Of a stretch of 64,000 bases of DNA, positions 1-64,000 are shown piece by piece. The stretch is from the NCBI RefSeq assembly GCF_943369875.1, contig NZ_CALROT020000004.1, positions 101,765-165,764 of the forward strand. The letters run 5' to 3'. How positions within the stretch are numbered: position 1 is the stretch's first letter; the number at the start of each line of letters is the position of its first letter. Made by a program: the position numbers and the translations under genes. The notes beneath the pieces were generated by a model that worked only from the letters and a program-made list of their open reading frames with translations, had not been told where the DNA came from and did not search any database. Source of the DNA: Vulcanococcus limneticus LL (lineage in GTDB: Bacteria > Cyanobacteriota > Cyanobacteriia > PCC-6307 > Cyanobiaceae).

Positions 1-342
1 GTGCTCGATGGCCGCCGCCGATGGGTGCTGCGCTTCCCGGCCGGCCAGCTGCCGCCGGTGAGTGAATTCTGGTCGATCACGATGTACAACCTGCCGCAGC
101 GGTTGCTGGTGGCCAATCCGATCGATCGCTATTCGATCGGCGATCGCACCCAGGGCCTGAAGCTGGGGGCCGATGGCTCCCTGGAGCTCTATCTCCAGCA
201 CGACAATCCCGGCCCCGACAAGGTCTCCAACTGGCTGCCTGCACCGGCTGGCCCCTTCTTCTTCGTGGCCCGTCTCTATGGCCCCGGGGCCACCGCCCTT
301 TCGGGCCAATGGACCCTGCCGGTGCTGGAGGAACGCCGCTAG
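1..342 (+). CDS. DUF1254/DUF1214-family protein, C-terminal part (5' truncated by window edge)
   Basis: LRFPAGQLPPVSEFWSITMY...NPIDRYSIGDRT...NWLPAP.GPF...RLYGP is the typical DUF1214 C-terminal pattern. Confidence 0.8.
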   Translation: MLDGRRRWVLRFPAGQLPPVSEFWSITMYNLPQRLLVANPIDRYSIGDRTQGLKLGADGSLELYLQHDNPGPDKVSNWLPAPAGPFFFVARLYGPGATALSGQWTLPVLEERR

Positions 343-400
343 GCGCCGGGGCCAGGGCCCAGCGGCCAGAGCCCCTGGGGATCGGCTGCGGGCACCCCGC

Positions 401-1210
401 TCAACTCCCCCTGGAGAGCTCCGCCGCCGCCGCCGCATCCACCATCACCCGGAGCCGGGGATGCCGTTGCAGCCAGCTGGCCGGTACGGCGGCCGTGGGG
501 GGCTCCAGCAACGCGCGGCGCAGGATCTCGGCCTTGGCGCCGCCGCTCACCACCAGCAGCAGCTCCTCGGCCTGGAGGATCTCGGCCAGCCCCAGGCTGA
601 TGGCCCAGCGCGGCACCGCCTCCGGATCCCCCCCGAAATCAGCGGCGTTCTGGCGGCGGGTGGCCGGGGCCAGCTCCACAGGGCGGCAGGGGGCCTCGGG
701 GCCGCAGGGGGGCTCGTTGAAGCCCACATGGCCGTTGCTGCCCAGACCCAGCAGCTGCAGGCCGAGGCCGCCGGCGGCGGCGATCGACGCCGCGTAGCGC
801 TGGGCCTCGACCTCCGGATCGGCCGCCAGGCCGTCGGGGAGGCACAGCTGGGCGGGAGCCAGCCCCAGGGGTTCGCCGACGGCGGCGGCCATGGTGGCGG
901 CGAAGGAGCGGGGATCGGCGGGCCCGAGGCCCACGTATTCATCGAGGTTGAAGCTGTGCCAGTGGGCCAGCAGCTCGCGGCGCTCCGCCGCCGGCAGGGC
1001 CGCCAGGTCGTTGCGCAGGGCGGCATAGACGGGCTCCATGGTGCGACCGGTGGCGAGCCCCAGGGGGCGCCGGCTCAGGCCGCGGGCACGATCCCGCAGG
1101 GCCCCGAGCAGCCGCGCGGCCACCCGCCGGCCCAGGGCCTCGGGCCCCGGCTCCACGGCCAGGCGGATGGGAGCGGCCGTGGGGCCGAGCTCCAGGCTGG
1201 TGCCGGGCAT
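401..1210 (-). CDS. nagB: Glucosamine-6-phosphate deaminase
   Basis: LGLATGRT, FNLDEYVGL, LLGLGSNGHVGFNEP motifs; ATG at 1210 overlaps the upstream stop (TGATG). Confidence 0.9.
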   Translation of the reverse strand: MPGTSLELGPTAAPIRLAVEPGPEALGRRVAARLLGALRDRARGLSRRPLGLATGRTMEPVYAALRNDLAALPAAERRELLAHWHSFNLDEYVGLGPADPRSFAATMAAAVGEPLGLAPAQLCLPDGLAADPEVEAQRYAASIAAAGGLGLQLLGLGSNGHVGFNEPPCGPEAPCRPVELAPATRRQNAADFGGDPEAVPRWAISLGLAEILQAEELLLVVSGGAKAEILRRALLEPPTAAVPASWLQRHPRLRVMVDAAAAAELSRGS

Positions 1211-2808
1211 CAGCGCCGTCCGCCGACCGGCAGCGCCGTGGCCGTGGAGCCGCTGTCGTCGCGGCTCTCCACTCCCGTGGCCAGGGCCAGGCCGGGCACC
1301 TCGGTGTAGGGCTGCAGGCGGGCACCGCGGTAGTAGTGGCGCAGGATCTGCTCGAAGCCGGTGCCCCGGCTGGCCATCGCAAAGGCCCCCCACTGGCTCA
1401 TGCCGACCCCATGGCCGAAGCCCCGGCCCACGGCCACCAGCAGCTGGGGAGCCGGTGGCGCCGCGGGCATCCCCCCGGCCACCGGTAACGGCAGGGGCTG
1501 GGGGGCGTCCAGCGGCGCCTGGGCGGGCAGGGTCAGGGCGCCGGCGCCCGCCGGGAGCGGGCCCGCCTCCAGACCCGGCAGCGACAGCGCCGTGGGGCCA
1601 GGCAGCAGCGGCTGCAGCTCAAAGCGCACGAAGGTGCTCTTCAGCCCCAGGCGGGTGCGCAGCTGAGGGCCCGTGAGCACCAGCTGGCCGGCGGGGCCCA
1701 CCACCCGCGCCTGCCTGACGCGACCGCTGGGGGTGGTGGCCAGCACCTGGATCGCCGCCGCCCCGCCGATCTCGGCGAAGGCCTGGCGCAGCTGGGCCGG
1801 ATCCAGGGGCTGGCGCCACTCCCGCACTGGGGAGGTCTGGTCGAAATCCGGCACGCTCACCAGGTAGGGCAGCTGGCGGGGCCAGAGGTCGCCGCTGCTT
1901 TCGGTGACGCCGCCGGCGCTGCTGTGGAACACCGCGTCGATCAGGCTGTCGCCGTAGGTGAGCACCAGGCCGCGGGTGTCGGCCACGGCGGCGCGGGTCG
2001 AGGCGGTCTCCGCCTCCAGACCCTTGTACATCTGGCTGGCGACGGTGGCCTTGAGGTCGTAGGCGGCCCCGGGCTTGCGGCCCTTGAGGGCGTAGGTGCG
2101 GGCCGCCACCGCCTGGGCCCGCAGGGCCTCCAGGGGCCAGCTGGCCGGCATCTCGCTGCCCACCACACTGGGCAGGTAGGTCTCGAGCGGCAGCACGTTG
2201 ATCGCCTGCAGCTGCTCATTGACCGGCCGGATCTGCAGGCGGCCGCGGTAGCGGCGCTTCTGCAGCCACAGGGCCGGATCGGAGTCGGCCGCGGGCACCG
2301 ACTCCAGCCAGAGCTCGCTGAGCCGCAGGGGCATCTGGAGCGGCTCGGGCTCGGGGCTGGGCCCGGCACCGGTGCGCTCGCCGGCCCCGGCGGCCCCCGC
2401 GGCCGGGTCGGGCCCCGGCAGCGCAGCCGCTGCCGCCACCACGACGGGATCCGGCTCCGCCTCCACCAGGCCGGCCCGCCAGCGCAGCCGCAGCGGCCGC
2501 TCGCCCGAGATCACCAGCAGGGCCTTGCCGCGGCCATCGCGCAGGCGCAGGCGGGTGGCGCCAGCGGCCCGCACCGTCAGGGCCGGACCCTCCTGCAGCA
2601 ACACCCGCAGCTCGGGGGAAGGAGCCTCCACCCGGCGCCCCGCGGCCCGGGCCGGATCCGGCGCCAGCAGAACCGGTGGCACCAGCGGGGCCAGCAGGGC
2701 CAGGCCCGCCAGGGGCGCCGCCAGAGCAGCAACCCTGCCCAGGGGCCAGGGCCAGGCCTTGGCGGCAGGGCGTCCTGCATGGCGCCGTGGGTCGCGCTGG
2801 CTCGGCAT
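1210..2808 (-). CDS. SpoIID/LytB domain protein (putative lytic transglycosylase or amidase enhancer)
   Basis: LETYLPSVVGSEMPASWPLEALRAQAVAARTYAL and GRGFGHGVGMSQWGA motifs; N-terminal hydrophobic segment; start chosen at MPSQRD. Confidence 0.9.
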   Translation of the reverse strand: MPSQRDPRRHAGRPAAKAWPWPLGRVAALAAPLAGLALLAPLVPPVLLAPDPARAAGRRVEAPSPELRVLLQEGPALTVRAAGATRLRLRDGRGKALLVISGERPLRLRWRAGLVEAEPDPVVVAAAAALPGPDPAAGAAGAGERTGAGPSPEPEPLQMPLRLSELWLESVPAADSDPALWLQKRRYRGRLQIRPVNEQLQAINVLPLETYLPSVVGSEMPASWPLEALRAQAVAARTYALKGRKPGAAYDLKATVASQMYKGLEAETASTRAAVADTRGLVLTYGDSLIDAVFHSSAGGVTESSGDLWPRQLPYLVSVPDFDQTSPVREWRQPLDPAQLRQAFAEIGGAAAIQVLATTPSGRVRQARVVGPAGQLVLTGPQLRTRLGLKSTFVRFELQPLLPGPTALSLPGLEAGPLPAGAGALTLPAQAPLDAPQPLPLPVAGGMPAAPPAPQLLVAVGRGFGHGVGMSQWGAFAMASRGTGFEQILRHYYRGARLQPYTEVPGLALATGVESRDDSGSTATALPVGGRR

Positions 2809-2951
2809 GCGGCTGGGCCTATCCCTGGTTGGCAGACCATTGTGGACGCCGCCACCGGGGGGCGCCAGGGGGCCGGCACGGCAAGGCGGCCCCAGCGCCC
2901 CGCCGCGGCGTGGGAGCATGCCCCTGAGAGCATCAGGGAGATCCACCGGCC

Positions 2952-3980
2952 GTGCAGGTCACCTTCCTGGGCACCAGCTCCGGCGTTCCCACCCGCTCCC
3001 GCAATGTGTCGGCGGTGGCCCTGCGGCTGCCCCAGAGGGCTGAGCTGTGGCTGTTCGACTGCGGCGAGGGCACCCAGCACCAGTTCCTGCGCAGCGAGCT
3101 GCGGGTGAGCCAGCTGAGCCGGATCTTCATCACCCACATGCACGGCGACCACGTGTTCGGCCTGCCGGGGCTGCTGGCCAGCCTGGGGCTGGCGGGCACC
3201 TGCAGCGGCATCGACCTCTACGGCCCCGACCCGCTGCGCGACTACCTGGAGGGGGTGCTGCGCACCAGCTCCACCCGCATCGGCTACCCGCTGCGCAGCC
3301 ACCGGGTGAAGGAGGCGGCCAAGAGCGGCGCCCTGCTGCTCGACGACGATGACATCACCGTGCGCTGCACCCCCCTGACCCACCGGGTGCCGGCCTACGC
3401 CTACCGGGTGGACCAGAAGCCCCGGGCCGGGCGCTTCGCCGTGGAGCAGGCCAAGGCGCTGGGCATCCCCCCGGGTCCGATCTATGCCGAGCTGAAGGCC
3501 GGCCGCACGGTGACCCTGGAGGACGGCCGCATCATCAACGGCGCCAGCCTCTGCGGCCCCGAGCGCCCCGGCTGCAGCCTCGTGTACTGCACCGACACCG
3601 TGTTCAGCGAGGCGGCGGTGGAGCTGGCCGCCGGCGCGGACCTGCTGATCCACGAGAGCACCTTCGCCCACGCCGAGGCGGAGATGGCCTTCCAGCGCCA
3701 GCACTCCACCAGCACCATGGCGGCCCAGACCGCCCTGGCCGCCGGCGTGAAGCAGCTGGCCCTCACCCACCTGAGCCCCCGCTACATGCCGGGCAACGCC
3801 GTGACCCCCGACGACCTGCTGGCCGAGGCGCGGGCGATCTTCCCCAACACCCTGCTGGCCAAGGACTTCCTCAGCCTCGAGCTGGCCGCCCCGGAGCCCG
3901 AAGCCGGCACGCCCCAGGCGGCCGACGCCGCGGCAGCCCCCCGCGCCACCGCCAGCGCGGGCACCAGCTCCAGCCCCTGA
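2952..3980 (+). CDS. rnz: Ribonuclease Z
   Basis: [27 protein letters not shown] metallo-beta-lactamase motif, HESTF, HST, THLSPRY. Confidence 0.96.
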
Positions 3981-4101
3981 GTCCCGGGGCCGGCGGGGCC
4001 TGCCCCGGGCGGCTCCAGGCCTGTGGCTGCAACACTTCGTGATTGCCTTCCTGATTCCGTCCCGGGGGGCCCTTCCCCCGTGATACAAGGGCTCAGGTGC
4101 G

Positions 4102-4644
4102 GTGATGACCGCCTACTTGCCGGCTTTTTCCATGGCCTCTTTCTTCTCCTCCGCGCGTCGGGTCCTGACCCGGGCTCTGCTGGTTCTGCCCCTGGCCCTG
4201 TTGGTCTGTTTCGCCGGTGCGGCCAACGCCGCCCAGTGGACCGCGGAGCAGCTCACGGTGCCCGCCGGGCCCGACGGCTCCCTGGTCACCTTCAGCGAAC
4301 AGGAGATCAAGGCCGGTCGCAAGGTCTTCAACAGCAGCTGCGGTGAGTGCCACGCCGGCGGCATCACCAAGACCAACCACAACGTGGGCCTCGACCCCGA
4401 GACCCTGGCCCTGGCCACCCCCGCCCGCGACAACGTCGACGCCCTCGTCGACTACCTCAAGGACCCCACCTCCTATGACGGGGAATACAGCATCTCGGAC
4501 GTGCACCCGAGCCTGCGCAGCAGCGACGTGTTCGTGAAGATGCGCGATCTCGATGACGAGGATCTGCGCCTGATCGCCGGCTACATCCTGGTGGCCCCCA
4601 AGGTGCAGGGCCTCCAGTGGGGCGGCGGCAAGATCTACTTCTGA
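4102..4644 (+). CDS. psbV: Photosystem II cytochrome c550
   Basis: Signal peptide, CGECH heme motif, TKTNHNVGL, WGGGKIYF C-terminus. Confidence 0.97.
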   Translation: MMTAYLPAFSMASFFSSARRVLTRALLVLPLALLVCFAGAANAAQWTAEQLTVPAGPDGSLVTFSEQEIKAGRKVFNSSCGECHAGGITKTNHNVGLDPETLALATPARDNVDALVDYLKDPTSYDGEYSISDVHPSLRSSDVFVKMRDLDDEDLRLIAGYILVAPKVQGLQWGGGKIYF

Positions 4645-4691
4645 TCGCCAGCCAGGTCTCCGGGTTGATCCCGGAGCCAACGTTCCACCCA

Positions 4692-4717
4692 GGGGGGCTC
4701 AGCAGAGCCCCCTTTTT
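4692..4717 (+). terminator. Rho-independent terminator after psbV
   Basis: GGGGGCTC-AGCA-GAGCCCCC followed by TTTTT; a second hairpin CTCCGGG-TTGAT-CCCGGAG lies just upstream (~4658-4676). Confidence 0.8.
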
Positions 4718-4733
4718 CATGGCCGTCGGAGGC

Positions 4734-5213
4734 TCACTCCACCGGGGCCGGGGGTGCCACGTTGGCAGGGTCGAGGGAGTGCGGGTGCTTGCTGTACCAC
4801 CACTCCTGCAGGGGGCCCTGCAGCCGCTGGGAGAACAGGGTGAGCACGGTGCGGGTGGGCCGGGAGCCCGGCTGCAGCAGCTCCACGACGTAGGAGGGGC
4901 AGCGTCGGGCGGCCAGGTCGGGCACGAAGCGCCGACCGATCCGGCGCCAGCTGGGCTCCTTGCTGCGCCAGGCCAGGCGGCAGCAGGGCCAGGGCAGCTC
5001 CTCGCGGTCGAACAGCCGGCAGCAGGGGCCCAGCACCCGGAAGCTGTACTGCCCGCCAGGGCTGGTGTGCTCGCTGCCGGGCGCGAACAGCTCCCGCACC
5101 TGGGCAGGGGAGGAGCCGGATGGAGCCAGAGCCACGGCAGTTTGCGCGAATCGTCGGGGGAGGCCCCGAAGGGCGGGTGACAAAAAAGCCACCCCGCAGG
5201 GTGGCCGAGTCAC
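4734..5213 (-). CDS. Conserved picocyanobacterial hypothetical protein (true start probably downstream of 5213)
   Basis: Ordered non-shadow sequence GGQYSFRVLGPCCRLFDREELPWPCCRLAWRSKEPSWRRIGRRF between psbV and petF; the 5' part of the ORF overlaps the petF terminator. Confidence 0.6.
   Translation of the reverse strand: MTRPPCGVAFLSPALRGLPRRFAQTAVALAPSGSSPAQVRELFAPGSEHTSPGGQYSFRVLGPCCRLFDREELPWPCCRLAWRSKEPSWRRIGRRFVPDLAARRCPSYVVELLQPGSRPTRTVLTLFSQRLQGPLQEWWYSKHPHSLDPANVAPPAPVE
5182..5205 (-). terminator. Rho-independent terminator downstream of petF
   Basis: AAAAAA-GCCACCC-CGCA-GGGTGGC on + strand, i.e. hairpin plus U-tract on - strand. Confidence 0.75.
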
Positions 5214-5276
5214 TGAAAGCGAGTAACGAGAGCCATCAAGGCCGCCCCAGGGGGGAGGCTGGATGGCTCAAGGAGC

Positions 5277-5576
5277 TCAGTACAGCTCTTCTTCGGCGTG
5301 GGTCTTGATGGTGACGTCGCTGGTGGGGTAGGCGACGCAGGTCAGCACGAAGCCGGCCTCGATCTGATCGTCGTCCAGGAAGCTCTGGTCCGACTGGTCC
5401 ACGGTGCCGGAGACCAGCTTGCCGGCGCAGGTGCTGCAGGCACCGGCACGGCAGGAGTAGGGGAGGTCGATGCCCTGCTCCTCAGCGGCGTCGAGGATGT
5501 ACTGGTCGTCAGGAACCTCGATGGTCTTGTTGAGGCCTTCGCTCTCGCTGATGAGGGTGACCTTATAGGAAGCCAT
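5277..5576 (-). CDS. petF: Plant-type 2Fe-2S ferredoxin
   Basis: [17 protein letters not shown]...VLTCVAYP. Confidence 0.98.
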
Positions 5577-5751
5577 GGAAGGGATTGGGGCTCACGGAAC
5601 CTGGAGAATTCCCCGGGTCCGTAGGACCGCCCCTTCCTACATCCGCCGGGGTGGCTTCCTGGGGATCTGGGCACCAGAAGCCGGGAAGCCCAATCAAAGG
5701 GTGGGCACAGATCAGCGTGCCTTATGCAACACCGGCAGGCCCAGGCCGCGG

Positions 5752-6687
5752 CTAGGCGGCCGGGGCGGCGCGCCGGATCGTCATCAGGCCCCACTGGCTC
5801 TGCTGGGCCGTGAGCTCCGCCTGCCAGCCCTCGGCGGCCAGGGCCGCCTGCAGCCCCGGGGCCTGGTCCACAAGCAGGCCACTGAGCAGCCCGACGCCGC
5901 TGGGCGCCAGCACCGTGTGGAAGGCCGGGCAGAGGGCCTCGATCACCGGCGCCAGGATGTTGCAGAGCAGCAGGTCGGCGGGCTCCCCCGCCAGCAGCTC
6001 CGCCAGGGCCTCCACCGAGCCCAGGGCCACCGTCAGCCGGTCCTGGAAGCCGCTCACGGCGGCGTTGTCGCGGGTGGCGCGCACCGCCAGGGAATCGGTG
6101 TCGGACGCGGCCACCGTGGCGGCCCCCTGGAGCAGGGCGGCGATGCCGAGGATGCCGCTGCCGCAGCCCAGATCCGCCACCCGGATGGGGCCCAGGTCGG
6201 GGGCCCCATCGCCGCCGCGCTCGGCCGCCAGGGCCTCCAGCGCCTCCAGGCAGAGGCGGGTGGTGGGGTGACTGCCGGTGCCGAAGGCGCTGCCGGGGTC
6301 CATGCGGATCACCAGCCGATCGGCGTGCTCAGGGGGCAGCTCCAGCCAGGCGGGCAGGATCAGCAGCCGCTCCCCCACCGGATCGGCCTGCCAGTGCTGC
6401 TTCCAGCTCAGGCTCCAGTCCTCGTCGGCCTGCTGCTGCCACTGGATCGGGGGCAGCGCCAGGCCGAAGGTGGCGGCCAGGGGCGCCAGGGCCTGCTCCA
6501 GCTGGGCCCGCTCGGCCTCGGGCCAGTCGGCCTCCGGCAACCAGGCCAGCAGGGTGCGCTGCTCGGGCGCCTCAGGGCGGTGCCGCACGGCCACCCGCGG
6601 GATGCCGAGGGCGTTGAGCTTCCAGAGCAGCGATTCCTCCAGCTCCGGGAGCGCCGGCAGCTCCAGCCGCCACCAGGACAGGGACAT
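5752..6687 (-). CDS. prmA: Ribosomal protein L11 methyltransferase
   Basis: DPGSAFGTGSHPTTRLCL, DLGCGSGIL, CNILAPV. Confidence 0.95.
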   Translation of the reverse strand: MSLSWWRLELPALPELEESLLWKLNALGIPRVAVRHRPEAPEQRTLLAWLPEADWPEAERAQLEQALAPLAATFGLALPPIQWQQQADEDWSLSWKQHWQADPVGERLLILPAWLELPPEHADRLVIRMDPGSAFGTGSHPTTRLCLEALEALAAERGGDGAPDLGPIRVADLGCGSGILGIAALLQGAATVAASDTDSLAVRATRDNAAVSGFQDRLTVALGSVEALAELLAGEPADLLLCNILAPVIEALCPAFHTVLAPSGVGLLSGLLVDQAPGLQAALAAEGWQAELTAQQSQWGLMTIRRAAPAA

Positions 6688-6812
6688 GGCCGAGAGGGGC
6701 AAGGGATGGGATGGCGGGCCAGGGGGCCGGAGCCCCGCGGCCGTGGCCCCCTTGTGAGCCGCCGGCCCCGCCAGGGCTCGGGGCCAGGACCGGGGCCGTC
6801 AGAGCAAAGGGC

Positions 6813-8399
6813 TCAGAGGGTCACGGGATGGGCTTCCTGGATGCCGTTGATCTGGTTGATCGTGGCCAGCAGGCTGGGGGGGATCGGATCGTCCACGCTC
6901 AGCACCATCACGGCGTCGCCGCGCACGATGCGACGGCCCACCTGCATCGAGGCGATGTTCACGTTGTGCTCGCCGAGCACGGAGCCCAGCTGGCCGATGA
7001 TGCCGGGCATGTCCCGGTGGCGGGTGAACAGCATGTGGCGGCTCGGGGCCACGTTCACCGGGAACTCATCGATGGTGATGATGCGCAGCTCGCCGTCGGC
7101 GAACACGGCCCCGGTCACGCAGTGGTTGCCCTGGGGGCTGCGGGACACGAGCTGCAGCGAGCCACCGGCGAAGTCGCGGCTGGCGTCGTCCTTCACCTCC
7201 AGCACGTGGATGCCGCGCTCCTTGGCCTCGAGGCTGGCGTTCACGTAGTTGATGCTGTCGCCCAGGGCGGTGGAGAGCAGGCCCTTGAGGGCGGCGATCA
7301 CCAGGGGCTGGGCCGGATGGGCGGCGAACTCGCCCTGCAGCCGCACCTCCAGCTCGCTGATCTGGCCGCCGGCCAGCTGGCTGATCAGCTGTCCCAGGGT
7401 CTCGGCCAGCTGCAGGTGGGGCTTGAGCTGCTCCATCACCTCGGCGTTGAGGCCGGGGATGTTCACGGCACTGCGGGCGGGCAGGCCCAGCAGCACATCG
7501 CGGATCTGCTCGGCCACGTCGATGGCCACGTTCTCCTGGGCCTCCTCGGTGCTGGCGCCCAGGTGGGGGGTGAGGATCAGCCGCTCGGCCACGCCGCGCA
7601 GGGCCGAATCGGCCTCCAGGGGCTCCTTGGCGTACACGTCGAGGGCGGCGCCGGCGATCACGCCGTTCTGCACGGCCTCGGCCAGGGCGGCCTCGTCGAT
7701 GATGCCGCCGCGGGCGCAGTTCACGAGGCGCGCCGTGGGCTTCATCGTCTTCAGCAGCTCGGCGTTCACCAGGTTCTCGGTGTCCGGCGTGCGGGGCAGG
7801 TGCAGGCTCACGTAGTCCGCCTCGGCGAACAGGGCCGGCAGGGGCAGCAGCCGCACCTGCATCTGCTGGGCGCGCTCCGCCGACACGAACGGGTCGTAGG
7901 CCACCACCTCCATGCCCATGGCCCGGGCTACGCGGGCCACGTGGGAGCCGATCTTGCCCAAGCCCACCACGCCGAGCTTCTTCTTGTAGAGCTCGTTGCC
8001 GACGTATTTCTTGCGGTCCCAGCCGCCGGCCATGGTGCTGGCGTGGGCGTGGGGCACGTGGCGCGACAGCGAGAGCATCAGGGCCAGGGCGTGCTCAGCC
8101 GCGGCGATGGTGTTGCCCTCGGGCGAATTCACCACGATCACGCCGCGCTTGGTGGCGGCGGGCACATCGACGTTGTCGACCCCCACACCGGCGCGGCCGA
8201 TGATCCGCAGCTTGTCGGCGGCCTCGATGATGTCGGCCGTCACGGTGGTGCCGGAGCGGATCATCAGGGCGTCGTACTCGCCGATGATCGCCTTGAGCTG
8301 CTCGGGCGGCAGGCCCGTGCGCACGTCCACCTGGGCCACCTGCGACAGGATGTCGATCCCTGTCTGATCGATGGGGTCGGAAACCAGAACCTTCGTCAT
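6813..8399 (-). CDS. serA: D-3-phosphoglycerate dehydrogenase
   Basis: IIGRAGVGVDNVD, GLGKIGS, NCARGGI, TPHLGAST, C-terminal ACT domain (DMPGIIG). Confidence 0.98.
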   Translation of the reverse strand: MTKVLVSDPIDQTGIDILSQVAQVDVRTGLPPEQLKAIIGEYDALMIRSGTTVTADIIEAADKLRIIGRAGVGVDNVDVPAATKRGVIVVNSPEGNTIAAAEHALALMLSLSRHVPHAHASTMAGGWDRKKYVGNELYKKKLGVVGLGKIGSHVARVARAMGMEVVAYDPFVSAERAQQMQVRLLPLPALFAEADYVSLHLPRTPDTENLVNAELLKTMKPTARLVNCARGGIIDEAALAEAVQNGVIAGAALDVYAKEPLEADSALRGVAERLILTPHLGASTEEAQENVAIDVAEQIRDVLLGLPARSAVNIPGLNAEVMEQLKPHLQLAETLGQLISQLAGGQISELEVRLQGEFAAHPAQPLVIAALKGLLSTALGDSINYVNASLEAKERGIHVLEVKDDASRDFAGGSLQLVSRSPQGNHCVTGAVFADGELRIITIDEFPVNVAPSRHMLFTRHRDMPGIIGQLGSVLGEHNVNIASMQVGRRIVRGDAVMVLSVDDPIPPSLLATINQINGIQEAHPVTL

Positions 8400-8524
8400 G
8401 ACCCGGCGGGGTGGGGGCGGCGGGAGGTGCAGTGTAGAGAGCGGCCCTCAGGCGGCCCCCGCGCGCGGCGCCCCCGGGGCCCCGGGGGCGTGGAGAATCA
8501 GGGCGGTCGCCTGCGGAGCGTCGG

Positions 8525-9028
8525 TTGGGAAACAGCGTGGTGGTGGTGCTCTCGGAGCGCAAGCGGCTGCGGCAGCTGCGGGATCAGCTGGCCGCCATGA
8601 CGCCGCCGCCGCTGCGGCTGCTGGCCATCGGCACGGGCGAAGAGCCGGTGGAGGCGGTGCCGGAGCTCAACCCCAAGCTCTCCCGCCAGCTGCGGCAGCG
8701 CAGCATGGCCCGCTGGCTGCTGCCCTTCGGCTTCCTGGCCGGCCTCACCTTCACCTTCATCACCGACCTCGACACCTTCGCCTTCGCCGGCCCGGTGGGC
8801 TCCCACCTGATCGGCGGCCTGCTGGGGCTGGGCTCGGGCTTCATGGGCAGCTTCGCCGCGGCCGCCAGCGTCAGCTCCGACCTGGACGACCGGGTGCGGG
8901 CCCTGCGCAACCGGCTCGAGGAGGGCAACTGGCTGCTGCTGGTGGAGATCGCCTCGGGCCTGGAGATGCCCTGGACCACCCTGCAGTCCGCCAAGCCCAA
9001 GGCCCTGGTGCGCCTCAACGACTTCTGA
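8525..9028 (+). CDS. Hypothetical membrane protein (two TM helices)
   Basis: TTG-start ORF with host codon usage, two hydrophobic segments (WLLPFGFLAGLTFTFI; LIGGLLGLGSGFMGSFAAA), ending 10 bp before the next gene. Confidence 0.7.
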   Translation: MGNSVVVVLSERKRLRQLRDQLAAMTPPPLRLLAIGTGEEPVEAVPELNPKLSRQLRQRSMARWLLPFGFLAGLTFTFITDLDTFAFAGPVGSHLIGGLLGLGSGFMGSFAAAASVSSDLDDRVRALRNRLEEGNWLLLVEIASGLEMPWTTLQSAKPKALVRLNDF

Positions 9029-9038
9029 CGCCCCCGCC

Positions 9039-9899
9039 ATGCTGCCCCGCGAGGACCTGCTCCAAGGAAGCCGCCGGCCCGAGGAGCTGGCCGCCCTGAT
9101 CGATCAGGCCGAGCAGGCCCTGCGCACCTGGCAGCCGGTGTGGACCGGCTTCGTGGCGGCGGACCTGCGCGAGGAGGCCGACCGGCGGCTGGGCAGCCTG
9201 AGCGAACTGACCCTGAACTCGGCGGGCGGCTGGCCCCAGGCCGAGCGGAGGCGCCTGCTGCTGCAGCGGGCCGAGCTGGCGGCGGCCCCTCAGACGGCGG
9301 CCCCTCATGGCAGCGCCGAGACCAGGGGCAGTGCCGAGACCAGCCCGGCGGACGGCGCGGCCCACGCGGAAGAGGCCGCCCCGCTGATGGGCCTGGTGGT
9401 GAGCGGCAACTTCCTGTTCGACCCCGCCGAACCCGGCGACGTGCGGGACGGCCTGCTGGCCGCCGGAGCCGAACCGGGCGAGCTCGGCGACATCTGGATC
9501 CGCGGCGATCGCGGCGCCCAGCTGATCGTCACGCCCGAGCTGGCCGCCCGCCTGCACGGCCAGCCGGCCCGGGTGCGCACGGTGGAGGTGCAGCTGGAGG
9601 CGCTGCCGGTGGAGCAGCTGCAGTTGCCGGCCCAGCGGCAGCCCAAGCAGCTCAGCAGCGTGGAGGCCTCGCTGCGGCTCGATGCGGTGGGGTCGGCGGG
9701 CTTCGGGCTGTCCCGCAGCCGCATGGCGGAGCTGGTGCGCAGCGGCGCCGTGCGCCTCAACTGGCAACCGGTGAGCAGCCCCAGCAAGGAGCTGGCGGTG
9801 GGCGATCGGCTGCGGCTGGAGGGGCGCGGCGAACTGGAGCTGCTGGAGGTGCAGCCCACCAAGCGCGAGCGCTGGCGGGTGGTGCTGCGGCGCAGCTGA
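9039..9899 (+). CDS. Photosystem II S4-domain protein (YlmH/Sll1252-like)
   Basis: GNFLFDPA, GDRGAQ, S4 motif SLRLDAVGSAGFGLSRSRM...VRLNW. Confidence 0.9.
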   Translation: MLPREDLLQGSRRPEELAALIDQAEQALRTWQPVWTGFVAADLREEADRRLGSLSELTLNSAGGWPQAERRRLLLQRAELAAAPQTAAPHGSAETRGSAETSPADGAAHAEEAAPLMGLVVSGNFLFDPAEPGDVRDGLLAAGAEPGELGDIWIRGDRGAQLIVTPELAARLHGQPARVRTVEVQLEALPVEQLQLPAQRQPKQLSSVEASLRLDAVGSAGFGLSRSRMAELVRSGAVRLNWQPVSSPSKELAVGDRLRLEGRGELELLEVQPTKRERWRVVLRRS

Positions 9900-10090
9900 G
9901 CGCACGGGCCCGGGGCCGTCGGCTGTGGGCCCGTGCCGCGAGAGGCGAGGACCGCCGGATTGGGCCCGATGGCCTGGCGCCTCCTGGCGCGGCTGTTGGG
10001 GCAGCTGTTGGCGCTGCTGTTGGGGCGGAAGCCGGACTGCTAAGTTGCTCGGACTGCGGCACTCCTGTGGAGCCTGCCGATCAGTGCCAC

Positions 10091-10162
10091 GGGCGATTAG
10101 CTCAGAGGTAGAGCACTACCTTGACACGGTAGGAGTCACTGGTTCGATTCCAGTATCGCCCA
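10091..10162 (+). tRNA. trnV: tRNA-Val (GAC)
   Basis: GGGCGATTAGCTCAG...CTACC-TT-GAC-AC-GGTAG anticodon arm...GGTTCGATTCC T-arm...ATCGCCCA; CCA not encoded. Confidence 0.97.
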
Positions 10163-10214
10163 CTTTTTTCAGTCAACGCCTACACGGCCTCTCGTCATTC
10201 CGAGCGCCTGAACA

Positions 10215-11639
10215 ATGCAGACCCCGGTCCAGTCTTTCGCGGGACAAGCGTTGGCAGGAGACGGGCTCACCGTGGTGCTGGGGCTGGGTCGTTCCGGTCT
10301 CGGGGCCGCCCGGCTGCTGCGCCAGCAGGGCCAGCGGGTGCTGGTGCTCGAGAGCGGCGGCGGCGAGGCCCTAGAGGCCAAGGCCGAGGCCCTGCGGGCC
10401 GAGGGCATTGCCGTGCAGCTGCACACGCCCCTGGCCGCCGCCAGCTTCGCGGCCCTGGCTGAGCGGCCGGCCCGGGTGATCGTCAGCCCCGGCATTCGCT
10501 GGGACCACCCCGCCCTGGAGGAGCTGCGCTCCCAGGGCATCCGCACCGACGGCGAGATCACCACGGCCTGGGAGGCCCTGCAGCCCGTGCCCTGGATCGG
10601 CATCACCGGCACCAACGGCAAGACCACCGTCACCCACCTGGTGGCCCACCTGCTGGCCAGCGCCGGCCTCGATGCGCCCATGGGCGGCAATGTGGGCCGC
10701 TCGGCGGCGGAACTGGCCCTGGAACGGGTGGGTGCTGGCCGGCCCCTGCCCGCCTGGCTGGTGGTGGAGCTGAGCAGCTACCAGATCGAGGCAGCCCCGG
10801 CGATCGCCCCCCGCATCGGCCTCTGGACCACCCTCACCCCCGACCACCTGGAGCGCCACGGCACCCTGGACCACTACCGCGCCATCAAGCGCGGGCTGCT
10901 GGAGCGCTCGGCGGTGCGCATCCTCAACGCCGACGACCCCGACCTGCGCAGCCGCGCCGCCAGCTGGGACCACGCCCAGTGGGTGAGCGCCGGCCCGCGC
11001 CAGCAGGCCCGGAGCGCCGGCATCGAGCCCCACCTGTGGATCGAGGCCGAGCAGGTGATGGGCCCCAATGGCCCCCTGTTCGACGCCCGCGCCCTGGCCA
11101 TGCCCGGCGCCCACAACCGCCAGAACCTGCTGATGGCCACCGCCGTGGGCCTGGAGCTGGGCCTCAGCGGCGCGGTGATGGAGGAGGCCTTCCGCAGCTT
11201 TCCCGGGGTGCCGCACCGGCTGGAGCGCCTGCGGGAGCTGGAGGGGGTGCGCTGGTACAACGACAGCAAGGCCACCAACTACGACGCGGCCGAAGTGGCC
11301 CTGCGGGCCCTCGACGGCCCCCTGGTGGTGCTGGCGGGCGGGGAGTCGAAGCGGGGCGAGGCCGGCGGCTGGATCGGCGAACTCCGGCGCCAGGCGGCCG
11401 CCGTGGTGCTCTACGGAGCCGCCCGCCAGGAGTTCCAGGGGCTGCTGGAGCAGGGCGGCTACGGCGGGGCCGTGGCCGCCGTGGAGGGGCTGGAGCAGGC
11501 CGTGCCCCTGGCCCGGGAGCTGGCGGCACGCCACGGCTGCCGGGCCGTGCTGCTCTCCCCCGCCTGCGCCAGCTTCGATCAGTACAGCGACTTCGAGGCC
11601 CGCGGCGACCACTTCCGCCGCCTGGTGCAGGCGCTCTGA
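10215..11639 (+). CDS. murD: UDP-N-acetylmuramoyl-L-alanine--D-glutamate ligase
   Basis: GLGRSG, ITGTNGKTT, ELSSYQ, HRLE, NDSKATN, LSPACASFDQY. Confidence 0.97.
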   Translation: MQTPVQSFAGQALAGDGLTVVLGLGRSGLGAARLLRQQGQRVLVLESGGGEALEAKAEALRAEGIAVQLHTPLAAASFAALAERPARVIVSPGIRWDHPALEELRSQGIRTDGEITTAWEALQPVPWIGITGTNGKTTVTHLVAHLLASAGLDAPMGGNVGRSAAELALERVGAGRPLPAWLVVELSSYQIEAAPAIAPRIGLWTTLTPDHLERHGTLDHYRAIKRGLLERSAVRILNADDPDLRSRAASWDHAQWVSAGPRQQARSAGIEPHLWIEAEQVMGPNGPLFDARALAMPGAHNRQNLLMATAVGLELGLSGAVMEEAFRSFPGVPHRLERLRELEGVRWYNDSKATNYDAAEVALRALDGPLVVLAGGESKRGEAGGWIGELRRQAAAVVLYGAARQEFQGLLEQGGYGGAVAAVEGLEQAVPLARELAARHGCRAVLLSPACASFDQYSDFEARGDHFRRLVQAL

Positions 11640-11649
11640 GGGTCAGGGA

Positions 11650-12024
11650 TCAGGGCTCAGTCGACGGCTGCTGCAGGCGCCGCCGGGAGCGGTTCACCGC
11701 CAGGCCGGCCTCCACGGCGGAGCCAAGGCCCACGCCACCCAGGCCGAGATACACGCCCGCCACGGCGGCGCTGGTCGTGAGTTCGGTGACATCCGGGCGA
11801 GTCCGGTTGAGCCACCAGGTGCCCCCACCGATGGCCACGCCGCCCAGCAGGGAAGCGCCCACCGCCGCCGCCGCCCCGATCCAGTAGGCCCCCCAGCGGC
11901 GCTGGTAGAGGTAGCCATGCCCCTGGCAGGCCAGGTTGAGCAGGGCGGCGATCCAGCCCGAGGAGGAGGCCGTCAGCTGGTCGCCGCTGAGGACCAGACG
12001 CGGGGCCGGGGCGGGGGAGGGCAA
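11650..12024 (-). CDS. Hypothetical small membrane protein
   Basis: WIAALLNL...GHGYLYQRRW (TM2-like pattern) and two further hydrophobic segments. Confidence 0.6.
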   Translation of the reverse strand: MPSPAPAPRLVLSGDQLTASSSGWIAALLNLACQGHGYLYQRRWGAYWIGAAAAVGASLLGGVAIGGGTWWLNRTRPDVTELTTSAAVAGVYLGLGGVGLGSAVEAGLAVNRSRRRLQQPSTEP

Positions 12025-12124
12025 GGCGACGCCGACGATTCCACGGACCCTACCCAGGGCCGTCGGCCCGTCAAGCGGGCCATCGGGAGCGGCGTTACCC
12101 TGGCGCCCGAATGCTGGCGCAGCA

Positions 12125-12586
12125 ATGGTCCACTGGCTGATGAAGAGCGAGCCCGATGTCTACGGGATCGACCATCTTCAGCGCGAGGGCAGCACCCTGT
12201 GGGATGGCATTCGCAACTACCAGGCCCGCAATTTCATGCGGACAATGGCCATCGGTGATCGCGCCTTCTTCTATCACTCCAACGCCAAGCCACCGGGGAT
12301 CGTGGGGATGATGGAGGTGATTGAAACCGGCCTCACCGACCCCAGCCAGTTCGACCCCGCCAACAAGTACTACGACCTCAAATCCAAGCCCGAGGCGCCC
12401 CGCTGGGACTGCGTGCGGCTCCAGTACGTGGGCCGCTTCGCCGAGCTGCTCAGCCTGGATGCGCTGCGCGAGCAGTTCAGCGTGGAGGAGCTGCCGGTGG
12501 TGCGCGCCGGCAACCGCCTCTCGATCCTGCCGGTGCCCGAGGCCAGCGCCGAGCGGCTGCTGGCCCTGCTGGGTCCCCTGCGCTGA
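12125..12586 (+). CDS. EVE domain protein
   Basis: HWLMKSEP, WDGIRNYQARNFMRTM..GD..FFYHS. Confidence 0.95.
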   Translation: MVHWLMKSEPDVYGIDHLQREGSTLWDGIRNYQARNFMRTMAIGDRAFFYHSNAKPPGIVGMMEVIETGLTDPSQFDPANKYYDLKSKPEAPRWDCVRLQYVGRFAELLSLDALREQFSVEELPVVRAGNRLSILPVPEASAERLLALLGPLR

Positions 12587-12669
12587 GGCCATGACTGCAG
12601 CCCCCAGGATCCCTGGCGCATCCGGGCACGGCCGGTAGGTTGCCGCCCAGTGCCCTTCCCCCCTCGGCC

Positions 12670-13437
12670 ATGACGCTGCCGGCCCTGCACCCCGGCCCGA
12701 TCCAGATCCGCCGGGCCCTGGGCGAGGGCTGGCGCTGCTTCCAGCTGGCCCCCTGGAGCTTCGTGGGCTTCACCCTGCTGGCGGGGAGCAGCACGGTGCT
12801 GGGCCAGAGCCTGCACAGGGTCGGCGCCGATGCCCTGACCGCGGGGGAGGCCGTGCCCCTGGCGCTGCTGGCCAGCGCGGCGGGCCTGACCCTGGGGCTG
12901 GTGGGCAGCCTGTGGTTGAACGTGGGGCTGGTGCGCGGCGCCTGGATCGGCCTGGCCGGAGATCGGCCCCGCTTCAGCGACCTGGCCCGCTGGGACGGCC
13001 GGGCCATCCTGCGGCTGCTGCTGATCGTGCTGCTGCTCCTGCTGATCAACGTGCTGGTGCTGGTGATCGCCGGCCTGGGCAGCGGCCTGCTGACGCTGGT
13101 GCAGCCGCTGCTGGGGCTGCTGCCGGCCCTGGCGGGTGGGGCCGTGTTCGCCTACATCGCCGTCAACCAGCTGTTGCATCTGCCCCTGGCGGTGCTGGGG
13201 GGCACGGGCCCGGTCGACAGCTTCCGCTCCGGGAGGGTCGCCATCGATCCCCACTGGGGGCGCGGCCTGGCCTTCAGCCTGGTGCTGGGCCTGATCCTGG
13301 TGGCAGGGGCGCTGGCCCTGCTGGCGGGCCTGCTGGTGGCCCTGCCGCTGGTGAACTGCAGCCTGGCGGCGGCCTACCGCCAGCTGTTCGGCCCGGAGGA
13401 CCGCTCCGGCCTGCTGACCTACCGCGGACAGCCCTGA
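12670..13437 (+). CDS. Hypothetical multi-pass membrane protein
   Basis: At least five hydrophobic helices with host codon usage; start taken at MTLPAL. Confidence 0.7.
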   Translation: MTLPALHPGPIQIRRALGEGWRCFQLAPWSFVGFTLLAGSSTVLGQSLHRVGADALTAGEAVPLALLASAAGLTLGLVGSLWLNVGLVRGAWIGLAGDRPRFSDLARWDGRAILRLLLIVLLLLLINVLVLVIAGLGSGLLTLVQPLLGLLPALAGGAVFAYIAVNQLLHLPLAVLGGTGPVDSFRSGRVAIDPHWGRGLAFSLVLGLILVAGALALLAGLLVALPLVNCSLAAAYRQLFGPEDRSGLLTYRGQP

Positions 13438-13461
13438 CACGCGGGCGGCGGCAGAGCCGGC

Positions 13462-13821
13462 TCAGAGCGGCTCAGCGAAGCGGGGTTGCTGGGGAAACAG
13501 GTTGGCCAGGTAGCAGCGGGTGATCTCGCGGCTCTGCACGCCGTTCTGCACCAGGAAGCCGGCCAGGGCCGCCTGGAACAGGCGGTACTGGTCCCAGTTG
13601 GGGTGCGCCTCGATGAAGCCCCGCATCGAGTGCAGCAGGGGTTCGGGCACCTCGGCCCACAGGCTCACCATGCCCGGCGGCTCCATCGGCTCGATGCCGG
13701 CCCCCGCAGGCCCCGTAGCCGCGGCCACCGGCGCCACTGCCGTCGGTACCGCAGCCGCGTGGACCGCCGACTGCCGGGGCGTGATCTGCCATGCCGCTGT
13801 CTGCCCTGCCGTTGTCTCCAT
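13462..13821 (-). CDS. DUF2811 domain protein
   Basis: VSLWAEVPEPL...FIEAHPNWDQYRLFQAALAGFLVQNG. Confidence 0.85.
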   Translation of the reverse strand: METTAGQTAAWQITPRQSAVHAAAVPTAVAPVAAATGPAGAGIEPMEPPGMVSLWAEVPEPLLHSMRGFIEAHPNWDQYRLFQAALAGFLVQNGVQSREITRCYLANLFPQQPRFAEPL

Positions 13822-14192
13822 CGCCCGATGCCGCGCTGTGGGCACCAGTTCCCCACAGCACGGCGCCCGCGTCAAACCGGAGCGCCGAGGGGCCGCGGGG
13901 GTCAGTCTCACCGCAGGATCGCCTGCAGCGCAGTGGCTCTCAGCGACAGTGCCCCTGCCGCGCCCCCCGCTTGAAGCGGCGGGTCCGGCCTGTCAACGGG
14001 AGAGGGCCGAGCGGCGGGGTTCTCCCCAGGCCCCTGCCCCACGGGCCCACCTGGGGGGAGGAGCTGCGGAAAACCGGGGCAAAACCCTGGGGAGAACGCA
14101 GCAGCGCGGGGGAGAACCCCTTCGATCAGCAGTGCTGATCAGCGGCCAATCTCGCCACCGATCTCAGGGCCGCGGGCCGGCAAGCTGGATCG

Positions 14193-15095
14193 ATGGCATC
14201 CGAACCCACCGGCCCCCGCGCGATCGCCCTGCTGGGCACCGGCCTGCTGGGGGCGGCCATCGGCCAGCGCCTGCTGCAGCGGGGCCACCGGCTCAGCGTC
14301 TGGAACCGCACGCCCGAGCGCTGCGCGCCGCTGCTGGCCGCCGGGGCCGAGCTGGCCGCCACGCCGGCCACCGCCATCGCCGCGGCCGAGGTGGTGGTCA
14401 CCGTGCTGAGCGATGGGCCGATCACCGCCGCGGTGCTGCTGGACCAGGGGGGCAGCGCCCTGGCGGGCCGCAGCGTGGTGCAGATCGCTACGATCGCGCC
14501 GGACGAGAGCCGCCAGCTCGACGTCGCGATCCGCAGCCTGGGTGGCCACTACATCGAGGCACCGGTGCTGGGCAGCCGCCCGGAGGCCCTGGCCGGCAAC
14601 CTGCAGCTGATGGCGGGCGGCCCCGCCGCCAGCGTGGAACGGCTCTGGCCGCTGCTGCAGGACCTGGCCGGCACGCCGGTGCGCCTCGGCGAGGTGGGCA
14701 GCGCCATGGCCGCCAAGCTCGCCCTCAACCAGCTGATCGCCAGCCTCACCCACGCCTTCAGCCTCTCGCTGCACCTGGTGCAGCACGCCGGCGTGGAGGT
14801 GGAGGCCTTCATGGCGCTGCTGCGCGGCAGCGCCCTCTACGCCCCCACCTTCGACAAGAAGCTGGAACGGGAGCTCGCCGGCGACTACGCCAACCCCAAT
14901 TTCCCCACCGCCCACCTGCGCAAGGACCTGCTGCTGTTCCTGGCGGCGGCCCGCGGCGCCGGCCTTGCGGTGGAGGGCCTGGAGGGGCTGGCGGCGCTGC
15001 TGGAGCGGGCCACGCCCGCCGGCCTGGACGGGCTCGATTACTGCGCCCTGCACGCCCTCACGGCTGGCCGCCCAGCTGCTGCAGCGCCCGCGTGA
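14193..15095 (+). CDS. NAD(P)-dependent oxidoreductase, 3-hydroxyisobutyrate/2-hydroxy-3-oxopropionate reductase family
   Basis: GTGLLG Rossmann motif, VWNRT, EAPVLGS, KLALN, NFP..HLRKD. Confidence 0.9.
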   Translation: MASEPTGPRAIALLGTGLLGAAIGQRLLQRGHRLSVWNRTPERCAPLLAAGAELAATPATAIAAAEVVVTVLSDGPITAAVLLDQGGSALAGRSVVQIATIAPDESRQLDVAIRSLGGHYIEAPVLGSRPEALAGNLQLMAGGPAASVERLWPLLQDLAGTPVRLGEVGSAMAAKLALNQLIASLTHAFSLSLHLVQHAGVEVEAFMALLRGSALYAPTFDKKLERELAGDYANPNFPTAHLRKDLLLFLAAARGAGLAVEGLEGLAALLERATPAGLDGLDYCALHALTAGRPAAAAPA

Positions 15096-15429
15096 ACGCC
15101 GCGCTGGCCGGCGCCGGCCAGGAGCCCTCGATCGCCCGCTGGCCACCTGCGGGGCTGAGCATCACCCGCAGGTCCCACTGCTCGCGATCCCCCTCGACCG
15201 CCAACCACCAGACCCCGCGCTCCAGCTCCAGCTCGATCGCCTCCTCCGCCATCAGCTGATCGACCAGCGCGGCGTGCTGACCCACCAGGTCGGCCACGGC
15301 GGCCCGCAGGGCCTCGGCCTCCGCCAGGGTCAGCTCGGCCGCCCAGCCGTCACCGCCGATGAGCACAGCAAAGGGCTGGCGCGCACCGTCCCAGGCGAGT
15401 CGCCAGCCCTCTCCTTCCAGATGGATCAC
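15058..15429 (-). CDS. DUF1818 family protein
   Basis: EGEGWRLAWD...LIGGDGWAAELT...LMAEEAIELE. Confidence 0.8.
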   Translation of the reverse strand: MIHLEGEGWRLAWDGARQPFAVLIGGDGWAAELTLAEAEALRAAVADLVGQHAALVDQLMAEEAIELELERGVWWLAVEGDREQWDLRVMLSPAGGQRAIEGSWPAPASAAFTRALQQLGGQP

Positions 15430-15443
15430 CCGCTCCAGCCGGT

Positions 15444-15674
15444 TCAGCCGGGCAGCAGGTCGGGCTGGTCCTGCTCGTCGCTGAGTTCGACGATGGCGCG
15501 CTGTACGGGCTTGATCATCGAGTCTTCGAGCAGGCCGTCGAAGTCGTCAAAGCGGCGCTGCTTGGCGCGGAAGGCGATCCGCACGGTGGTGAGGTAGCGG
15601 TTGCTGGAGTGGCGGATCAGGCTCTCGGCCCGCTGGGCCAGTTCCTTGGGGCTCACGTCGACGCCGATGAACAT
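15444..15674 (-). CDS. rpoZ: RNA polymerase omega subunit
   Basis: [22 protein letters not shown]...[13 protein letters not shown]. Confidence 0.95.
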
Positions 15675-15921
15675 GTCTCCACTGCCTTTAAAGGGAGCTT
15701 AGGTCAGCAGCTTGCGGGGCCTACCCGGGCGGAAGGGTGGCGGACCCAGAGGCTGCGCGAGGTCGAGTCCAACGGCCGCGGAACAGCTCCGGCAGGAGCG
15801 ACCGGCTGCCAGACAGCAGGTCAGGACCTGTAGAAGGAGGCATTCAGCAAAGCCCCGGGTCAGCCCAGCGCCTGCCCGAACAGCCGCCGCACCCCTCCGC
15901 CCCCCGCCACGCTCCACCGCC

Positions 15922-17487
15922 ATGGCCGGCACCCTCGCCATCGACCTGGGCAGCACCACCACCGTGGTGGCCTACCAGCCGGCCGGCGGCCCCGCCGAGC
16001 TGCTGGAGCTTGCCCCCTACACCTGCGGCAGTCCTGCCGTGGTGCCGAGCCTGCTCTGGCTGGCCCAGGCCGACTCCGGCCAGCCCCTGATCGGCCGCCA
16101 GGTGCTGGAGGCCGGGCTGGCGGAGCACCCGGGGCCTGAACTGCACCGGGATTTCAAACGCCACATCGGCCAGGGCGACGCCGGCGATCCGGCCGCCAAC
16201 GCCCCCGCCAGCCTGCTGGCGCCCGAGCAGGCGGCCGAACTGCTGCTGCAGCGCCTCTGGCGCCAGCTGCCGGCGGAGCTGACGCCCAGCCGGCTGGTGC
16301 TCACCGCCCCGATCGACGCCTACCGCGGCTACCGCCGCTGGCTCACCGCCGTGACGGCCAGCCTGGCGGTGCCGGAGATCGCCCTGGTGGATGAGCCCAC
16401 CGCCGCCGCCATCGGCGCAGGCCTGGCACCGGGCAGCCGGGTGCTGGTGGTGGATCTGGGCGGCGGCACGATCGACCTGTCCCTGGTGGCCCTGGAGGGC
16501 GGCGAGGGCCGCGCCGCCCCCATCGCCCAGCTGCTGCGCTTCGGCGGCCGCGACCTGGAGGGCTCTCGCCAGACCCTGCGCACCGCCCGGGTGCTGGGCA
16601 AGGCGGGCCTGGCCCTCGGCGGCCGCGACATCGACCACTGGATCGCCGCCGACCTCTGCCCGGACCAACCGGCTTCGGCGTCGCTGCTGGCCGCTGCCGA
16701 GCGGCTCAAGTGCGCCCTCAGCGACGAACCGGAGGCGCTGACGCTCTGGACGCCGGCCCCCGGCGCCGCCCCCCGCTCCCTGCGCCTGGACCGAGCCGGC
16801 CTGGCGGGGCTGCTGGAGCGGCGGGGCCTGATCGCCGCCCTCGACCAGCTGCTGGAGACCGTGCTGGCCGCCGCCCGCGCCGCCGGCATCGGCCTGGCGG
16901 ACCTGGATGCGGTGCTGCCGGTGGGGGGCACCAGCCGGCTGCCGGCTGTGCAGGCCTGGCTGCAGGAGCGCTGCCCGGGGGTGCCCCTGCGGGGCGAGCG
17001 GCCGATCGAGGCCGTGGCCCTCGGCGCCCTGGCCCTGACCCCGGGCGTGGCGGTGAAGGACGTGCTGAGCCGCGGCGTGTCGCTGCGCTGCTGGGACCAG
17101 CGCAGCGGTCGCCACCGCTGGCATCCACTGTTCGTGCCGGGCCAGGCCTGGCCCACCGAGCGTCCCCTGGAGCTGGTGCTGGCCGCCAGCCGCGAGGGCC
17201 AGCGGGAGCTGGAGCTGGTGCTGGGGGAGCCGCGCAGCGAGGAGCGCAGCGAGGTGGTGTTCGTCGGCGGAATGCCGGTGCTGCGCCAGCGGCCGGCCGG
17301 CGAGGCCGCCGTGGAGGCCTGGCCCCGGCAACCGCAGGCGCTGCCCCTGGCCCCCGCCGCCAGCGCCGGGGTGGATCGGCTGCGGCTGCGGTTCCGGATC
17401 GATGCCGACGGGCAGCTGCAGCTCCAGGCCGAGGACCTGCTGAGCGGCACGGCCCTGCCGGAGCGCAGCCTGGGCAGCGTGCGCTGA
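15922..17487 (+). CDS. Hsp70/DnaK-like family protein (atypical)
   Basis: AIDLGSTTT, DEPTAAA, VDLGGGTIDLS, LGGRDID, VGGTSRLP actin-fold motifs. Confidence 0.88.
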   Translation: MAGTLAIDLGSTTTVVAYQPAGGPAELLELAPYTCGSPAVVPSLLWLAQADSGQPLIGRQVLEAGLAEHPGPELHRDFKRHIGQGDAGDPAANAPASLLAPEQAAELLLQRLWRQLPAELTPSRLVLTAPIDAYRGYRRWLTAVTASLAVPEIALVDEPTAAAIGAGLAPGSRVLVVDLGGGTIDLSLVALEGGEGRAAPIAQLLRFGGRDLEGSRQTLRTARVLGKAGLALGGRDIDHWIAADLCPDQPASASLLAAAERLKCALSDEPEALTLWTPAPGAAPRSLRLDRAGLAGLLERRGLIAALDQLLETVLAAARAAGIGLADLDAVLPVGGTSRLPAVQAWLQERCPGVPLRGERPIEAVALGALALTPGVAVKDVLSRGVSLRCWDQRSGRHRWHPLFVPGQAWPTERPLELVLAASREGQRELELVLGEPRSEERSEVVFVGGMPVLRQRPAGEAAVEAWPRQPQALPLAPAASAGVDRLRLRFRIDADGQLQLQAEDLLSGTALPERSLGSVR

Positions 17488-17613
17488 GCGGCCGGCACCC
17501 GGCAGCCCTGGCCGGCGGCCACCCCGGTGGACGACGCAGCGGCTGGTCCCGGGGGACGACCCAGGGGCCGGCCCATTCATAGAACGGGCCCACTGCACTG
17601 ACGATCTGCTTCC

Positions 17614-18450
17614 GTGGCCATCCGCCGGCACCGGCTTCCGCGCTTCTGGCTGCTGGTCACCCTCGGCCTGGTGGCGGGCGGGGTTGGGGCCGCCTACTGG
17701 TGGGAGCGTCAGCTGCCGGGCCGGCTGGAGCGCGCCGCCCAGGAGGGCCGCCTCGACGACTGCCTGCGCTACGGCGAGCAGCTCACCTCGCTGCGCTGGC
17801 TGGGGGGCGCGGCACCCCAGGAGCAGGGCCGCTGCCGCCGCCTCAAGGCGGAGAACCTCTGGACGTCGGGCCAGGTGGGCGAGGCCCTGCGGGTCCAGCT
17901 GCAGCTGGTGAATTCGGAGGCCGGCAGCTCCGCCGACCAGCGGCGCCTGGTGGAGTGGCAGCGCCAGCTGGAGGCCCGGGCCCTGGCCCGCTTCCAGGGG
18001 GGCGACCTGGAGGGGGCCCTGGCGGTGCTGGCCACGTTCAACGCCGACCACAACCCGGAAGGCACCGCCCTGGGCGACACCCTGCGGGAAAACTGGAACC
18101 GCAACCGCCTGCAGCGGGACCGGGCCCAGCAGCTGATCCCCCAGAAGCGCTGGTGGGAGGCCCTCGATGCCCTCAACCGCATCGACCACCCCTGGTGGAA
18201 GACCCACACCCAACCCCTGCGTCAGCAGGTGCAGAAGGGGATCGACGGACTGCGGAACGCCCACGAGAAGGAGCACGACGGCCATGGCAAGGGGGGCCTG
18301 GAGTCGAACGTGCCGAGCGACAAGCTCAATGCCCTGGTCACGGCCAAGATCGCCGCGGGCGTGGACGACTGGCAGGCCTTCACCTCGGCCTGCAAGGAAC
18401 TGGGGGGCCGGGTGGTGGAGGCCGGGCCGGAGAGCGCCTGCCGCCGCTGA
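17614..18450 (+). CDS. Hypothetical exported or membrane-anchored helical-repeat (TPR-like) protein
   Basis: N-terminal TM (FWLLVTLGLVAGGVGAAYWW) followed by amphipathic helices; host codon usage. Confidence 0.7.
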   Translation: MAIRRHRLPRFWLLVTLGLVAGGVGAAYWWERQLPGRLERAAQEGRLDDCLRYGEQLTSLRWLGGAAPQEQGRCRRLKAENLWTSGQVGEALRVQLQLVNSEAGSSADQRRLVEWQRQLEARALARFQGGDLEGALAVLATFNADHNPEGTALGDTLRENWNRNRLQRDRAQQLIPQKRWWEALDALNRIDHPWWKTHTQPLRQQVQKGIDGLRNAHEKEHDGHGKGGLESNVPSDKLNALVTAKIAAGVDDWQAFTSACKELGGRVVEAGPESACRR

Positions 18451-18525
18451 CCTGCCGCCCTGGGGGCGCGTCCCCAGGCGGCGTAGCACGCGTGACAGGA
18501 TGAGCCGGTCGCACGCGCACCCTCC

Positions 18526-18747
18526 ATGCAAGCGGGAGATCAGGTCAGGGTCAGCCAGAGCGTTGTGGTGTTCCACCACCCCGAGCATCGGGGCCAGGCC
18601 TTCGATCTCCAGGGCCAGCAGGGCCTGGTGCACCAGGTGCTGAACGACTTCAAGGGGCGTCCCATCAGCCCCACCCTGCCGGTGATCGTGGCCTTCGGCC
18701 GCTTCCGCGCCCACTTCCGCGCCGACGAACTCGAGCCGGTGGCCTGA
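18526..18747 (+). CDS. ftrV: Ferredoxin-thioredoxin reductase variable chain
   Basis: GDQVRV..SVVVFHHPEHRGQAFDLQG...GRPISPTLP. Confidence 0.93.
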   Translation: MQAGDQVRVSQSVVVFHHPEHRGQAFDLQGQQGLVHQVLNDFKGRPISPTLPVIVAFGRFRAHFRADELEPVA

Positions 18748-18778
18748 AGGCCCGGCCCCACGCCCAGGGGCAGCCGAC

Positions 18779-19453
18779 CTACGCGCCTGGCTTCAGCAGG
18801 AACACGCCCTCCTCACCGTCGATCGCCTGCAGGCACAGGGCGATCGTCTCCTGGCGGCTGGTGGGCACGACCCGACCGCAGAAATCCGGCTGGATCGGCA
18901 GTTCCCGGTGGCCCCGATCCACCATCGCCAGCAGGCGCACGCGTCGGGGCCGGCCCCAGGCCTGTAGGGCCTCCAGGGCCGCCCGCACGGTGCGGCCCGT
19001 GAAGATCACGTCGTCCACCAGCACCAGCTCGCGGCCCTCAAGGGCCGCCGGCAGCTGGGTCGGGGCCGCCAGCCGGGTGGCCACCCGCTGCAGATCGTCG
19101 CGGTGGAACGTGGGATCGAGGCTGCCCTGGTCCACCGGATGGCCGCAGAGGGCCTGGAGCTTGGCGGCCAGCACCTCCGCCAGGGCCACCCCCCGGGTGG
19201 GGATGCCGAGCAGCAGCAGCGAGCGGCTGTCGTCGACGCTCTCCAGCACCTGGGACGCCAACCGGTTCAGGGTGCGTCCCAGCTCCTGGGCGGACAGGAT
19301 TTCCACACGCGTGGCAGGGGCGTATCCCTGGACCGCAGCGTCGGCCTGGGCGTTCGCGGCAGGCCCTGCGCCGAAGTCCACGGAACCCCCATCACCGCGC
19401 TCGGCGGGGCCGCTCCGCTGAAGGCCGCGCTCCTCGGGACTGGGCAAGACCAC
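18779..19453 (-). CDS. pyrR: Bifunctional pyrimidine regulator / uracil phosphoribosyltransferase (start uncertain; GTG at 19381 or 19306 possible)
   Basis: [47 protein letters not shown]. Confidence 0.93.
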
Positions 19454-19695
19454 GGCATCGGGGAAGGGGCGCCATGCTACGGGCCTTGCCCAGCGGCACC
19501 GGCCCAGCGGGCTCAGGGGCGGGGCTAGGGCCCGGCGACGCCGCAGCGGAGCCCGTACCGCCAGCCGCGTCCGCCCAAGGGGTCGGCCGACCCTGTGGAC
19601 AAAAGCTGACGCAATCGGGGATCAAGCAGGCCCTTAGGAGGGCTCACGGTAGGTTGGGTTGTGGAGATATTGCAGTGAAAGAGCGGGGCGAACGG

Positions 19696-21462
19696 GTGAC
19701 AGCAAATCCTTCCTCCGATCGTGAGTCCAGCCCCAGCGGCTGTCCTGACCCAGGCGCCACGGCTGCCTCCCGGGCCACGGCTGCCTCCAATGCCACGGCT
19801 GCCCCCCATCCCGTCGATGCCGGCCTGCCCCAGGTGGGTGGCTCCTGTTCCACCGCCAGCTTCGTGAGCCGACCCGCCGTGGCGCCGGTGGTGCTCGCCA
19901 TCCTTGACGGCTGGGGCTACCGCCACGACGACGCCCACAACGCGATCCGCGCCGCCGACACGCCGGTGATGGACGCCCTCTGGCACGCCTACCCCCACAC
20001 CCTGATCCAGGCCAGTGGCGCCGATGTGGGCCTGCCGGACGACCAGATGGGCAACTCCGAGGTGGGCCACCTCACCATCGGAGCCGGACGGATCATCCGC
20101 CAGGAACTGGTGCGGATCAGCAAGGCCGTCCAGGATGGCAGCCTGGCCGAAAACCCCGGCCTCAATGCCCTGGCGGACCGGCTGCTGGCCAGCGGCAACA
20201 CCCTGCACCTGATCGGGCTCTGCTCGGACGGCGGCGTCCACAGCCACATCGATCACCTGGGCGGGCTGCTGCGCTGGGCCGCCGGCCGGGGCCTCGACGA
20301 CGTGGCGATCCACGTGGTCACCGATGGCCGCGACACGGCCACCCAGAGCGCCCCGGGCTTTCTGGCCACGATCGAGCGCCAGATCGCCGAGGCCGGTGTG
20401 GGCCGGATCGCCACGATCTGCGGCCGCTACTGGTCCATGGACCGCGACAACCGCTGGGACCGCACCGAGAAGGCCTACCGGCTGCTGAGCGAGCCGGGCG
20501 AGGTCACGCCCCTCACCCCCCTGCAGGTGCTGGAGGCCTCCTACGCCGAGGGCATCACCGATGAGTTCATCGAGCCGGTGCGGCTGGCCCCCGGCCACCT
20601 CAAGGGCGGCGACGGGCTGGTGTGCTTCAACTTCCGCCCCGATCGGGTGCGGCAGCTGGTGCGGGCCCTGGTGCTGCCCGATTTCGAGGCCTTCCCCCGC
20701 GAGCGAATCGCCGACCTCGATCTGGTGACCTTCACCCAGTACGAGGCCGGCCTGCCGGTGGTGGTGGCCTTCCCACCCGAGCCCCTGGATGGCCTGCTGG
20801 GGGAAGTGGTGGCGGCCCATGGCCTCCGCCAGTTCCGCACCGCCGAAACCGAGAAATACCCCCACGTCACCTATTTCATGAACGGCGGCATCGAGCAGCC
20901 GTTCCCCGGTGAAGACCGGCACCTCGTGCCCTCGCCGCGGGTGGCCACCTACGACGAAGCCCCGGCCATGTCGGCGGAGCAGCTCACCGACAACTGCATC
21001 GCCGCCATCGCCAAGGGCATCTACTCCCTGGTGGTGATCAACTACGCCAACCCGGACATGGTGGGCCACACCGGCCAGATGGAGGCGACGGTGAGCGCCA
21101 TCGGCACGGTGGATCGCTGCGTGGGCCGCCTGGTGGAGGCCACCAACCGCATGGGCGGCACCCTGCTGATCACCGCCGACCACGGCAACGCCGAACTGAT
21201 GGAGGGCCCCGACGGCCGCGCCTGGACGGCCCACACCACCAACCCGGTGCCGCTGATCCTGGTGGAGGGCGAGAAGCGCAAGCTGCCGGGCCATGGCACC
21301 GACGTGCGCCTGCGCGAGGGTGGCGGCCTGGCCGACATCGCCCCCACCCTGCTGGAGATCCTGGACCTGCCCCAGCCGCCCCGCATGACCGGCCAGACGC
21401 TGGTGCTGCCCACCGGCACGGCGGTCGCCCCCAGCCGCGTCCCCCAGACCCTCGGGGTCTGA
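19696..21462 (+). CDS. gpmI: 2,3-bisphosphoglycerate-independent phosphoglycerate mutase (start uncertain)
   Basis: [57 protein letters not shown]. Confidence 0.96.
19756..19806 (+). repeat. Three tandem 18-bp units encoding [17 protein letters not shown] in the GpmI N-terminal extension
   Basis: GCCACGGCTGCCTCC-CGG / GCCACGGCTGCCTCC-AAT / GCCACGGCTGCCCCC. Confidence 0.85.
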
Positions 21463-21486
21463 ACCCCAGCGCCCTAGGCTGCCCCC

Positions 21487-21723
21487 ATGCTCCAAACCGT
21501 CTTCACCTGGATCTGGCTGGCCAGCGGCGTGCTGCTGGTGGTGACCGTGCTGCTGCACAGCCCCAAGGGCGATGGCATGGGCGGGCTGGCCAGCAGCGGC
21601 GGCTCCATGTTCAGCAGCGCCCGCAGCGCCGAGAACACCCTCAACCGCGTCAGCTGGACCCTGCTCGCCACCTTCCTCGGCCTCGCCGCCGCCCTGAGTG
21701 CCGGTTGGTTCAAGGGCGCCTGA
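21487..21723 (+). CDS. secG: Preprotein translocase subunit SecG
   Basis: VLLHSPKGDGMGGL...SAENTLNRVSW, two TM helices. Confidence 0.95.
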   Translation: MLQTVFTWIWLASGVLLVVTVLLHSPKGDGMGGLASSGGSMFSSARSAENTLNRVSWTLLATFLGLAAALSAGWFKGA

Positions 21724-21751
21724 TTCCGTCCGCACCGATCGCCCCAGACCA

Positions 21752-22231
21752 ATGACCCGACGTGGCCTGCTCGCCGCCCTCACGGCCGCCGTCTCCCCCC
21801 TGCTGGGGGGGCGCTCTGCAGAGGCGGCCTCCAAGGCGGCCGATCCGGCCTGGCAACTGAGTGAGGCCGAGTGGAAACAGCGCCTCGGTGCCGCCGCCTA
21901 CGACGTGCTGCGCCGCGAGGGCACGGAGCGGCCGTTCAGCAGTCCCCTCAACAAGGAGAAGCGTGCCGGCACCTTCGTCTGCGCCGGCTGCCGCCTGCCC
22001 CTGTTCAGCTCCAAGGCCAAGTACGACAGCGGCACCGGCTGGCCCAGCTTCTGGCAGCCCCTGCCCAACGCGGTGGTCACCAAGCTCGACTTCAAGCTGA
22101 TCGTGCCCCGCACCGAATACCACTGCCGCCGCTGCGGCGGCCACCAGGGCCACGTGTTCGACGACGGCCCCCGGCCCACCGGCAAGCGCTACTGCAACAA
22201 CGGCGTGGCCCTTGCCTTCGATCCGGCCTGA
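21752..22231 (+). CDS. msrB: Peptide-methionine (R)-S-oxide reductase with a twin-arginine-like signal peptide
   Basis: GTERPF, CAGC, KYDSGTGWPSF, RTEYHCRRCGGHQGHVFDDGP.PTGKRYCNNG; N-terminal MTRRGLLAAL. Confidence 0.95.
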   Translation: MTRRGLLAALTAAVSPLLGGRSAEAASKAADPAWQLSEAEWKQRLGAAAYDVLRREGTERPFSSPLNKEKRAGTFVCAGCRLPLFSSKAKYDSGTGWPSFWQPLPNAVVTKLDFKLIVPRTEYHCRRCGGHQGHVFDDGPRPTGKRYCNNGVALAFDPA

Positions 22232-22298
22232 GGCGTCAACCCCCAGCCCTGATTCAGGGTCAGGGGGCGCCCCAGGCGATCTCCCTCAGCTCTCTCCC

Positions 22299-23558
22299 TC
22301 AGCTGGTGAACTCGCTGTTGTAGGCCTCCTCGCCGTGGGCGTTGATGTCCACCCCCTGGCGCTCCTCCGCATCCGTGACCCGCAGGGGGATCACCAGCCG
22401 CAGCAGCACGAGCAGGGCGTAGGTGCCCACCCCCACCCAGAGCACGGTGAAGCCCACCGCCTGGAGCTGGATCCACAGCTGGCCCCAGCGCCCGGCGATC
22501 ACACCGTCGGCACCGGCTGGATTGAGGCTGCGCAGGGTGAACACGCCGGTGAGCAGGGTGCCCAGCAGACCCGCCATGCCATGCACCGGCAGCACGTCGA
22601 GGGTGTCATCGAGCCGCAGGCGCAGCTTCAGCTGCAGGGCCCAGCTGCACAGCGCGGCGGCGGCAAAGCCGATCAGCACCGCCGCCAGAGGACTCACAAA
22701 GCCGGCGGCGGGGGTGATCGCCACCAGGCCGGCCACGGCGCCGGTGGCCACGCCCACGGCCGTGGGCTTGCCGCGCTGCCAGGTCTCGATCAGCATCCAA
22801 CCCAGAGCCGCGGCGGCGCCGGCGGTGTTGGTGGTGAGGCAGGCCAGGGAGGCCAGGTTGCCCGCCACCAGGCCACTGCCACCGTTGAAGCCGAACCAGC
22901 CGAACCAGAGCAGGCCGGTCCCCATCAGGATGAAGGGCACGTTGTGGGGCGGGGCGCCGTGGTCGGGGTAGGTGCGGCGCCGGCCCACCACCACCGCCGC
23001 CACGGCCGCCGCCACGCCGGAGGCCAGCTCCACCACCAGACCACCGGCGAAATCAAGGGCGCCCAGGCCATCGGCACCGAGGAAGCCCCCTGGCCCCCAC
23101 ACCATGTGGGCCAGGGGGATGTAGATCAGTGTGCTCCAGAACAGCACGAACAGGATCCAGGCCCGGAAGTTCATCCGCTCCACCACTGCCCCCGAGATCA
23201 GGGCGGGCGTGATGATCGCAAAGCTGGTCTGGAACAGCGCCACGGCGCCGTGGCTGATCTGACCGTCGCCAAAGGGGGCCGACCAGTTGCTCAGGCCCGC
23301 CCAGGCCAGCCCGCCGATGAAGGGGGCCAGGGGGCCTGAACCGGGGGAAAAGGCCAGGCTGTAGCCGAACAGCACCCAGAGCACGCTCACCAGGGCCATG
23401 GCGCTGAAGCTCATCACCATGGTGTTGAGCACGTTGCGGCTGCGGACGAAGCCCGCGTAGAAGAGCGCCAGAGCCGGCGTCATCATCAGCACCAGCGCGG
23501 CGCTGATGAGCACGAACCCGTTGTTGGCACTGCGCAGCGCCGCGGCGGCCTCGGCCAT
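22299..23558 (-). CDS. amt: Ammonium transporter (Amt family)
   Basis: LMMTPALALFYAG, FQTSFAIITPALISGA..ER, DFAGG, LLWFGWFGFNGGS, GAVAGLVAITP, DDTLDV..VHG; start taken downstream of the NtcA-type box. Confidence 0.95.
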   Translation of the reverse strand: MAEAAAALRSANNGFVLISAALVLMMTPALALFYAGFVRSRNVLNTMVMSFSAMALVSVLWVLFGYSLAFSPGSGPLAPFIGGLAWAGLSNWSAPFGDGQISHGAVALFQTSFAIITPALISGAVVERMNFRAWILFVLFWSTLIYIPLAHMVWGPGGFLGADGLGALDFAGGLVVELASGVAAAVAAVVVGRRRTYPDHGAPPHNVPFILMGTGLLWFGWFGFNGGSGLVAGNLASLACLTTNTAGAAAALGWMLIETWQRGKPTAVGVATGAVAGLVAITPAAGFVSPLAAVLIGFAAAALCSWALQLKLRLRLDDTLDVLPVHGMAGLLGTLLTGVFTLRSLNPAGADGVIAGRWGQLWIQLQAVGFTVLWVGVGTYALLVLLRLVIPLRVTDAEERQGVDINAHGEEAYNSEFTS

Positions 23559-23655
23559 GGGGGTCGCCGCCGCCAGCAGGATCGTCTCAGCCGGACTGAA
23601 CAAGGGAGCTCCCTCAGCACGGCCGACACCCTGCGGCGCCGTGGTCACCAGACCG

Positions 23656-23669
23656 GTAGCCGTTGCTAC
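23656..23669. promoter_or_regulatory. NtcA-type binding palindrome upstream of amt
   Basis: GTA-GCCGTTGC-TAC is an exact GTA-N8-TAC; no canonical -10 box found 22 nt downstream. Confidence 0.6.
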
Positions 23670-23877
23670 GAAACGAGGCGGAAACGGTAGGAACCGCGAC
23701 AAAGTCCGGGTCGCCGCAGGGCTCAAGCGGGGGTGAGGACTGGAGCTCAGGGGCAGGCGGATGGCCATGGGCACATCACCGGCCCGCAGGGCATGGGCCC
23801 TTCATGGGTGGCTGGTGACAGAGCCCGACAACGTCAGCCCACCCGCCTACGTTGAGCCGGAGCCCGACCCTTCCCGG

Positions 23878-24009
23878 ATGCGACATCTGCTCTCCCTCGT
23901 GCTGCTGCTGGCTGGTCTGGCCACCACCGGTGCGGCCGGCGCCTGCGAGCGCCATCTCCAGGGCCACCAGACCGGCTCCGACACCAACAGCGAGGCCAGC
24001 CAGCGCTGA
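23878..24009 (+). CDS. Small secreted hypothetical protein (43 aa)
   Basis: MRHLLSLVLLLAGLATTGAAGA signal peptide followed by CERHLQGHQTGSDTNSEASQR. Confidence 0.6.
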   Translation: MRHLLSLVLLLAGLATTGAAGACERHLQGHQTGSDTNSEASQR

Positions 24010-24044
24010 GCACGCCCAGGCCCCGGGGGCCGGGGAAGAGCAAG

Positions 24045-24068
24045 AAAAAAGCGCCCCCGAAGGGGCGC
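24045..24068 (-). terminator. Rho-independent terminator of groESL
   Basis: AAAAAA-GCGCCCC-CGAA-GGGGCGC on + strand. Confidence 0.8.
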
Positions 24069-24130
24069 CTGGGAGGGGGATCCGGAGATCCCCCTCGTCC
24101 ACTGGACCGTGGACAGGAAGCCGGGGACGA

Positions 24131-26156
<2,026 letters not shown>

Positions 26157-26233
26157 GGATGGATTGCGGAAAGGGTTGCGAAGCCATTGGCATGGCGCCA
26201 AAGACGCCACAGAAAGCCGCTTCTGATGCCGAT

Positions 26234-26260
26234 CTGGCACTCGAAGCTGCTGAGTGCCAA
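26234..26260. promoter_or_regulatory. CIRCE element (HrcA operator)
   Basis: CTGGCACTC-N9-GAGTGCCAA, close to TTAGCACTC-N9-GAGTGCTAA, ~80 bp upstream of groES. Confidence 0.9.
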
Positions 26261-26308
26261 CCTATGGGGAGCGGTGCCGGCCGGGCAATGCGGGTGCTGT
26301 GCGGTTGA

Positions 26309-27940
<1,632 letters not shown>

Positions 27941-27989
27941 TCAGGCACTGCGCCGCCCCACTCCCCCCGCCTGCTGATCTCCTCCGCCC

Positions 27990-28397
27990 ATGACCCTCAC
28001 CCTCCGCGTTCTGGCTCCCGATCAGAGCGTCTTCGACGGCAGTGCCGACGAAGTGATCCTGCCCAGCACCACCGGCCAGCTCGGCATCCTCACCGGTCAC
28101 GTCTCCCTGCTGACCGCCCTCGACACGGGCGTGCTGCGGGTGCGTGAGGGCAACGCCTGGACGGCGATCGCCGTCCTCGGCGGCTTCGCCGAGGTGGAAG
28201 CCGACGAGGTCACCGTGCTGGTCAACGGCGGTGAGCTGGGCAAGAGCATCGACGCCAGCACGGCATCCGCCGAGCTGGACCGGGCCCAGCAGGCCGCCGC
28301 GGCCTTCGAAGGTCAGCCCGCCAGCACTGAAAAGGTGAAGGCCCAGCAGGAGCTGGCGCGGGCTCGGGCCCGGCAGCAGGCCACCCTGGCGAGCTGA
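27990..28397 (+). CDS. atpC: ATP synthase F1 epsilon subunit
   Basis: [29 protein letters not shown]. Confidence 0.98.
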
Positions 28398-28435
28398 GGG
28401 CCATGTCCCCGGCTTTGGGCCGGGCTCCTGGTGTT

Positions 28436-28512
28436 GCCCCCGGACTTGCCCTCTGATTCGTCACCGCCCGTTGGGCGGAATACGAATCAGAGGGCAAGTC
28501 CGGGGGCTTTTT
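28436..28512 (+). terminator. Very long hairpin / terminator after atpD-atpC (perfect 26-bp inverted repeat)
   Basis: GCCCCCGGACTTGCCCTCTGATTCGT (28436-28461) pairs with ACGAATCAGAGGGCAAGTCCGGGGGC (28482-28507); inner CCGCCC/GGGCGG hairpin; TTTTT follows. Confidence 0.8.
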
Positions 28513-28611
28513 GATGGGCGCGGGTGGCCAGGTGGGTGGGGGAATGGCGGAGGGGGGGCTTTGGGGTGGTGGGCCTGGGGGGACTCCTAAGCTCGGGCCG
28601 CAGGGGCTGGG

Positions 28612-29913
28612 GTGATGGGGACGGGGCGGGAGCTGGGGCTGCAGGTGAGGGGCTGGCTGGAGGCTGGCGTGCTCGATCTCGACAACCGCACCGCCCTGGC
28701 GAACCGGCTGATCGATGGGCTCGGGGCCGAGGTGTGGCTGAGCGGGCCGGTGCGGGATCTGGCGGCCCAGCCGCTGCTGCGCCAGGTGCTGCGGCAGCAG
28801 GGCGGGGCCCAGCGCTCGGCCCTGGAGAGCCTGCGGCAGCAGCTGGAGCGCACCTATGCGCCGAGGGTGCTGGCAGAGCTGCTGGAGCTGCTGGAGGCGG
28901 CCAGCGGCCTGCCGGTCGGCCTGCCCGCACCCGACGCGCCACCGACGGGTCGCGCCCAGGGAGCCCAGGGCCTGGCGCTTCCTGTCGGTGGCCCGAGCAG
29001 CCCGAACGGTCTCCACGGAGCAGCGGCCGAGGCCACAGGTCTGGAGCTGGCGGTGGCGGAGCCACCCCTGGATGGGTCCCTGGCGGTGGCCGGACCGCGC
29101 GGGGGCCTGGGGGCACCACGCCCAGCCGCCCTCACGGGGCCTGCAGGCCTCAGCGCCCTCGCCCAGCAGCTGCGGCCGCTGGGGCCGGGCCTGGCCCTGG
29201 CCTTCGCCCTGGCCCTGGTGTGGTGGTGGGCGGCACTGGAACTCGACCGGCGCCTGTTCGATGGCTGGGGCTGGAGCGGGGGCGTGGTGCTGGCCGTGCT
29301 GCTCGCTCTGCTGCAGGCCCTGGCCCTGGGGCCCCTCAAGACGGCCCGGCGCCAGTGGCCCCTGGAGCAGGCCGATGCCACCAATCCCCACGGGGCCTGG
29401 CGCTGGCTCACGGCCCCCTGGATCCACCACGACCAGCGCGAGGCGGCGGTGAATCTGCTGATGCTGCTGGTGCTGCTGGGGCCCTCGCCGCTGCCCCTGG
29501 CCGATGTGGTGCTGCGCTACGCCCTCACCAGCCTGGCCACCGTGGCCCTGGCCCTGCTGGTGGCCCAGCGCCGCACCCCCGAGGGGCGCTGGGACGGGGC
29601 CTCCGGGGCGATCAGTGCCCTGGTGGGCCTGGGCACGGCCGCCAGCCTGCTGCACTGGCGCGCCCTGGATTTCCCCCTGGGCCGCCTGGGTTTCGGCATT
29701 CCGGCCTGGGTGCTGCTGGTGCTCTACGGCGCCCTGCAGCTGGCCTGGGTGCTGCCGCGCCGCAGCGCCCAGGACGACAGCCGGCCGCTTGATCGATTGC
29801 TCAGCAGCCAGTGGTGGTGGGGCCTGGTGCTGGGGATCGGCTGGGCCCTGGTGAGCCGAGCCGGCGAGCTGCTTCAGGCGGCGGCGCGGGCCCGGGCCAC
29901 GGCCGCCATGTAG
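28612..29913 (+). CDS. Fusion of the island N-terminal helical domain with a rhomboid-like membrane domain (probably catalytically incomplete)
   Basis: AWRWLTAPWIH...N (WR loop / TM2), WDGASGA (GxSG); no His in the last TM; N-terminus aligns with the 38027 and 40334 products. Confidence 0.7.
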   Translation: MMGTGRELGLQVRGWLEAGVLDLDNRTALANRLIDGLGAEVWLSGPVRDLAAQPLLRQVLRQQGGAQRSALESLRQQLERTYAPRVLAELLELLEAASGLPVGLPAPDAPPTGRAQGAQGLALPVGGPSSPNGLHGAAAEATGLELAVAEPPLDGSLAVAGPRGGLGAPRPAALTGPAGLSALAQQLRPLGPGLALAFALALVWWWAALELDRRLFDGWGWSGGVVLAVLLALLQALALGPLKTARRQWPLEQADATNPHGAWRWLTAPWIHHDQREAAVNLLMLLVLLGPSPLPLADVVLRYALTSLATVALALLVAQRRTPEGRWDGASGAISALVGLGTAASLLHWRALDFPLGRLGFGIPAWVLLVLYGALQLAWVLPRRSAQDDSRPLDRLLSSQWWWGLVLGIGWALVSRAGELLQAAARARATAAM

Positions 29914-32279
29914 CGGCCCCAGAGCTCAGCCACCAACGCCCCGCTGGCAGCCTCGGCCGGGCGGTTGTCGTCGTTGCCCATCCAGATCGCCGAAAGCAGA
30001 TCCAGCGAGGGGGAGTAACCAATGAACAGCACATCGACACCGTTGTTGGTGGTTCCGGTCTTGCCGCGGCCATCAGCGACCACAGCGGCAGCGCGCCCGG
30101 TACCGCGTTGCACCACGGCAGCCAGCAACCGATCCATATCGGCGGCGATCTCGGGCTTGATCAACTGGCGCGCCTGCTCACCGATCGGCACCGTGACGCT
30201 GCCGGATGGGCAATCGCTGAGGCGACGGATCGAGGAGCACATGCCCAGATCCACGATTCGCTTCACGCCATGCAGCGGCACGGATCGTCCGCCGTTGGCA
30301 ACCACGGCATAGGCACGGGCCATCTCATACAGCAGCGTTTCACGACCACCGAGCATCGTGTTGTAATCAGCATCCAGAGGATTGCTGATACCAAGGTCCC
30401 GTGCCCGTTTGACAACCTGAGCAAGGCCAGCCCGCTCCCCGAGCCGCAAGGCCACAACGTTTTCCGACAAGGCAAAGCCGTCAATTACCGTAGCCAAACC
30501 ACCCGAAGAACCAGCTCCATGACTGCAACCAGCCACATAACTCAGCGGCGCACAGGAGATTGAATCTCCCACCTTCACGCCAGCCTCAAGGGCGGCGATG
30601 AAGGGAAACAATTTAAAGGTAGAACCAGGCTGACGCAAAGCCTGGACCCGGTCAAAACTTGATCGACCGTAATCCCCCCCACCCACATAAGCGAGGATTT
30701 CTCCGGTACTGGGTCTGACACTGATCAGAGCCCCCTGCGCAAGACCGACACCTGCAGCCTGGCCATCCAGAAACCTACGCAGCTGCTGCTGAGCAAGAGC
30801 TTGCAAAGCGGGGTCAATAGTACTCTCAACGTAGTAGTTCCCACCCGAATCTTCATTCAAATTCAGGCCAAACCTTACACCCTCCAATTCGCTGATCACA
30901 TAATCACTGAAATAGGGATAAGCCTTGGTTGCGCTTTCCCGACAAGAGGAGGAATCGATGTTCAAAGGCTTGCGCTTGGCATCCGCCAGCACTTGGTCGG
31001 CCTGGGGGCCGTAGCCCAGAAAACCCTGTTCATGCATCAACTGCAGGACCAGGTTGCGACGGTGCACCGGCAACCATTCACCGTCCCGCAGAGCTTTCAC
31101 CCTCTGCCGATCGCCCTCACTCAGATTTCCCTTGCCCTGTTGACGCAGGCGCTCCTCCAACGCAGCGGCTTCTTGCCATGGTTGCGGCGCATAACAAGGG
31201 CTATAGCCATTGGGACTCGGCAGCAACCCCACCAGAAATGCCGACTGAGCCAGATCCAGCTGACTGGCCGAACGCCGGAAGTAGATCTGAGCGGCCTGCT
31301 CAAAACCATCAGTACCGAGACCGAGATGAGCCCGGTCCAGATACATCTTCAGGATCTGATTCTTGCTATATCCAACCTCAAGCTGCAACGCCACCCACAG
31401 CTCCCGCAGTTTGCGGGTGAGGCTGTAGTCCCGACCAACATCGGCATAGTAGAGACGCGCCACCTGCTGGGTGAGACCACTACCGCCGCCGCTGCCCAGC
31501 AATGCCGATCGGAACGTGCCGAACAGGTCAAGGCCACTGTTCCAACCGAAGCGTGCCTCCTCCGAGGCAATCAACGCCTGACGAAGATGCAGCGGATAGC
31601 TGGCCAGGGATGGCAGGGCCGTTGCCGAACCCTGCTTGGCATCCACCTGACTGCCATCGCTGGCAAAGATCTTCACCGGCCCGGCGATGGAGCGGATCTT
31701 CGAGCCGCCTGCCACCGTGGCCGCCGCCAGCATGCCGCTCACCAGGAGTGCCGAGCTCACCAGGCTGCCGATCCCAAGCCAGTGAATCGCCTGCTCAAGC
31801 GCACTGCGGGGATGGTGGTAGCGCAGGACGGGTGCATCACCCTTCAGCGGAGAGCCCAGCCAAACCGCATCGCCATCTCGCAGGCTGATCGCCTTGATGC
31901 GCCGGTCGCGGTGGAACAGACCGTTGGCGGAGTTGAAATCCTCCAGGGTGAAGTCGCGGTCACTCGCGCGGGCACGCTCGAGGATCGCGTGCACGCGACT
32001 CACGCCCGCCACATCCACCGGAAGCTCCGTGCCTGGATCGCGGCCGATGCGCACGCGCCCCGCACCCAGCACCAGGCGGCTGATCCGCTGCTGCCCCTGC
32101 CAGAGCTCAGCAACAGCCTGACGCTGGCGGAGATCATGCCAGGCCTGGAAGAGCGCACCACGCCTGCCAGCGCCGGCCAGGCTGCCGCGGCCACGCACAG
32201 CCGCAAGCAACTGGCGCCAGGCTTGGCGGCGACCCATGGGGGGGGCGGAAGTCTCCTGCTCCACCGTGGTCTGCTCCAT
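29874..32279 (-). CDS. FHA-domain bifunctional class A penicillin-binding protein (transglycosylase + transpeptidase)
   Basis: FHA IGRD...VSRVHA...NSANG; one TM; GT51 SEEARF, GGSGLTQQV, RKLRE, KNQILKMYL; transpeptidase RQPGSTFK (SxxK), SEN, KTG. Confidence 0.9.
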   Translation of the reverse strand: MEQTTVEQETSAPPMGRRQAWRQLLAAVRGRGSLAGAGRRGALFQAWHDLRQRQAVAELWQGQQRISRLVLGAGRVRIGRDPGTELPVDVAGVSRVHAILERARASDRDFTLEDFNSANGLFHRDRRIKAISLRDGDAVWLGSPLKGDAPVLRYHHPRSALEQAIHWLGIGSLVSSALLVSGMLAAATVAGGSKIRSIAGPVKIFASDGSQVDAKQGSATALPSLASYPLHLRQALIASEEARFGWNSGLDLFGTFRSALLGSGGGSGLTQQVARLYYADVGRDYSLTRKLRELWVALQLEVGYSKNQILKMYLDRAHLGLGTDGFEQAAQIYFRRSASQLDLAQSAFLVGLLPSPNGYSPCYAPQPWQEAAALEERLRQQGKGNLSEGDRQRVKALRDGEWLPVHRRNLVLQLMHEQGFLGYGPQADQVLADAKRKPLNIDSSSCRESATKAYPYFSDYVISELEGVRFGLNLNEDSGGNYYVESTIDPALQALAQQQLRRFLDGQAAGVGLAQGALISVRPSTGEILAYVGGGDYGRSSFDRVQALRQPGSTFKLFPFIAALEAGVKVGDSISCAPLSYVAGCSHGAGSSGGLATVIDGFALSENVVALRLGERAGLAQVVKRARDLGISNPLDADYNTMLGGRETLLYEMARAYAVVANGGRSVPLHGVKRIVDLGMCSSIRRLSDCPSGSVTVPIGEQARQLIKPEIAADMDRLLAAVVQRGTGRAAAVVADGRGKTGTTNNGVDVLFIGYSPSLDLLSAIWMGNDDNRPAEAASGALVAELWGRYMAAVARARAAA

Positions 32280-32335
32280 CACCACCACCACCGATCTGCA
32301 GAGTCATAGGGTAGGCAAAGCACCCCTCTGCGCCG

Positions 32336-32611
32336 TTGCCGCGTCACCATGACCCCTGGGAGTCGTTTCGCCTCTGGCTGGCTTTAACGCTTGCCCTGTA
32401 CGCCATCAGGGCGATCTTCGCAGCCCGGTTGCCCGGAGCCATTCCCGGCTGGATTCTGCTGCTGATGGTTCTGGTGAGTGTTGTGATGGCGGCGAAGGCC
32501 CTGCTGTTCCCCGGCAGGGTCATCCCCTACCGAGAGGGCGACGGCGGCTGGTGGACCGACGTGAGCGACGACTGGCGCCTGTGGTGGCAACGCCGGCGGC
32601 AGGGGCGATGA
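32336..32611 (+). CDS. Small two-TM hypothetical protein
   Basis: TTG start; two hydrophobic helices; Trp/Arg-rich tail; stop overlaps the next ATG (ATGA). Confidence 0.6.
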   Translation: MPRHHDPWESFRLWLALTLALYAIRAIFAARLPGAIPGWILLLMVLVSVVMAAKALLFPGRVIPYREGDGGWWTDVSDDWRLWWQRRRQGR

Positions 32612-33372
32612 GCACCACGGCCCAACTGCACCTGCGCGACACCCCCAGCAAGCGGCTGGCGCTGCAGAGCGGCCAACCGCTGACCATCGGCAGCGCCAGC
32701 AACAACCGCCTGGCCCTGGTGAGCCAGCCGGGTGTATCCCCTCACCATGCGGTGGTGCGTTACACCGCCAGCAACGGCTGGGTGGTGTGCGACTGGCAGA
32801 GCAGCGATGGCACCTATCTGGAGGGGGAGCGAATCCGACGCTGCCGCCCCCTGAGCGATGGGGATGAGATCCGTCTGGGGCGGGATGGACCGGTGCTGGT
32901 GTTCAACCTGGAGACGCCCGCTCCGACGGAGGCCCCAGCGTCCAAGGCCCCCGCCCATGCGGCATCGGCGCAAGCCGCACCGAGCCCTGGCACGCGAACA
33001 CCACAGGGGACCAGTGCTGCGCCACGAACGCCGCCGCCTCGCACGATCGACATCGACGGCACCACCGTGCCCGTGAACCAGATCCGATCGGCGGTGGTGC
33101 TCAGCGAACCCCTCTACCCGAAGATCTTCAGCTGGTGGGTGCTCGCCTGCCTGGGTGGCCTGCTGCTGCTGCCCTTCCCGCTGCTGTTCTGGCCATTGGA
33201 GCTGGCGGCTCTGTGCGGCTGGATTGTGCTGGGCTCCCGCAAGAGCCACACCCTGTTGATCGTCCAGCACGACGGCCAGGCGCAGCGACGTGCCTTTGCC
33301 AACCGGGTGACCGCTCTCTCACACCGGAACGGCATCCGCAAGGCCATCGGTCAGAGTCTCGAGAACCCCTGA
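32608..33372 (+). CDS. FHA-like domain protein with a C-terminal two-TM hairpin domain
   Basis: LTIGS...VSPHHAVV...SSDGTYLEG...LSDGDEIRLG; Pro/Ala linker; beta-TM-TM-beta tail reminiscent of DUF6232 (low confidence). Confidence 0.8.
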   Translation: MSTTAQLHLRDTPSKRLALQSGQPLTIGSASNNRLALVSQPGVSPHHAVVRYTASNGWVVCDWQSSDGTYLEGERIRRCRPLSDGDEIRLGRDGPVLVFNLETPAPTEAPASKAPAHAASAQAAPSPGTRTPQGTSAAPRTPPPRTIDIDGTTVPVNQIRSAVVLSEPLYPKIFSWWVLACLGGLLLLPFPLLFWPLELAALCGWIVLGSRKSHTLLIVQHDGQAQRRAFANRVTALSHRNGIRKAIGQSLENP

Positions 33373-33379
33373 GGACCCC

Positions 33380-34732
33380 GTGACCTGGATACTGCCGGAA
33401 GGCGCCTGGATGCAATTCGAAGGCCTGAGCAGCCCCGTCCAGGTGTTGCGAGGCCTGGGCGGGGGCACCCAGGGGCAGGTGTTTGAGGTGGCGGTGGGCG
33501 GCGAGCGTCTGGCGCTCAAGTGGTATCTGCCCAGCTGCCTGGAGAGAGATCCGCACCTGGAACGGAGGCTGCTGGAGAGCATCCGCGCCACCGCACCCAG
33601 TCGTGCCTTCCTCTGGCCGATCACGCTGCTGCGCCCCTCCGCCTCCAGCCTGCCGTTGATCCGTAGCAAGAATCCCGGCTTCGGCTATCTGATGGAGCTG
33701 CGGCCGCCTCAGTTCGTCGGCGCGGTGGAGCACTACGGCGGTCGGCTCGAGATCAGTCTGCGCCAGGCCCTCAGGGCCAGCTTTTTCCTGGCCGAGGCCT
33801 TTCACGCGCTGCACAGCAAAGGCCTTTGTTACAAGGACATCTCTCTTGGCAATCTGTTCCTGGAGGCGGCAACGGGTCGCATCCTGATCTGCGATAACGA
33901 CAACGTGGATGTGGATGGCCGCGACCTCGGCAGCGTGCTCGGCACCCCGGGATTCATGGCTCCCGAAATCCTGATGAGACGGGGCAGACCCGGTGCCAAC
34001 AGCGATCTCTTCTCGATCGCCGTACTGCTGTTCATGCTGCTGACCCGACACCATCCACTCCGCGGACAGATGGAGCTGGCCATTCGCTGCCTGGATGAAC
34101 CGGCGCGCCGCAAGCTCTACGGGGAGGATCCGGTGTTCATCTTCGACCCACAGGACTGCCGAAACCGGCCCGATCCAACGGAGCACGCTGCCGCTCTGCT
34201 GCTCTGGCCGATCTATCCGATACCCCTTCAGGAGCTGTTCATTCAATCCTTCTGCACAGGCATGCATGCCCCCAGCCAACGGGCCCTCACCGGGCAGTGG
34301 ATGGAGAAGCTGGCCGCCGTGCTCGACCAGCGCCAGACCTGTCCCGCCTGCGGCTCGGAGCACTTCAGTTCCCAGACCACCTGTTGGTATTGCGCCGAGC
34401 CCCTGGGCATCGCTGCGGCGTTGCGCATGGCCAACGGTCGGGTGATGGCCTGCACCGATAACGAGCTACATGCCCACCACTTCAACAGCCTGGAGGCACC
34501 GCGCCTCGATGAGCCGATCGCGCGCGTGGTGGCCCACCCCAGCGACCCCAGGCTGCTTGGACTGCGAAACCTGAGCGATCAGCCCTGGCGGGCCACGGCT
34601 GCGGGGGGCCAGCAGCATGCCGTTGCCCCAGGCAAAACATGTAATCTCGCAGCGCTTCTCCAGCTCGACACACCCTGGGGTGCGGTGCGCCTGGAGCCCG
34701 CCAGAAGCGAGCACCTCAGCACGCGATCCTGA
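33380..34732 (+). CDS. Soluble Ser/Thr protein kinase of the YegI / TerY-P type with a Cys4 zinc ribbon
   Basis: LGGGTQGQV, LALKWY, CYKDISLGN, ICDNDN in place of DFG, GTPGFMAPE, SDLFS; CPACG...CWYC. Confidence 0.92.
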   Translation: MTWILPEGAWMQFEGLSSPVQVLRGLGGGTQGQVFEVAVGGERLALKWYLPSCLERDPHLERRLLESIRATAPSRAFLWPITLLRPSASSLPLIRSKNPGFGYLMELRPPQFVGAVEHYGGRLEISLRQALRASFFLAEAFHALHSKGLCYKDISLGNLFLEAATGRILICDNDNVDVDGRDLGSVLGTPGFMAPEILMRRGRPGANSDLFSIAVLLFMLLTRHHPLRGQMELAIRCLDEPARRKLYGEDPVFIFDPQDCRNRPDPTEHAAALLLWPIYPIPLQELFIQSFCTGMHAPSQRALTGQWMEKLAAVLDQRQTCPACGSEHFSSQTTCWYCAEPLGIAAALRMANGRVMACTDNELHAHHFNSLEAPRLDEPIARVVAHPSDPRLLGLRNLSDQPWRATAAGGQQHAVAPGKTCNLAALLQLDTPWGAVRLEPARSEHLSTRS

Positions 34733-35466
34733 TGCCCGGCTTTCCAAACGTTCGTCTGGCCAACCGGCCGCTGCATTTCTTCTATCTGTGCGATTGCTCC
34801 GGCTCGATGGCCGCCCAGGGCAAGATGCAGTCGCTCAACCAGGCGATTCGGCAGTCGCTGCCGGGCATGGCCAACGTTGCCCGCGACAACCCGGAGGCCC
34901 GGGTGCTGGTAAGGGCTGTGGCCTTCTCCGATCAGGCCAGCTGGCATATCGCTGAGCCCACCTCGGTGGAGACACTGCAGTGGCGTGACCTTGAGGCCGG
35001 AGGGGTGACCGCCATGGGCGACGCCCTGAGGCTGGTGGCCGAGCAGCTGCACACCCCACCGATGGAGGAGCGAGCGCTTCCCCCCGTGCTGGTGCTGATC
35101 TCCGATGGCCAGCCCACCGACGATTTTGAAGCCGGCCTCGAACGGCTGATGCGCGAACCCTGGGCTCAGAAGGCCGTGCGCCTGGCAATCGCCCTCGGCC
35201 ACGATGCCGATCTGGAGGTGCTGCAGCAGTTCATCGGGCCCGCACCCGCCAACCAGCGCGAGCGTTCCCCGCGCAGGCCGCTGCAGGCCAGCAACGCAAC
35301 CTCCCTGGCCCAGTACATCCAATGGGCCTCGACGGCGGTGGTCGGAGCGGCCTCGATGCCCGTGAGCCGGATGGCTGACTCCCAGGACACCGGCAGTACC
35401 CCTCTGCCGGATCTGCCTCCCACCGAAATGGATCCGATCGGCGACGTTGGCCCCATGGTCTGGTGA
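34732..35466 (+). CDS. terY: TerY-like von Willebrand factor A domain protein
   Basis: RPLHFFYLCDCSGSM (MIDAS DxSxS), GGVTAMGDAL, VLISDGQPTDD; lies between a kinase and a PP2C. Confidence 0.85.
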   Translation: MPGFPNVRLANRPLHFFYLCDCSGSMAAQGKMQSLNQAIRQSLPGMANVARDNPEARVLVRAVAFSDQASWHIAEPTSVETLQWRDLEAGGVTAMGDALRLVAEQLHTPPMEERALPPVLVLISDGQPTDDFEAGLERLMREPWAQKAVRLAIALGHDADLEVLQQFIGPAPANQRERSPRRPLQASNATSLAQYIQWASTAVVGAASMPVSRMADSQDTGSTPLPDLPPTEMDPIGDVGPMVW

Positions 35467-36980
35467 CTGAGGTGTCTGGGTCCTGGAGCTGGTCCGCACC
35501 GCTGCATCGCAGCCGCTGCGGCGCCTCCCATCAACGCCGTGGGGTGCCCTGCCAGGACGCCTCCTCGTGCGCCAGTCTGCGCAGTGCCGATGGACTGCCG
35601 GTGGGCCTGATGGCCGTGGCCGACGGCCACGGCGGCAGCCGCTACTGGCTCAGTGATGTGGGAAGCCGGCTGGCTTGCGACCTGGCCCTGCAGCTGGCCG
35701 CCAAGGATCTGGCCAGGCGTCCTCTGAGCACCCCTGGAGCGGATGCGCTCGGGGCTGTTCGGCAGTGGCTGGCAGATGAGCTGCCCTCTCAGCTGGTAGC
35801 GGCCTGGCAAGAAGCCATCCAGGCCGACTGGCAACAACGGGACCTGCCGCCGGAGCATCAGGGCGAGTCGTTCTCCGCCCAGACCTACGGCAGCACCCTG
35901 GCCCTGGTGGTGCTGACTCCCCACTGGTGGGCCCACACCGGGCTGGGCGACTGGGATCTGGTGCTGCTGAGCGACCATCAGCCCGATCAGCTCATCAGCC
36001 AGGAGGCCGACAAAGGCCACCAGGGTGAGGCCACGGAGAGCCTCTGCCTGCCGAGCGCCAGCCGCTGCTTTGCCTCCCGCACCGCCGTGTACCCCCTCAG
36101 CGGCGACCAGCGCCAGGCCTGCGGGCTGGTGCTCAGCACCGATGGCATCCGCAAATCCTGCGCCACCGACGCCGACCACCTGGCTCTGAGCCGCTACCTG
36201 CTGGAGGAAGCCCAGACGCACAAGGCCATCGCTGCGGGCAGCTCGGAGCGGCTGGACACCAGCCTTGATCGCATCAGCCGCGAGGGCAGTGGCGACGACG
36301 TCAGCGTGGCCCTGGCCTGCTTCGGGAGCCTGCAGCCCGGGGCGGTGCCATCGCAACCGGTGCCAATGGCGGCTTTGCCCGATCTGACGCCGCTACCACG
36401 GCTGCCGGAACATCCCAGACTTGCGGCGGAGCAGCCGAGTCCCCAATCCAGACGGGGGCGACGGCAAGCCAGACCAACAGCAGGCCCAGCTCTCCTGCGA
36501 ATTGGCGTGGGACTCGCGACGGGCAGCGCCCTGCTTGTAGCTGCCTGGGTTTGGTTGAGACCGGCACTCTTGCGGCCCTTCTCCACGCCAACCACGTTCG
36601 CCGAGCCCAGCCAGGACATCCCGGCGCGACTGACGGCCACTCAGCAAAACAGCATTCAGCTGGAAATCAAAAGGCTCTGCAGGATGGAGCAGGCCCTGAT
36701 CGAATCCACACTGAACCAACGCAAGGAAATTCCCAAGCACAGCCGTGAGCAACCCAGACACATCGAACGACTCCTGGCCGACAACGATTGGCAGGGCAGC
36801 TTGATTGCCCTCAACCGCCCAGGCAGCACACAGCAAACGCAACTTGCAGCCTTGTGCCCTGCTCTCAACAAAGCATTGAAAGCCTACTGGGCAAAACACA
36901 TTCAGCCTCAGCAGGGCAGAGAGTTCAGTAAGCAAGCCGCACCCACAGACGACCAGCCCACCGTCTCAACAGATCCATGA
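35463..36980 (+). CDS. YegK-like PP2C-family phosphatase with a TM helix and a C-terminal extracytoplasmic domain
   Basis: GASHQRRGVPCQDA, AVADGHGG, GLGD, LSTDG, SGDDVSV; TM LRIGVGLATGSALLVAAWVWL; GTGA overlap with the vWA gene. Confidence 0.88.
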   Translation: MTEVSGSWSWSAPLHRSRCGASHQRRGVPCQDASSCASLRSADGLPVGLMAVADGHGGSRYWLSDVGSRLACDLALQLAAKDLARRPLSTPGADALGAVRQWLADELPSQLVAAWQEAIQADWQQRDLPPEHQGESFSAQTYGSTLALVVLTPHWWAHTGLGDWDLVLLSDHQPDQLISQEADKGHQGEATESLCLPSASRCFASRTAVYPLSGDQRQACGLVLSTDGIRKSCATDADHLALSRYLLEEAQTHKAIAAGSSERLDTSLDRISREGSGDDVSVALACFGSLQPGAVPSQPVPMAALPDLTPLPRLPEHPRLAAEQPSPQSRRGRRQARPTAGPALLRIGVGLATGSALLVAAWVWLRPALLRPFSTPTTFAEPSQDIPARLTATQQNSIQLEIKRLCRMEQALIESTLNQRKEIPKHSREQPRHIERLLADNDWQGSLIALNRPGSTQQTQLAALCPALNKALKAYWAKHIQPQQGREFSKQAAPTDDQPTVSTDP

Positions 36981-37045
36981 ATCCAACCTGCTCCGCCTCC
37001 ATTCAGCCTCCTCAATCCCCACGCGAGCACGGCGGCCAGTTATGA
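36977..37045 (+). CDS. 22-aa bridging mini-ORF (MNPTCSASIQPPQSPREHGGQL)
   Basis: ATG overlaps the PP2C stop (ATGA) and its TGA overlaps the next ATG (ATGA); may be coincidental. Confidence 0.3.
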   Translation: MNPTCSASIQPPQSPREHGGQL

Positions 37046-37986
37046 CGGACTACGCACTGGGCAGCGCGATCCGAGCAGCCCTGGATCAACCCGGATCATC
37101 AGGCTCCCGAAGCGTTGAGTCTCGCCTGCCGCAGCTGGTGGCTGCCGATCAGCAGGATCTGCTGCCGGCCCTCAGCTTCCTGCTGCGCTCGCGCGCCATG
37201 GCCAGCGCCCTGGCCCAGCCCAGCGGCCGTGATGACGGCCGCATCGCCGCCCGACTACTGGCGGAGGTGGAAGCCCAGTACAGCCCGGCCATCTGCCAGA
37301 GGCTCCAGGGGGTGATCCAAGGGATGGTCGGGATGCCCGAGCGACAGGCGCCGCACCCCAGCCCCGCCTGGAGCCCGGTGCCACCGGCTCAGGCGGTGGT
37401 CAACCAGCCGGCGGTCACCACCCTGGTGACCACGAGCAGCAGCGGCAGCAGCTGGGTGGTGGCTCTGCTCTGCTTCCTGATCGGCATCGTGGGGAGCGGG
37501 CTGCTGTTGTTGCTCTGGCAGCAGCAGCAGCAGCAGGGCAAACAAGCCGTCAATGTCAGCGCGACGCCCCCCGCACCGACGAACCCACCGGAGCCGCAGC
37601 CGTCCAGCCCAGTGGCACCGGCTAGTGAACCAAGCGCCGCACCGGCCGGCACCGCAGCGATCGATGCCGCCGTGGCCAGCATTCAGGAGCTCTATGCCGC
37701 CCTCTCCGCCAAGGATTATGCAAGCGCCTCCAACCACTACGGCGGCCAGGCCGCCGATCAGTTTGATCCCACCTTCTTCAACCAATTCGAACGGGTGACC
37801 GTGGCGGATCTCCGCCAGACCAGCAGCGCCGGCTCAACGATGAATTTCGAAGGCGTGGTGACCTTTGTCTATCCGAATGGCGATGTTCAGACCGAATCCC
37901 GTAGCTTCACGATGGATACCCGCACCACGCCCGTGCTGATCACCAGCAGCGAATTCGGACGGGTGCTTCAGCCCCGCCGTGGCTAA
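37042..37986 (+). CDS. Island paralogue P1: N-terminal helical domain, TM, Pro linker, NTF2/SnoaL-like extracytoplasmic domain
   Basis: DYALG...YSPAICQRL; TM WVVALLCFLIGIVGSGLLLLLW; C-terminal IQELYAALSAKDY...QFDPTFFNQFERV...ESRSF. Confidence 0.8.
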   Translation: MTDYALGSAIRAALDQPGSSGSRSVESRLPQLVAADQQDLLPALSFLLRSRAMASALAQPSGRDDGRIAARLLAEVEAQYSPAICQRLQGVIQGMVGMPERQAPHPSPAWSPVPPAQAVVNQPAVTTLVTTSSSGSSWVVALLCFLIGIVGSGLLLLLWQQQQQQGKQAVNVSATPPAPTNPPEPQPSSPVAPASEPSAAPAGTAAIDAAVASIQELYAALSAKDYASASNHYGGQAADQFDPTFFNQFERVTVADLRQTSSAGSTMNFEGVVTFVYPNGDVQTESRSFTMDTRTTPVLITSSEFGRVLQPRRG

Positions 37987-38026
37987 TTAGCCGGCCGGTA
38001 GGCTCAACGCACTCACAGCTGCGCCC

Positions 38027-38986
38027 TTGGCTTCAACCTCTGACCACGCGCTGGGGCAACGACTGGCCCAGCTGATCCAGCAGAGCGGAGACTCAGCCTT
38101 TGAAGGCGGTGTGCTCAGCCGCCGGTTGCAGGCTCAGCTCCAGGATCTGCTCGGTGCCGAGACCTCGCTGCTCAACCCGCTCCGGGATCTGCTGCAGCGA
38201 CCCAGCTTCCGGCAGCTCTTCAGCCTGGGCAGCCAGGGACAGCTCCTCCATGCTCGCGACGCCCTGCTGCGGGATCTGGCTGACGTCTACAGCCCAACAG
38301 TGCTGAACAGGCTGGATGCGGTGCTGCAGGGGTGCCTCAACCTGCACGGGGCCGCTGCCGCCACCTGGCCGGCAGCGGCTCCCCCATCCACCGTCAGGAG
38401 CGCAGCACCAGCCGGCCCGTCAGCCTCCTGGTCATCAGCACCCAGCAGCCAACCCCCTCCTGTCGCCTCCGCGCCCCCCACGGTGGTGACCATCCCCACC
38501 CATGCGCAGGGGCCGACGTCCATCCTGATCGCGCTGCTGGCCCTGATCTGCGGCGCGCTGGTGATGGCCCTGGCGGGGGTGCTGATCGGCAACCGCAGCA
38601 CCAACGGCACCACCAGCCCACCGGCCGCCACGAAGCCGAGCAGCCCTCCAGCACCGACTGCTCCCCTCATCCAACCGGCACCCGAACCGCCGCGGTCAGA
38701 GCCGGAGGCCGCAACGGCCGGCCAGTGGCAGGCTTGCGTGGATTACGGCGGCAACGATGGTCCACCTCCCCAGCCCGGCCAAACATGGTGGCCGGTGGTG
38801 GGCCCCGGCGAAGCCCTCGAAGCCTCCCGCCTGCATTGCCGCGGCGACGCCTTCACCAATGCCAACGGCAATGCGCAGGTCGCCAGCTTTCGCGATCGCG
38901 ATACAGCAGCAGCCTTCGCCCAGCAGCTCACCGAAGACAGCAGTCATCCCTACAGCTTCTGGGTTGGCGACCCCACGCAGCGCTGA
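38027..38986 (+). CDS. Island paralogue P2: N-terminal helical domain, TM, SPOR-like C-terminal domain
   Basis: DHALG...YSPTVLNRL; TM ILIALLALICGALVMALAGVLI; QVASFRDRDTAAAFAQQL resembles the SPOR beta-alpha unit. Confidence 0.75.
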   Translation: MASTSDHALGQRLAQLIQQSGDSAFEGGVLSRRLQAQLQDLLGAETSLLNPLRDLLQRPSFRQLFSLGSQGQLLHARDALLRDLADVYSPTVLNRLDAVLQGCLNLHGAAAATWPAAAPPSTVRSAAPAGPSASWSSAPSSQPPPVASAPPTVVTIPTHAQGPTSILIALLALICGALVMALAGVLIGNRSTNGTTSPPAATKPSSPPAPTAPLIQPAPEPPRSEPEAATAGQWQACVDYGGNDGPPPQPGQTWWPVVGPGEALEASRLHCRGDAFTNANGNAQVASFRDRDTAAAFAQQLTEDSSHPYSFWVGDPTQR

Positions 38987-40171
38987 TCAGGCGCAGCTGC
39001 GCCGCACCTGCGTATAGACCTGCTCAAACCGATCCCACCGGAAGCTGCGGGGGTCGTAGCGACTGCGGCTGCGATCCACCGCGGCATGCGTCGTGATCCG
39101 CTCCAAGGGGATCCCATAGAGAGCCTGCCAGCGCAAGATCTGTTCAGCCAAGGCTCGGTATTGCGCTTCGGTGTATCCCGAGTGCCCGCCCTGATCGCCA
39201 CGGCCATCCTCAGGACTCTCCAGGCTGACATGCAAAGCAATGTTGTTGATGGATGGTGGATTGTTTGCCGAAGTCTTGAAGCTGAGATCCCCAAAAGCAG
39301 AATCGCCAGCGCCATAGGCACGGGCCTGGTCGGGCACGATGCGCACTCTCTCTCCATCACGCCCGATCAACACGTGATAACTGCCCTGGGCCGAATCATT
39401 GGCCTGATCACGCTGGAAGAGCTCAACCGTTGAGGGCAGATCCAGAACCGTTTCATGCAACACGATCAGTGCAGGTTCTGCCGGGATGGCAGCACCGCTG
39501 GCGTCCTGCGTCTGCCGTTTGCCAAAGTTGCTGGCCGCCGCCAGCCGCTGGGTCTCCTGCTGGGGTGACCCCAGACGGGCGCAACGGTCCAGGCCATCCA
39601 CCGCCACGGGCGTGGCTGGCGCGCGCAACGATGAACCTGCGGTGCCCGTGGCCGGAGAACCTGCCGGCGCAAGGGCCGGATCGATCGCTGGGAGGGGTGG
39701 TGCCGCCACTCGAAACGCGGTCAGTCCCAGCCAACTGAGGCCCGCGCCGATGGCCACACCCACGCCCAGCCCCAGCAGCCAGCTGCGTAGATCGGGCTCC
39801 TGCCGATCTGCGGACAGCCCCGAGGCAGGAGCTGAATCCCCACCCTCCTGCCAGCCCTCCAGCAAGCCATCGAGGAAGGCCTGCTGCGGCGACACGCTGT
39901 CGGCCGGAAGGCTCCGACCAGCGCCATCCAGCAGCTCCTTCAGGGCCTGAGCACGGGCGCCATCCTGATCCGAAGCCAGCAGGGTGACGCAGGCCGGGTG
40001 GCGCAGCAGGGTGATCAGGCATTCCCGCAGCTGAGGCTGATCAGCCAGCAAGTGCTGCAACGCATGGGCGATGGCAGCCGGTACCTCCTCCGACGCCAGT
40101 CCACGCCTGCGCGCCGATAACACCAGGCCTCGAGCCAGGGAGAAGAGATCGGAGGCCTGCTGAGAGCGCAT
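38987..40171 (-). CDS. Membrane-anchored N-acetylmuramoyl-L-alanine amidase (Amidase_2) with a diverged island N-terminal domain
   Basis: IVLHET, GSYHVLIGRDG, SLES, YTEAQYRAL, ITTH...YDP Zn-ligand pattern; TM WLLGLGVGVAIGAGLSWLGL. Confidence 0.88.
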   Translation of the reverse strand: MRSQQASDLFSLARGLVLSARRRGLASEEVPAAIAHALQHLLADQPQLRECLITLLRHPACVTLLASDQDGARAQALKELLDGAGRSLPADSVSPQQAFLDGLLEGWQEGGDSAPASGLSADRQEPDLRSWLLGLGVGVAIGAGLSWLGLTAFRVAAPPLPAIDPALAPAGSPATGTAGSSLRAPATPVAVDGLDRCARLGSPQQETQRLAAASNFGKRQTQDASGAAIPAEPALIVLHETVLDLPSTVELFQRDQANDSAQGSYHVLIGRDGERVRIVPDQARAYGAGDSAFGDLSFKTSANNPPSINNIALHVSLESPEDGRGDQGGHSGYTEAQYRALAEQILRWQALYGIPLERITTHAAVDRSRSRYDPRSFRWDRFEQVYTQVRRSCA

Positions 40172-40305
40172 CAGGAGTCAGCCTGGTGAAACGGGAGAGA
40201 GGAACCAAGGCGCCGCCCCGGAGCAGCACAGGCCACCCAGGAGCGCGCATAGGGCAGCGCCCAGAAGTACTGCGGAGCTGCTCAGCCCCAGGTTCACGCC
40301 GATCC

Positions 40306-40311
40306 TATACT
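40306..40311 (+). promoter_or_regulatory. Possible -10 element for P3
   Basis: TATACT in an AT-rich spacer 23 bp before the TTG at 40334. Confidence 0.35.
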
Positions 40312-40333
40312 GATAACAGCGACAAAAAAGTCC

Positions 40334-41353
40334 TTGACAGGCAGCCCTGACTATCAACTTGGCAAGAGAATTGCACAGTTTCTCAATCAGAATGGCAGCA
40401 ACAACAATCCCGACAGCCGACTGATCAACAGCCTGCCAGACCTGATGGGGAGTGATCCATCTCTACTCCCACCCTTACGGGACATGATTCTGCGTCCCAG
40501 CTTGCGCAGGCTGCTGCACGAGAGCCAACCATCCCTCCTGCGGAGTGGACGCGACAGCCTGATTGCAGATCTGCAATTTACCTACAGCAGCACCATCATC
40601 TTTCGACTGCAACGTGTGCTGAGTGGCATCCTCAACCTGCCGGATATCGACGAACCGCGCACTCACGGACAGTGGGTCGATAACCCGCCCCCCCACTCAC
40701 AGGATTGGCCGCCCTCCAGCCACAGCGTTTCAGCACAACCCACCCCCAGCACCACAGTCACCTACGCCATTCAGACGCCATCCCAGGGCCAAAGCGGGCT
40801 GACTGCCGCGATGATCGCCCTGTTGGCCCTCATCTGTGGGGGAGGGCTCGTGGGCTTGATCTGGCTGCTGACCGGCCAATCCCCGCCGACACGCCAGGAT
40901 TCGCCTTCAACAACCCAGGCTCCGACCACGCCCTCACCAGCTGCCCCCGCACCACGTCAGCTGCAGGAGCCCACCCCTGCCCCCTCCAATCCCTGGGGGC
41001 CACCAGAGGAGTACAAATTCGGCCAGGGCCCCAGCCAGACCTATCCAGACACCTGTGCCTTCTCCAAGACGGACGCCCGTGGCGAACGGACGCTGGAGGA
41101 TAAATCACAACTGGAATTCTGGGCTTGCCGTGATGAAGGCGGCGACACCAATACCGGTTATGCCGTGATCTGGGGTGACGGCAAACGCACGGTCTACCGC
41201 TTCATGAACGGCGGGACTGGCGTGGTACAGGGAACCAACGGCCAGGATGTACCGATGTCTTGGCGCAACGACACCCACAACGGCCAGAAGATCATCGCCA
41301 TCAGCCATCAGGACGGGGCAAACTCCTGGATTCCTGGCCATGTGGACGACTGA
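40334..41353 (+). CDS. Island paralogue P3: N-terminal helical domain, TM, unknown beta-rich extracytoplasmic domain
   Basis: DYQLG...YSSTIIFRL; TM MIALLALICGGGLVGLIWLL; C-terminal domain with two Cys and alternating beta-strand patterns. Confidence 0.75.
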   Translation: MTGSPDYQLGKRIAQFLNQNGSNNNPDSRLINSLPDLMGSDPSLLPPLRDMILRPSLRRLLHESQPSLLRSGRDSLIADLQFTYSSTIIFRLQRVLSGILNLPDIDEPRTHGQWVDNPPPHSQDWPPSSHSVSAQPTPSTTVTYAIQTPSQGQSGLTAAMIALLALICGGGLVGLIWLLTGQSPPTRQDSPSTTQAPTTPSPAAPAPRQLQEPTPAPSNPWGPPEEYKFGQGPSQTYPDTCAFSKTDARGERTLEDKSQLEFWACRDEGGDTNTGYAVIWGDGKRTVYRFMNGGTGVVQGTNGQDVPMSWRNDTHNGQKIIAISHQDGANSWIPGHVDD

Positions 41354-41362
41354 ACGCGAGCC

Positions 41363-42513
41363 ATGAACGACCATCAGCTTCGCGTCCTGCTGCGAGAGCG
41401 GATCATGGCCGACCTGCAGAGCGGCATTCCGTGCGAGGGCCAGCACCTGCAGCTGTTGATGGGCGACCCTGCGGCGAGCTTCAGATGCCCCTGCTGCCAG
41501 CCCTGCGCTATCTGGTGAGGAGCCCGGCGTTCAGCAACGCCGTGGAGCAGAGGCCAGCGCTGACCGGGGAAACCCGCCTGCACCTACTGCACGAGGAACT
41601 TGAGAAGGCGTTCACCGTTGCGATCTGCCGACGCATGACGGCGGTGCTGCGGGACCTGCTCGGGCTGCCCGCAGGGGAGATCGCAGCGTTGGGCAAGGCC
41701 AGCGCACCGCCCACCACCCCTGGGCCACAGCCGATGCCAAGGCCTCCGCAACCGCTGCACCGACCGCTGCGGTCCATCGCCGGGCAGTCAAGCCAGTCGA
41801 CGTGAGCGATCCCACAGGGGGGTGAACTGCCCGCGGGCTGGCCGATCGAGGAGTTGATCCGGGAGCAGCCCGGCTGCGGGCGCGCCGCCGCAGGCGGCAG
41901 GCGATCTGTGGCGGTGGTGCTCAGCTTCATGGCCGAGGTGCTGGTGGTGGGCGTCCTGGGAGCGCTGGGCTGGATGGCACAGATCAGCCGTCAACCACTG
42001 CAGCCCCTTCACAGCAGCCAAGGCACCAGCCAGCAGCCGCTGGAAACCGAAGCAGCTCCACTCCAACCACAGGAGCCCGCGGCCAGCCCGCCTTCCCCGG
42101 CACCTGATCTGGGCACACAGGAGGCCAACCCTGACCAGGCGATCACCAGGGCTCAAAAGCTCTATGCCGAGCTCTCGAGCGGCAAGATGGATGCCGTGCG
42201 CCAACTGTTCAGCCCCGCCAGCCTCAGGCAGCGCCAGAGCCAGATCACCGGGCTGGCCACGGGTCAGCTCCAGGCCCGCCAGCTCCAGCGCAACGCCGCC
42301 ACCGATCCGCTCGGGGCCCTGCTCGGCACGGCCTTCCTGGCCCGGGAGCCGCAGCAGACGCCCCGGCCGCTCCGCGCCCTGGGGGCCAGCCCGGAGCTGG
42401 AGGCGGCCCTGGCCGCGACCTGGCCGGCCGGACCGGCGGACAGGAGGATGGGACCACGGCCCGCCCAGGCCGGCCCCACCGGCTCCAGCCGGCCCACGGC
42501 CCCACCGCCATGA
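41363..42513 (+). pseudogene. Island paralogue P4: frameshifted, interrupted and chimeric
   Basis: MNDHQL...MGD then a frameshift near 41468 into ELQMPLLPALRYLV; in-frame TGA at 41803-41805; TM RSVAVVLSF; NTF2-like domain breaks off at FSPA (~42219) and continues into unrelated high-GC sequence. Confidence 0.75.
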
Positions 42514-43556
42514 ACGACTACCAGCTCGGCGCGGCCCTGCGCGCCCAGGTGATCCAGGACCGCCAGCGCGGCCTGCCCGTGGAGGGGCGGCGGCTGCAGG
42601 CGCTGGTGGGCGATCTGGGCGGCGCCGAGCAGGCCGGCCTGCTGCCGGCCCTGCGTTACCTGGTGTTCTGCCCCGCCTTCCACAGCGCGGCGAGCCAGGC
42701 CGAGCCCCTGGCGGATCCGCGGCTGCTGACGCGGCTGATGCAGGAGCTGCAGGAGGTGTTCACCCCCGCCATCTGCCAGCGGATGCAGCGGGTGGTCGAG
42801 GGGCTGCTGGGCCTGCCCGCCACACCGGTCGCGGGTGCAGCCGCGGCTGTCGCCGCCGCACCGGTGCCGGCCCCCGTGCCGGAGCCAGTCGGTCTGGTGG
42901 CGATGCCCGTGCCGCTCGACGATCCGCGCCCGCCCACGTCGGAGCAGGCCCTGGCGCTGCTGGCCGCGAACCGCAGCGGCGCCGGCGGCGGCGGCAGCCG
43001 CTCCCTGGTGGTGGTGCTCTCCTTCCTCTGTGGCGGCCTGCTGGTGGGGCTGCTGGGCCTGCTGGTGTTCCTGCAGATGGCCGGCCGCCGCCAGCCCCAG
43101 CTCGGCACCAGCGAGGCCCGCCCGCCCGTACCTGTGGCCCAGCCGGTGACACCGCCGGCGACCCCGACCCTGCCGGAACCCGAGCCCGGCCCGCCCACCA
43201 GCGACGAGGCGGCCAGCAGCGAGGCCGCCAACCTGAATCAGGCCATCTCCCGGGTGCAGGAGCTCTACGGGGCCCTCTCCAGCAAGAACTACGACGCCGC
43301 CCGCGGCTTCTTCGCCGGAGCCGCCGCCGACCAGTTCGATCCCACCTTCTTCAACCAGTTCGAGCGGGTGAGCGTCGCCGAGCTGCGGGAGAGCGGCCGC
43401 AGCGGCAGCACCCTCACCCTGGAGGGCCAGGTGACCTTCACCTATCCGGATGGCACCAGCCAGCTGGAGAGCCGCAGCTTCACCGTCGACACGGCCACAA
43501 CCCCGGCGGTGATCACGGACAGTGCCTTCGGCCAGGTGCTCAAGGGGCGCCAGTGA
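42510..43556 (+). CDS. Island paralogue P5: N-terminal helical domain, TM, NTF2/SnoaL-like domain (host-like codon usage)
   Basis: DYQLG...FTPAICQRM; TM LVVVLSFLCGGLLVGLLGLLVFL; QFDPTFFNQFERV identical to P1. Confidence 0.82.
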   Translation: MNDYQLGAALRAQVIQDRQRGLPVEGRRLQALVGDLGGAEQAGLLPALRYLVFCPAFHSAASQAEPLADPRLLTRLMQELQEVFTPAICQRMQRVVEGLLGLPATPVAGAAAAVAAAPVPAPVPEPVGLVAMPVPLDDPRPPTSEQALALLAANRSGAGGGGSRSLVVVLSFLCGGLLVGLLGLLVFLQMAGRRQPQLGTSEARPPVPVAQPVTPPATPTLPEPEPGPPTSDEAASSEAANLNQAISRVQELYGALSSKNYDAARGFFAGAAADQFDPTFFNQFERVSVAELRESGRSGSTLTLEGQVTFTYPDGTSQLESRSFTVDTATTPAVITDSAFGQVLKGRQ

Positions 43557-43611
43557 GGACTGGGGCCCTGCGCTGAACCGCGGCCCGTGGAAGCCTGGAG
43601 CGGCGCCCATG

Positions 43612-43635
43612 AAAAAAGCCCCCGGACAGGGGGCT
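43612..43635 (-). terminator. Rho-independent terminator of psrp-3
   Basis: AAAAA-AGCCCCC-GGACA-GGGGGCT on + strand. Confidence 0.75.
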
Positions 43636-43664
43636 CGGCGTCGCCGTCAGCGGAGTGCCCGGAC

Positions 43665-44153
<489 letters not shown>

Positions 44154-44184
44154 TTAGACACAAACAACTAACCTACCAGCCGCC

Positions 44185-45048
44185 GTGGCCCCTGCCCTGA
44201 CGCCCAGCTCACCGGCCAGCCTGCCCGTCGGCCCGTCCAGCGGCGGTGGTCCCGCGGCCGTTCTGCTGTTCGACATCGACGGCGTGATCCGCGATGTGGG
44301 CGCCAGCTACCGCCGCGCCATCGTGGAGACCGTGCACCGGTTCAGCGGCCGGCGGCCCGAACCGGCGGCGATCGATGCCCTCAAGGCCGAGGGCCGCTGG
44401 AACAACGACTGGGAGGCCTCGCTCGAGCTGCTGCGCCGGGGCGGCCTGGGCCAGCCCGGCCAGAGCCCCCTGCCGGCCTTCGCCGACCTGGTGGCGGTGT
44501 TCAACGGCTTCTACTTCGGCGGCGACCCCGACGGGGATCCGTCCGCCTGGCGGGGGTTCATCGGCCAGGAGCCGCTGCTCGTGGAGCGGCCGTTCTTCGA
44601 GGTCCTCAGCGCCGCCGGCGTGGCCTGGGGCTTCGTGAGCGGCGCCGAGCCGCCGTCGGCCCGCTTCGTGCTGGAGGCGCGCCTGGGCCTGGCCGATCCG
44701 CCCCTGATCGCCATGGGCGACGCCCCCGACAAGCCCGATCCCACCGGCCTGCTACGCCTGGCCCACGTCCTGGCCGGCCCCCTGGGCCCCGAGGCGCCCC
44801 CCGTGGCCTACCTGGGCGACACCGTGGCCGACGTGCTCACGGTGCAGCGGGCCCGGGAGCAGCAACCCGGCCAGCGCTTCCTCAGCCTGGCCGTGGCCCC
44901 GCCCCACCTGCAGCAGCCGGGCCGGGAAGCCGAGCGCTGCCGCTACGAGGCCCAGCTGCTGGCCGCCGGCGCGGATGCGGTGATCCCCTCCACCGACCGG
45001 GTGGCGGAGCACCTGCCGTTGACCCCCAGGGACAGCCAGCCCGGATAA
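44185..45048 (+). CDS. HAD-superfamily hydrolase (TIGR01548-like)
   Basis: LLFDIDGVIRDV..SYRRAI, WNNDW, KPDPTGL, YLGDTVADV. Confidence 0.88.
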   Translation: MAPALTPSSPASLPVGPSSGGGPAAVLLFDIDGVIRDVGASYRRAIVETVHRFSGRRPEPAAIDALKAEGRWNNDWEASLELLRRGGLGQPGQSPLPAFADLVAVFNGFYFGGDPDGDPSAWRGFIGQEPLLVERPFFEVLSAAGVAWGFVSGAEPPSARFVLEARLGLADPPLIAMGDAPDKPDPTGLLRLAHVLAGPLGPEAPPVAYLGDTVADVLTVQRAREQQPGQRFLSLAVAPPHLQQPGREAERCRYEAQLLAAGADAVIPSTDRVAEHLPLTPRDSQPG

Positions 45049-45090
45049 GGGACCGCCCTGCCCTCACCGGGATCGCCACGGCCTGACCGA

Positions 45091-45789
45091 TCAGGCGCCC
45101 TCGCGCCCGGGCAGCGCCTCACCCTCCAGAACACAGAGGCACCGGAAGCGCAGGGCCATCAACTGGTCGTAGACGGGGTTGATCTTGCACATCGGCGGGA
45201 TGTGGGCCAGCTTGCGGCCGAACAGCACCAGATCCCGCTCGAACGGGCACTGGGCGGGGATCAGCCGCACCAGCATCCGCGCCACCGCCGCATCCCGGGG
45301 CTCGATCGCCTCCAGCCAGCGCCGCAGCGGATCGAGCAGCCGATGGTTCGGCGCGGGCTCGTCGCCGCAGTCGCTCTCCAGATGGGCCACGAGCTCCTGG
45401 CCCACCGCCAGCAGCTGGCTCCAGTGCCGCAGCAGATCCACCTCCAGGGGGCTGAGGTAGCCATCCGCCAGGGCCACCACCACGGCGCTGCGCAGGAACT
45501 CCTCGGCGAAGGGGGTGCCGATGCCGAGGCGATGGGCCAGGGCCTCATCGCCGGGCAGCCCCAGGTTCTCCAGGGTCTCGCCGGGCACCTCGCGCTCCAG
45601 TTGTGCCTCGAGCTGATGCCGCTCGGCCTCGGCAAGGTGGCCATCCACCAGGGCCAGATGCCGCAGGGCACCGAGCCACACGCGGCGGCGAGCGACGGGA
45701 CAGTCCGGGGAGCTGTATGGAGCCCGCTCAGGGGCACGGTCCCTGGTGCCGGCCTGGGGGCCGGGGTTCTCAACGCGGGGTGCTGTCAT
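45091..45789 (-). CDS. TerB-like / Mo-dependent nitrogenase C-terminal domain protein
   Basis: ALVDG...E and ALADG..SPLE TerB-like repeats; IPAQCPFERD...HIPPMCKINPVYDQL..LRFRCL. Confidence 0.85.
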   Translation of the reverse strand: MTAPRVENPGPQAGTRDRAPERAPYSSPDCPVARRRVWLGALRHLALVDGHLAEAERHQLEAQLEREVPGETLENLGLPGDEALAHRLGIGTPFAEEFLRSAVVVALADGYLSPLEVDLLRHWSQLLAVGQELVAHLESDCGDEPAPNHRLLDPLRRWLEAIEPRDAAVARMLVRLIPAQCPFERDLVLFGRKLAHIPPMCKINPVYDQLMALRFRCLCVLEGEALPGREGA

Positions 45790-45877
45790 CGCCGGATCCA
45801 CGCGGGGCGTGGAGCGTCTGGGGCCGAAGGCCTGGGTGGACGCTATGCAGCCCGCGGGGCCGGCGCAATGGGCCGGC

Positions 45878-47197
45878 TCAGCGCTCCAGCGCCGCCGGCG
45901 CCTTGAGGGCCGCCGCCGTGAGGTTCTCGTAGCCCCGCTCCGTCACGGCCACGTCGTCTTCGATGCGGATGCCGATGCCCTTCCAGCGGTCGTCGATCGC
46001 CGGCTGGCCCTCGGGCACCGCCAGCCGGTCGCTCACGTAGAGGCCCGGCTCCACGGTGAGCACCATGCCCGGCTCCAGGGCCACGTGGTGCTCGCCCAGG
46101 CGATAGGCGCCCACGTCGTGGACATCGAGGCCGAGCCAGTGGCCGGTGCGGTGCATGTAGAGGTGGCGGTAGGCGCCCTGCTCGATGATCCCGTCGGCAT
46201 CGCCTGCCAGCAGCCCCAGCTCCAGCAGGCCCGTCACCAGCACCCGCACGGCCGTCCCATGCACCCCCTCGGCGGTGGCGCCGGGCTGCACCGCCGCCAC
46301 CGCCGCCTCCTGGGCCGCCAGCACCAGCTCGTAGAGGGCCCGCTGCTCGCCCGTGAAGCGGCCGTTCACCGGGAAGGTGCGGGTGATGTCGCCGTTGTAG
46401 TAGTCGGCCAGGGAGCAGCCGGCGTCGATCAGCAGCAGGTCGCCGTCGCGCAGCACGGCGCTGTTGGCCGTGTAGTGCAGCACGCAGGCGTTGTCGCCGC
46501 CGGCGACGATCGAGCCGTAGGCCGGTCCGCGGGCGCCCTGCTCCAGGAAGTGCTGCTCGATCACCGCCTGCACCTGGCGCTCCCCCAGCCCCGGCCGCAC
46601 CACCTCGCGGGCCAGCTCGTGGGCGGCCGCCGAGATGCGGGCCGCCTCCCGCAGCCGCTCCAGCTCCTCGGGACCCTTGCGCAGCCGCAGCTCGTGCAGC
46701 AGCGGGCAGGGGGCCACCAGCCCCAGGGCGGCCGTGCCGCTGCGGGGGGCACGGTCCAGCTGGCTGGCCCAGGCCTGCAGCACCAGCGGCTCCACCGACG
46801 GGTGGCGACCCACCCGGAAGGCGATGCCCTCGGCCCCCTTGAGGTAGTCGCCCAGGCGCTGGGCCAGCTCGCTGCGGGGGTGGGCCAAGTCGGCGCCGAA
46901 GCGCTCCACGGCGCCCTCGCAGCCCCAGCGGCGGCCGTTCCACACCTCGGCGGTGGGGTCCTTCGGCTCCACGAACAGCACGAAGGGGTTCTCCGGGCAG
47001 TGGGGCAGGAACAGCGCCACCGCATCGGGCTCATCGAAGCCGGTGAGATACCAGAAGTCGCTGTTCTGCCGGAACGGGTACTCCACGTCGGCGTGGTGCG
47101 TCACCAGCGGGGCCGCCGGAATCACCGCCGCCGCACCCCCCAGCCGCTCCAGGAAACGGGCGCGGCGGGCGGCAAAGGTCTCGGGCCCGATCAGCAT
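45878..47197 (-). CDS. pepP: Xaa-Pro aminopeptidase
   Basis: PFRQNSDFWYLTGF, CVLHY, LIDAGC...YNGDITRT, HRTGHWLGLDVHD, TVEPGLY, GIRIEDD. Confidence 0.95.
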   Translation of the reverse strand: MLIGPETFAARRARFLERLGGAAAVIPAAPLVTHHADVEYPFRQNSDFWYLTGFDEPDAVALFLPHCPENPFVLFVEPKDPTAEVWNGRRWGCEGAVERFGADLAHPRSELAQRLGDYLKGAEGIAFRVGRHPSVEPLVLQAWASQLDRAPRSGTAALGLVAPCPLLHELRLRKGPEELERLREAARISAAAHELAREVVRPGLGERQVQAVIEQHFLEQGARGPAYGSIVAGGDNACVLHYTANSAVLRDGDLLLIDAGCSLADYYNGDITRTFPVNGRFTGEQRALYELVLAAQEAAVAAVQPGATAEGVHGTAVRVLVTGLLELGLLAGDADGIIEQGAYRHLYMHRTGHWLGLDVHDVGAYRLGEHHVALEPGMVLTVEPGLYVSDRLAVPEGQPAIDDRWKGIGIRIEDDVAVTERGYENLTAAALKAPAALER

Positions 47198-47280
47198 GGG
47201 CGGCGGCGCAGGGGCTGAGCGCGACGATGGCACAGCCGCTTCAATGCGTGCGGCTTGAATAGCGGGATGAGCCCACGGCG

Positions 47281-48303
47281 ATGAATGAGCTGATCGGCCT
47301 GGCGGCCCTGGTGGTGCTGATCCTGGTGGGATCCGCCGTCTGCTCCGGGGTGGAGGCCGCCCTGCTCACCGCCAACCCGCTGCGGGTGCATGAACTGGCG
47401 GGCAGGCCCCAGCCGCCCCGCGGCGCCCGCAGCCTGCAGCAGCTGAAGAGCCGCATGGGCCGGGCCCTGGCGGTGCTGGTGATCGCCAACAACGGCTTCA
47501 ACATCTTCGGCAGCCTGATGCTGGGCGGCTACGCGGCCCAGGTGTTCGAGCGCCTGGGGCTGCGGGGCGCGGCCCTGCCGCTGTTCTCCGTGGGCCTCAC
47601 CGTGCTGGTGATCCTGCTGGGCGAGATCCTGCCCAAGGCCCTGGGCAGCCGCCTGGCCCTGCCGGTGTCGCTGGCCAGCGCCGCGGCGGTGTCGCTGCTG
47701 CTCAGGGTGATGCTGCCGCTGGTGCTGCTGCTGGAGCGGCTGATGCCGGCGATCACGGCCGAGAACGAGCTCACCACCGACGAGGAGGAGATCCGGCTGC
47801 TGGCGCGGCTGGGCTCCCAGAAGGGGCAGATCGAGGCGGATGAGGCCGCCATGATCGGCAAGGTGTTCCAGCTCAACGACCTCACCGCCCGCGATCTGAT
47901 GCTGCCGCGGGTGTCGGCCCCCACCCTGCCGGGCCAGGCCGAACTCAGCGCCGTGCGCGACACCCTGGTGCAGCCGGGGGCCAGTTCCTGGGTGGTGCTG
48001 GGCCAGGAGGTGGACGAGGTGCTGGGCGTGGCCAGCCGCGAGGATCTGCTGGCGGCCCTGGTGCGCGGCGAGGGCGGCAGCACCGTGGCCCAGCACAGCG
48101 AGCCGGTGGAGTTCGTGCCGGAGATGATCCGCGCCGACCGGCTGCTGACCGCCTTCCGCCGCCGCAGCCAGGCCCAGCGGGTGGTGGTGGATGAATTCGG
48201 CGGCTTCGTGGGGGTGATCGGGGCCGAGGCCGTGCTGGCGGTGCTGGCAGGCTGGTGGCGCCGTCCCCCGGGCGGCAGGTCCCTGGAGGCCTTCAGCCCA
48301 TGA
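47281..48303 (+). CDS. CNNM/DUF21 + CBS domain protein (hemolysin-like transporter)
   Basis: SAVCSGVEAALL, LVIANN, GEILPKA, VVVDEFGGFVG. Confidence 0.88.
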   Translation: MNELIGLAALVVLILVGSAVCSGVEAALLTANPLRVHELAGRPQPPRGARSLQQLKSRMGRALAVLVIANNGFNIFGSLMLGGYAAQVFERLGLRGAALPLFSVGLTVLVILLGEILPKALGSRLALPVSLASAAAVSLLLRVMLPLVLLLERLMPAITAENELTTDEEEIRLLARLGSQKGQIEADEAAMIGKVFQLNDLTARDLMLPRVSAPTLPGQAELSAVRDTLVQPGASSWVVLGQEVDEVLGVASREDLLAALVRGEGGSTVAQHSEPVEFVPEMIRADRLLTAFRRRSQAQRVVVDEFGGFVGVIGAEAVLAVLAGWWRRPPGGRSLEAFSP

Positions 48304-49661
48304 CCCCCAGCCCGCCGCCCGTGGCCGAGCGCTGCCGGCTGCTGCTGGAGCAGTGGCGGGGTGAGCTGGCGCTCACCGCCCGGGAGCGCTCGGTGCTGGC
48401 GCCGGAGTGGCAGGCCCTGGAGCGGCAGCTGGACGCCCTGGAGCGGCGCCTGCTGCGGGTGGCCGTGTTCGGGCGGGTGGGGGTGGGCAAGTCGAGCCTG
48501 CTCAACGCGCTGCTGGGGGAGGCCACCTTCGCCACGGACGTGGCCCACGGCTGCACCCGCCGCCAGCAGCGGGCCCGCTGGCCGGTGGCGGTCCCGGGCC
48601 TGGCGGCGGTGGAGCTGGTGGACACCCCCGGCATCGACGAGATCGCCGCCCGGGCCCGTCAGCGCCTGGCGGCCCGGGTGGCCCTCGGGGCCGATCTGGT
48701 GCTGCTGGTGCTCGATGGCGACCTGACCACGCCGGAGGCCGAGGCCCTGGAGCTGCTGCTGGCCAGCGGCAAGCCGCTGCTGCTGGTGCTGAACCGCATC
48801 GACTGCTGGCCCGAGGCGGAGCACGAGGCCCTGCTGGCCAGCATCCGTCGCCGCCTGCCGGCCGCGGCCCGCCACCTGGAGCTGCTGGCGGTGGCCTCGG
48901 CGCCCCGCCGGCCCGAGCTGCTGGCCGACGGGCGGGTGCGCAGCGTGGCCGGCGCCCCCCGGATCGAGCCCCTGCGGCGCCAGCTCACCGCCCTGCTGGA
49001 GAGCAGCGGCGAGCTGCTGCTGGGCCTCAATGCCCTGCGGGCCGCCGATCGCTTCCAGCAGAGCCTGCAGGCCTGGCGGCTGCGCCAGGGCCGGGCGGCG
49101 GCCCAGGGGCTGATCGGTCGCTTCGCCGCCCTCAAGGCCACGGGGGTGGCCGCCAACCCCCTGCTGCTGCTGGATCTGGCCGGCGGCCTGGCCCTCGACA
49201 CGGCCCTGGTGCTGCAGCTCTGCCAGCTCTACGGCCTGCCGATGGGCGGCGCCGGGGCCCGGGCGCTGCTGGTGCGGCTCTCGGCCCAGAACGCCCTGCT
49301 GGGGGGCGCTCAGCTGGGGATCCAGCTCGGGCTGGGGGCCATCCGCCAGCTGCTGCTGCTGGCGGCGCCCCTGAGCGGCGGCCTCAGCCTGGCGCCGGCG
49401 GCGCCGGTGGCCCTGGCCCAGGCGGCCCTGGCGGTGCACACCACCCGCCTCACCGGCCGGCTGGCCGCAGCGGAGCTGCTGCGGGGCGCGGGCCTGGGGG
49501 CGCGCCGACCGGCCTCGCTGCTGCGGCGCCTGGCCCGCCAGGACGGACGGGCCCGGGCCTGGCTGGAGCACTGGCCGGCCCCGGGGGAAACGGCCGGCGC
49601 CGGCGTTCGCGGCGGCCTGGCCAGCCCGGATGCCACGGCCCTGCAGGGGCTGCTGCCGTGA
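48300..49661 (+). CDS. GTP-binding protein with DUF697 (YcjF-like) domain
   Basis: GRVGVGKSS (G1), DTPG (G3), NRID (G4-like); C-terminal ANP...DL; ATGA overlap. Confidence 0.85.
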   Translation: MTPSPPPVAERCRLLLEQWRGELALTARERSVLAPEWQALERQLDALERRLLRVAVFGRVGVGKSSLLNALLGEATFATDVAHGCTRRQQRARWPVAVPGLAAVELVDTPGIDEIAARARQRLAARVALGADLVLLVLDGDLTTPEAEALELLLASGKPLLLVLNRIDCWPEAEHEALLASIRRRLPAAARHLELLAVASAPRRPELLADGRVRSVAGAPRIEPLRRQLTALLESSGELLLGLNALRAADRFQQSLQAWRLRQGRAAAQGLIGRFAALKATGVAANPLLLLDLAGGLALDTALVLQLCQLYGLPMGGAGARALLVRLSAQNALLGGAQLGIQLGLGAIRQLLLLAAPLSGGLSLAPAAPVALAQAALAVHTTRLTGRLAAAELLRGAGLGARRPASLLRRLARQDGRARAWLEHWPAPGETAGAGVRGGLASPDATALQGLLP

Positions 49662-50260
49662 GTCCGGCTGCCGCCGGGTCGGAGCGCCAGGGCCCCGTGG
49701 CCCTGTTCGGCACCAGCGCCGATCCCCCCAGCTGCGGCCACCGCAGCCTGCTGGCGGGCCTGGCCGCCACCTATCCGCTGGTGGCCACCTGGGCCAGCGA
49801 CAACCCCTTCAAGGCCCACGGCGCCCCGCTGGAGGTGCGGGCCCGGCTGCTGGGCGCGGTGGTGGCGGCCCTGAACCGGCCGGGCCTGCGGCTGGAGCAG
49901 GGGCTGAGCAGCCCCCGGGCGATCGAGACCCTGGAGCGGGCCGGGGCCCTCTGGCCGGGCCGGGAGCTGGTGTTCGTGGTGGGCAGCGACCTGGTGCCCC
50001 AGATCCCGCGCTGGGTTCGGGCCGCCGATCTGCTCGGCGGCTGCCGGCTGGCGGTGGTGCCACGCCAGGGCTGGCCCGTGGCCCCCGCCGACCTGCAGCC
50101 CCTGCGGGACCTGGGCGGCAGGGTGGAGCTGCTGCCGCTCTCGATTCCCGCCACGGCCAGCTCGGCGATCCGGCAGCGGGCCCGCCGCGACCAGGTGCCG
50201 GCTGAGCTATGGCCGGAGCTGATCCAGCACAATCTCTACGGCCTCGGCACCCCGCCCTGA
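49658..50260 (+). CDS. nadD: Nicotinate-nucleotide adenylyltransferase
   Basis: ALFGTSADPPSCGH, SDNPFK, FVVGSDL, ASSAIR; GTGA overlap. Confidence 0.92.
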   Translation: MSPAAAGSERQGPVALFGTSADPPSCGHRSLLAGLAATYPLVATWASDNPFKAHGAPLEVRARLLGAVVAALNRPGLRLEQGLSSPRAIETLERAGALWPGRELVFVVGSDLVPQIPRWVRAADLLGGCRLAVVPRQGWPVAPADLQPLRDLGGRVELLPLSIPATASSAIRQRARRDQVPAELWPELIQHNLYGLGTPP

Positions 50261-51957
50261 TGCGCCTCGCGCTCGCCCAGTGCAATCCCCTGGTGGGCGA
50301 CCTGCGCGGCAATGCCGAGCGGCTGCTGGAGGCCTGCGGGCGCGCCGCGGATGCCGGCGCCGAGCTGGTGCTGGCGCCGGAGCTGGCCCTGTGGGGCTAC
50401 CCGGCCCGGGACCTGCTGCTGCGCCCCGACCTGCGCCGCCTCCAGGACCAGCAGCTCGACCGCCTGGCGGCGCAGCTGCCGGCGGGCCTGGCCCTGCTGC
50501 TGGGGGTGAGTGAGCCGGTGCCGGGCCCGCAGCATCCCGACCTGTTCAACGCGGCGGCCCTGGTGGAGGGCAGCCAGTGGCGGATCGTGGCCCGCAAGCG
50601 GCTGCTGCCCAGCTACGACGTGTTCGACGAGCGGCGCTACTTCCGCCCCGCCGCCGAGCCCTGCCTGCTGGAGCTCGAGCGCGGCGGGCGCCGCTGGCGC
50701 CTGGGCCTCAGCCTCTGCGAGGACCTCTGGGTGGACGAGGACCTGCACGGCCACCGGCTCAGCGGCGGCGACCCGATCGGCGATCTGATCCCCCTGGCGC
50801 CGGACCTGCTGCTCAACCTCTCGGCCTCGCCCTTCGCCCAGGGCAAGGCCCAGCTGCGCCGGGACCTGGCGGCGGCGGCCGCCAACCGGCTGGGCTGTGC
50901 GGTGGTCTACGTGAACCAGGTGGGCGGCAACGACGAGCTGGTGTTCGACGGCGGCAGCTTCGTGAGCGCGCCCGGCGGGGCGGTGCTGCTGCAGCTGCCC
51001 TGGGCCGAGGAGGCCCTGGCCTGCTGGGACCTGACGGCCACCGCGGACCCCACCGGGATCCCTGCCGCCCCGATCCCCGGCAACGAGGCGCTGCTGCTGC
51101 GGGTTCTGGTGCTCGGGATCGCCGACTACGCCCGCAAGTGCGGCTTCCGGCGGGCCCTGCTGGGCCTGAGCGGCGGCATCGACTCGGCCCTGGTGGCGGT
51201 GCTGGCCGCCGCGGCCCTGGGGCCCGAGAACGTGCAGGGGCTGCTGATGCCCTCGCCCTGGAGTTCGGCCGGCTCCATCGACGACGCCCTGGCGCTGGCC
51301 GGGCGGCTCGGCCTGGCGACCCACACCCTGCCGATCGCGCCGCTGATGGCGGGGTTCGACACCGCCCTGGCGCCGGCCCTGGACGGGGCTCCAGCCGGCC
51401 TCACGGCGGAGAACCTGCAGTCGCGCATCCGCGGCACGCTGCTGATGGCGGTGGCCAACCAGCAGGGCCAGCTGCTGCTCTCCACCGGCAACAAGAGCGA
51501 GCTGGCGGTGGGCTACTGCACCCTCTACGGCGACATGAACGGCGGCCTGGCCGTGATCGGCGACCTCTACAAGACCACCGTGTTCCGCCTCTGCGCCTGG
51601 ATCGACTCACCCGAGGCCGGACCCAGCCGCGCCGCCCTGGGTCTTCCGGCCGAGGGGGAGCTGATCGGCCGCGCCATCCGCGAGAAGCCGCCCAGCGCCG
51701 AGCTGCGCCCGGACCAGCGCGACAGCGACTCCCTGCCCGACTACGCCGTGCTCGACCCCCTGCTCAAGGGCCTGATCGAGGAGCTGCGCAGCCTGGAGGA
51801 GCTGGTGGCCGGCGGCGCCGATCCGGCGCTGGCGGCGCGGGTGCAGGGCCTGCTGCGCCGGGCCGAGTTCAAGCGGCGCCAGGCGGCGCCCCTGCTCAAG
51901 GTGAGCGGGCGGGCCTTCGGCAGCGGCTGGCGCATGCCGATCGCCGCCGGCGCCTGA
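50260..51957 (+). CDS. nadE: Glutamine-dependent NAD+ synthetase
   Basis: PEL, RKRLLPSYDVFDE, LCEDLW (nitrilase E-K-C triad); GLSGGIDS, ENLQSRIRG, TGNKSE. Confidence 0.96.
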   Translation: MRLALAQCNPLVGDLRGNAERLLEACGRAADAGAELVLAPELALWGYPARDLLLRPDLRRLQDQQLDRLAAQLPAGLALLLGVSEPVPGPQHPDLFNAAALVEGSQWRIVARKRLLPSYDVFDERRYFRPAAEPCLLELERGGRRWRLGLSLCEDLWVDEDLHGHRLSGGDPIGDLIPLAPDLLLNLSASPFAQGKAQLRRDLAAAAANRLGCAVVYVNQVGGNDELVFDGGSFVSAPGGAVLLQLPWAEEALACWDLTATADPTGIPAAPIPGNEALLLRVLVLGIADYARKCGFRRALLGLSGGIDSALVAVLAAAALGPENVQGLLMPSPWSSAGSIDDALALAGRLGLATHTLPIAPLMAGFDTALAPALDGAPAGLTAENLQSRIRGTLLMAVANQQGQLLLSTGNKSELAVGYCTLYGDMNGGLAVIGDLYKTTVFRLCAWIDSPEAGPSRAALGLPAEGELIGRAIREKPPSAELRPDQRDSDSLPDYAVLDPLLKGLIEELRSLEELVAGGADPALAARVQGLLRRAEFKRRQAAPLLKVSGRAFGSGWRMPIAAGA

Positions 51958-52015
51958 ATCCCCGTGGCGGCCCCGCGGCGCCGTCGCCATCGTGGAGGCA
52001 TCCCTCCAGCTCCCT

Positions 52016-53155
52016 ATGGCCAGCGCCGGCCGCGTCGCCTCCATCGCCAGCATCGGCGTGCCCACGGAGATCAAGCGCGACGAGCAGCGCGTGGCCCTCA
52101 CCCCCGACGGGGTGAGGGAGCTGGTGAGCCACGGGCTGGAGGTGCGCATCCAGGCCGGCGCCGGCCAGGGGGCAGGCCTCGACGACGACGCCTTCGCCGC
52201 CGCCGGGGCCCGCCTCGTCGACCGGGAGGAGGCCTGGGCCGCGCACCTGGTGGTGAAGGTGAAGGAGCCCCAGCGCGAGGAGTTCGGCTTCCTGCGCGAC
52301 GACCTGGTGCTGTTCACCTACCTGCACCTGGCGGCCTATGCCGAGGTGGGCCGGGCCCTGCTGGAGGCCGGCACCACGGCCATCGCCTACGAGACCGTGC
52401 AGCTCGACGACGGCAGCCTGCCCCTGCTGGCGCCGATGAGCGAGATCGCCGGCCGGCTGGCGGCCCAGGTGGGCGCCCATCTGCTGGAGAAGCCCCACGG
52501 CGGGCGCGGCCTGCTGATCGGCGGCTGCAGCGGCGTGCGGCCGGCGCGGGTGGTGGTGATCGGGGCCGGCACGGTGGGCTGGAACGCGGCCCGCATCGCC
52601 GCCGCCATGGACGCGGAGGTGCTCCTGCTCGATCGCTCCCCCCAGAACCTGCGCCGGCTGGAGGCCCAGCGCCAGGGGCGCCTGACCAGCCTGGTGAGCA
52701 GCCGCGGCCTGATCGAGCGCCTGGTGCCCAGCGCCGACCTGCTGATCGGGGCCGTGCTGCTGCCGGGCGACCGGGCCCCGACCCTGGTGGAGGAGGCCCT
52801 GGTGGCGCAGATGAAGCCCGGCTCGGTGATCGTCGATGTGGCGATCGACCAGGGCGGCTGCATCGCCACCAGCCGCGAGACCACCCACACCGATCCGGTG
52901 GTGACGATCCACGGCGTGCAGCACTACGCCGTGGGCAACATGCCCGGCGCCGTGCCCTTCACCTCCACCGAGGCCCTGGTGAGCGTCACCCTTCCCTACA
53001 TCCTGGCGATCGCCGGCCGGGGCCTGGTGGAGGCCGTCACGGAGCGGCCCGAGCTGGTGTCGGGGCTGAACACGATCGACGGGGCGGTGTGCCATCCCGG
53101 CGTCGCCAAGGCCCTGGGGGTGCCCAACCGCCACCCGATGGCCTGCCTGCACTGA
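52016..53155 (+). CDS. ald: Alanine dehydrogenase
   Basis: GVPTEIK..EQRVALTP, VKVKEP, PLLAPMSEIAGR, GAGTVG, DVAIDQGGC, YAVGNMPGAVP. Confidence 0.96.
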   Translation: MASAGRVASIASIGVPTEIKRDEQRVALTPDGVRELVSHGLEVRIQAGAGQGAGLDDDAFAAAGARLVDREEAWAAHLVVKVKEPQREEFGFLRDDLVLFTYLHLAAYAEVGRALLEAGTTAIAYETVQLDDGSLPLLAPMSEIAGRLAAQVGAHLLEKPHGGRGLLIGGCSGVRPARVVVIGAGTVGWNAARIAAAMDAEVLLLDRSPQNLRRLEAQRQGRLTSLVSSRGLIERLVPSADLLIGAVLLPGDRAPTLVEEALVAQMKPGSVIVDVAIDQGGCIATSRETTHTDPVVTIHGVQHYAVGNMPGAVPFTSTEALVSVTLPYILAIAGRGLVEAVTERPELVSGLNTIDGAVCHPGVAKALGVPNRHPMACLH

Positions 53156-53584
53156 TCAGCCCGGGCCCGAATCCGAGAGGTCCAGGACCTTCAGGTAGAG
53201 CCACGGGCCGTCGGACCGATCACCCTCGCGGCCGAACAGCGAACACTCCCGCAGCACCCCCGCCTGGCCGCCCACGGCGTAGTGGGCTTCAAAGGTCACC
53301 GTGCCGGTGCGATCGGCGGGGCCTCCAGCCGTGGTGGCCAGGAGGCACAGCCGCTGCCAGCGCACCGCGCCGAGGCTGGCGGCCAGCTCCCGGCGGCGGC
53401 GGGCCAGCGGCTCGAGGGAGGGATGGGTGCGCAACAGATACTCCAGCTCCCCGAGGGCGTAGGCGCTGTAGCGGGAGCGCATCAGCTGCTCGGCCGTGGC
53501 CGCCGGTCGCGTGCCGCGGTGCAGGGGGCCGCAGCAGGCGCCGTAGCTGAGGCCCCCGCAGGGACAGGGCCGATCGAGCGCCAT
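53156..53584 (-). CDS. YchJ family protein (SEC-C motif)
   Basis: CPCGG..YGACC, TAEQLMRSRYSAY, VTFEAHY, E.S.F...G.WLY. Confidence 0.9.
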   Translation of the reverse strand: MALDRPCPCGGLSYGACCGPLHRGTRPAATAEQLMRSRYSAYALGELEYLLRTHPSLEPLARRRRELAASLGAVRWQRLCLLATTAGGPADRTGTVTFEAHYAVGGQAGVLRECSLFGREGDRSDGPWLYLKVLDLSDSGPG

Positions 53585-53596
53585 CACCCCTCCACC

Positions 53597-54718
53597 TCAG
53601 ACCAGCCGCGCCAGGGGGCGCCGCAGGGCGGCGGGATCGAGGCCCTCCCGCAGGGCCAGCACCAGGCCGGCGGCCTCCGCATAGCTGCCCGCCGGCAGCA
53701 CCTCCAGCCCCAGGGCTTCGGCCGACACATTCAGCACGCAGGGGTTGTGGACCGCAATCAGCGGGATACCCCGCTCGGCGCAGGCCAGCACCGCAGCCCC
53801 GCCCAGGGCCCCGGCGGGCGCCACCACGGCCCCCACATCCGCAACCCCGAGGAGATCCCCGCCGCTGCTGCGGGCCAGGGGCCGCTCCAGGGACGACGCG
53901 GGCGCCAGCGGCACCAGATCGGGCGCCCGGCTCAAGCCCACCAGCACGCAGGCCAGGAAGGTGTAGCCCAGCTCCTCACCGGCGGCCCGGGGATCCAGGG
54001 CCGGATTCAGGGGCAGCGGACTCAGGGCCGGGGCATGGGCACAGGGAATCCCCAGCTCCCGGCTGAGCAGATGGCTGATCACCGCCTCGGCCCCCGCCAG
54101 GGCATCCACGCCCGATCCCTGGCGATAGGCAGCGAGGGCCTCGCTGGCGGGGTCCTCCGGGAAGCGGGCCACCACGGCGATCGCCGTGGCCCCCGCCGCC
54201 TGCAGCCGCCGACCGGCGCGCAGCAGCGCCCCGGGCCGGCCCAGGCGGCCCCAGCTGGCGCCGCTGGCCCCGCTGGTCAGCGTGATCTCCAGCGGCTCGT
54301 CGGTGACCTGCACCGGCCCGATGCTGAGGCCCAGGCTGGCGCGACAGCCATCGGCCACCTGCAGGTGGCGGTGGCGCAGCTCGGCCTCGATGCCGGCATC
54401 GAGCAGCAGACCGACCCGTTGCCGCCGCACGGGCCGCAACGCCAGCTCCCCGGCCGCGAAGCGGTCGAGGGCCGAACCCTCCACGTAGTGGAGGCGTGGG
54501 TCGCTCCAGTAGAGGGCCGCCCCGTTCATCACGTTGGGGTGGGTGATCAGGCAGCCGCTGGCGGCCGCCAGCAGCCGGGCCGAGGGCAGGGCATCGCCCG
54601 CAAAGCCCCCGACCTCACAGCCGATGCCCGTGGGGATCACCAGCAGGGTGGGCAGGGGGGCACCCGGGGAACCCGCCGCGCCTGCGGCAGCGAGGGCCAA
54701 GCCAGGCTCGCGGCTCAT
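53597..54718 (-). CDS. DUF3326 domain protein
   Basis: IPTGIGC..GG.AGDA, THPNVMNGA, GVDALAGAEAVISH, HAPAL, AAGEELGYTFL.CVL.GL. Confidence 0.9.
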   Translation of the reverse strand: MSREPGLALAAAGAAGSPGAPLPTLLVIPTGIGCEVGGFAGDALPSARLLAAASGCLITHPNVMNGAALYWSDPRLHYVEGSALDRFAAGELALRPVRRQRVGLLLDAGIEAELRHRHLQVADGCRASLGLSIGPVQVTDEPLEITLTSGASGASWGRLGRPGALLRAGRRLQAAGATAIAVVARFPEDPASEALAAYRQGSGVDALAGAEAVISHLLSRELGIPCAHAPALSPLPLNPALDPRAAGEELGYTFLACVLVGLSRAPDLVPLAPASSLERPLARSSGGDLLGVADVGAVVAPAGALGGAAVLACAERGIPLIAVHNPCVLNVSAEALGLEVLPAGSYAEAAGLVLALREGLDPAALRRPLARLV

Positions 54719-55017
54719 CGCTGAAGCACCGCTTCGATGCGCAGCCGCGAGCCCTCAGGGCCGCCGCCAGCTCCGGGCTCCACAGCCGTGATCGCCCACC
54801 GCAGCAGGCGCCCCTGGGCCGCCAGGGCCGCCTGGATCTGCTCCAGCAGCGGACCGGGTCGCCGCACCAGCTCCAGCTCCACCGCCTCAAGCGCAAGGGA
54901 CCGAGACCCATCCGCCCCCCGCGGCAGGGACGACTGCCCCAACGAGACCAGGCCCCCAGGCTCCAGCTCCTGCGGGTCCAGGCCCTGCGGCTCAGAGCCG
55001 GGAGCCGATCCGCTCAC
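54715..55017 (-). CDS. Conserved hypothetical protein
   Basis: LLRWAITAVE...LRIEAVL; GTGA overlap with the ferredoxin stop and ATGA overlap with the DUF3326 start. Confidence 0.65.
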   Translation of the reverse strand: MSGSAPGSEPQGLDPQELEPGGLVSLGQSSLPRGADGSRSLALEAVELELVRRPGPLLEQIQAALAAQGRLLRWAITAVEPGAGGGPEGSRLRIEAVLQR

Positions 55018-55337
55018 TTCTGGTACTGACCGAACTGGGCCTCGTAGAGGGCGTCCTCCTGGCCGGCGATCAACTTCAGATCGCTGCGGGGGAAGGCCAC
55101 GCACAGCAGCGTGAACCCTTGCTCCTGCAGGTCGGCCTTCACGCCCATCGCGTCGGGTTGGTGGACGCTGCCCTCGGTCACCCGGGCGGCGCAGGTGGTG
55201 CACACCCCCGAACAGCAGGAGCTGGGCAGGGCGACCCCCGCCGCCTCGGCCGCCGCCAGCACGGTCTGGTCGGCGCGGCAGCTGAAGCTGTGCGACGTGC
55301 CGTTCAACTCGGCGACAACGGTGAAGCTCTCACTCAT
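55014..55337 (-). CDS. 2Fe-2S ferredoxin (minor paralogue)
   Basis: LPSSCCSGVCTTCAAR...LLCVAFPRSDL. Confidence 0.93.
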   Translation of the reverse strand: MSESFTVVAELNGTSHSFSCRADQTVLAAAEAAGVALPSSCCSGVCTTCAARVTEGSVHQPDAMGVKADLQEQGFTLLCVAFPRSDLKLIAGQEDALYEAQFGQYQK

Positions 55338-55513
55338 GGGAAGGGCCGCAGCTGCGGCGACTGGCCGGATCGGGACCATCTTCCCGGATCACGGAACTGG
55401 CACTTGCCGCCCCCTGGCGCCTGCCGGGCGGCGCTTCGCCGCGGGCGGAGGCGCGCTGCCCGGCAGGCGCCAGGGGGCGGACCAGGAGTGGGGGGTGGGG
55501 GTGGGGGGAGGTA

Positions 55514-56266
55514 TTAGCCGGGGGGGAGCTGGGTCCACTGGGCGGGGTGGGGGGCCAGGTATTCGGGGGGGGCGGGGGCGCCGGGGGGGGCCAGGGGGGC
55601 GGTGAGGGCCAGGTCGAAGGCGATGGAGAGGCGCACCTCGTCGTCGTCCTCGTTGGCGGTGACGGCGTGGTCGGTGGCGGAGGGGAAGAGCACCAGCAGG
55701 CCGGCCTGGGGCGCCACATCCAGCCAGGGGGCATTCCAGCGCTCAGTGCCGGGGTGATCGGCACGGATCGGGCCGCCATGGCCCACGGCCAGCCCGGGCA
55801 CCAGCTCATTGGCCTGGCGTTGGGGGAACAGCCGCAGGCAGCCGCTGCGGCCGCTGCCATCGCCGTTGAGGTAGTAGACGGCGCTGAGATGGGCATTGGG
55901 GTGGTGGTGGCGGCCCACCACCTGGCCCGCCTCGCTCACCACCGGCCAGGCCCGCTGGATGTGCAGCGCCACGGCGGACCGGTCAAAACCCAGGGCCTCC
56001 AGATAGGCCCAGGCCTGCTGCTGCACCTGCTGGCACAGGCCGGCAAAGGGCTCCAGCCGCTGCAACTGCCACACGCCGTTGATGTCGCCGGTCCAGGCGC
56101 AACCGGGCTCGGGGTTGCCCGTGGCCTGGCCGCGCAGCGCCAGCACCTCCTGCATCCACACCGCCGAATCCCAGGGGTCGGGCCGCAGCTGCACCCGGGC
56201 CAGCGCCAGCGGGAACAGCGGCTCCAGACCGAGGGAACCGGACGCGGACGGCGGCATCAACGACAT
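55514..56266 (-). CDS. Putative 2OG-Fe(II) oxygenase (TIGR02466-like)
   Basis: HHHPNAHLSAVYYL, LVLFPS...H.V, RLSIAFD. Confidence 0.82.
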   Translation of the reverse strand: MSLMPPSASGSLGLEPLFPLALARVQLRPDPWDSAVWMQEVLALRGQATGNPEPGCAWTGDINGVWQLQRLEPFAGLCQQVQQQAWAYLEALGFDRSAVALHIQRAWPVVSEAGQVVGRHHHPNAHLSAVYYLNGDGSGRSGCLRLFPQRQANELVPGLAVGHGGPIRADHPGTERWNAPWLDVAPQAGLLVLFPSATDHAVTANEDDDEVRLSIAFDLALTAPLAPPGAPAPPEYLAPHPAQWTQLPPG

Positions 56267-56268
56267 GC

Positions 56269-56300
56269 AAAAAAGGGGAGCCCCGTGGTGGGGCTCCCCT
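56269..56300 (-). terminator. Rho-independent terminator of the atp1 operon
   Basis: AAAAA-AGGGGAGCCCC-GTGGT-GGGGCTCCCCT on + strand. Confidence 0.85.
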
Positions 56301-56327
56301 CAGCCTGCCTGAAGCCAGAACGTGGCT

Positions 56328-57281
56328 TCAGCTCATCGCGGCCGCGCCGCCCACCACTTCCAGAATCTCCTGGGTAATGGCGGCCTGGCGGGCCTTGTTG
56401 TAGTCCAGCGTCAGCGACTTGGCGAGGGCCTTGGCGTTGTCGCTGGCGTTGTTCATGGCCGTCATGCGGCTGGCCAGCTCGGAAGCCGCAGCCTCCTGCA
56501 GCGAGCGCAGCAGCTGGTTCTGCAGATAGAGCGGCAGCAGCGCGTTGAGCAGCTGCTCGGGGCTCTGCTCGAACACGAAGTCCGACTGCAGGGTCGGGGC
56601 CACGTTCGCGATCTTGTCGACCTCCACGCCGAGACGACCGTCGCGGGTGGTGAGCCGGAAGATCTCGTCGTCGGGGGTGGCGATGCCCTGGGGATCGAGG
56701 GGCAGCAGGGTCTGGGACACCGGCTTGGAGCTCACCAGGTTGATGAACTTGGTGAAGATGATCTCGATCCGATCGGTGCTGCCGGAGAGGAACTCGGCGA
56801 GCACCTCGTTGGCGATCGCACCGGCTTCAGCGGCGTTGGGCACCTGCTCCAGGCCGGTGAAGGTGGCCCGGATCTTGTAAAGGTGGGCTCGGTTCTGGAA
56901 GTAGGTGATCGCCTTGCGGCCGATCAGCACCAGATCCACCGCGTAGCCCTGGCCTTTGAGCTCAGCAAAACGCTGCTCGGTGCGCTTGATGATGTTGGCG
57001 TTGTAGCCACCGCACAGACCCCGGTCGCCGGTGACGGCGAGCAGGGTGATATTGCGCAGGTCGCGATCCTCCAGCAGGGGAGCATCGGCATCTTCGAAGC
57101 GCAGCCGGGACTGGAGGTTCTCCAGCACCCGGGCCAGGCGATCGGCGAAGGGGCGGCTGCGCAGGACCTGTTCCTGGGCACGGCGCACCTTGGCGGCAGC
57201 CACCAGGCGCATGGCCTCGGTGATCTTGCGCGTGTTCTTGACCGAACTGATGCGGTCGCGGATGTCCTTGAGGTTCGCCAT
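56328..57281 (-). CDS. atpG: ATP synthase F1 gamma subunit (atpC in cyanobacterial nomenclature)
   Basis: [40 protein letters not shown]. Confidence 0.98.
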
Positions 57282-57293
57282 TACTCAGGATCC

Positions 57294-59411
<2,118 letters not shown>

Positions 59412-59412
<1 letters not shown>

Positions 59413-59930
59413 CAGGCGTTCCCCAGGTTTTGGATGGACTGGTTCAGCAGCTGGGCCTGGGCGTCGGCATCGAGCTTGCCGGGCAGGCTGGCCAGGGCCT
59501 TCTCGATGGCGAGGCGGGCCGCTTCACGCCGCAGCTGGGTGGTGACACGGGCGGCCTCGGCCTGGAGGTCGGCGGCGGAACCCTGCTTGAGGCGGGCCAT
59601 CTCCTCGATGGTGCGCTTCTCGTTCTCCAGGCGGATCGCCTGGGCACGGGCCTTGCCGTCGGCACGGATCTGCTCGGCCTTCTTCTGGGCCTCGGCCAGA
59701 CCCTGCTGGGCCTGGGCCAGAGCCTCGGTGGAGGCGGCCAGACGGGTCTCGGCGTCGGTCAGGTCGGTGAGAATCGCCGCACGCCGCCGCTCCAGAATGC
59801 CGCCCAGGAAATTGGGGAGGAATTTGTAGAGGGCGAAAATGACGATCGCCAGGTTGATGATGTTGGTCTCGAACGGATTCAGGTTCAGCCCGAATGCACC
59901 GTGCGCGGCCAGGATCGTGGGGAAGTTCAT
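59412..59930 (-). CDS. atpF: ATP synthase F0 subunit b
   Basis: [15 protein letters not shown] followed by coiled coil. Confidence 0.95.
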
Positions 59931-60388
59931 TTGGCGGCCAGCAGGCGGTCGACGATCAGGTCACCGAGCTTCTCGGCATCACCCTGGAGCTGCTTGAAGG
60001 CGCTCTCGCGCTCAGCATCAATCTCGCGGCGGGCCTGTTCGCGGGAGGCATTGGCATCCGCGGTGGCGGCGGCCAGGGCTTCGCGGTAGAGGCGGTCGCA
60101 GTCCTGCTCCGCGTCCTGAATCAGCTTCTGGGTGGCCAGGCGGGCCTCCTTCAGCTGGGCGGCGAGATCCGCTTCCAGACGCTCCACCTGGGCCAGCTTC
60201 TGCTTGGCCTCAGCACGGCTGGTGGTGATGTAGCCCTCGCGCTCCTCCACGACCCGACCAACGGGGCGGAAGAACAGGGCATTGAGAATGAAGGTGAGGA
60301 GCACCACCTGCACCGCCATCAGCGGCAGGGTGGCATCGAGGTCAAAGAGACCTCCCTCCGTTGCACCGAGCAGTAGCCAGCTGGTCAT
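59927..60388 (-). CDS. atpF2: ATP synthase F0 subunit b'
   Basis: [16 protein letters not shown]...FFRPV...ER. Confidence 0.95.
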
Positions 60389-60509
60389 GAGGCGGGGGTG
60401 CGGGCGGATGAAGCGGGCCGCGGAACGGCTTGGGAGCTGGGTGCGAGCGGTAGGAGCCAGGGGTCAGCCGCCAACCGGCGACCGAACCCCCGCTCACCTC
60501 CGTTCGCGA

Positions 60510-60917
<408 letters not shown>

Positions 60918-61646
60918 TCAGTGGTGGGATTCGTGCACCGCTTCGCCGATGTAGTAGGCGGCGAGGGTGGCGAAAATCAGGGCCTGGATGGCGCTGGTGA
61001 ACAGGCCGAGGAACATGGCCGGCAGGGGTACCACCAGGGGCACCAGGAAGGCCAGCACCGCCACCACCAGTTCGTCGGCAAGGATGTTGCCGAACAGACG
61101 GAAGGAGAGCGAGAGCGGCTTGGTGAAGTCCTCGACGATCTTGAAGGGAACCATGATCGGCGTGGGCTCCACGTAGTACTCGAAGTACCGGAAACCCTTG
61201 CGGCTCAGGCCGGCGTAGAAGTACGCCAGCGACACCAGCAGGGCCAGGGCCACGGTGGTGTTGATGTCGGCGGTGGGGGCACCGAGTTCACCGCTGGGCA
61301 GGTGAATCAGCTTCCAGGGCACCAGGGCGCCGCCCCAGTTGCTCACGAAGATGAACAGGAACAGGGTGCCGATGAACGGCAGCCAGTCGCGGTAGGCCTT
61401 CTCGCCGATCTGCTCGCGCGCCATGTCGCGGATGTAGTCCCAGAGGAACTCGAGCAGGTTCTGCACGCCGCGGGGGTCGCGCTCCAGCTTGCGGGTGCCG
61501 ACCACGACCAGGGCGAGCAGGGCGCCGATCACGACCCAGGAGCTCAGGAACACCTGACCGTGGATCTTGAGGTTCCCGAGCTGCCAATAGAGGTGTTGGC
61601 CCACCTCCAGTTCGGCAAAGGGAAGAGCGAGTGGCAAGGGAACCAT
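60918..61646 (-). CDS. atpB: ATP synthase F0 subunit a
   Basis: [31 protein letters not shown]. Confidence 0.98.
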
Positions 61647-61712
61647 CGGGCTGGAAGGGCGGTGTCGCGCGGGCGACGGGTGGGAATGGGGGCCGGCGGA
61701 GCCAGGGGCGGC

Positions 61713-62189
61713 TCAGCGGTCGAACAGCGCCTGGAGGATCAGGGCGGGCTTGTAGAGCACGAAGCCGATCAGGGCCGGCAACAGCTCCAGCTGGGGGGAG
61801 CGCGAGCTTGCCAGCACCAGCACCACCGGCACAAGCAGCTGGATCTTGCCCACCTTCTTGGAGCCGTTGCCGAGCTTGCTCACACTGCGGGCAAGGAGCC
61901 ACAGGTAGAGCAGGCCGGCGAGGGCACCCACCAGCAGACTGCCGGCGGTGGGGAGATCGAATCGCAAGGCCGTGAAGGCCACCGCCGCAGCGGAGACGAT
62001 CACGGTGGCGAGCAACAGGCGCTGCTGCAGTCGCCGGTAGTCGTCCAGCCCGCCATCGACGGCTGCCGAGGCGGCCGCAGGGTCCGCAGCGGCTGCTGCG
62101 GGGCTGGTGGACGGTGGAGTCTCCGAGGAGTCGGAGGCCACCGGGTCCAGGGCCAGGTCGGCAGGCTCGCCGGCGGGGGAACCGTTCAC
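61713..62189 (-). CDS. atpI: ATP synthase protein I (Atp1); start uncertain
   Basis: Four TM helices, LYLWLLARSV, GFVLYKPAL; first gene of the atp operon. Confidence 0.85.
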   Translation of the reverse strand: MNGSPAGEPADLALDPVASDSSETPPSTSPAAAAADPAAASAAVDGGLDDYRRLQQRLLLATVIVSAAAVAFTALRFDLPTAGSLLVGALAGLLYLWLLARSVSKLGNGSKKVGKIQLLVPVVLVLASSRSPQLELLPALIGFVLYKPALILQALFDR

Positions 62190-62287
62190 CAACCCGCCTT
62201 CCGATCCCGCTGAGGGGACGTCGTCGGGGGGGGAAAAGGGGCCTGCCTGCAAGGGCGCCGAGGCTCTGGAAAGGCGCGCGGAATCTA

Positions 62288-63535
62288 TCACGCAGCGTTA
62301 CAAGCCCCTGCCTGGAGCAGCAGAACCTGCTGCCCCTGCAGGGTTCTGGCCGTCTCCAGCAGCCGGGCCTGCTCCCAGCCCAGCGGCAGCTCACCCAGGG
62401 GCCTGGACAGCCCCCCGCCGGCCGTCTCGCCCGCCGCCCCGGAGGCCTCCACGGCCTGCAGCAGGGCCAGGCCATCGGCGCTCAGATCCAGGGGCGCCAT
62501 GTCCGAATCGAGCAGGGCGGTGCCGGGCCAGCCCCAGAGGCAGCGGTTGCGACGGCCGCGGGCCGCCAGCAGGGCTCCGTCGTCCGACCAGGCGTGCTGG
62601 GCCGCTTCCCCCTGGCTGAGGAAGAACTCGAAGTGGCTGATGTCCGGATCCAGGTCCTCCACCAGCTGCCACTGCTGGCGCGGGGGCAGGGCGCGGGCCC
62701 GCTCCAGCAGCTCTCCCTCCAGCAGCCGGGCCGGATCCCACACCTGGGGATTGGAGAATCCGGCGAAGTGCAGGTCCGCCGAGGCCACGAAGGCGAACAG
62801 GCGCTCGAGGTTGTAGCTCGTCTCCTGGGGGTGCAGGTACATGTCGGCGAAGTTGGCGTCGGCGGCGCAGTCAATGGCCCAGCGCTGCTCGTGGTGGCGC
62901 CGCAGCCGGTTGTGCTCGGGCAGCTCGGTGAACAGCCGGCGCCCCAGCCGCAGGCCCTCGGCGCCGCTGCCCACCCCCAGGGCCGTCAGGGCCCGCTGGC
63001 TGCGGTGGATCTCCCAGCGGCCCCCGTCGGCATAGAGAAAGAGATGCAGCAGGGCACCGGGGGCCAGCAGCGCGGCCAGGGCCCGCAGGCCCGCCTCCGG
63101 CTCGCGCAGGTGGTGCAGCACCCCCACCGAGTTGATGTAGTCGAAGGGGCCCTCGCCCTGGAGCTCCAGCAGGCTGCGGTTCTCGATCCGCACCGAGGCC
63201 TGGCGATCGCCGCCGGAGCGCCGCAGGCGCTCACGGGCCACCTCCAGGGTGCCGGGGGAGATGTCCACCGCCAGGATCTCGGCGCCGGGGTTGAGGTGGG
63301 CGAGGTAGTCGGTGCTCACCCCCGTGCCGCAGCCGGCATCGAGGATCCGCAGGGGCCGGCCCTCGGGTCGCTGGGGCGGCAGGGCACCGGTGCTCGCCGC
63401 GTAGGCGGTATCCACGCACCAGCGCCAGTTGTATCCGGGCGGCGGGCCGTCCTGCAGCGGATCCCCGGGGTAGGGGAAGCGGTCGTAGAAGGCGCTCACC
63501 ACCGGCGTGGCGGCATCGGCCGGGGACTGGGTCAT
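62288..63535 (-). CDS. Class I SAM-dependent methyltransferase
   Basis: FYDRFPYP, ILDAGCGTG, FDYINSVGVLHHL, FADMYLHPQE. Confidence 0.9.
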   Translation of the reverse strand: MTQSPADAATPVVSAFYDRFPYPGDPLQDGPPPGYNWRWCVDTAYAASTGALPPQRPEGRPLRILDAGCGTGVSTDYLAHLNPGAEILAVDISPGTLEVARERLRRSGGDRQASVRIENRSLLELQGEGPFDYINSVGVLHHLREPEAGLRALAALLAPGALLHLFLYADGGRWEIHRSQRALTALGVGSGAEGLRLGRRLFTELPEHNRLRRHHEQRWAIDCAADANFADMYLHPQETSYNLERLFAFVASADLHFAGFSNPQVWDPARLLEGELLERARALPPRQQWQLVEDLDPDISHFEFFLSQGEAAQHAWSDDGALLAARGRRNRCLWGWPGTALLDSDMAPLDLSADGLALLQAVEASGAAGETAGGGLSRPLGELPLGWEQARLLETARTLQGQQVLLLQAGACNAA

Positions 63536-63632
63536 GGCAGGGGAAACAAGCGGAGCAGGACCGCCGGCACGGGGACCTGCTGGGGCGAGCTTTTCATGGC
63601 CCCAGCCGGGGTGCAGCAGGGGATCACGTCAG

Positions 63633-63650
63633 GCTGCAAACATTTGTTCA
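63633..63650 (-). promoter_or_regulatory. Degenerate HLR1-like (RpaB) direct repeat upstream of apcE
   Basis: TGAACAAA-TG-TTTGCAGC versus the (G/T)TTACA(T/A)(T/A)-N2 repeat, with several mismatches; TAAGTT -10-like box at 63681. Confidence 0.3.
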
Positions 63651-63711
63651 TGGCCGGCCGGGGGGCCAGAGGGGCAGCCGTAAGTTGCCTTGGCCCGGTT
63701 CGCTCTCCTCC

Positions 63712-64000
63712 ATGACTGTGACCGCCAGCAGCGGCAGCAGCAGGGTTGCACCCCAGCGCTACGACACCCTGCCGCTCTCCAGCGTCCGTCAGGCGGAACA
63801 GCAGGATCGCTTCCCCGACGGCACTGAGCTGCAGACGCTCGCCACCTTCTTCGAGAGCGGCAAGCTCCGCCTCGAGGCCGCCCGTCGCCTCTCGGCCAAC
63901 GCCGAGGCGATCGTGGCCCGTGCCGCCAACCGCATCTTCGCGGGGGGCACGCCGCTCTCCTATCTGGATGCGCCCCTGAGTCCGGCCGCCAGCGAGGAGA
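63712..64000 (+). CDS. apcE: Phycobilisome core-membrane linker ApcE, 5' part (runs off the window)
   Basis: Translated by hand: MTVTASSGSSRVAPQRYDTLPLSSVRQAEQQDRFPDGTELQTLATFFESG..RLEAARRLSANAEAIVARAANRIFAGGTPLSYL; missing from the supplied ORF track because it has no stop. Confidence 0.95.
   Translation, partial: MTVTASSGSSRVAPQRYDTLPLSSVRQAEQQDRFPDGTELQTLATFFESGKLRLEAARRLSANAEAIVARAANRIFAGGTPLSYLDAPLSPAASEE

Follow-up and report, generated by a model that had tools for sequence, protein, structure and literature searches.

The question raised by this locus of Vulcanococcus limneticus LL is which member of a kinase-vWA-PP2C triad is turned towards the outside of the cell, and what a membrane-held phosphatase would be doing among the genes that surround it. 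A preliminary description of the 64,000-nucleotide stretch analysed here (the window) had reported a TerY-P-type triad in kinase-first order, with a membrane anchor and an extracytoplasmic domain on the PP2C, and had proposed that the phosphatase rather than the kinase is the transmembrane sensor. The three overlapping ORFs, their order and their junctions were corroborated (Table 1; Pfam Pkinase E=2e-14, VWA E=5.6e-7, PP2C_2 E=1.4e-25). The kinase stop overlaps the vWA start in a TGATG at 34730-34734, the vWA stop overlaps the GTG start of the PP2C in a GTGA at 35463-35466, and the GTG start of the kinase lies 7 nt after the end of an upstream gene encoding an FHA-2TM protein, the first of the operon, with which the three triad genes are translationally coupled. 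The triad is divergent to a class A PBP bearing a cytoplasmic FHA domain, the flanking membrane proteins (a rhomboid and D1-D5) have in common a cytoplasmic domain that we call D-N, and the flanks of the locus are made up of housekeeping genes (atpB, NAD synthase, CNNM).

Table 1. Features of the triad locus, in positions of the window
Feature	Position	Strand	Basis
Rhomboid-family membrane protein, N-terminal cytoplasmic D-N domain	28612..29913	+	Pfam Rhomboid E=5.8e-7
Class A PBP (transglycosylase + transpeptidase), FHA aa 80-146, TM ~aa 172-190	29874..32291	-	Pfam, NCBIfam
FHA-2TM protein, Pro/Ala-rich linker, C-terminal hydrophobic hairpin	32551..33372	+	Pfam FHA 5.4e-15
Hanks-type Ser/Thr kinase, predicted soluble; kinase domain aa 1-316	33380..34732	+	Pfam Pkinase
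vWA protein (TerY/YegL-like), predicted cytoplasmic	34732..35466	+	Pfam VWA
PP2C, whole ORF	35463..36980	+	
PP2C catalytic domain, predicted cytoplasmic, aa 1-290	35463..36332	+	PF13672 E=1.4e-25
Pro-rich, Arg-rich disordered juxtamembrane linker, about aa 291-342	36333..36488	+	pLDDT 41-45
Single transmembrane helix (predicted), aa 343-368	36489..36566	+	AF2 helix; hydrophobicity
Predicted extracytoplasmic all-alpha domain, aa 392-480 (~90 aa)	36636..36902	+	AF2 model; tail HMM
D1, bitopic: cytoplasmic D-N, TM helix, ~105-aa ectodomain D1-C	37042..37986	+	D-N HMM E=1e-43; D1-C HMM E=9e-55
D2, paralogue: D-N, TM helix, different ectodomain	38027..38986	+	D-N HMM E=5e-26; alignment; hydrophobicity
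N-acetylmuramoyl-L-alanine amidase, membrane-anchored, TM ~132-150	38987..40171	-	Pfam Amidase_2 E=1.3e-17
D3, paralogue: D-N, TM helix, third ectodomain type	40334..41353	+	D-N HMM E=1e-27; hydrophobicity
D4, disrupted paralogue	41354..42513	+	D-N split over two frames; in-frame stop 41803-41805
D5, paralogue: D-N, TM, D1-C-type ectodomain	42510..43556	+	D-N HMM E=1.3e-44; D1-C HMM E=1.6e-50

The PP2C metal motifs noticed earlier (Q31-D32, D54-G55-H56-G57, D227-G228 and D278-D279) are all present and invariant among 52 homologues, and the catalytic domain was modelled with pLDDT >90 and gave Foldseek PP2C matches at E~1e-9 (probability 1.0). The succession of Pro-rich linker, TM helix and two-Cys tail that had been read from the sequence is borne out by the AlphaFold2 (AF2) model, in which the disordered Pro-rich stretch covers aa 297-341, and the homologue alignment. 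The hydrophobic segment has a Kyte-Doolittle (KD) value of at least 1.6 in 153 of 171 full-length homologues and of at least 1.3 in 170 of them, and in the family K+R amounts to 3.3 before the segment vs 1.9 after it, a positive-inside bias. The PP2C is thus predicted to be a bitopic, N-in membrane protein. Its ectodomain is modelled as seven helices (pLDDT >90) and the tail contains exactly two Cys, C406 and C465, both invariant in homologues, as are the columns L417, D442, I448 and W476; the fold is probably stapled by a disulfide through the Cys pair. Searches of Pfam and of PDB sequences returned no match to this domain, which is family-specific and previously undescribed. In a cyanobacterium, the side that it faces may be the thylakoid lumen and not the periplasm.

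The predicted topology supports the earlier placement of anchor and extracytoplasmic domain on the PP2C and not on the kinase. As had been stated, the kinase lacks a TM segment: sliding hydrophobicity detected no 19-mer at Kyte-Doolittle 1.5 in either the kinase or the vWA protein, and the AF2 model of the kinase (pLDDT 89.7, pTM 0.90) is one compact soluble protein. Residues G27/G29, K47, D153, N158 and D172 are invariant in the kinase homologue alignment, together with the four Cys (C321, C324, C335 and C338) of a zinc ribbon that is followed by a C-terminal beta-rich domain (aa 347-439), while Foldseek returned kinase matches at E~1e-12, PknB and PknA among them. By sequence and model this kinase, with its Zn ribbon and beta domain, is soluble and catalytically intact. 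A single STK has been catalogued in MIT9313 and in three marine Synechococcus (PMC2176072), and we infer that the lineage of the triad kinase is probably this one. The vWA protein, in turn, keeps an intact MIDAS (D21-x-S-x-S, T93, D125) and a C-terminal motif, LPDLPPT(231)-x-x-D, invariant among homologues. It is 29% identical to YegL and 25-29% identical, across 84-93% of length, to plasmid TerY-C vWA proteins, although Pfam and comparison with the latter revealed no TerY-C metal-binding domain in it.

Comparison with known triads makes the displacement of the anchor apparent. The enterobacterial arrangement invoked in the preliminary description, vWA-PP2C-kinase with a PP2C that is not receptor-like, was verified in both E. 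coli K-12 and the IncHI2 ter plasmid pKpnB1_1, and kinase-first order is a real departure from it, seen across the loci of the clade. In E. coli the order is yegL(vWA)-pphC(253 aa)-yegJ-yegI, reversed with respect to the window; YegL, PphC and YegI are remote homologues of all three window proteins (BLASTP E=9e-7, 5e-4, 3e-6), and the kinase and PP2C activities have been biochemically demonstrated (bioRxiv 10.1101/819920, 10.1101/303594). There, however, the membrane protein is the kinase YegI, two-pass and without ectodomain, and PphC is soluble, whereas in the window anchor and ectodomain are on the PP2C. The plasmid TerY-P system consists of the same three families in one co-oriented cluster, and its kinase likewise has a CxxC...CxxC zinc ribbon and then a beta-rich domain, but no TM segment was found in any of its three proteins, its PP2C carries an N-terminal extension instead of a C-terminal TM tail, its vWA protein has the TerY-C metal-binding domain that the window protein lacks, and it lies with terW/terD on a conjugative plasmid rather than in a core chromosome adjoining cell-wall genes. 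The closest non-cyanobacterial homologues are soluble triads of Acidobacteriota, Verrucomicrobiota and Methylococcales (loci L074-L081), with identities of 43-58% for vWA, 35-42% for the kinase and 31-35% for the PP2C. Their kinases show the identical kinase-ZnR-beta architecture, including the HH and HPxDPxxxGLxN motifs, but their PP2Cs (260-300 aa) are tail-less and the order is mostly vWA-PP2C-kinase, Crenothrix being kinase-first; a neighbouring FHA-PBP, rhomboid or D-family gene was not seen at any of these loci.

PP2Cs that combine a membrane anchor and an ectodomain are, as such, an established architecture. The cyanobacterial PP2C PrpJ of Anabaena is reportedly located in the plasma membrane, judging from how Jang et al. 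(2007), cited in PMC3052367, titled their study; it is not known as a member of any vWA triad. In Mycobacterium tuberculosis, PstP runs from a cytoplasmic PP2C through a juxtamembrane linker and one TM helix into an extracellular domain whose ligand is not known (PMC3052367). Its cluster, fhaA-fhaB-pstP-rodA-pbpA-pknA-pknB, sets FHA proteins and peptidoglycan enzymes alongside the phosphatase, as does the window, whose FHA-2TM protein matches the FhaB/FipA FHA model (E=1.4e-10). The window PP2C is nevertheless not orthologous to PstP, as judged from sequence: a phmmer search against the PDB returned no PP2C at E<=1, the PstP catalytic domain included, and the helical Cys-pair ectodomain is unrelated to that of PstP. 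Moreover, the mycobacterial kinases are TM PASTA receptors and that of the window is soluble, the mycobacterial cluster has no vWA gene, and in the window FHA is fused directly to a PBP. The Deinococcus radiodurans operon DRA0331-DRA0334 brings together the same four domain types as the window operon (vWA, STPK, FHA protein and PP2C) with demonstrated kinase/phosphatase antagonism, but its PP2C is joined to an FHA-like domain and the system has been linked with DNA-damage signalling (bioRxiv 10.64898/2026.01.23.701218).

The gene neighbourhood points to the cell wall. The same block (atpBE, rhomboid, FHA-PBP1A, FHA-2TM, kinase, vWA, PP2C-TM, D1) is shared by 41 of 54 complete loci, and its synteny was seen in dozens of species genomes. 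The rhomboid gene forms the upstream edge, directly after atpB/atpE, and is syntenic in 38 loci; the D-N HMM matches the window copy (E=6e-4) and 36 orthologues, down to E=1e-9. The PBP (Transgly 1.9e-38, Transpeptidase 4.2e-22, FHA 1.5e-11; NCBIfam PBP_1a 2.2e-108) occurs in 43 of the 54 complete loci, and its FHA domain keeps the canonical residues GR/SxxH/NG. The FHA-2TM protein, conserved in 55 loci, has a hydrophobic peak at 195-213, and, as a point against the FHA wiring proposed below, its FHA domain has Ser where the canonical Arg would follow the conserved Gly. D1 lies directly 3' of the PP2C in most loci (about 33); its 97 homologues are all picocyanobacterial, all 'hypothetical' and without Pfam domain. 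D4 retains two D-N HMM pieces (41354-41515 and 41179-41802), and in its C-terminal part the PP2C ectodomain recurs, lacking the paired Cys (tail HMM E=9.6e-9, 41806-42510). An Amidase_2 gene, with no D-N HMM match at its N-terminus, sits inside the D-gene array; L017 is the sole other locus where it was seen beside D1.

Taken together, we lean towards an envelope-signalling module of picocyanobacteria built on a TerY-P-type triad, with a PstP-like tethered PP2C arm and FHA wiring to peptidoglycan enzymes, the latter link being suggested by conserved synteny and domain logic. A look for RNA runs containing the locus found none. The kinase would phosphorylate Thr on membrane-proximal partners, candidate targets being the D-N proteins and, by conjecture, T231 in the vWA tail, where LPDLPPTxxD has the Asp at pT+3 of an FHA-type motif. 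Reading of these pThr marks would fall to PBP1A and the FHA-2TM protein through their FHA domains, so that peptidoglycan synthesis or remodelling might be switched or relocated, and the PP2C, membrane-held like mycobacterial PstP, would erase them. The ectodomain would most likely bind or position partners in the periplasm, such as the D1-type ectodomain, to which the PP2C tail is fused in nine homologues; this would set the place and timing of dephosphorylation, rather than allow allosteric switching by a ligand.

The sensing scheme of the preliminary description, a transmembrane phosphatase acting by relief of dephosphorylation, can be spelled out as a Cys-pair ectodomain that perceives a periplasmic ligand or redox state, lowers PP2C activity and thereby relieves the dephosphorylation of a soluble kinase that is constitutively active; it seems to us rather unlikely. 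In its favour, purifying selection acts on the ectodomain, a well-folded domain with invariant residues, the kinase carries neither TM segment nor recognisable sensor domain, and the anchor is on the partner opposite to E. coli YegI. However, ~45 disordered residues before the TM helix and ~20 after it in the AF2 model leave no obvious path for conformational coupling, and such linkers flanking a single helix argue against allosteric transmission. Neither Pfam nor PDB comparisons recognised a ligand-binding fold in the ectodomain, the marine orthologues are tail-less with kinases 63-65% identical, and five nearby bitopic D proteins that share ectodomains with the PP2C could be the receptors. 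As receptor candidates, D1-D5 are as good as the PP2C. That the ectodomains of D1-D5 and the rhomboid are the sensors or effectors, coupling to kinase and vWA through D-N, with the PP2C tail only a tether or co-receptor, is a doubtful, slightly less probable proposal. It would account for D-N being common to at least five window paralogues and to the rhomboid in 36 genomes, for three ectodomain types on one cytoplasmic module, for the nine fusions and for the D-N proteins near tail-less Prochlorococcus triads, but D-N has no known function or Pfam match and the juxtamembrane cluster of Thr residues shows no conservation.

Anti-phage defence of the TerY-P type reportedly described by Gao et al. 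in 2020, or a ter-linked metal/tellurite stress switch such as Anantharaman et al. are said to have proposed in 2012, is a quite improbable function for this triad. The three domains are the same, the Zn ribbon at the kinase C-terminus fits the definition of TerY-P (PMC11090510), the vWA protein is distantly homologous to the plasmid TerY-C proteins and PADLOC gave a weak TerY match (E=0.0027). Against this, PADLOC gave no match for the PP2C or with its TerY-P kinase model, Pfam annotation and gene neighbourhood showed no ter, nuclease or restriction genes near the triad, the vWA protein is without TerY-C domain, and the triad adjoins atpBE at a fixed core-genome site in 34 loci, with median identities of 75% for vWA, the best conserved of the block's proteins, and 62% for the kinase. 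That the hydrophobic segment does not span the membrane, leaving the tail as a cytoplasmic regulatory domain, is hardly credible, since the modest hydrophobicity of the window copy (KD 1.77, with G, T and S within) is set against KD 2.0-2.9 at the same place in most homologues despite unconserved sequence, as is typical of a TM helix, a positive-inside bias across the family, an invariant Cys pair only after the segment and, in the AF2 model, a helix of 26 residues that stands alone with disordered linkers on either side.

The envelope-signalling reading that we favour extends well beyond this genome. The tail domain is present in 161 of 171 (94%) full-length PP2C homologues of the clade, the tail HMM matches the PP2C ORF at roughly 60 loci, and of 44 informative Cyanobium-clade picocyanobacterial loci 41 have the tail together with FHA-PBP. 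Hence the TM-tailed PP2C is the standard form in the Cyanobium/Synechococcus 5.2 clade and not a peculiarity of the window; the preliminary description had weighed the chance that such proteins are common and already described, and common they are, but a literature search found no paper describing the TM-tailed PP2C of such triads. Marine relatives keep the kinase-first order with a tail-less PP2C, and their neighbours are other FHA-bearing proteins, among them a membrane protein (FHA-FHA-ABC transporter); since neither the tail nor an adjoining PBP belongs to these triads, the core function of the triad would not be intrinsically tied to peptidoglycan. In freshwater and brackish picocyanobacteria (Cyanobium, Synechococcus subcluster 5.2 and Vulcanococcus) the module is conserved and vertically inherited, rather than a defence island, as the fixed core-genome position by atpBE and the high median identities indicate. 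Because the tethered form is standard in the clade and its neighbours are cell-wall genes, the locus would represent a conserved envelope-signalling module of these organisms and not a one-off.

The kinase, vWA and PP2C genes of the triad occupy the positions that the preliminary description had assigned to them, and their junctions overlap as it had stated, by TGATG between kinase and vWA and by the 4-nt GTGA between vWA and PP2C. Since only 7 nt lie between the end of the preceding FHA-domain gene and the kinase start, these overlaps make four genes tightly packed on one strand.

Features of the triad and its neighborhood, with positions in the window and residues of the encoded proteins
Feature	Window (nt)	Strand	Residues (aa)	Remark
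Rhomboid, D-N domain	28612-28950
FHA-PBP1A (class A PBP)	29874-32291	-
FHA-2TM protein	32551-33372	+
Kinase	33380-34732	+
Kinase, zinc ribbon	34340-34400	+	321-340	CxxCGxExFxxxxxCWxC
Kinase, beta domain		+	347-439
vWA	34732-35466	+
vWA, tail	35392-35466	+	221-244	ends in LPDLPPT(231)-x-x-D
PP2C	35463-36980	+
PP2C, catalytic domain		+	1-290	confident in AlphaFold2 model
PP2C, Pro/Arg-rich linker		+	297-341	disordered in AlphaFold2 model
PP2C, Pro-rich juxtamembrane stretch	36438-36480	+	326-339	ALPDLTPLPRLP
PP2C, isolated helix		+	343-368	AlphaFold2 model
PP2C, ectodomain		+	392-480	seven helices, pLDDT >90; ~20 disordered residues between helix and domain
D-family expansion	37042-43556
Amidase_2	38987-40171	-		membrane-anchored
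D4	41354-42513			D-N split over two frames (41354-41515, 41179-41802); in-frame TGA 41803-41805

The kinase matches the Pfam Pkinase model (E=2e-14) and retains the Gly loop, K47, D153, N158 and D172, while four invariant cysteines (C321, C324, C335 and C338) make up a zinc ribbon C-terminal to the kinase domain. An AlphaFold2 model (pLDDT 89.7, pTM 0.90) depicts one compact soluble protein in which kinase domain, zinc ribbon and beta domain follow one another, with short strands ahead of the beta domain, and its kinase fold matches include PknB and PknA. Pfam detected no PASTA domain, and the absence of a TM segment, already proposed, agrees with a maximum KD of 1.45 in the hydropathy scan. 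The zinc ribbon pattern recalls RanBP2-type zinc fingers; its best match in the PDB profile search, the RBM10 zinc finger, was not significant (E=0.096). The beta domain, which had no match when PDB sequences were searched with a profile, displays an FHA-like motif pattern but was rejected as an FHA domain: hhalign gave it a probability of 0.5% against 55 aligned FHA domains, 54 of them from the compared loci and the remaining one from the window.

The vWA protein matches Pfam VWA (E=5.6e-7), contains the MIDAS DxSxS motif and showed no TM-grade hydrophobic segment by hydropathy. It aligns over its full length with plasmid 'TerY-C' vWA proteins (tblastn, 25-29% identity), and the TerY-C domain is absent from it. 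The motif closing its tail is invariant, and a phosphothreonine with Asp at +3 is a classical FHA ligand pattern. Among enterobacterial plasmid proteins, those nearest to the vWA (35% identity) were discarded as triad members, as they occur beside an AAA-ATPase gene and outside any triad; on the Klebsiella plasmid CP052535.1 (37171-41603), a vWA/hypothetical/AAA-ATPase cassette lies between IS elements.

The phosphatase matches PP2C_2 (PF13672, E=1.4e-25), and an alignment of 52 homologues showed that both its metal motifs (Q31-D32, DGHG 54-57, D227-G228 and D278-D279) and two cysteines located beyond the TM helix (C406 and C465) are invariant; the preliminary description had noted both in the window copy. 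Its AlphaFold2 model (mean pLDDT 82) resolves into four parts, and Foldseek assigned it to the PP2C fold (E~1e-9, probability 1.0); the Foldseek searches of this protein and of the kinase were made with whole models and returned the catalytic domains alone. Taking together the model, hydropathy, the positive-inside rule and the Cys pair, the protein is predicted to span the membrane with one TM helix, its N-terminal PP2C domain in the cytoplasm and its C-terminal domain outside, as had been proposed. Neither Pfam (E<=1) nor PDB profile searches gave a significant match to the ectodomain, the best being FeoC at E=0.14. The Pro-rich juxtamembrane stretch resembles the LPDLPPT of the vWA tail, and on sequence grounds the two may represent one short linear motif recognized by a common partner; in homologues, the PP2C version is poorly conserved.

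Within the Cyanobium/Synechococcus 5.2 clade, the membrane-anchored phosphatase is the common form. A protein search yielded 420 relatives; the best 120 were encoded in genomes of Cyanobium, Synechococcus and Prochlorococcus or in aquatic metagenomes. The hydropathy scan placed a hydrophobic segment at about residues 280-380 of most full-length members, with 110-370 residues after it; Prochlorococcus PP2Cs of ~286 aa lacked this segment. An exhaustive HMMER scan of 1.84 billion representatives returned 2,645 relatives, whose scores drop sharply beyond the best ~110 (E<1e-30), the members of the picocyanobacterial clade. Among the 171 clade proteins of at least 400 aa, a 19-mer with KD >=1.6 was found in 153 and one with KD >=1.3 in 170, and the ectodomain HMM matched 161. 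The K+R count was 3.3 before the helix and 1.9 after it in clade homologues, in agreement with an N-in orientation. A C-terminal hydrophobic segment is present in 11 of 38 more distant representatives too, so this PP2C family has TM tails outside the cyanobacteria as well. At three loci (L020, L030 and L057) there is a second tailed paralogue with no kinase or vWA gene beside it, in two cases back-to-back with a D2-like gene.

A scan of one genome per species provided 79 loci whose ORFs were compared with the window proteins by BLASTP. A block consisting of rhomboid, FHA-PBP1A on the opposite strand, FHA-2TM, kinase, vWA, tailed PP2C and D1 (the first of the bitopic paralogues 3' of the PP2C) recurs across Cyanobium, Synechococcus 5.2 and Vulcanococcus, with atpB and atpE upstream in 34 loci and housekeeping genes (ATP synthase beta, NAD synthase, CNNM/CBS, HAD) as flanks. 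Median identities to the window were 75% for vWA, 64.5% for FHA-PBP, 62% for the kinase, 53% for FHA-TM, 52% for the rhomboid, 45% for PP2C and 38% for D1. The order kinase-vWA-PP2C occurs in 63 loci and vWA-PP2C-kinase in four, all non-cyanobacterial. Out of 54 loci with complete flanks, 41 combine the tail with FHA-PBP/FHA-TM, two have the PBP and no detectable tail, one has the tailed PP2C alone and 10 have neither (L001 and L005 of Prochlorococcus, L057 of Vulcanococcus limneticus, and the non-cyanobacterial L074-L076 and L078-L081). The cluster is thus part of the vertically inherited core genome and not a mobile island. The window sequence is present in DNA runs from lake and freshwater metagenomes, and the transcript search matched the locus in no RNA run. 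G+C content falls to 60-67% over the FHA-PBP, triad and D-gene region (30001-42000) versus 72-78% in most of the window; since the atpB/E region (24-28 kb) is also at ~66%, this dip is not specific to the cluster and, with synteny conserved, does not point to recent transfer. Seven MAG records (L003, L014, L033, L044, L047, L062 and L068) with clearly cyanobacterial synteny have titles naming unrelated organisms (Klebsiella, Bifidobacterium breve, Chitinophaga pinensis, Bordetella parapertussis, Bradyrhizobium, Asaia and Tabrizicola) and are evidently mislabelled.

Two of the conserved neighbors bear FHA domains. The divergent class A PBP has a canonical one, with GR, SxxH and NG conserved, on its cytoplasmic N-terminus, and the FHA domain of the first operon gene, whose product ends in a hydrophobic hairpin, matches the FhaB/FipA model. 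The genes that follow the PP2C (D1, D2, D3, a disrupted D4 and D5) encode a common cytoplasmic N-terminal domain of ~110 aa (D-N), followed by a single TM helix and an ectodomain that belongs to one of three or more unrelated types; these proteins have no Pfam match and every database relative is 'hypothetical'. The D-N domain also heads the rhomboid in 36 genomes and occurs near the tail-less triads of Prochlorococcus. Ectodomains appear to be exchanged between this family and the phosphatase: a copy of the PP2C ectodomain is found in D4 (ectodomain HMM, E=9.6e-9), and the D1-type ectodomain, present in D5 too, is fused C-terminal to the PP2C tail in 9 of 223 homologues (E=2e-47 in P0003, for example). 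Such Rosetta-stone fusions argue that the PP2C and D1 ectodomains may act together outside the membrane. The D4 reading frame looks like a pseudogene or a sequencing or assembly error, and in its downstream part the second Cys of the PP2C-ectodomain copy is replaced (LGASPELEAAL). A juxtamembrane Thr cluster of the D proteins was dismissed as a phospho-site, not being conserved in 79 D1 homologues. Inside the D-gene array lies an Amidase_2 gene, encoding a peptidoglycan amidase and the second peptidoglycan enzyme of the neighborhood, which adjoins D1 in only one other locus (L017); its N-terminus aligned weakly with D-N but went undetected by the D-N HMM even at E<=10.

Comparison with relatives places the membrane anchor in context. 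In Prochlorococcus LLIV genomes and marine metagenome contigs, the kinase-vWA-PP2C order is kept with PP2Cs of 246-286 aa, and the neighbors are an FHA-FHA-ABC transporter, COP23, trypsin-like proteases and a Zn peptidase. This marine neighborhood is itself conserved (L001, L002 and L083-L085) and includes several Trypsin_2 or Trypsin_2-TPR proteins. Since the transporter carries two N-terminal FHA domains, the two contexts have an FHA-bearing membrane protein in common. Relatives in Acidobacteriota, Verrucomicrobiota, Methylacidiphilales, Methylococcales and Chloroflexota share the kinase-zinc ribbon-beta architecture of the window, but have a soluble PP2C of ~260-300 aa and mostly the order vWA-PP2C-kinase. 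Remote homology links all three window proteins to the E. coli K-12 module yegL-pphC-yegJ-yegI (BLASTP: kinase E=3e-6, 22% identity over 213 aa reaching the Cys motif; N-terminal motif of PP2C 5e-4; vWA 9e-7). There the phosphatase is soluble and the kinase YegI has been shown experimentally to be a two-pass membrane protein (bioRxiv 10.1101/819920), whereas in the window the kinase has no TM segment and the PP2C holds it. The IncHI2 ter plasmid triad consists of a TerY-C vWA, a PP2C of 545 aa with an N-terminal extension and a kinase with the same zinc-ribbon arrangement as in the window, and a TM segment was found in none of the three. Both systems bear out the statement that the enterobacterial order is vWA-PP2C-kinase and that the PP2C is not the receptor-like partner there. 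Relocation of the anchor to the phosphatase is a real, lineage-specific change.

The architectures, the intact catalytic and MIDAS residues, the conserved TM helix and ectodomain, and the synteny with FHA-bearing envelope proteins lead us to propose that the soluble kinase would phosphorylate Thr residues on membrane-proximal partners, that the FHA domains of PBP1A and the FHA-2TM protein would read these marks and that the PP2C, tethered by analogy to mycobacterial PstP, would reset them. The mycobacterial enzyme is a membrane-tethered PP2C (PMC3052367), and the window cluster would work like the actinobacterial PstP/FhaA/FhaB/PBP cluster without being homologous in sequence; a phmmer search of the window PP2C against PDB gave no PP2C match at E<=1. 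The partners of PstP are TM PASTA kinases, whereas the window kinase has neither TM nor PASTA. The resemblance is, therefore, functional and not one of orthology. The preliminary description was right in observing a triad with a membrane-anchored PP2C, but its interpretation of the phosphatase as the sensor, signalling by relief of dephosphorylation, is only partly supported and appears rather unlikely: disordered linkers lie on both sides of the single helix, tail-less orthologues exist in marine lineages and the D family provides alternative receptors. For these same reasons, positioning or the binding of a partner is a more likely role for the PP2C ectodomain than allosteric switching. In a broader variant, which we regard as quite improbable, the phosphatase would be the receptor of the only Hanks-type pathway that these streamlined picocyanobacteria possess, with the disulfide-bearing PP2C ectodomain and the bitopic proteins, which share D-N as a cytoplasmic adaptor and swap ectodomains with the phosphatase, jointly reporting periplasmic, redox or wall state and the FHA domain fused to the class A PBP reading the output directly; if true, wall synthesis would be gated by Thr phosphorylation without a receptor kinase.

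Whether the triad belongs with the TerY-P systems depends on the level considered. TerY-P has reportedly been described by Gao et al. in 2020 as an anti-phage defence system whose kinase is fused to an OB fold. At the domain level, the triad is defined as a TerY-like vWA, an adjoining PP2C and a kinase with a C-terminal zinc ribbon (PMC11090510, after Anantharaman et al. 2012), and the window has a MIDAS vWA, a PP2C next to the vWA gene and a kinase with the ribbon. The usual order is vWA-PP2C-kinase, with ter, DNA-processing or restriction genes nearby (PMC11090510), features that we took as typical and not strictly defining. The window differs in its order, kinase-vWA-PP2C, in its neighbors (atpBE, rhomboid, PBP, FHA and D proteins), in lacking the TerY-C domain and in its membrane-anchored PP2C. 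A TerY-P defence system was rejected on the PADLOC scan, with no PP2C match, only generic models for the kinase (mad6, PD-T4-6) and a marginal TerY hit (E=0.0027). Instead of the variable, island-like context of defence loci, the block keeps a fixed syntenic position by atpB/atpE. A defence or tellurite module is, consequently, very unlikely, given the negative PADLOC result, the synteny within the core genome and the lack of ter or nuclease neighbors.

Picocyanobacteria, which contribute greatly to aquatic primary production, have very few signalling proteins. One early survey of genomes (PMC2176072) lists a single, motif-deviant Ser/Thr kinase for Prochlorococcus MIT9313 and for three marine Synechococcus, and this is probably the kinase lineage of the triad analyzed here. 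The searchable literature yielded no description of the picocyanobacterial module or of the three domains without assignment, which are the PP2C ectodomain, D-N and the D1 ectodomain (D1-C); uncharacterized so far, these are now defined. These data indicate that, besides serving as defence or tellurite modules, TerY-P-type triads can act as regulators fixed in the core genome. The freshwater and brackish clade has its triad hard-wired to an FHA-bearing PBP1A, a rhomboid and a bitopic protein family, and this wiring, together with a membrane anchor and a new ectodomain on the phosphatase, offers a concrete, testable model of how the state of the envelope could be conveyed to wall growth.

Follow-up and report, generated by a model that had tools for sequence, protein, structure and literature searches.

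The stretch of Vulcanococcus limneticus DNA analysed here (the window, 64,000 nucleotides) carries a cluster built around a Ser/Thr signalling module. From left to right, Pfam recognises an FHA-domain class A penicillin-binding protein (PBP; 29874..32291, - strand; FHA, transglycosylase and transpeptidase domains), an FHA protein (32551-33372, +), a Ser/Thr kinase with a C-terminal CxxC..CxxC zinc ribbon (33380-34732, +), a vWA protein (34732-35466, +) and a PP2C with a TM helix and an extracytoplasmic tail (35463-36980, +). These are followed by P1, with an NTF2-like C-domain (37042-37986, +; N-domain and NTF2 profiles), P2 (38027-38986, +; N-domain profile), an Amidase_2 protein (38987-40171, -; Pfam Amidase_2) and P3 (40334-41353, +; N-domain profile). 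The amidase was considered as a member of the P family and rejected, given that it has no match to the N-domain profile. Next comes the interval of interest, 41363-42513, which ends in an ATGA overlap (42510-42513) with P5 (42510..43556, +), the intact and resident terminal gene of the P family. Beyond it lies PSRP-3/Ycf65 (43665..44150, -; Pfam and synteny), the right-hand neighbour kept in all relatives.

The vWA protein matches PF00092 VWA (E 5.6e-7) and the PP2C matches PF13672 (E 1.4e-25). The kinase matches Pkinase (E 2e-14), and its CxxC..CxxC motif at aa 319-338 reaches only E 0.013 with Zn_ribbon_3. An earlier interpretation of this DNA, made from its letters alone (the sequence-only reading), had called the vWA protein TerY. 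That label is not established, because the match to a TerF/TerY-type model (vWA-TerF-like, E 0.023) falls below the cut-off and PADLOC gives no match. Neither PADLOC nor NCBIfam assigns the vWA, PP2C or P proteins to a specific family.

The C-terminal domain of P1, P4 and P5 has no match in Pfam. Modelling predicts that it is an NTF2-like fold, an alpha+beta cone: AF2 models P5 residues 232-345 with a pLDDT >90, as helices followed by four long strands. The top PDB matches of this domain in Foldseek are 3b8l, the NTF2 domain 7sjy, the N-domain of PBP5, ketosteroid isomerases and the CaMKII hub, all of them weak (target TM-score 0.5-0.6, E only 2e-3). P5 itself is 95% identical to its orthologue in locus L006, 89% to that in L007 and 82% to that in L015. 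Metatranscriptome contigs cover the boundary between the interval and P5, as well as PSRP-3, and nothing else of this region; they possibly derive from intact alleles and therefore do not bear on whether the chimera is expressed.

The left part of the interval, P4 (41363..42209, +), is a gene of the P5/P1 family with three lesions: a 1-nt deletion, a premature TGA and the loss of the C-terminal ~60% of the NTF2-like domain. Its first piece begins with an ATG at 41363 and stops at the deletion (41363..41469, +), as delimited by tblastn with P5 and by nucleotide alignment to the intact orthologues L021 and L022. The second piece continues in a shifted frame and closes with the TGA at 41803-41805 (41470..41805, +), and the third (41806..42209, +) encodes a TM helix, a Pro-rich linker and the first ~38% of the NTF2-like domain. 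With P5 as the tblastn query, aa 1-35 correspond to 41363-41467 in one frame and aa 24-275 to 41431-42231 in another (37% identity, E 1e-40); aa 276-348 have no match in the P4 region in any frame. Consistent with this, P4 covers only positions 1-45 of the 118 in the C-terminal-domain profile, ending at nt 42231, and no hidden NTF2 remainder emerged in other frames when all local proteins were compared with the P4 region by tblastn (E <= 10). The sequence-only reading had placed a frameshift near 41468, a TGA at 41803 and a cut-off NTF2-like domain in P4, and all three hold. The frameshift is a 1-nt deletion at 41469/41470, where the window has GACCC-TGC and L021 and L022 have GAC CTG TGC, and contigs of runs X2 and X3 span this site gap-free.

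The same reading had compared P4 with P5. The nearest relatives of P4, however, are not P5 but the terminal P genes of a third lineage, the intact P4-type genes P0005-P0009, with 59% identity to P4. A complete NTF2-like domain is kept in the best-matching intact orthologues (P0005, P0007, P0008, P0013 and P0015). The GC3 of the P4 body is 0.78-0.82, versus 0.934 in P5. An independent JGI metagenome contig, L004, carries the same TGA together with an extra TGA and a 57-nt deletion. Between the window and L004, the P4 pieces differ by 21 evenly spread substitutions at codon positions 9/5/7, while P5 differs at 1/1/4, with third positions dominating; both sets of numbers are small. Judged by its disabling lesions and this neutral substitution pattern, P4 is best described as a pseudogene of the P family.

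The right part of the interval (42220..42513, +) comprises the last 97 codons and the stop of a PP2C gene, or the C-terminal ~60% of its extracytoplasmic tail. From 42210/42220 to 42513 it shares 94-97% identity with the 3' end of the PP2C gene that precedes the P5 orthologue in related genomes, and 94-95% identical at the nucleotide level to L006 and L002 from 42210 on. The tail protein is 91-97% identical to its counterparts in L006, L002 and L004, 96% to P0001 and 93% to P0002. In L002 the matching sequence extends upstream through the TM helix, and in L006 it is contiguous with the PP2C catalytic domain and ends in the same ATGA overlap with P5. Across 13 related genomes, which include Synechococcus sp. 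GreenBA-s and Vulcanococcus limneticus, the order FHA, kinase, vWA, PP2C, P5 and then PSRP-3 on the opposite strand is conserved. In each of them the homologue of the tail is the C-terminus of a membrane-anchored PP2C that follows the vWA gene and immediately precedes the P5 orthologue, just as the sequence-only reading had predicted. The PP2C stop and the P5 start overlap as ATGA in 12 of the 13 resident loci. In L003, the 296 nt upstream of the tail have no blastn or tblastx match among the sequences compared and no Rfam match.

The likeness of the tail to that of the window's own PP2C (the product of the gene starting at 35463), which had been proposed by eye, is real at the profile level and non-significant in pairwise comparison. 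Smith-Waterman alignment of the tail with shuffling gives z 0.33 against the whole of the window's PP2C and 1.7 against the C-terminus of that protein (p = 0.07), a result that alone would have led to the rejection of the idea. A tail HMM built from 10 distant PP2C tails and run against 798 six-frame segments of the window recovers the segment following P4 with E 7.5e-11 (positions 63-136 of 145) and, as its sole other match, the window's PP2C with E 5.6e-8. The same search of all six-frame segments detected no further PP2C-tail remnants, and the scar is single in the window. The tail looks like coding sequence in the frame of P4, with GC at the three codon positions of 0.78/0.68/0.93 (permutation p = 2e-4; 0.80/0.69/0.935 over 42232-42509) and a GC3 like that of P5 and unlike that of the P4 body. 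The very high GC claimed for 42361-42420 was verified (52/60). However, the sequence upstream of 42210 is P4 and not PP2C, so that the tail is severed from the catalytic domain, and HMM positions 1-62 are missing, as are the TM helix and the first Cys motif; the tail is therefore a fragment and not a gene. Its second conserved Cys is a Ser in the window.

Between the two fragments lies a 10-nt microhomology, CAGCCCCGCC (42210..42219, +), located by nucleotide comparison of the window with L021-L023, L002, L003, L006, L007 and L015. These ten letters are common to the intact P4-type genes, which carry QLFSPAAADQFDP, and to the resident PP2C, and they stand in the same reading frame in both. The remnant also lacks 12 nt (four codons) found in intact alleles, lost between CGCCAGC repeats. 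The junction can thus be read in two ways, either as a 10-nt microhomology with a 12-nt slippage deletion next to it, or as a 4-nt CGCC at the second repeat with no deletion.

The genes to the left of the junction stand apart from the rest of the locus. The flanking genes are 94-99% identical to those of the clade, whereas the identity is 67% for the kinase, 82% for the vWA protein, 51% for the PP2C, 57% for the FHA protein and 71% for the PBP. The window's kinase is 67-68% identical to the kinases of its clade, versus 93-96% among the latter, and its PP2C catalytic domain is 51-53% identical to those of the clade, versus 78-86% within it. The GC content is 0.661 in the window's version and 0.756 in the resident version of GreenBA-s. 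Because FHA, kinase, vWA and PP2C are outliers with lower GC, an incoming lower-GC version must have overwritten the resident one, in agreement with the replacement of a PP2C-to-P5 locus suggested previously. The replacement itself stands, but its extent is larger than was supposed: blastn against L006, L007 and L015, identity matrices and sliding-window identity place the foreign tract at ~29,988-42,209 (29988..42209), and it includes most of the PBP gene. This ~12.2-kb tract occupies the place of ~6.8 kb in the closest relative. On the left, nucleotide identity between the window and L006 is 96-99% up to ~29,963 and 60-80% beyond, with the breakpoint at ~29,950-29,990. The PBP gene is accordingly a hybrid that stays intact, with a native 3' end up to ~29,987 and a foreign remainder. 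Its protein is 71% identical to that of L006, and those of L006 and L007 are 95% identical.

Synteny tables show that P1, P2, the amidase and P3 are missing from the resident locus type, and they came in with the foreign cassette. The closest cassette relative, L016, has P1, P2 and the amidase in the same order as the window, with protein identities of 76% for the kinase, 90% for the vWA protein and 79% for the PP2C. No close donor was found among the sequences compared, the best cassette relative being L016 (76-90% protein identity) and the best intact P4 reaching 59%. In the lineages with an intact P4-type gene, that gene lies directly 3' of the PP2C and not of P3; the gene order of the donor is therefore not fixed by its relatives.

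Other samples contain the same chimera. L004 shares both the junction and the TGA and has different private mutations, and a contig from X3 crosses the junction. Contigs from X2, X4 and X8 match from 42216 on and have unlike sequence upstream, which in X2 and X8 reads as resident PP2C; P4 fragments are also present in these three. Intact and chimeric alleles thus co-occur in the same lakes or metagenomes, and the 1-nt deletion and TGA of P4 are present in every copy seen. A scan of metagenome contigs with the L002 fragment, using unspecific patterns, recovered among the matches listed only L004 (as L005). All of this evidence on occurrence comes from assembled contigs and not from raw reads.

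We consider it very probable that 41363-42513 is a recombination scar and not a gene, left when a divergent allele replaced the resident locus and was joined on the right by microhomology. The ancestor would have been a picocyanobacterium of the Vulcanococcus/'Synechococcus' subcluster-5.2 type near GreenBA-s, with the order atpBE, rhomboid-like gene, FHA-PBP (-), FHA, kinase, vWA, PP2C, P5 and PSRP-3 (-). The incoming fragment, from a more distant and lower-GC relative, would have carried a divergent allele of the same locus plus P1, P2, the amidase, P3 and P4, so that ~12.2 kb of incoming DNA replaced ~6.8 kb of resident DNA. On the left, homologous recombination would have taken place in the conserved 3' end of the PBP gene (~29,950-29,990). 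On the right, an illegitimate join via CAGCCCCGCC would have connected ...QLF-SPA of the donor P4 to ...LCA-SPA of the resident PP2C, by chance in frame, at the cost of the last ~73 codons of P4 and of all but the last ~100 codons of the resident PP2C. P5 would have kept its native upstream sequence and the ATGA overlap. The truncated P4 would have been unable to fold its NTF2-like domain and then drifted neutrally; in this account its 1-nt deletion and TGA arose after the truncation, although they may be older than the transfer. Homology-facilitated illegitimate recombination, whose signature is one homologous anchor together with one microhomology joint, is the most likely mechanism. That it acted in a single step is an inference, as are the way in which the DNA entered and the order in which the lesions arose.

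The same end product would result from two steps. In the first, the cassette would have integrated within the resident locus or next to it (for example through double homologous recombination, or in tandem), so that the two versions existed together; in the second, a microhomology-mediated deletion would have taken out the 3' part of P4 along with the resident FHA, kinase, vWA and PP2C genes as far as the tail. The short direct repeat at the junction is what a spontaneous deletion is expected to leave, and next to it there is another small slippage deletion, of 12 nt. However, this route requires an extra event, and no tandem of both complete versions occurs in the 15 genome loci and the metagenome contigs examined. 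We consider this sequence of events somewhat unlikely.

We regard it as very unlikely that the ORF ending at 42513, with its start at 41854 or 41917, yields a functional fusion of the TM helix, the NTF2 stub and the PP2C tail, or that it is kept open for translational coupling into P5 at the ATGA. The join is in frame, and the ORF is open in both the window (199-219 aa) and L004 (182 aa), is called by gene callers and survives in frame the 57-nt deletion of L004; the tails of these two copies differ by two substitutions only. Scanning 41200-43700 for promoters found nothing, and with no promoter-like site between P4 and P5, P5 depends on upstream transcription, a point in favour of coupling. 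On the other hand, an open frame has little weight in sequence of 80% GC, where all six frames are open for the most part, and the prior for an in-frame join is one in three. Moreover, the substitutions in the P4 part of the ORF (7/4/6 by codon position) have no third-position bias, and most of them are non-synonymous; the family-invariant Tyr of the LY motif is among the residues changed. The tail itself has no first Cys motif and, in the window, no second Cys either.

Assembly errors had been named beforehand as what would undo the idea. An artefact of assembly or binning, with a chimeric contig formed from two co-occurring strains, might be favoured by the presence of both alleles in the same metagenomes and by the apparent origin of the window in a metagenome or enrichment sample. 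Such an artefact is extremely improbable and effectively refuted, given that the right junction shares only 10 nt, which is too short for assembler collapse, that L004 is an independent assembly of another sample, and that, besides the X3 contig, a 12-kb Logan contig with a uniform depth of ~368 spans 34241-46275. The continuous reading frame might suggest that the tail is what decay has left of the NTF2-like domain of P4 itself, or that P4-type proteins natively have such an alternative C-terminus, but this is refuted beyond reasonable doubt by tblastn (no tail frame matches P5 aa 276-348), by the NTF2 profile ending at position 45, by the orthologues that keep the complete domain and by the 94-95% nucleotide identity of the tail to resident PP2C genes.

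Homology-facilitated illegitimate recombination is described in Acinetobacter, Streptococcus pneumoniae, Pseudomonas stutzeri and E. coli conjugation (PMC3240628 and references in PMC5361080). As there, one end is anchored in homologous sequence (here the PBP 3' end), the other is joined at a short GC-rich microhomology (here 10 or 4 nt), and resident DNA is lost while foreign DNA is gained. Here, by contrast, the event is deduced from natural genomes and not observed, and what came in was not unrelated sequence but a divergent allele of the resident locus. The case is a well-documented example of a known process and not a new process.

Replacement-type flexible genomic islands occur in marine and freshwater bacteria, and the classic cases are surface-glycan clusters that double homologous recombination swaps without leaving a scar. 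The locus resembles them in its highly divergent multi-gene alleles between conserved flanks, which co-occur in one population and deviate in GC, but it differs in its one illegitimate end and in its content, a Ser/Thr signalling module.

Further features of the locus recur in Vibrio cholerae, where T6SS effector-immunity modules are displaced sequentially, and in Rhs/CDI loci, where C-termini are displaced (PMC5361080): a conserved 5' anchor, a displaced resident upstream gene with the resident downstream gene kept behind the new module, orphaned 3' remnants that mark the event, and an array of related downstream genes (here P1, P2, P3, the P4 pseudogene and P5). In contrast to those systems, there is no evidence of toxin-immunity pairing for the PP2C and P proteins, and the window has one scar only. 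Given this single scar and the presence of P1-P2-amidase in L016, the P array mostly arrived ready-made.

According to Anantharaman et al. 2012 and Gao et al. 2020, as relayed in PMC10542128, the TerY-P triad consists of a vWA protein, a PP2C and a Ser/Thr kinase with a zinc ribbon. The window operon has the same three components side by side, with CxxC..CxxC as the zinc ribbon of the kinase. It differs in that its PP2C is membrane-anchored with an extracytoplasmic tail, and in the added FHA proteins, FHA-PBP and P-family membrane proteins. PADLOC defence models gave no match to the vWA protein or the PP2C of the window, and only generic matches to the kinase. The actinobacterial cell-wall and division locus fhaA-fhaB-pstP-rodA-pbpA-pknA-pknB (PMC6554272) likewise groups FHA proteins with a membrane-anchored PP2C, a Ser/Thr kinase and a penicillin-binding protein. 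This is an analogy and not demonstrated orthology: the match of the window's FHA protein to FhaB is far below the family cut-off, its kinase has no PASTA domains, and the actinobacterial locus has no vWA and P-family genes.

Annotations should record 41363-42513 as a pseudogene followed by the remnant of a gene, in place of the hypothetical proteins proposed by gene callers. Both parents of a natural illegitimate junction can here be named to the nucleotide, the two breakpoints are located, and the chimera exists in nature. With chimeric and ancestral alleles in the same lakes, the locus offers a clean natural example of a divergent multi-gene allele replacing a resident one where only one flank is similar enough for homologous recombination. 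The locus of FHA-PBP, FHA, kinase, vWA, membrane PP2C and NTF2-type membrane protein is conserved, fast-evolving and strain-variable in freshwater picocyanobacteria. The PSRP-3-adjacent locus of FHA, kinase (Zn-ribbon), vWA, PP2C (TM and tail) and P proteins could be a hypervariable, horizontally exchanged envelope module, possibly with a TerY-P-like role in phage defence or with a role in surface sensing, in which P proteins accumulate by sequential displacement like the orphan immunity genes of T6SS and Rhs systems; we raise this as a speculation that is unlikely on present evidence. If true, resident P genes would be kept because they are still needed without their cognate PP2C, and the P4::PP2C-tail chimera would be the first molecular fossil of such displacement.

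The FHA-kinase-vWA-PP2C locus lies on the + strand and encodes an FHA protein (32551-33372), a Ser/Thr kinase (33380-34732) that carries a C-terminal CxxC..CxxC ribbon, a vWA protein (34732-35466) and a PP2C (35463-36980) that has both a TM helix and an extracytoplasmic tail. Five related membrane-protein genes follow, P1 (37042-37986, +), P2 (38027-38986, +), P3 (40334-41353, +), the broken P4 fused to a PP2C tail (41363-42513, +) and P5 (42510-43556, +), together with an Amidase_2 gene (38987-40171, -); PSRP-3 (43665-44150, -) lies beyond. Upstream are atpB, atpE, a rhomboid-like gene and the gene for a class A PBP with an N-terminal FHA domain (29874-32291, -), oriented divergently to the FHA-kinase-vWA-PP2C operon. 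The N-terminal domain of P5, used as a profile, matches all of P1 to P5 and does not match the amidase, and a profile of the P5 C-terminal domain is full-length in P1 and P5 and reaches only positions 1-45 of 118 in P4.

P4 is a pseudogene. P5 residues 1-35 correspond to 41363-41467 and residues 24-275 to 41431-42231 in a second frame (37% identity, E 1e-40); residues 276-348 have no counterpart in any frame of the P4 region. The sequence-only reading had placed a frameshift near 41468, and comparison with intact orthologues identifies it as a single-base deletion at 41469/70. The TGA at 41803, the ATGA at 42510 and the count of 52 GC in 60 nt are likewise present as claimed, and the partial profile match agrees with the claim that the NTF2-like domain is cut short. 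That label is reasonable, because the P5 C-terminal domain is modelled (pLDDT >90) as a four-stranded sheet with helices packed against it and its best PDB fold matches, with weak E-values, are NTF2-like proteins or domains. A residual ORF of the chimera, which might aid translational coupling into P5, runs from 41854 or 41917 to 42513.

The sequence that continues the P4 frame is the 3' end of a resident PP2C. From 42220 to 42510 it has coding-type periodicity in that frame (GC3 0.93, permutation p = 2e-4), with a GC3 like that of P5 and of a relative's resident PP2C and unlike that of the P4 body (0.78-0.82). A protein search with this tail gave P0001 (96% identity) and P0002 (93%). On contig L002, which is 95% identical to the window from 42210 on and has no nucleotide identity before it, the frame extends upstream, through RRGR and a TM helix, as far as the contig goes, and it terminates in an ATGA overlap with a P5 orthologue. 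A scan of species-representative genomes with the P1/P5 alignment gave 15 loci, and 13 of them have the order FHA, kinase, vWA, PP2C catalytic domain, tail homologue, P5 orthologue, PSRP-3 (-), HAD and PepP (-). The predicted match to PP2C C-termini directly upstream of P5 orthologues was thus borne out in 13 genomes: each PP2C ORF has the tail as its C-terminus, and the PP2C stop overlaps the P5 start in 12. They include Synechococcus sp. GreenBA-s (L006, P5 95%), Vulcanococcus limneticus LL (L007, 89%) and L015 (82%). L015 (CALRKO020000014.1) is titled 'MAG: Chitinophaga pinensis', yet the contig is plainly picocyanobacterial, with the same synteny as the window and 99% (PSRP-3) and 94% (PepP) identity to it; the bin is probably mislabelled or contaminated.

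The likeness to the window's own PP2C tail, first noticed by eye, fails in pairwise Smith-Waterman comparison with the whole protein (z 0.33, not significant) or its C-terminal part (z 1.7, p = 0.07, not significant) and holds at the profile level. An HMM was built from ten distant PP2C tails whose identity to the fragment is ~40-45%. Of the window's 798 six-frame segments it matched only two: the window's PP2C at E 5.6e-8, and the P4-tail segment at E 7.5e-11 in an alignment that begins at nt 42217. Tails of this family share the motif RxIxxLC...LSxRxxQF...DPLGALIA...LxLCPxLxxALxxxW. Because it spans only HMM positions 63-136 of 145, the fragment has neither the TM helix nor the first Cys motif.

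By its divergence and composition, the remainder of the locus is foreign in origin. The window's flanking genes group firmly with those of L006, L007 and L015 (PepP 97/96/94%, P5 95/89/82%, PSRP-3 99%, with atpB at 100% and the rhomboid gene 95% identical to L006). Within that clade kinases are 93-96% identical, vWA proteins 95-98%, PP2C catalytic domains 78-86%, FHA proteins 80-88% and PBPs 91-95%, versus 67-68%, 82%, 51-53%, 55-58% and 71-74% between the window and the clade, a distance at least as great as that of other genera's versions. GC is 0.661 at 32551-42209, versus 0.756 in the L006 resident FHA-to-PP2C genes and 0.748 in the window's right flank. The nearest cassette, on the short MAG contig L016 (kinase 76%, vWA 90%, PP2C 79%), also carries P1 (70%), P2 (64%) and the amidase (80%), arranged as in the window.

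On the left, the window is 96-99% identical to L006 as far as ~29,963-29,987 and 60-80% identical beyond. This breakpoint sits inside the PBP 3' end, leaving an intact hybrid ORF with ~38 native 3' codons joined to a foreign body. On the right, identity to L006, L007 and L002 begins sharply at 42210 (94%, 91%, 95%), and 36345-42209 has no match to the three. The foreign tract is therefore ~29,988-42,209 (12.2 kb), in place of ~6.8 kb. A read-through search found intact P4-type genes (P0005-P0009, 59% protein identity to P4), and L021-L023 are 74-76% identical to P4 in nucleotides up to 42219. At the junction these genes read ...CTG TTC AGC CCC GCC GCG GCC GAT... (QLFSPAAADQFDP), the resident PP2C ...TGC GCC AGC CCC GCC AGC ATC CGC GCC AGC CTC AGG... 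and the window ...CTG TTC AGC CCC GCC AGC CTC AGG..., so that CAGCCCCGCC (42210-42219) is common to both parents in the same frame. The crossover may have fallen within these 10 nt, followed by slippage loss of one CGCCAGC-flanked 12-nt unit, or the join may have used the next repeat, at its 4-nt CGCC. In the lineage of L021-L023 and P0005-P0009, a third picocyanobacterial one, the terminal P gene adjoining PSRP-3 is of P4 type and lies directly 3' of a PP2C; the tail of that PP2C shares only ~31% identity with the resident tail, and there are therefore at least three deeply divergent PP2C-P allele classes at this position. Contig L003 (the same contig as in metagenome run X6) has the resident tail cut ~60 nt upstream of the window's junction, preceded by 296 nt of unrelated sequence (1-296) that matched none of the compared loci and nothing in Rfam (GC 66% over the first 360 nt of the contig). 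It is possibly a third allele; a further insertion or a chimeric contig could also explain it.

Assembly error is excluded, as the junction and TGA recur in L004, from a different JGI metagenome, one X3 contig crosses the junction, and X2 and X3 contigs cover the frameshift site without gaps. Contigs in X2, X4 and X8 match from 42216 on with upstream sequence unlike the window, which in X2 and X8 reads as resident PP2C, and P4 fragments are present in each of the three runs as well (in X2, depth ~5, versus ~20 for the tail/P5 contig with resident PP2C upstream). With intact and chimeric alleles in the same runs, the locus is polymorphic within natural populations. The P4 of L004 has one more TGA, a 57-nt deletion and 21 substitutions relative to the window (codon positions 9/5/7), among the amino-acid changes one at the family-invariant Tyr of the LY motif, and its P5 part has 6 differing sites (1/1/4); by these changes the chimera is decaying. 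Fourteen of the 21 substitutions fall within 42121-42204, the last 84 nt or so before the junction, where identity is 83% versus 98% elsewhere; a patch recombined in from a different P allele, or local hypermutation, could account for this.

We favour a single event of homology-facilitated illegitimate recombination, with one homologous anchor (the PBP 3' end) and one microhomology joint (the right end), between which resident DNA would have been lost and foreign DNA gained. Such a pairing is the signature of that process (PMC3240628), which was also proposed for T6SS effector displacement, where downstream immunity genes were retained and 3' remnants orphaned (PMC5361080). Alternatively, the history may have had two steps, integration and then microhomology deletion. 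The chimera's open frame is not evidence of function, because an in-frame join has a prior probability of 1 in 3 and at 80% GC all frames are largely open. A promoter scan found no promoter-like site between P4 and P5, and P5 probably relies on read-through transcription. Metatranscriptome contigs from three runs cover the tail/P5 boundary (42312-42813) at low depth and PSRP-3 (43665-44150) at high depth, and P3 and P4 are not covered by any of them; the intact allele may be the one present in the populations sampled.

The vWA, PP2C and zinc-ribbon kinase resemble the TerY-P triad (PMC10542128), although the TerY/TerF-type match of the vWA protein is sub-threshold and no PADLOC defence model matches the vWA or PP2C proteins. 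The kinase's zinc-ribbon motif, CPAC...CWYC at aa 319-338 (34334-34393), lies C-terminal to the catalytic domain, an arrangement described for TerY-P kinases; Pfam Zn_ribbon_3 matches it only at E 0.013. The FHA-PBP, FHA proteins, membrane PP2C and amidase recall, by analogy only, the actinobacterial pstP/pknB cell-wall locus (PMC6554272). Nearby, the HAD-PepP interval (window 45037-45875; L006 12489-14300) is a second small variable spot: the window's TerB/Mo-nitro_C gene (45091-45801) is no more than 67% identical in L006, which is longer here by ~1.2 kb, the interval has no gap in L015, and a third lineage (contig of ERZ1426837) has a FitA-PIN toxin-antitoxin pair. A ~250 bp segment of the atpE-rhomboid spacer (28444-28692) is shared with L007 and absent from L006.

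The cassette-replacement scar proposed from the sequence is thus supported, with corrections, and the observation behind it is confirmed. As a well-documented case of a process already known, the event is of modest novelty; its value is that both parents are reconstructed at the nucleotide level and that both alleles co-occur. There is a hint here that the signalling locus is a strain-variable cassette.
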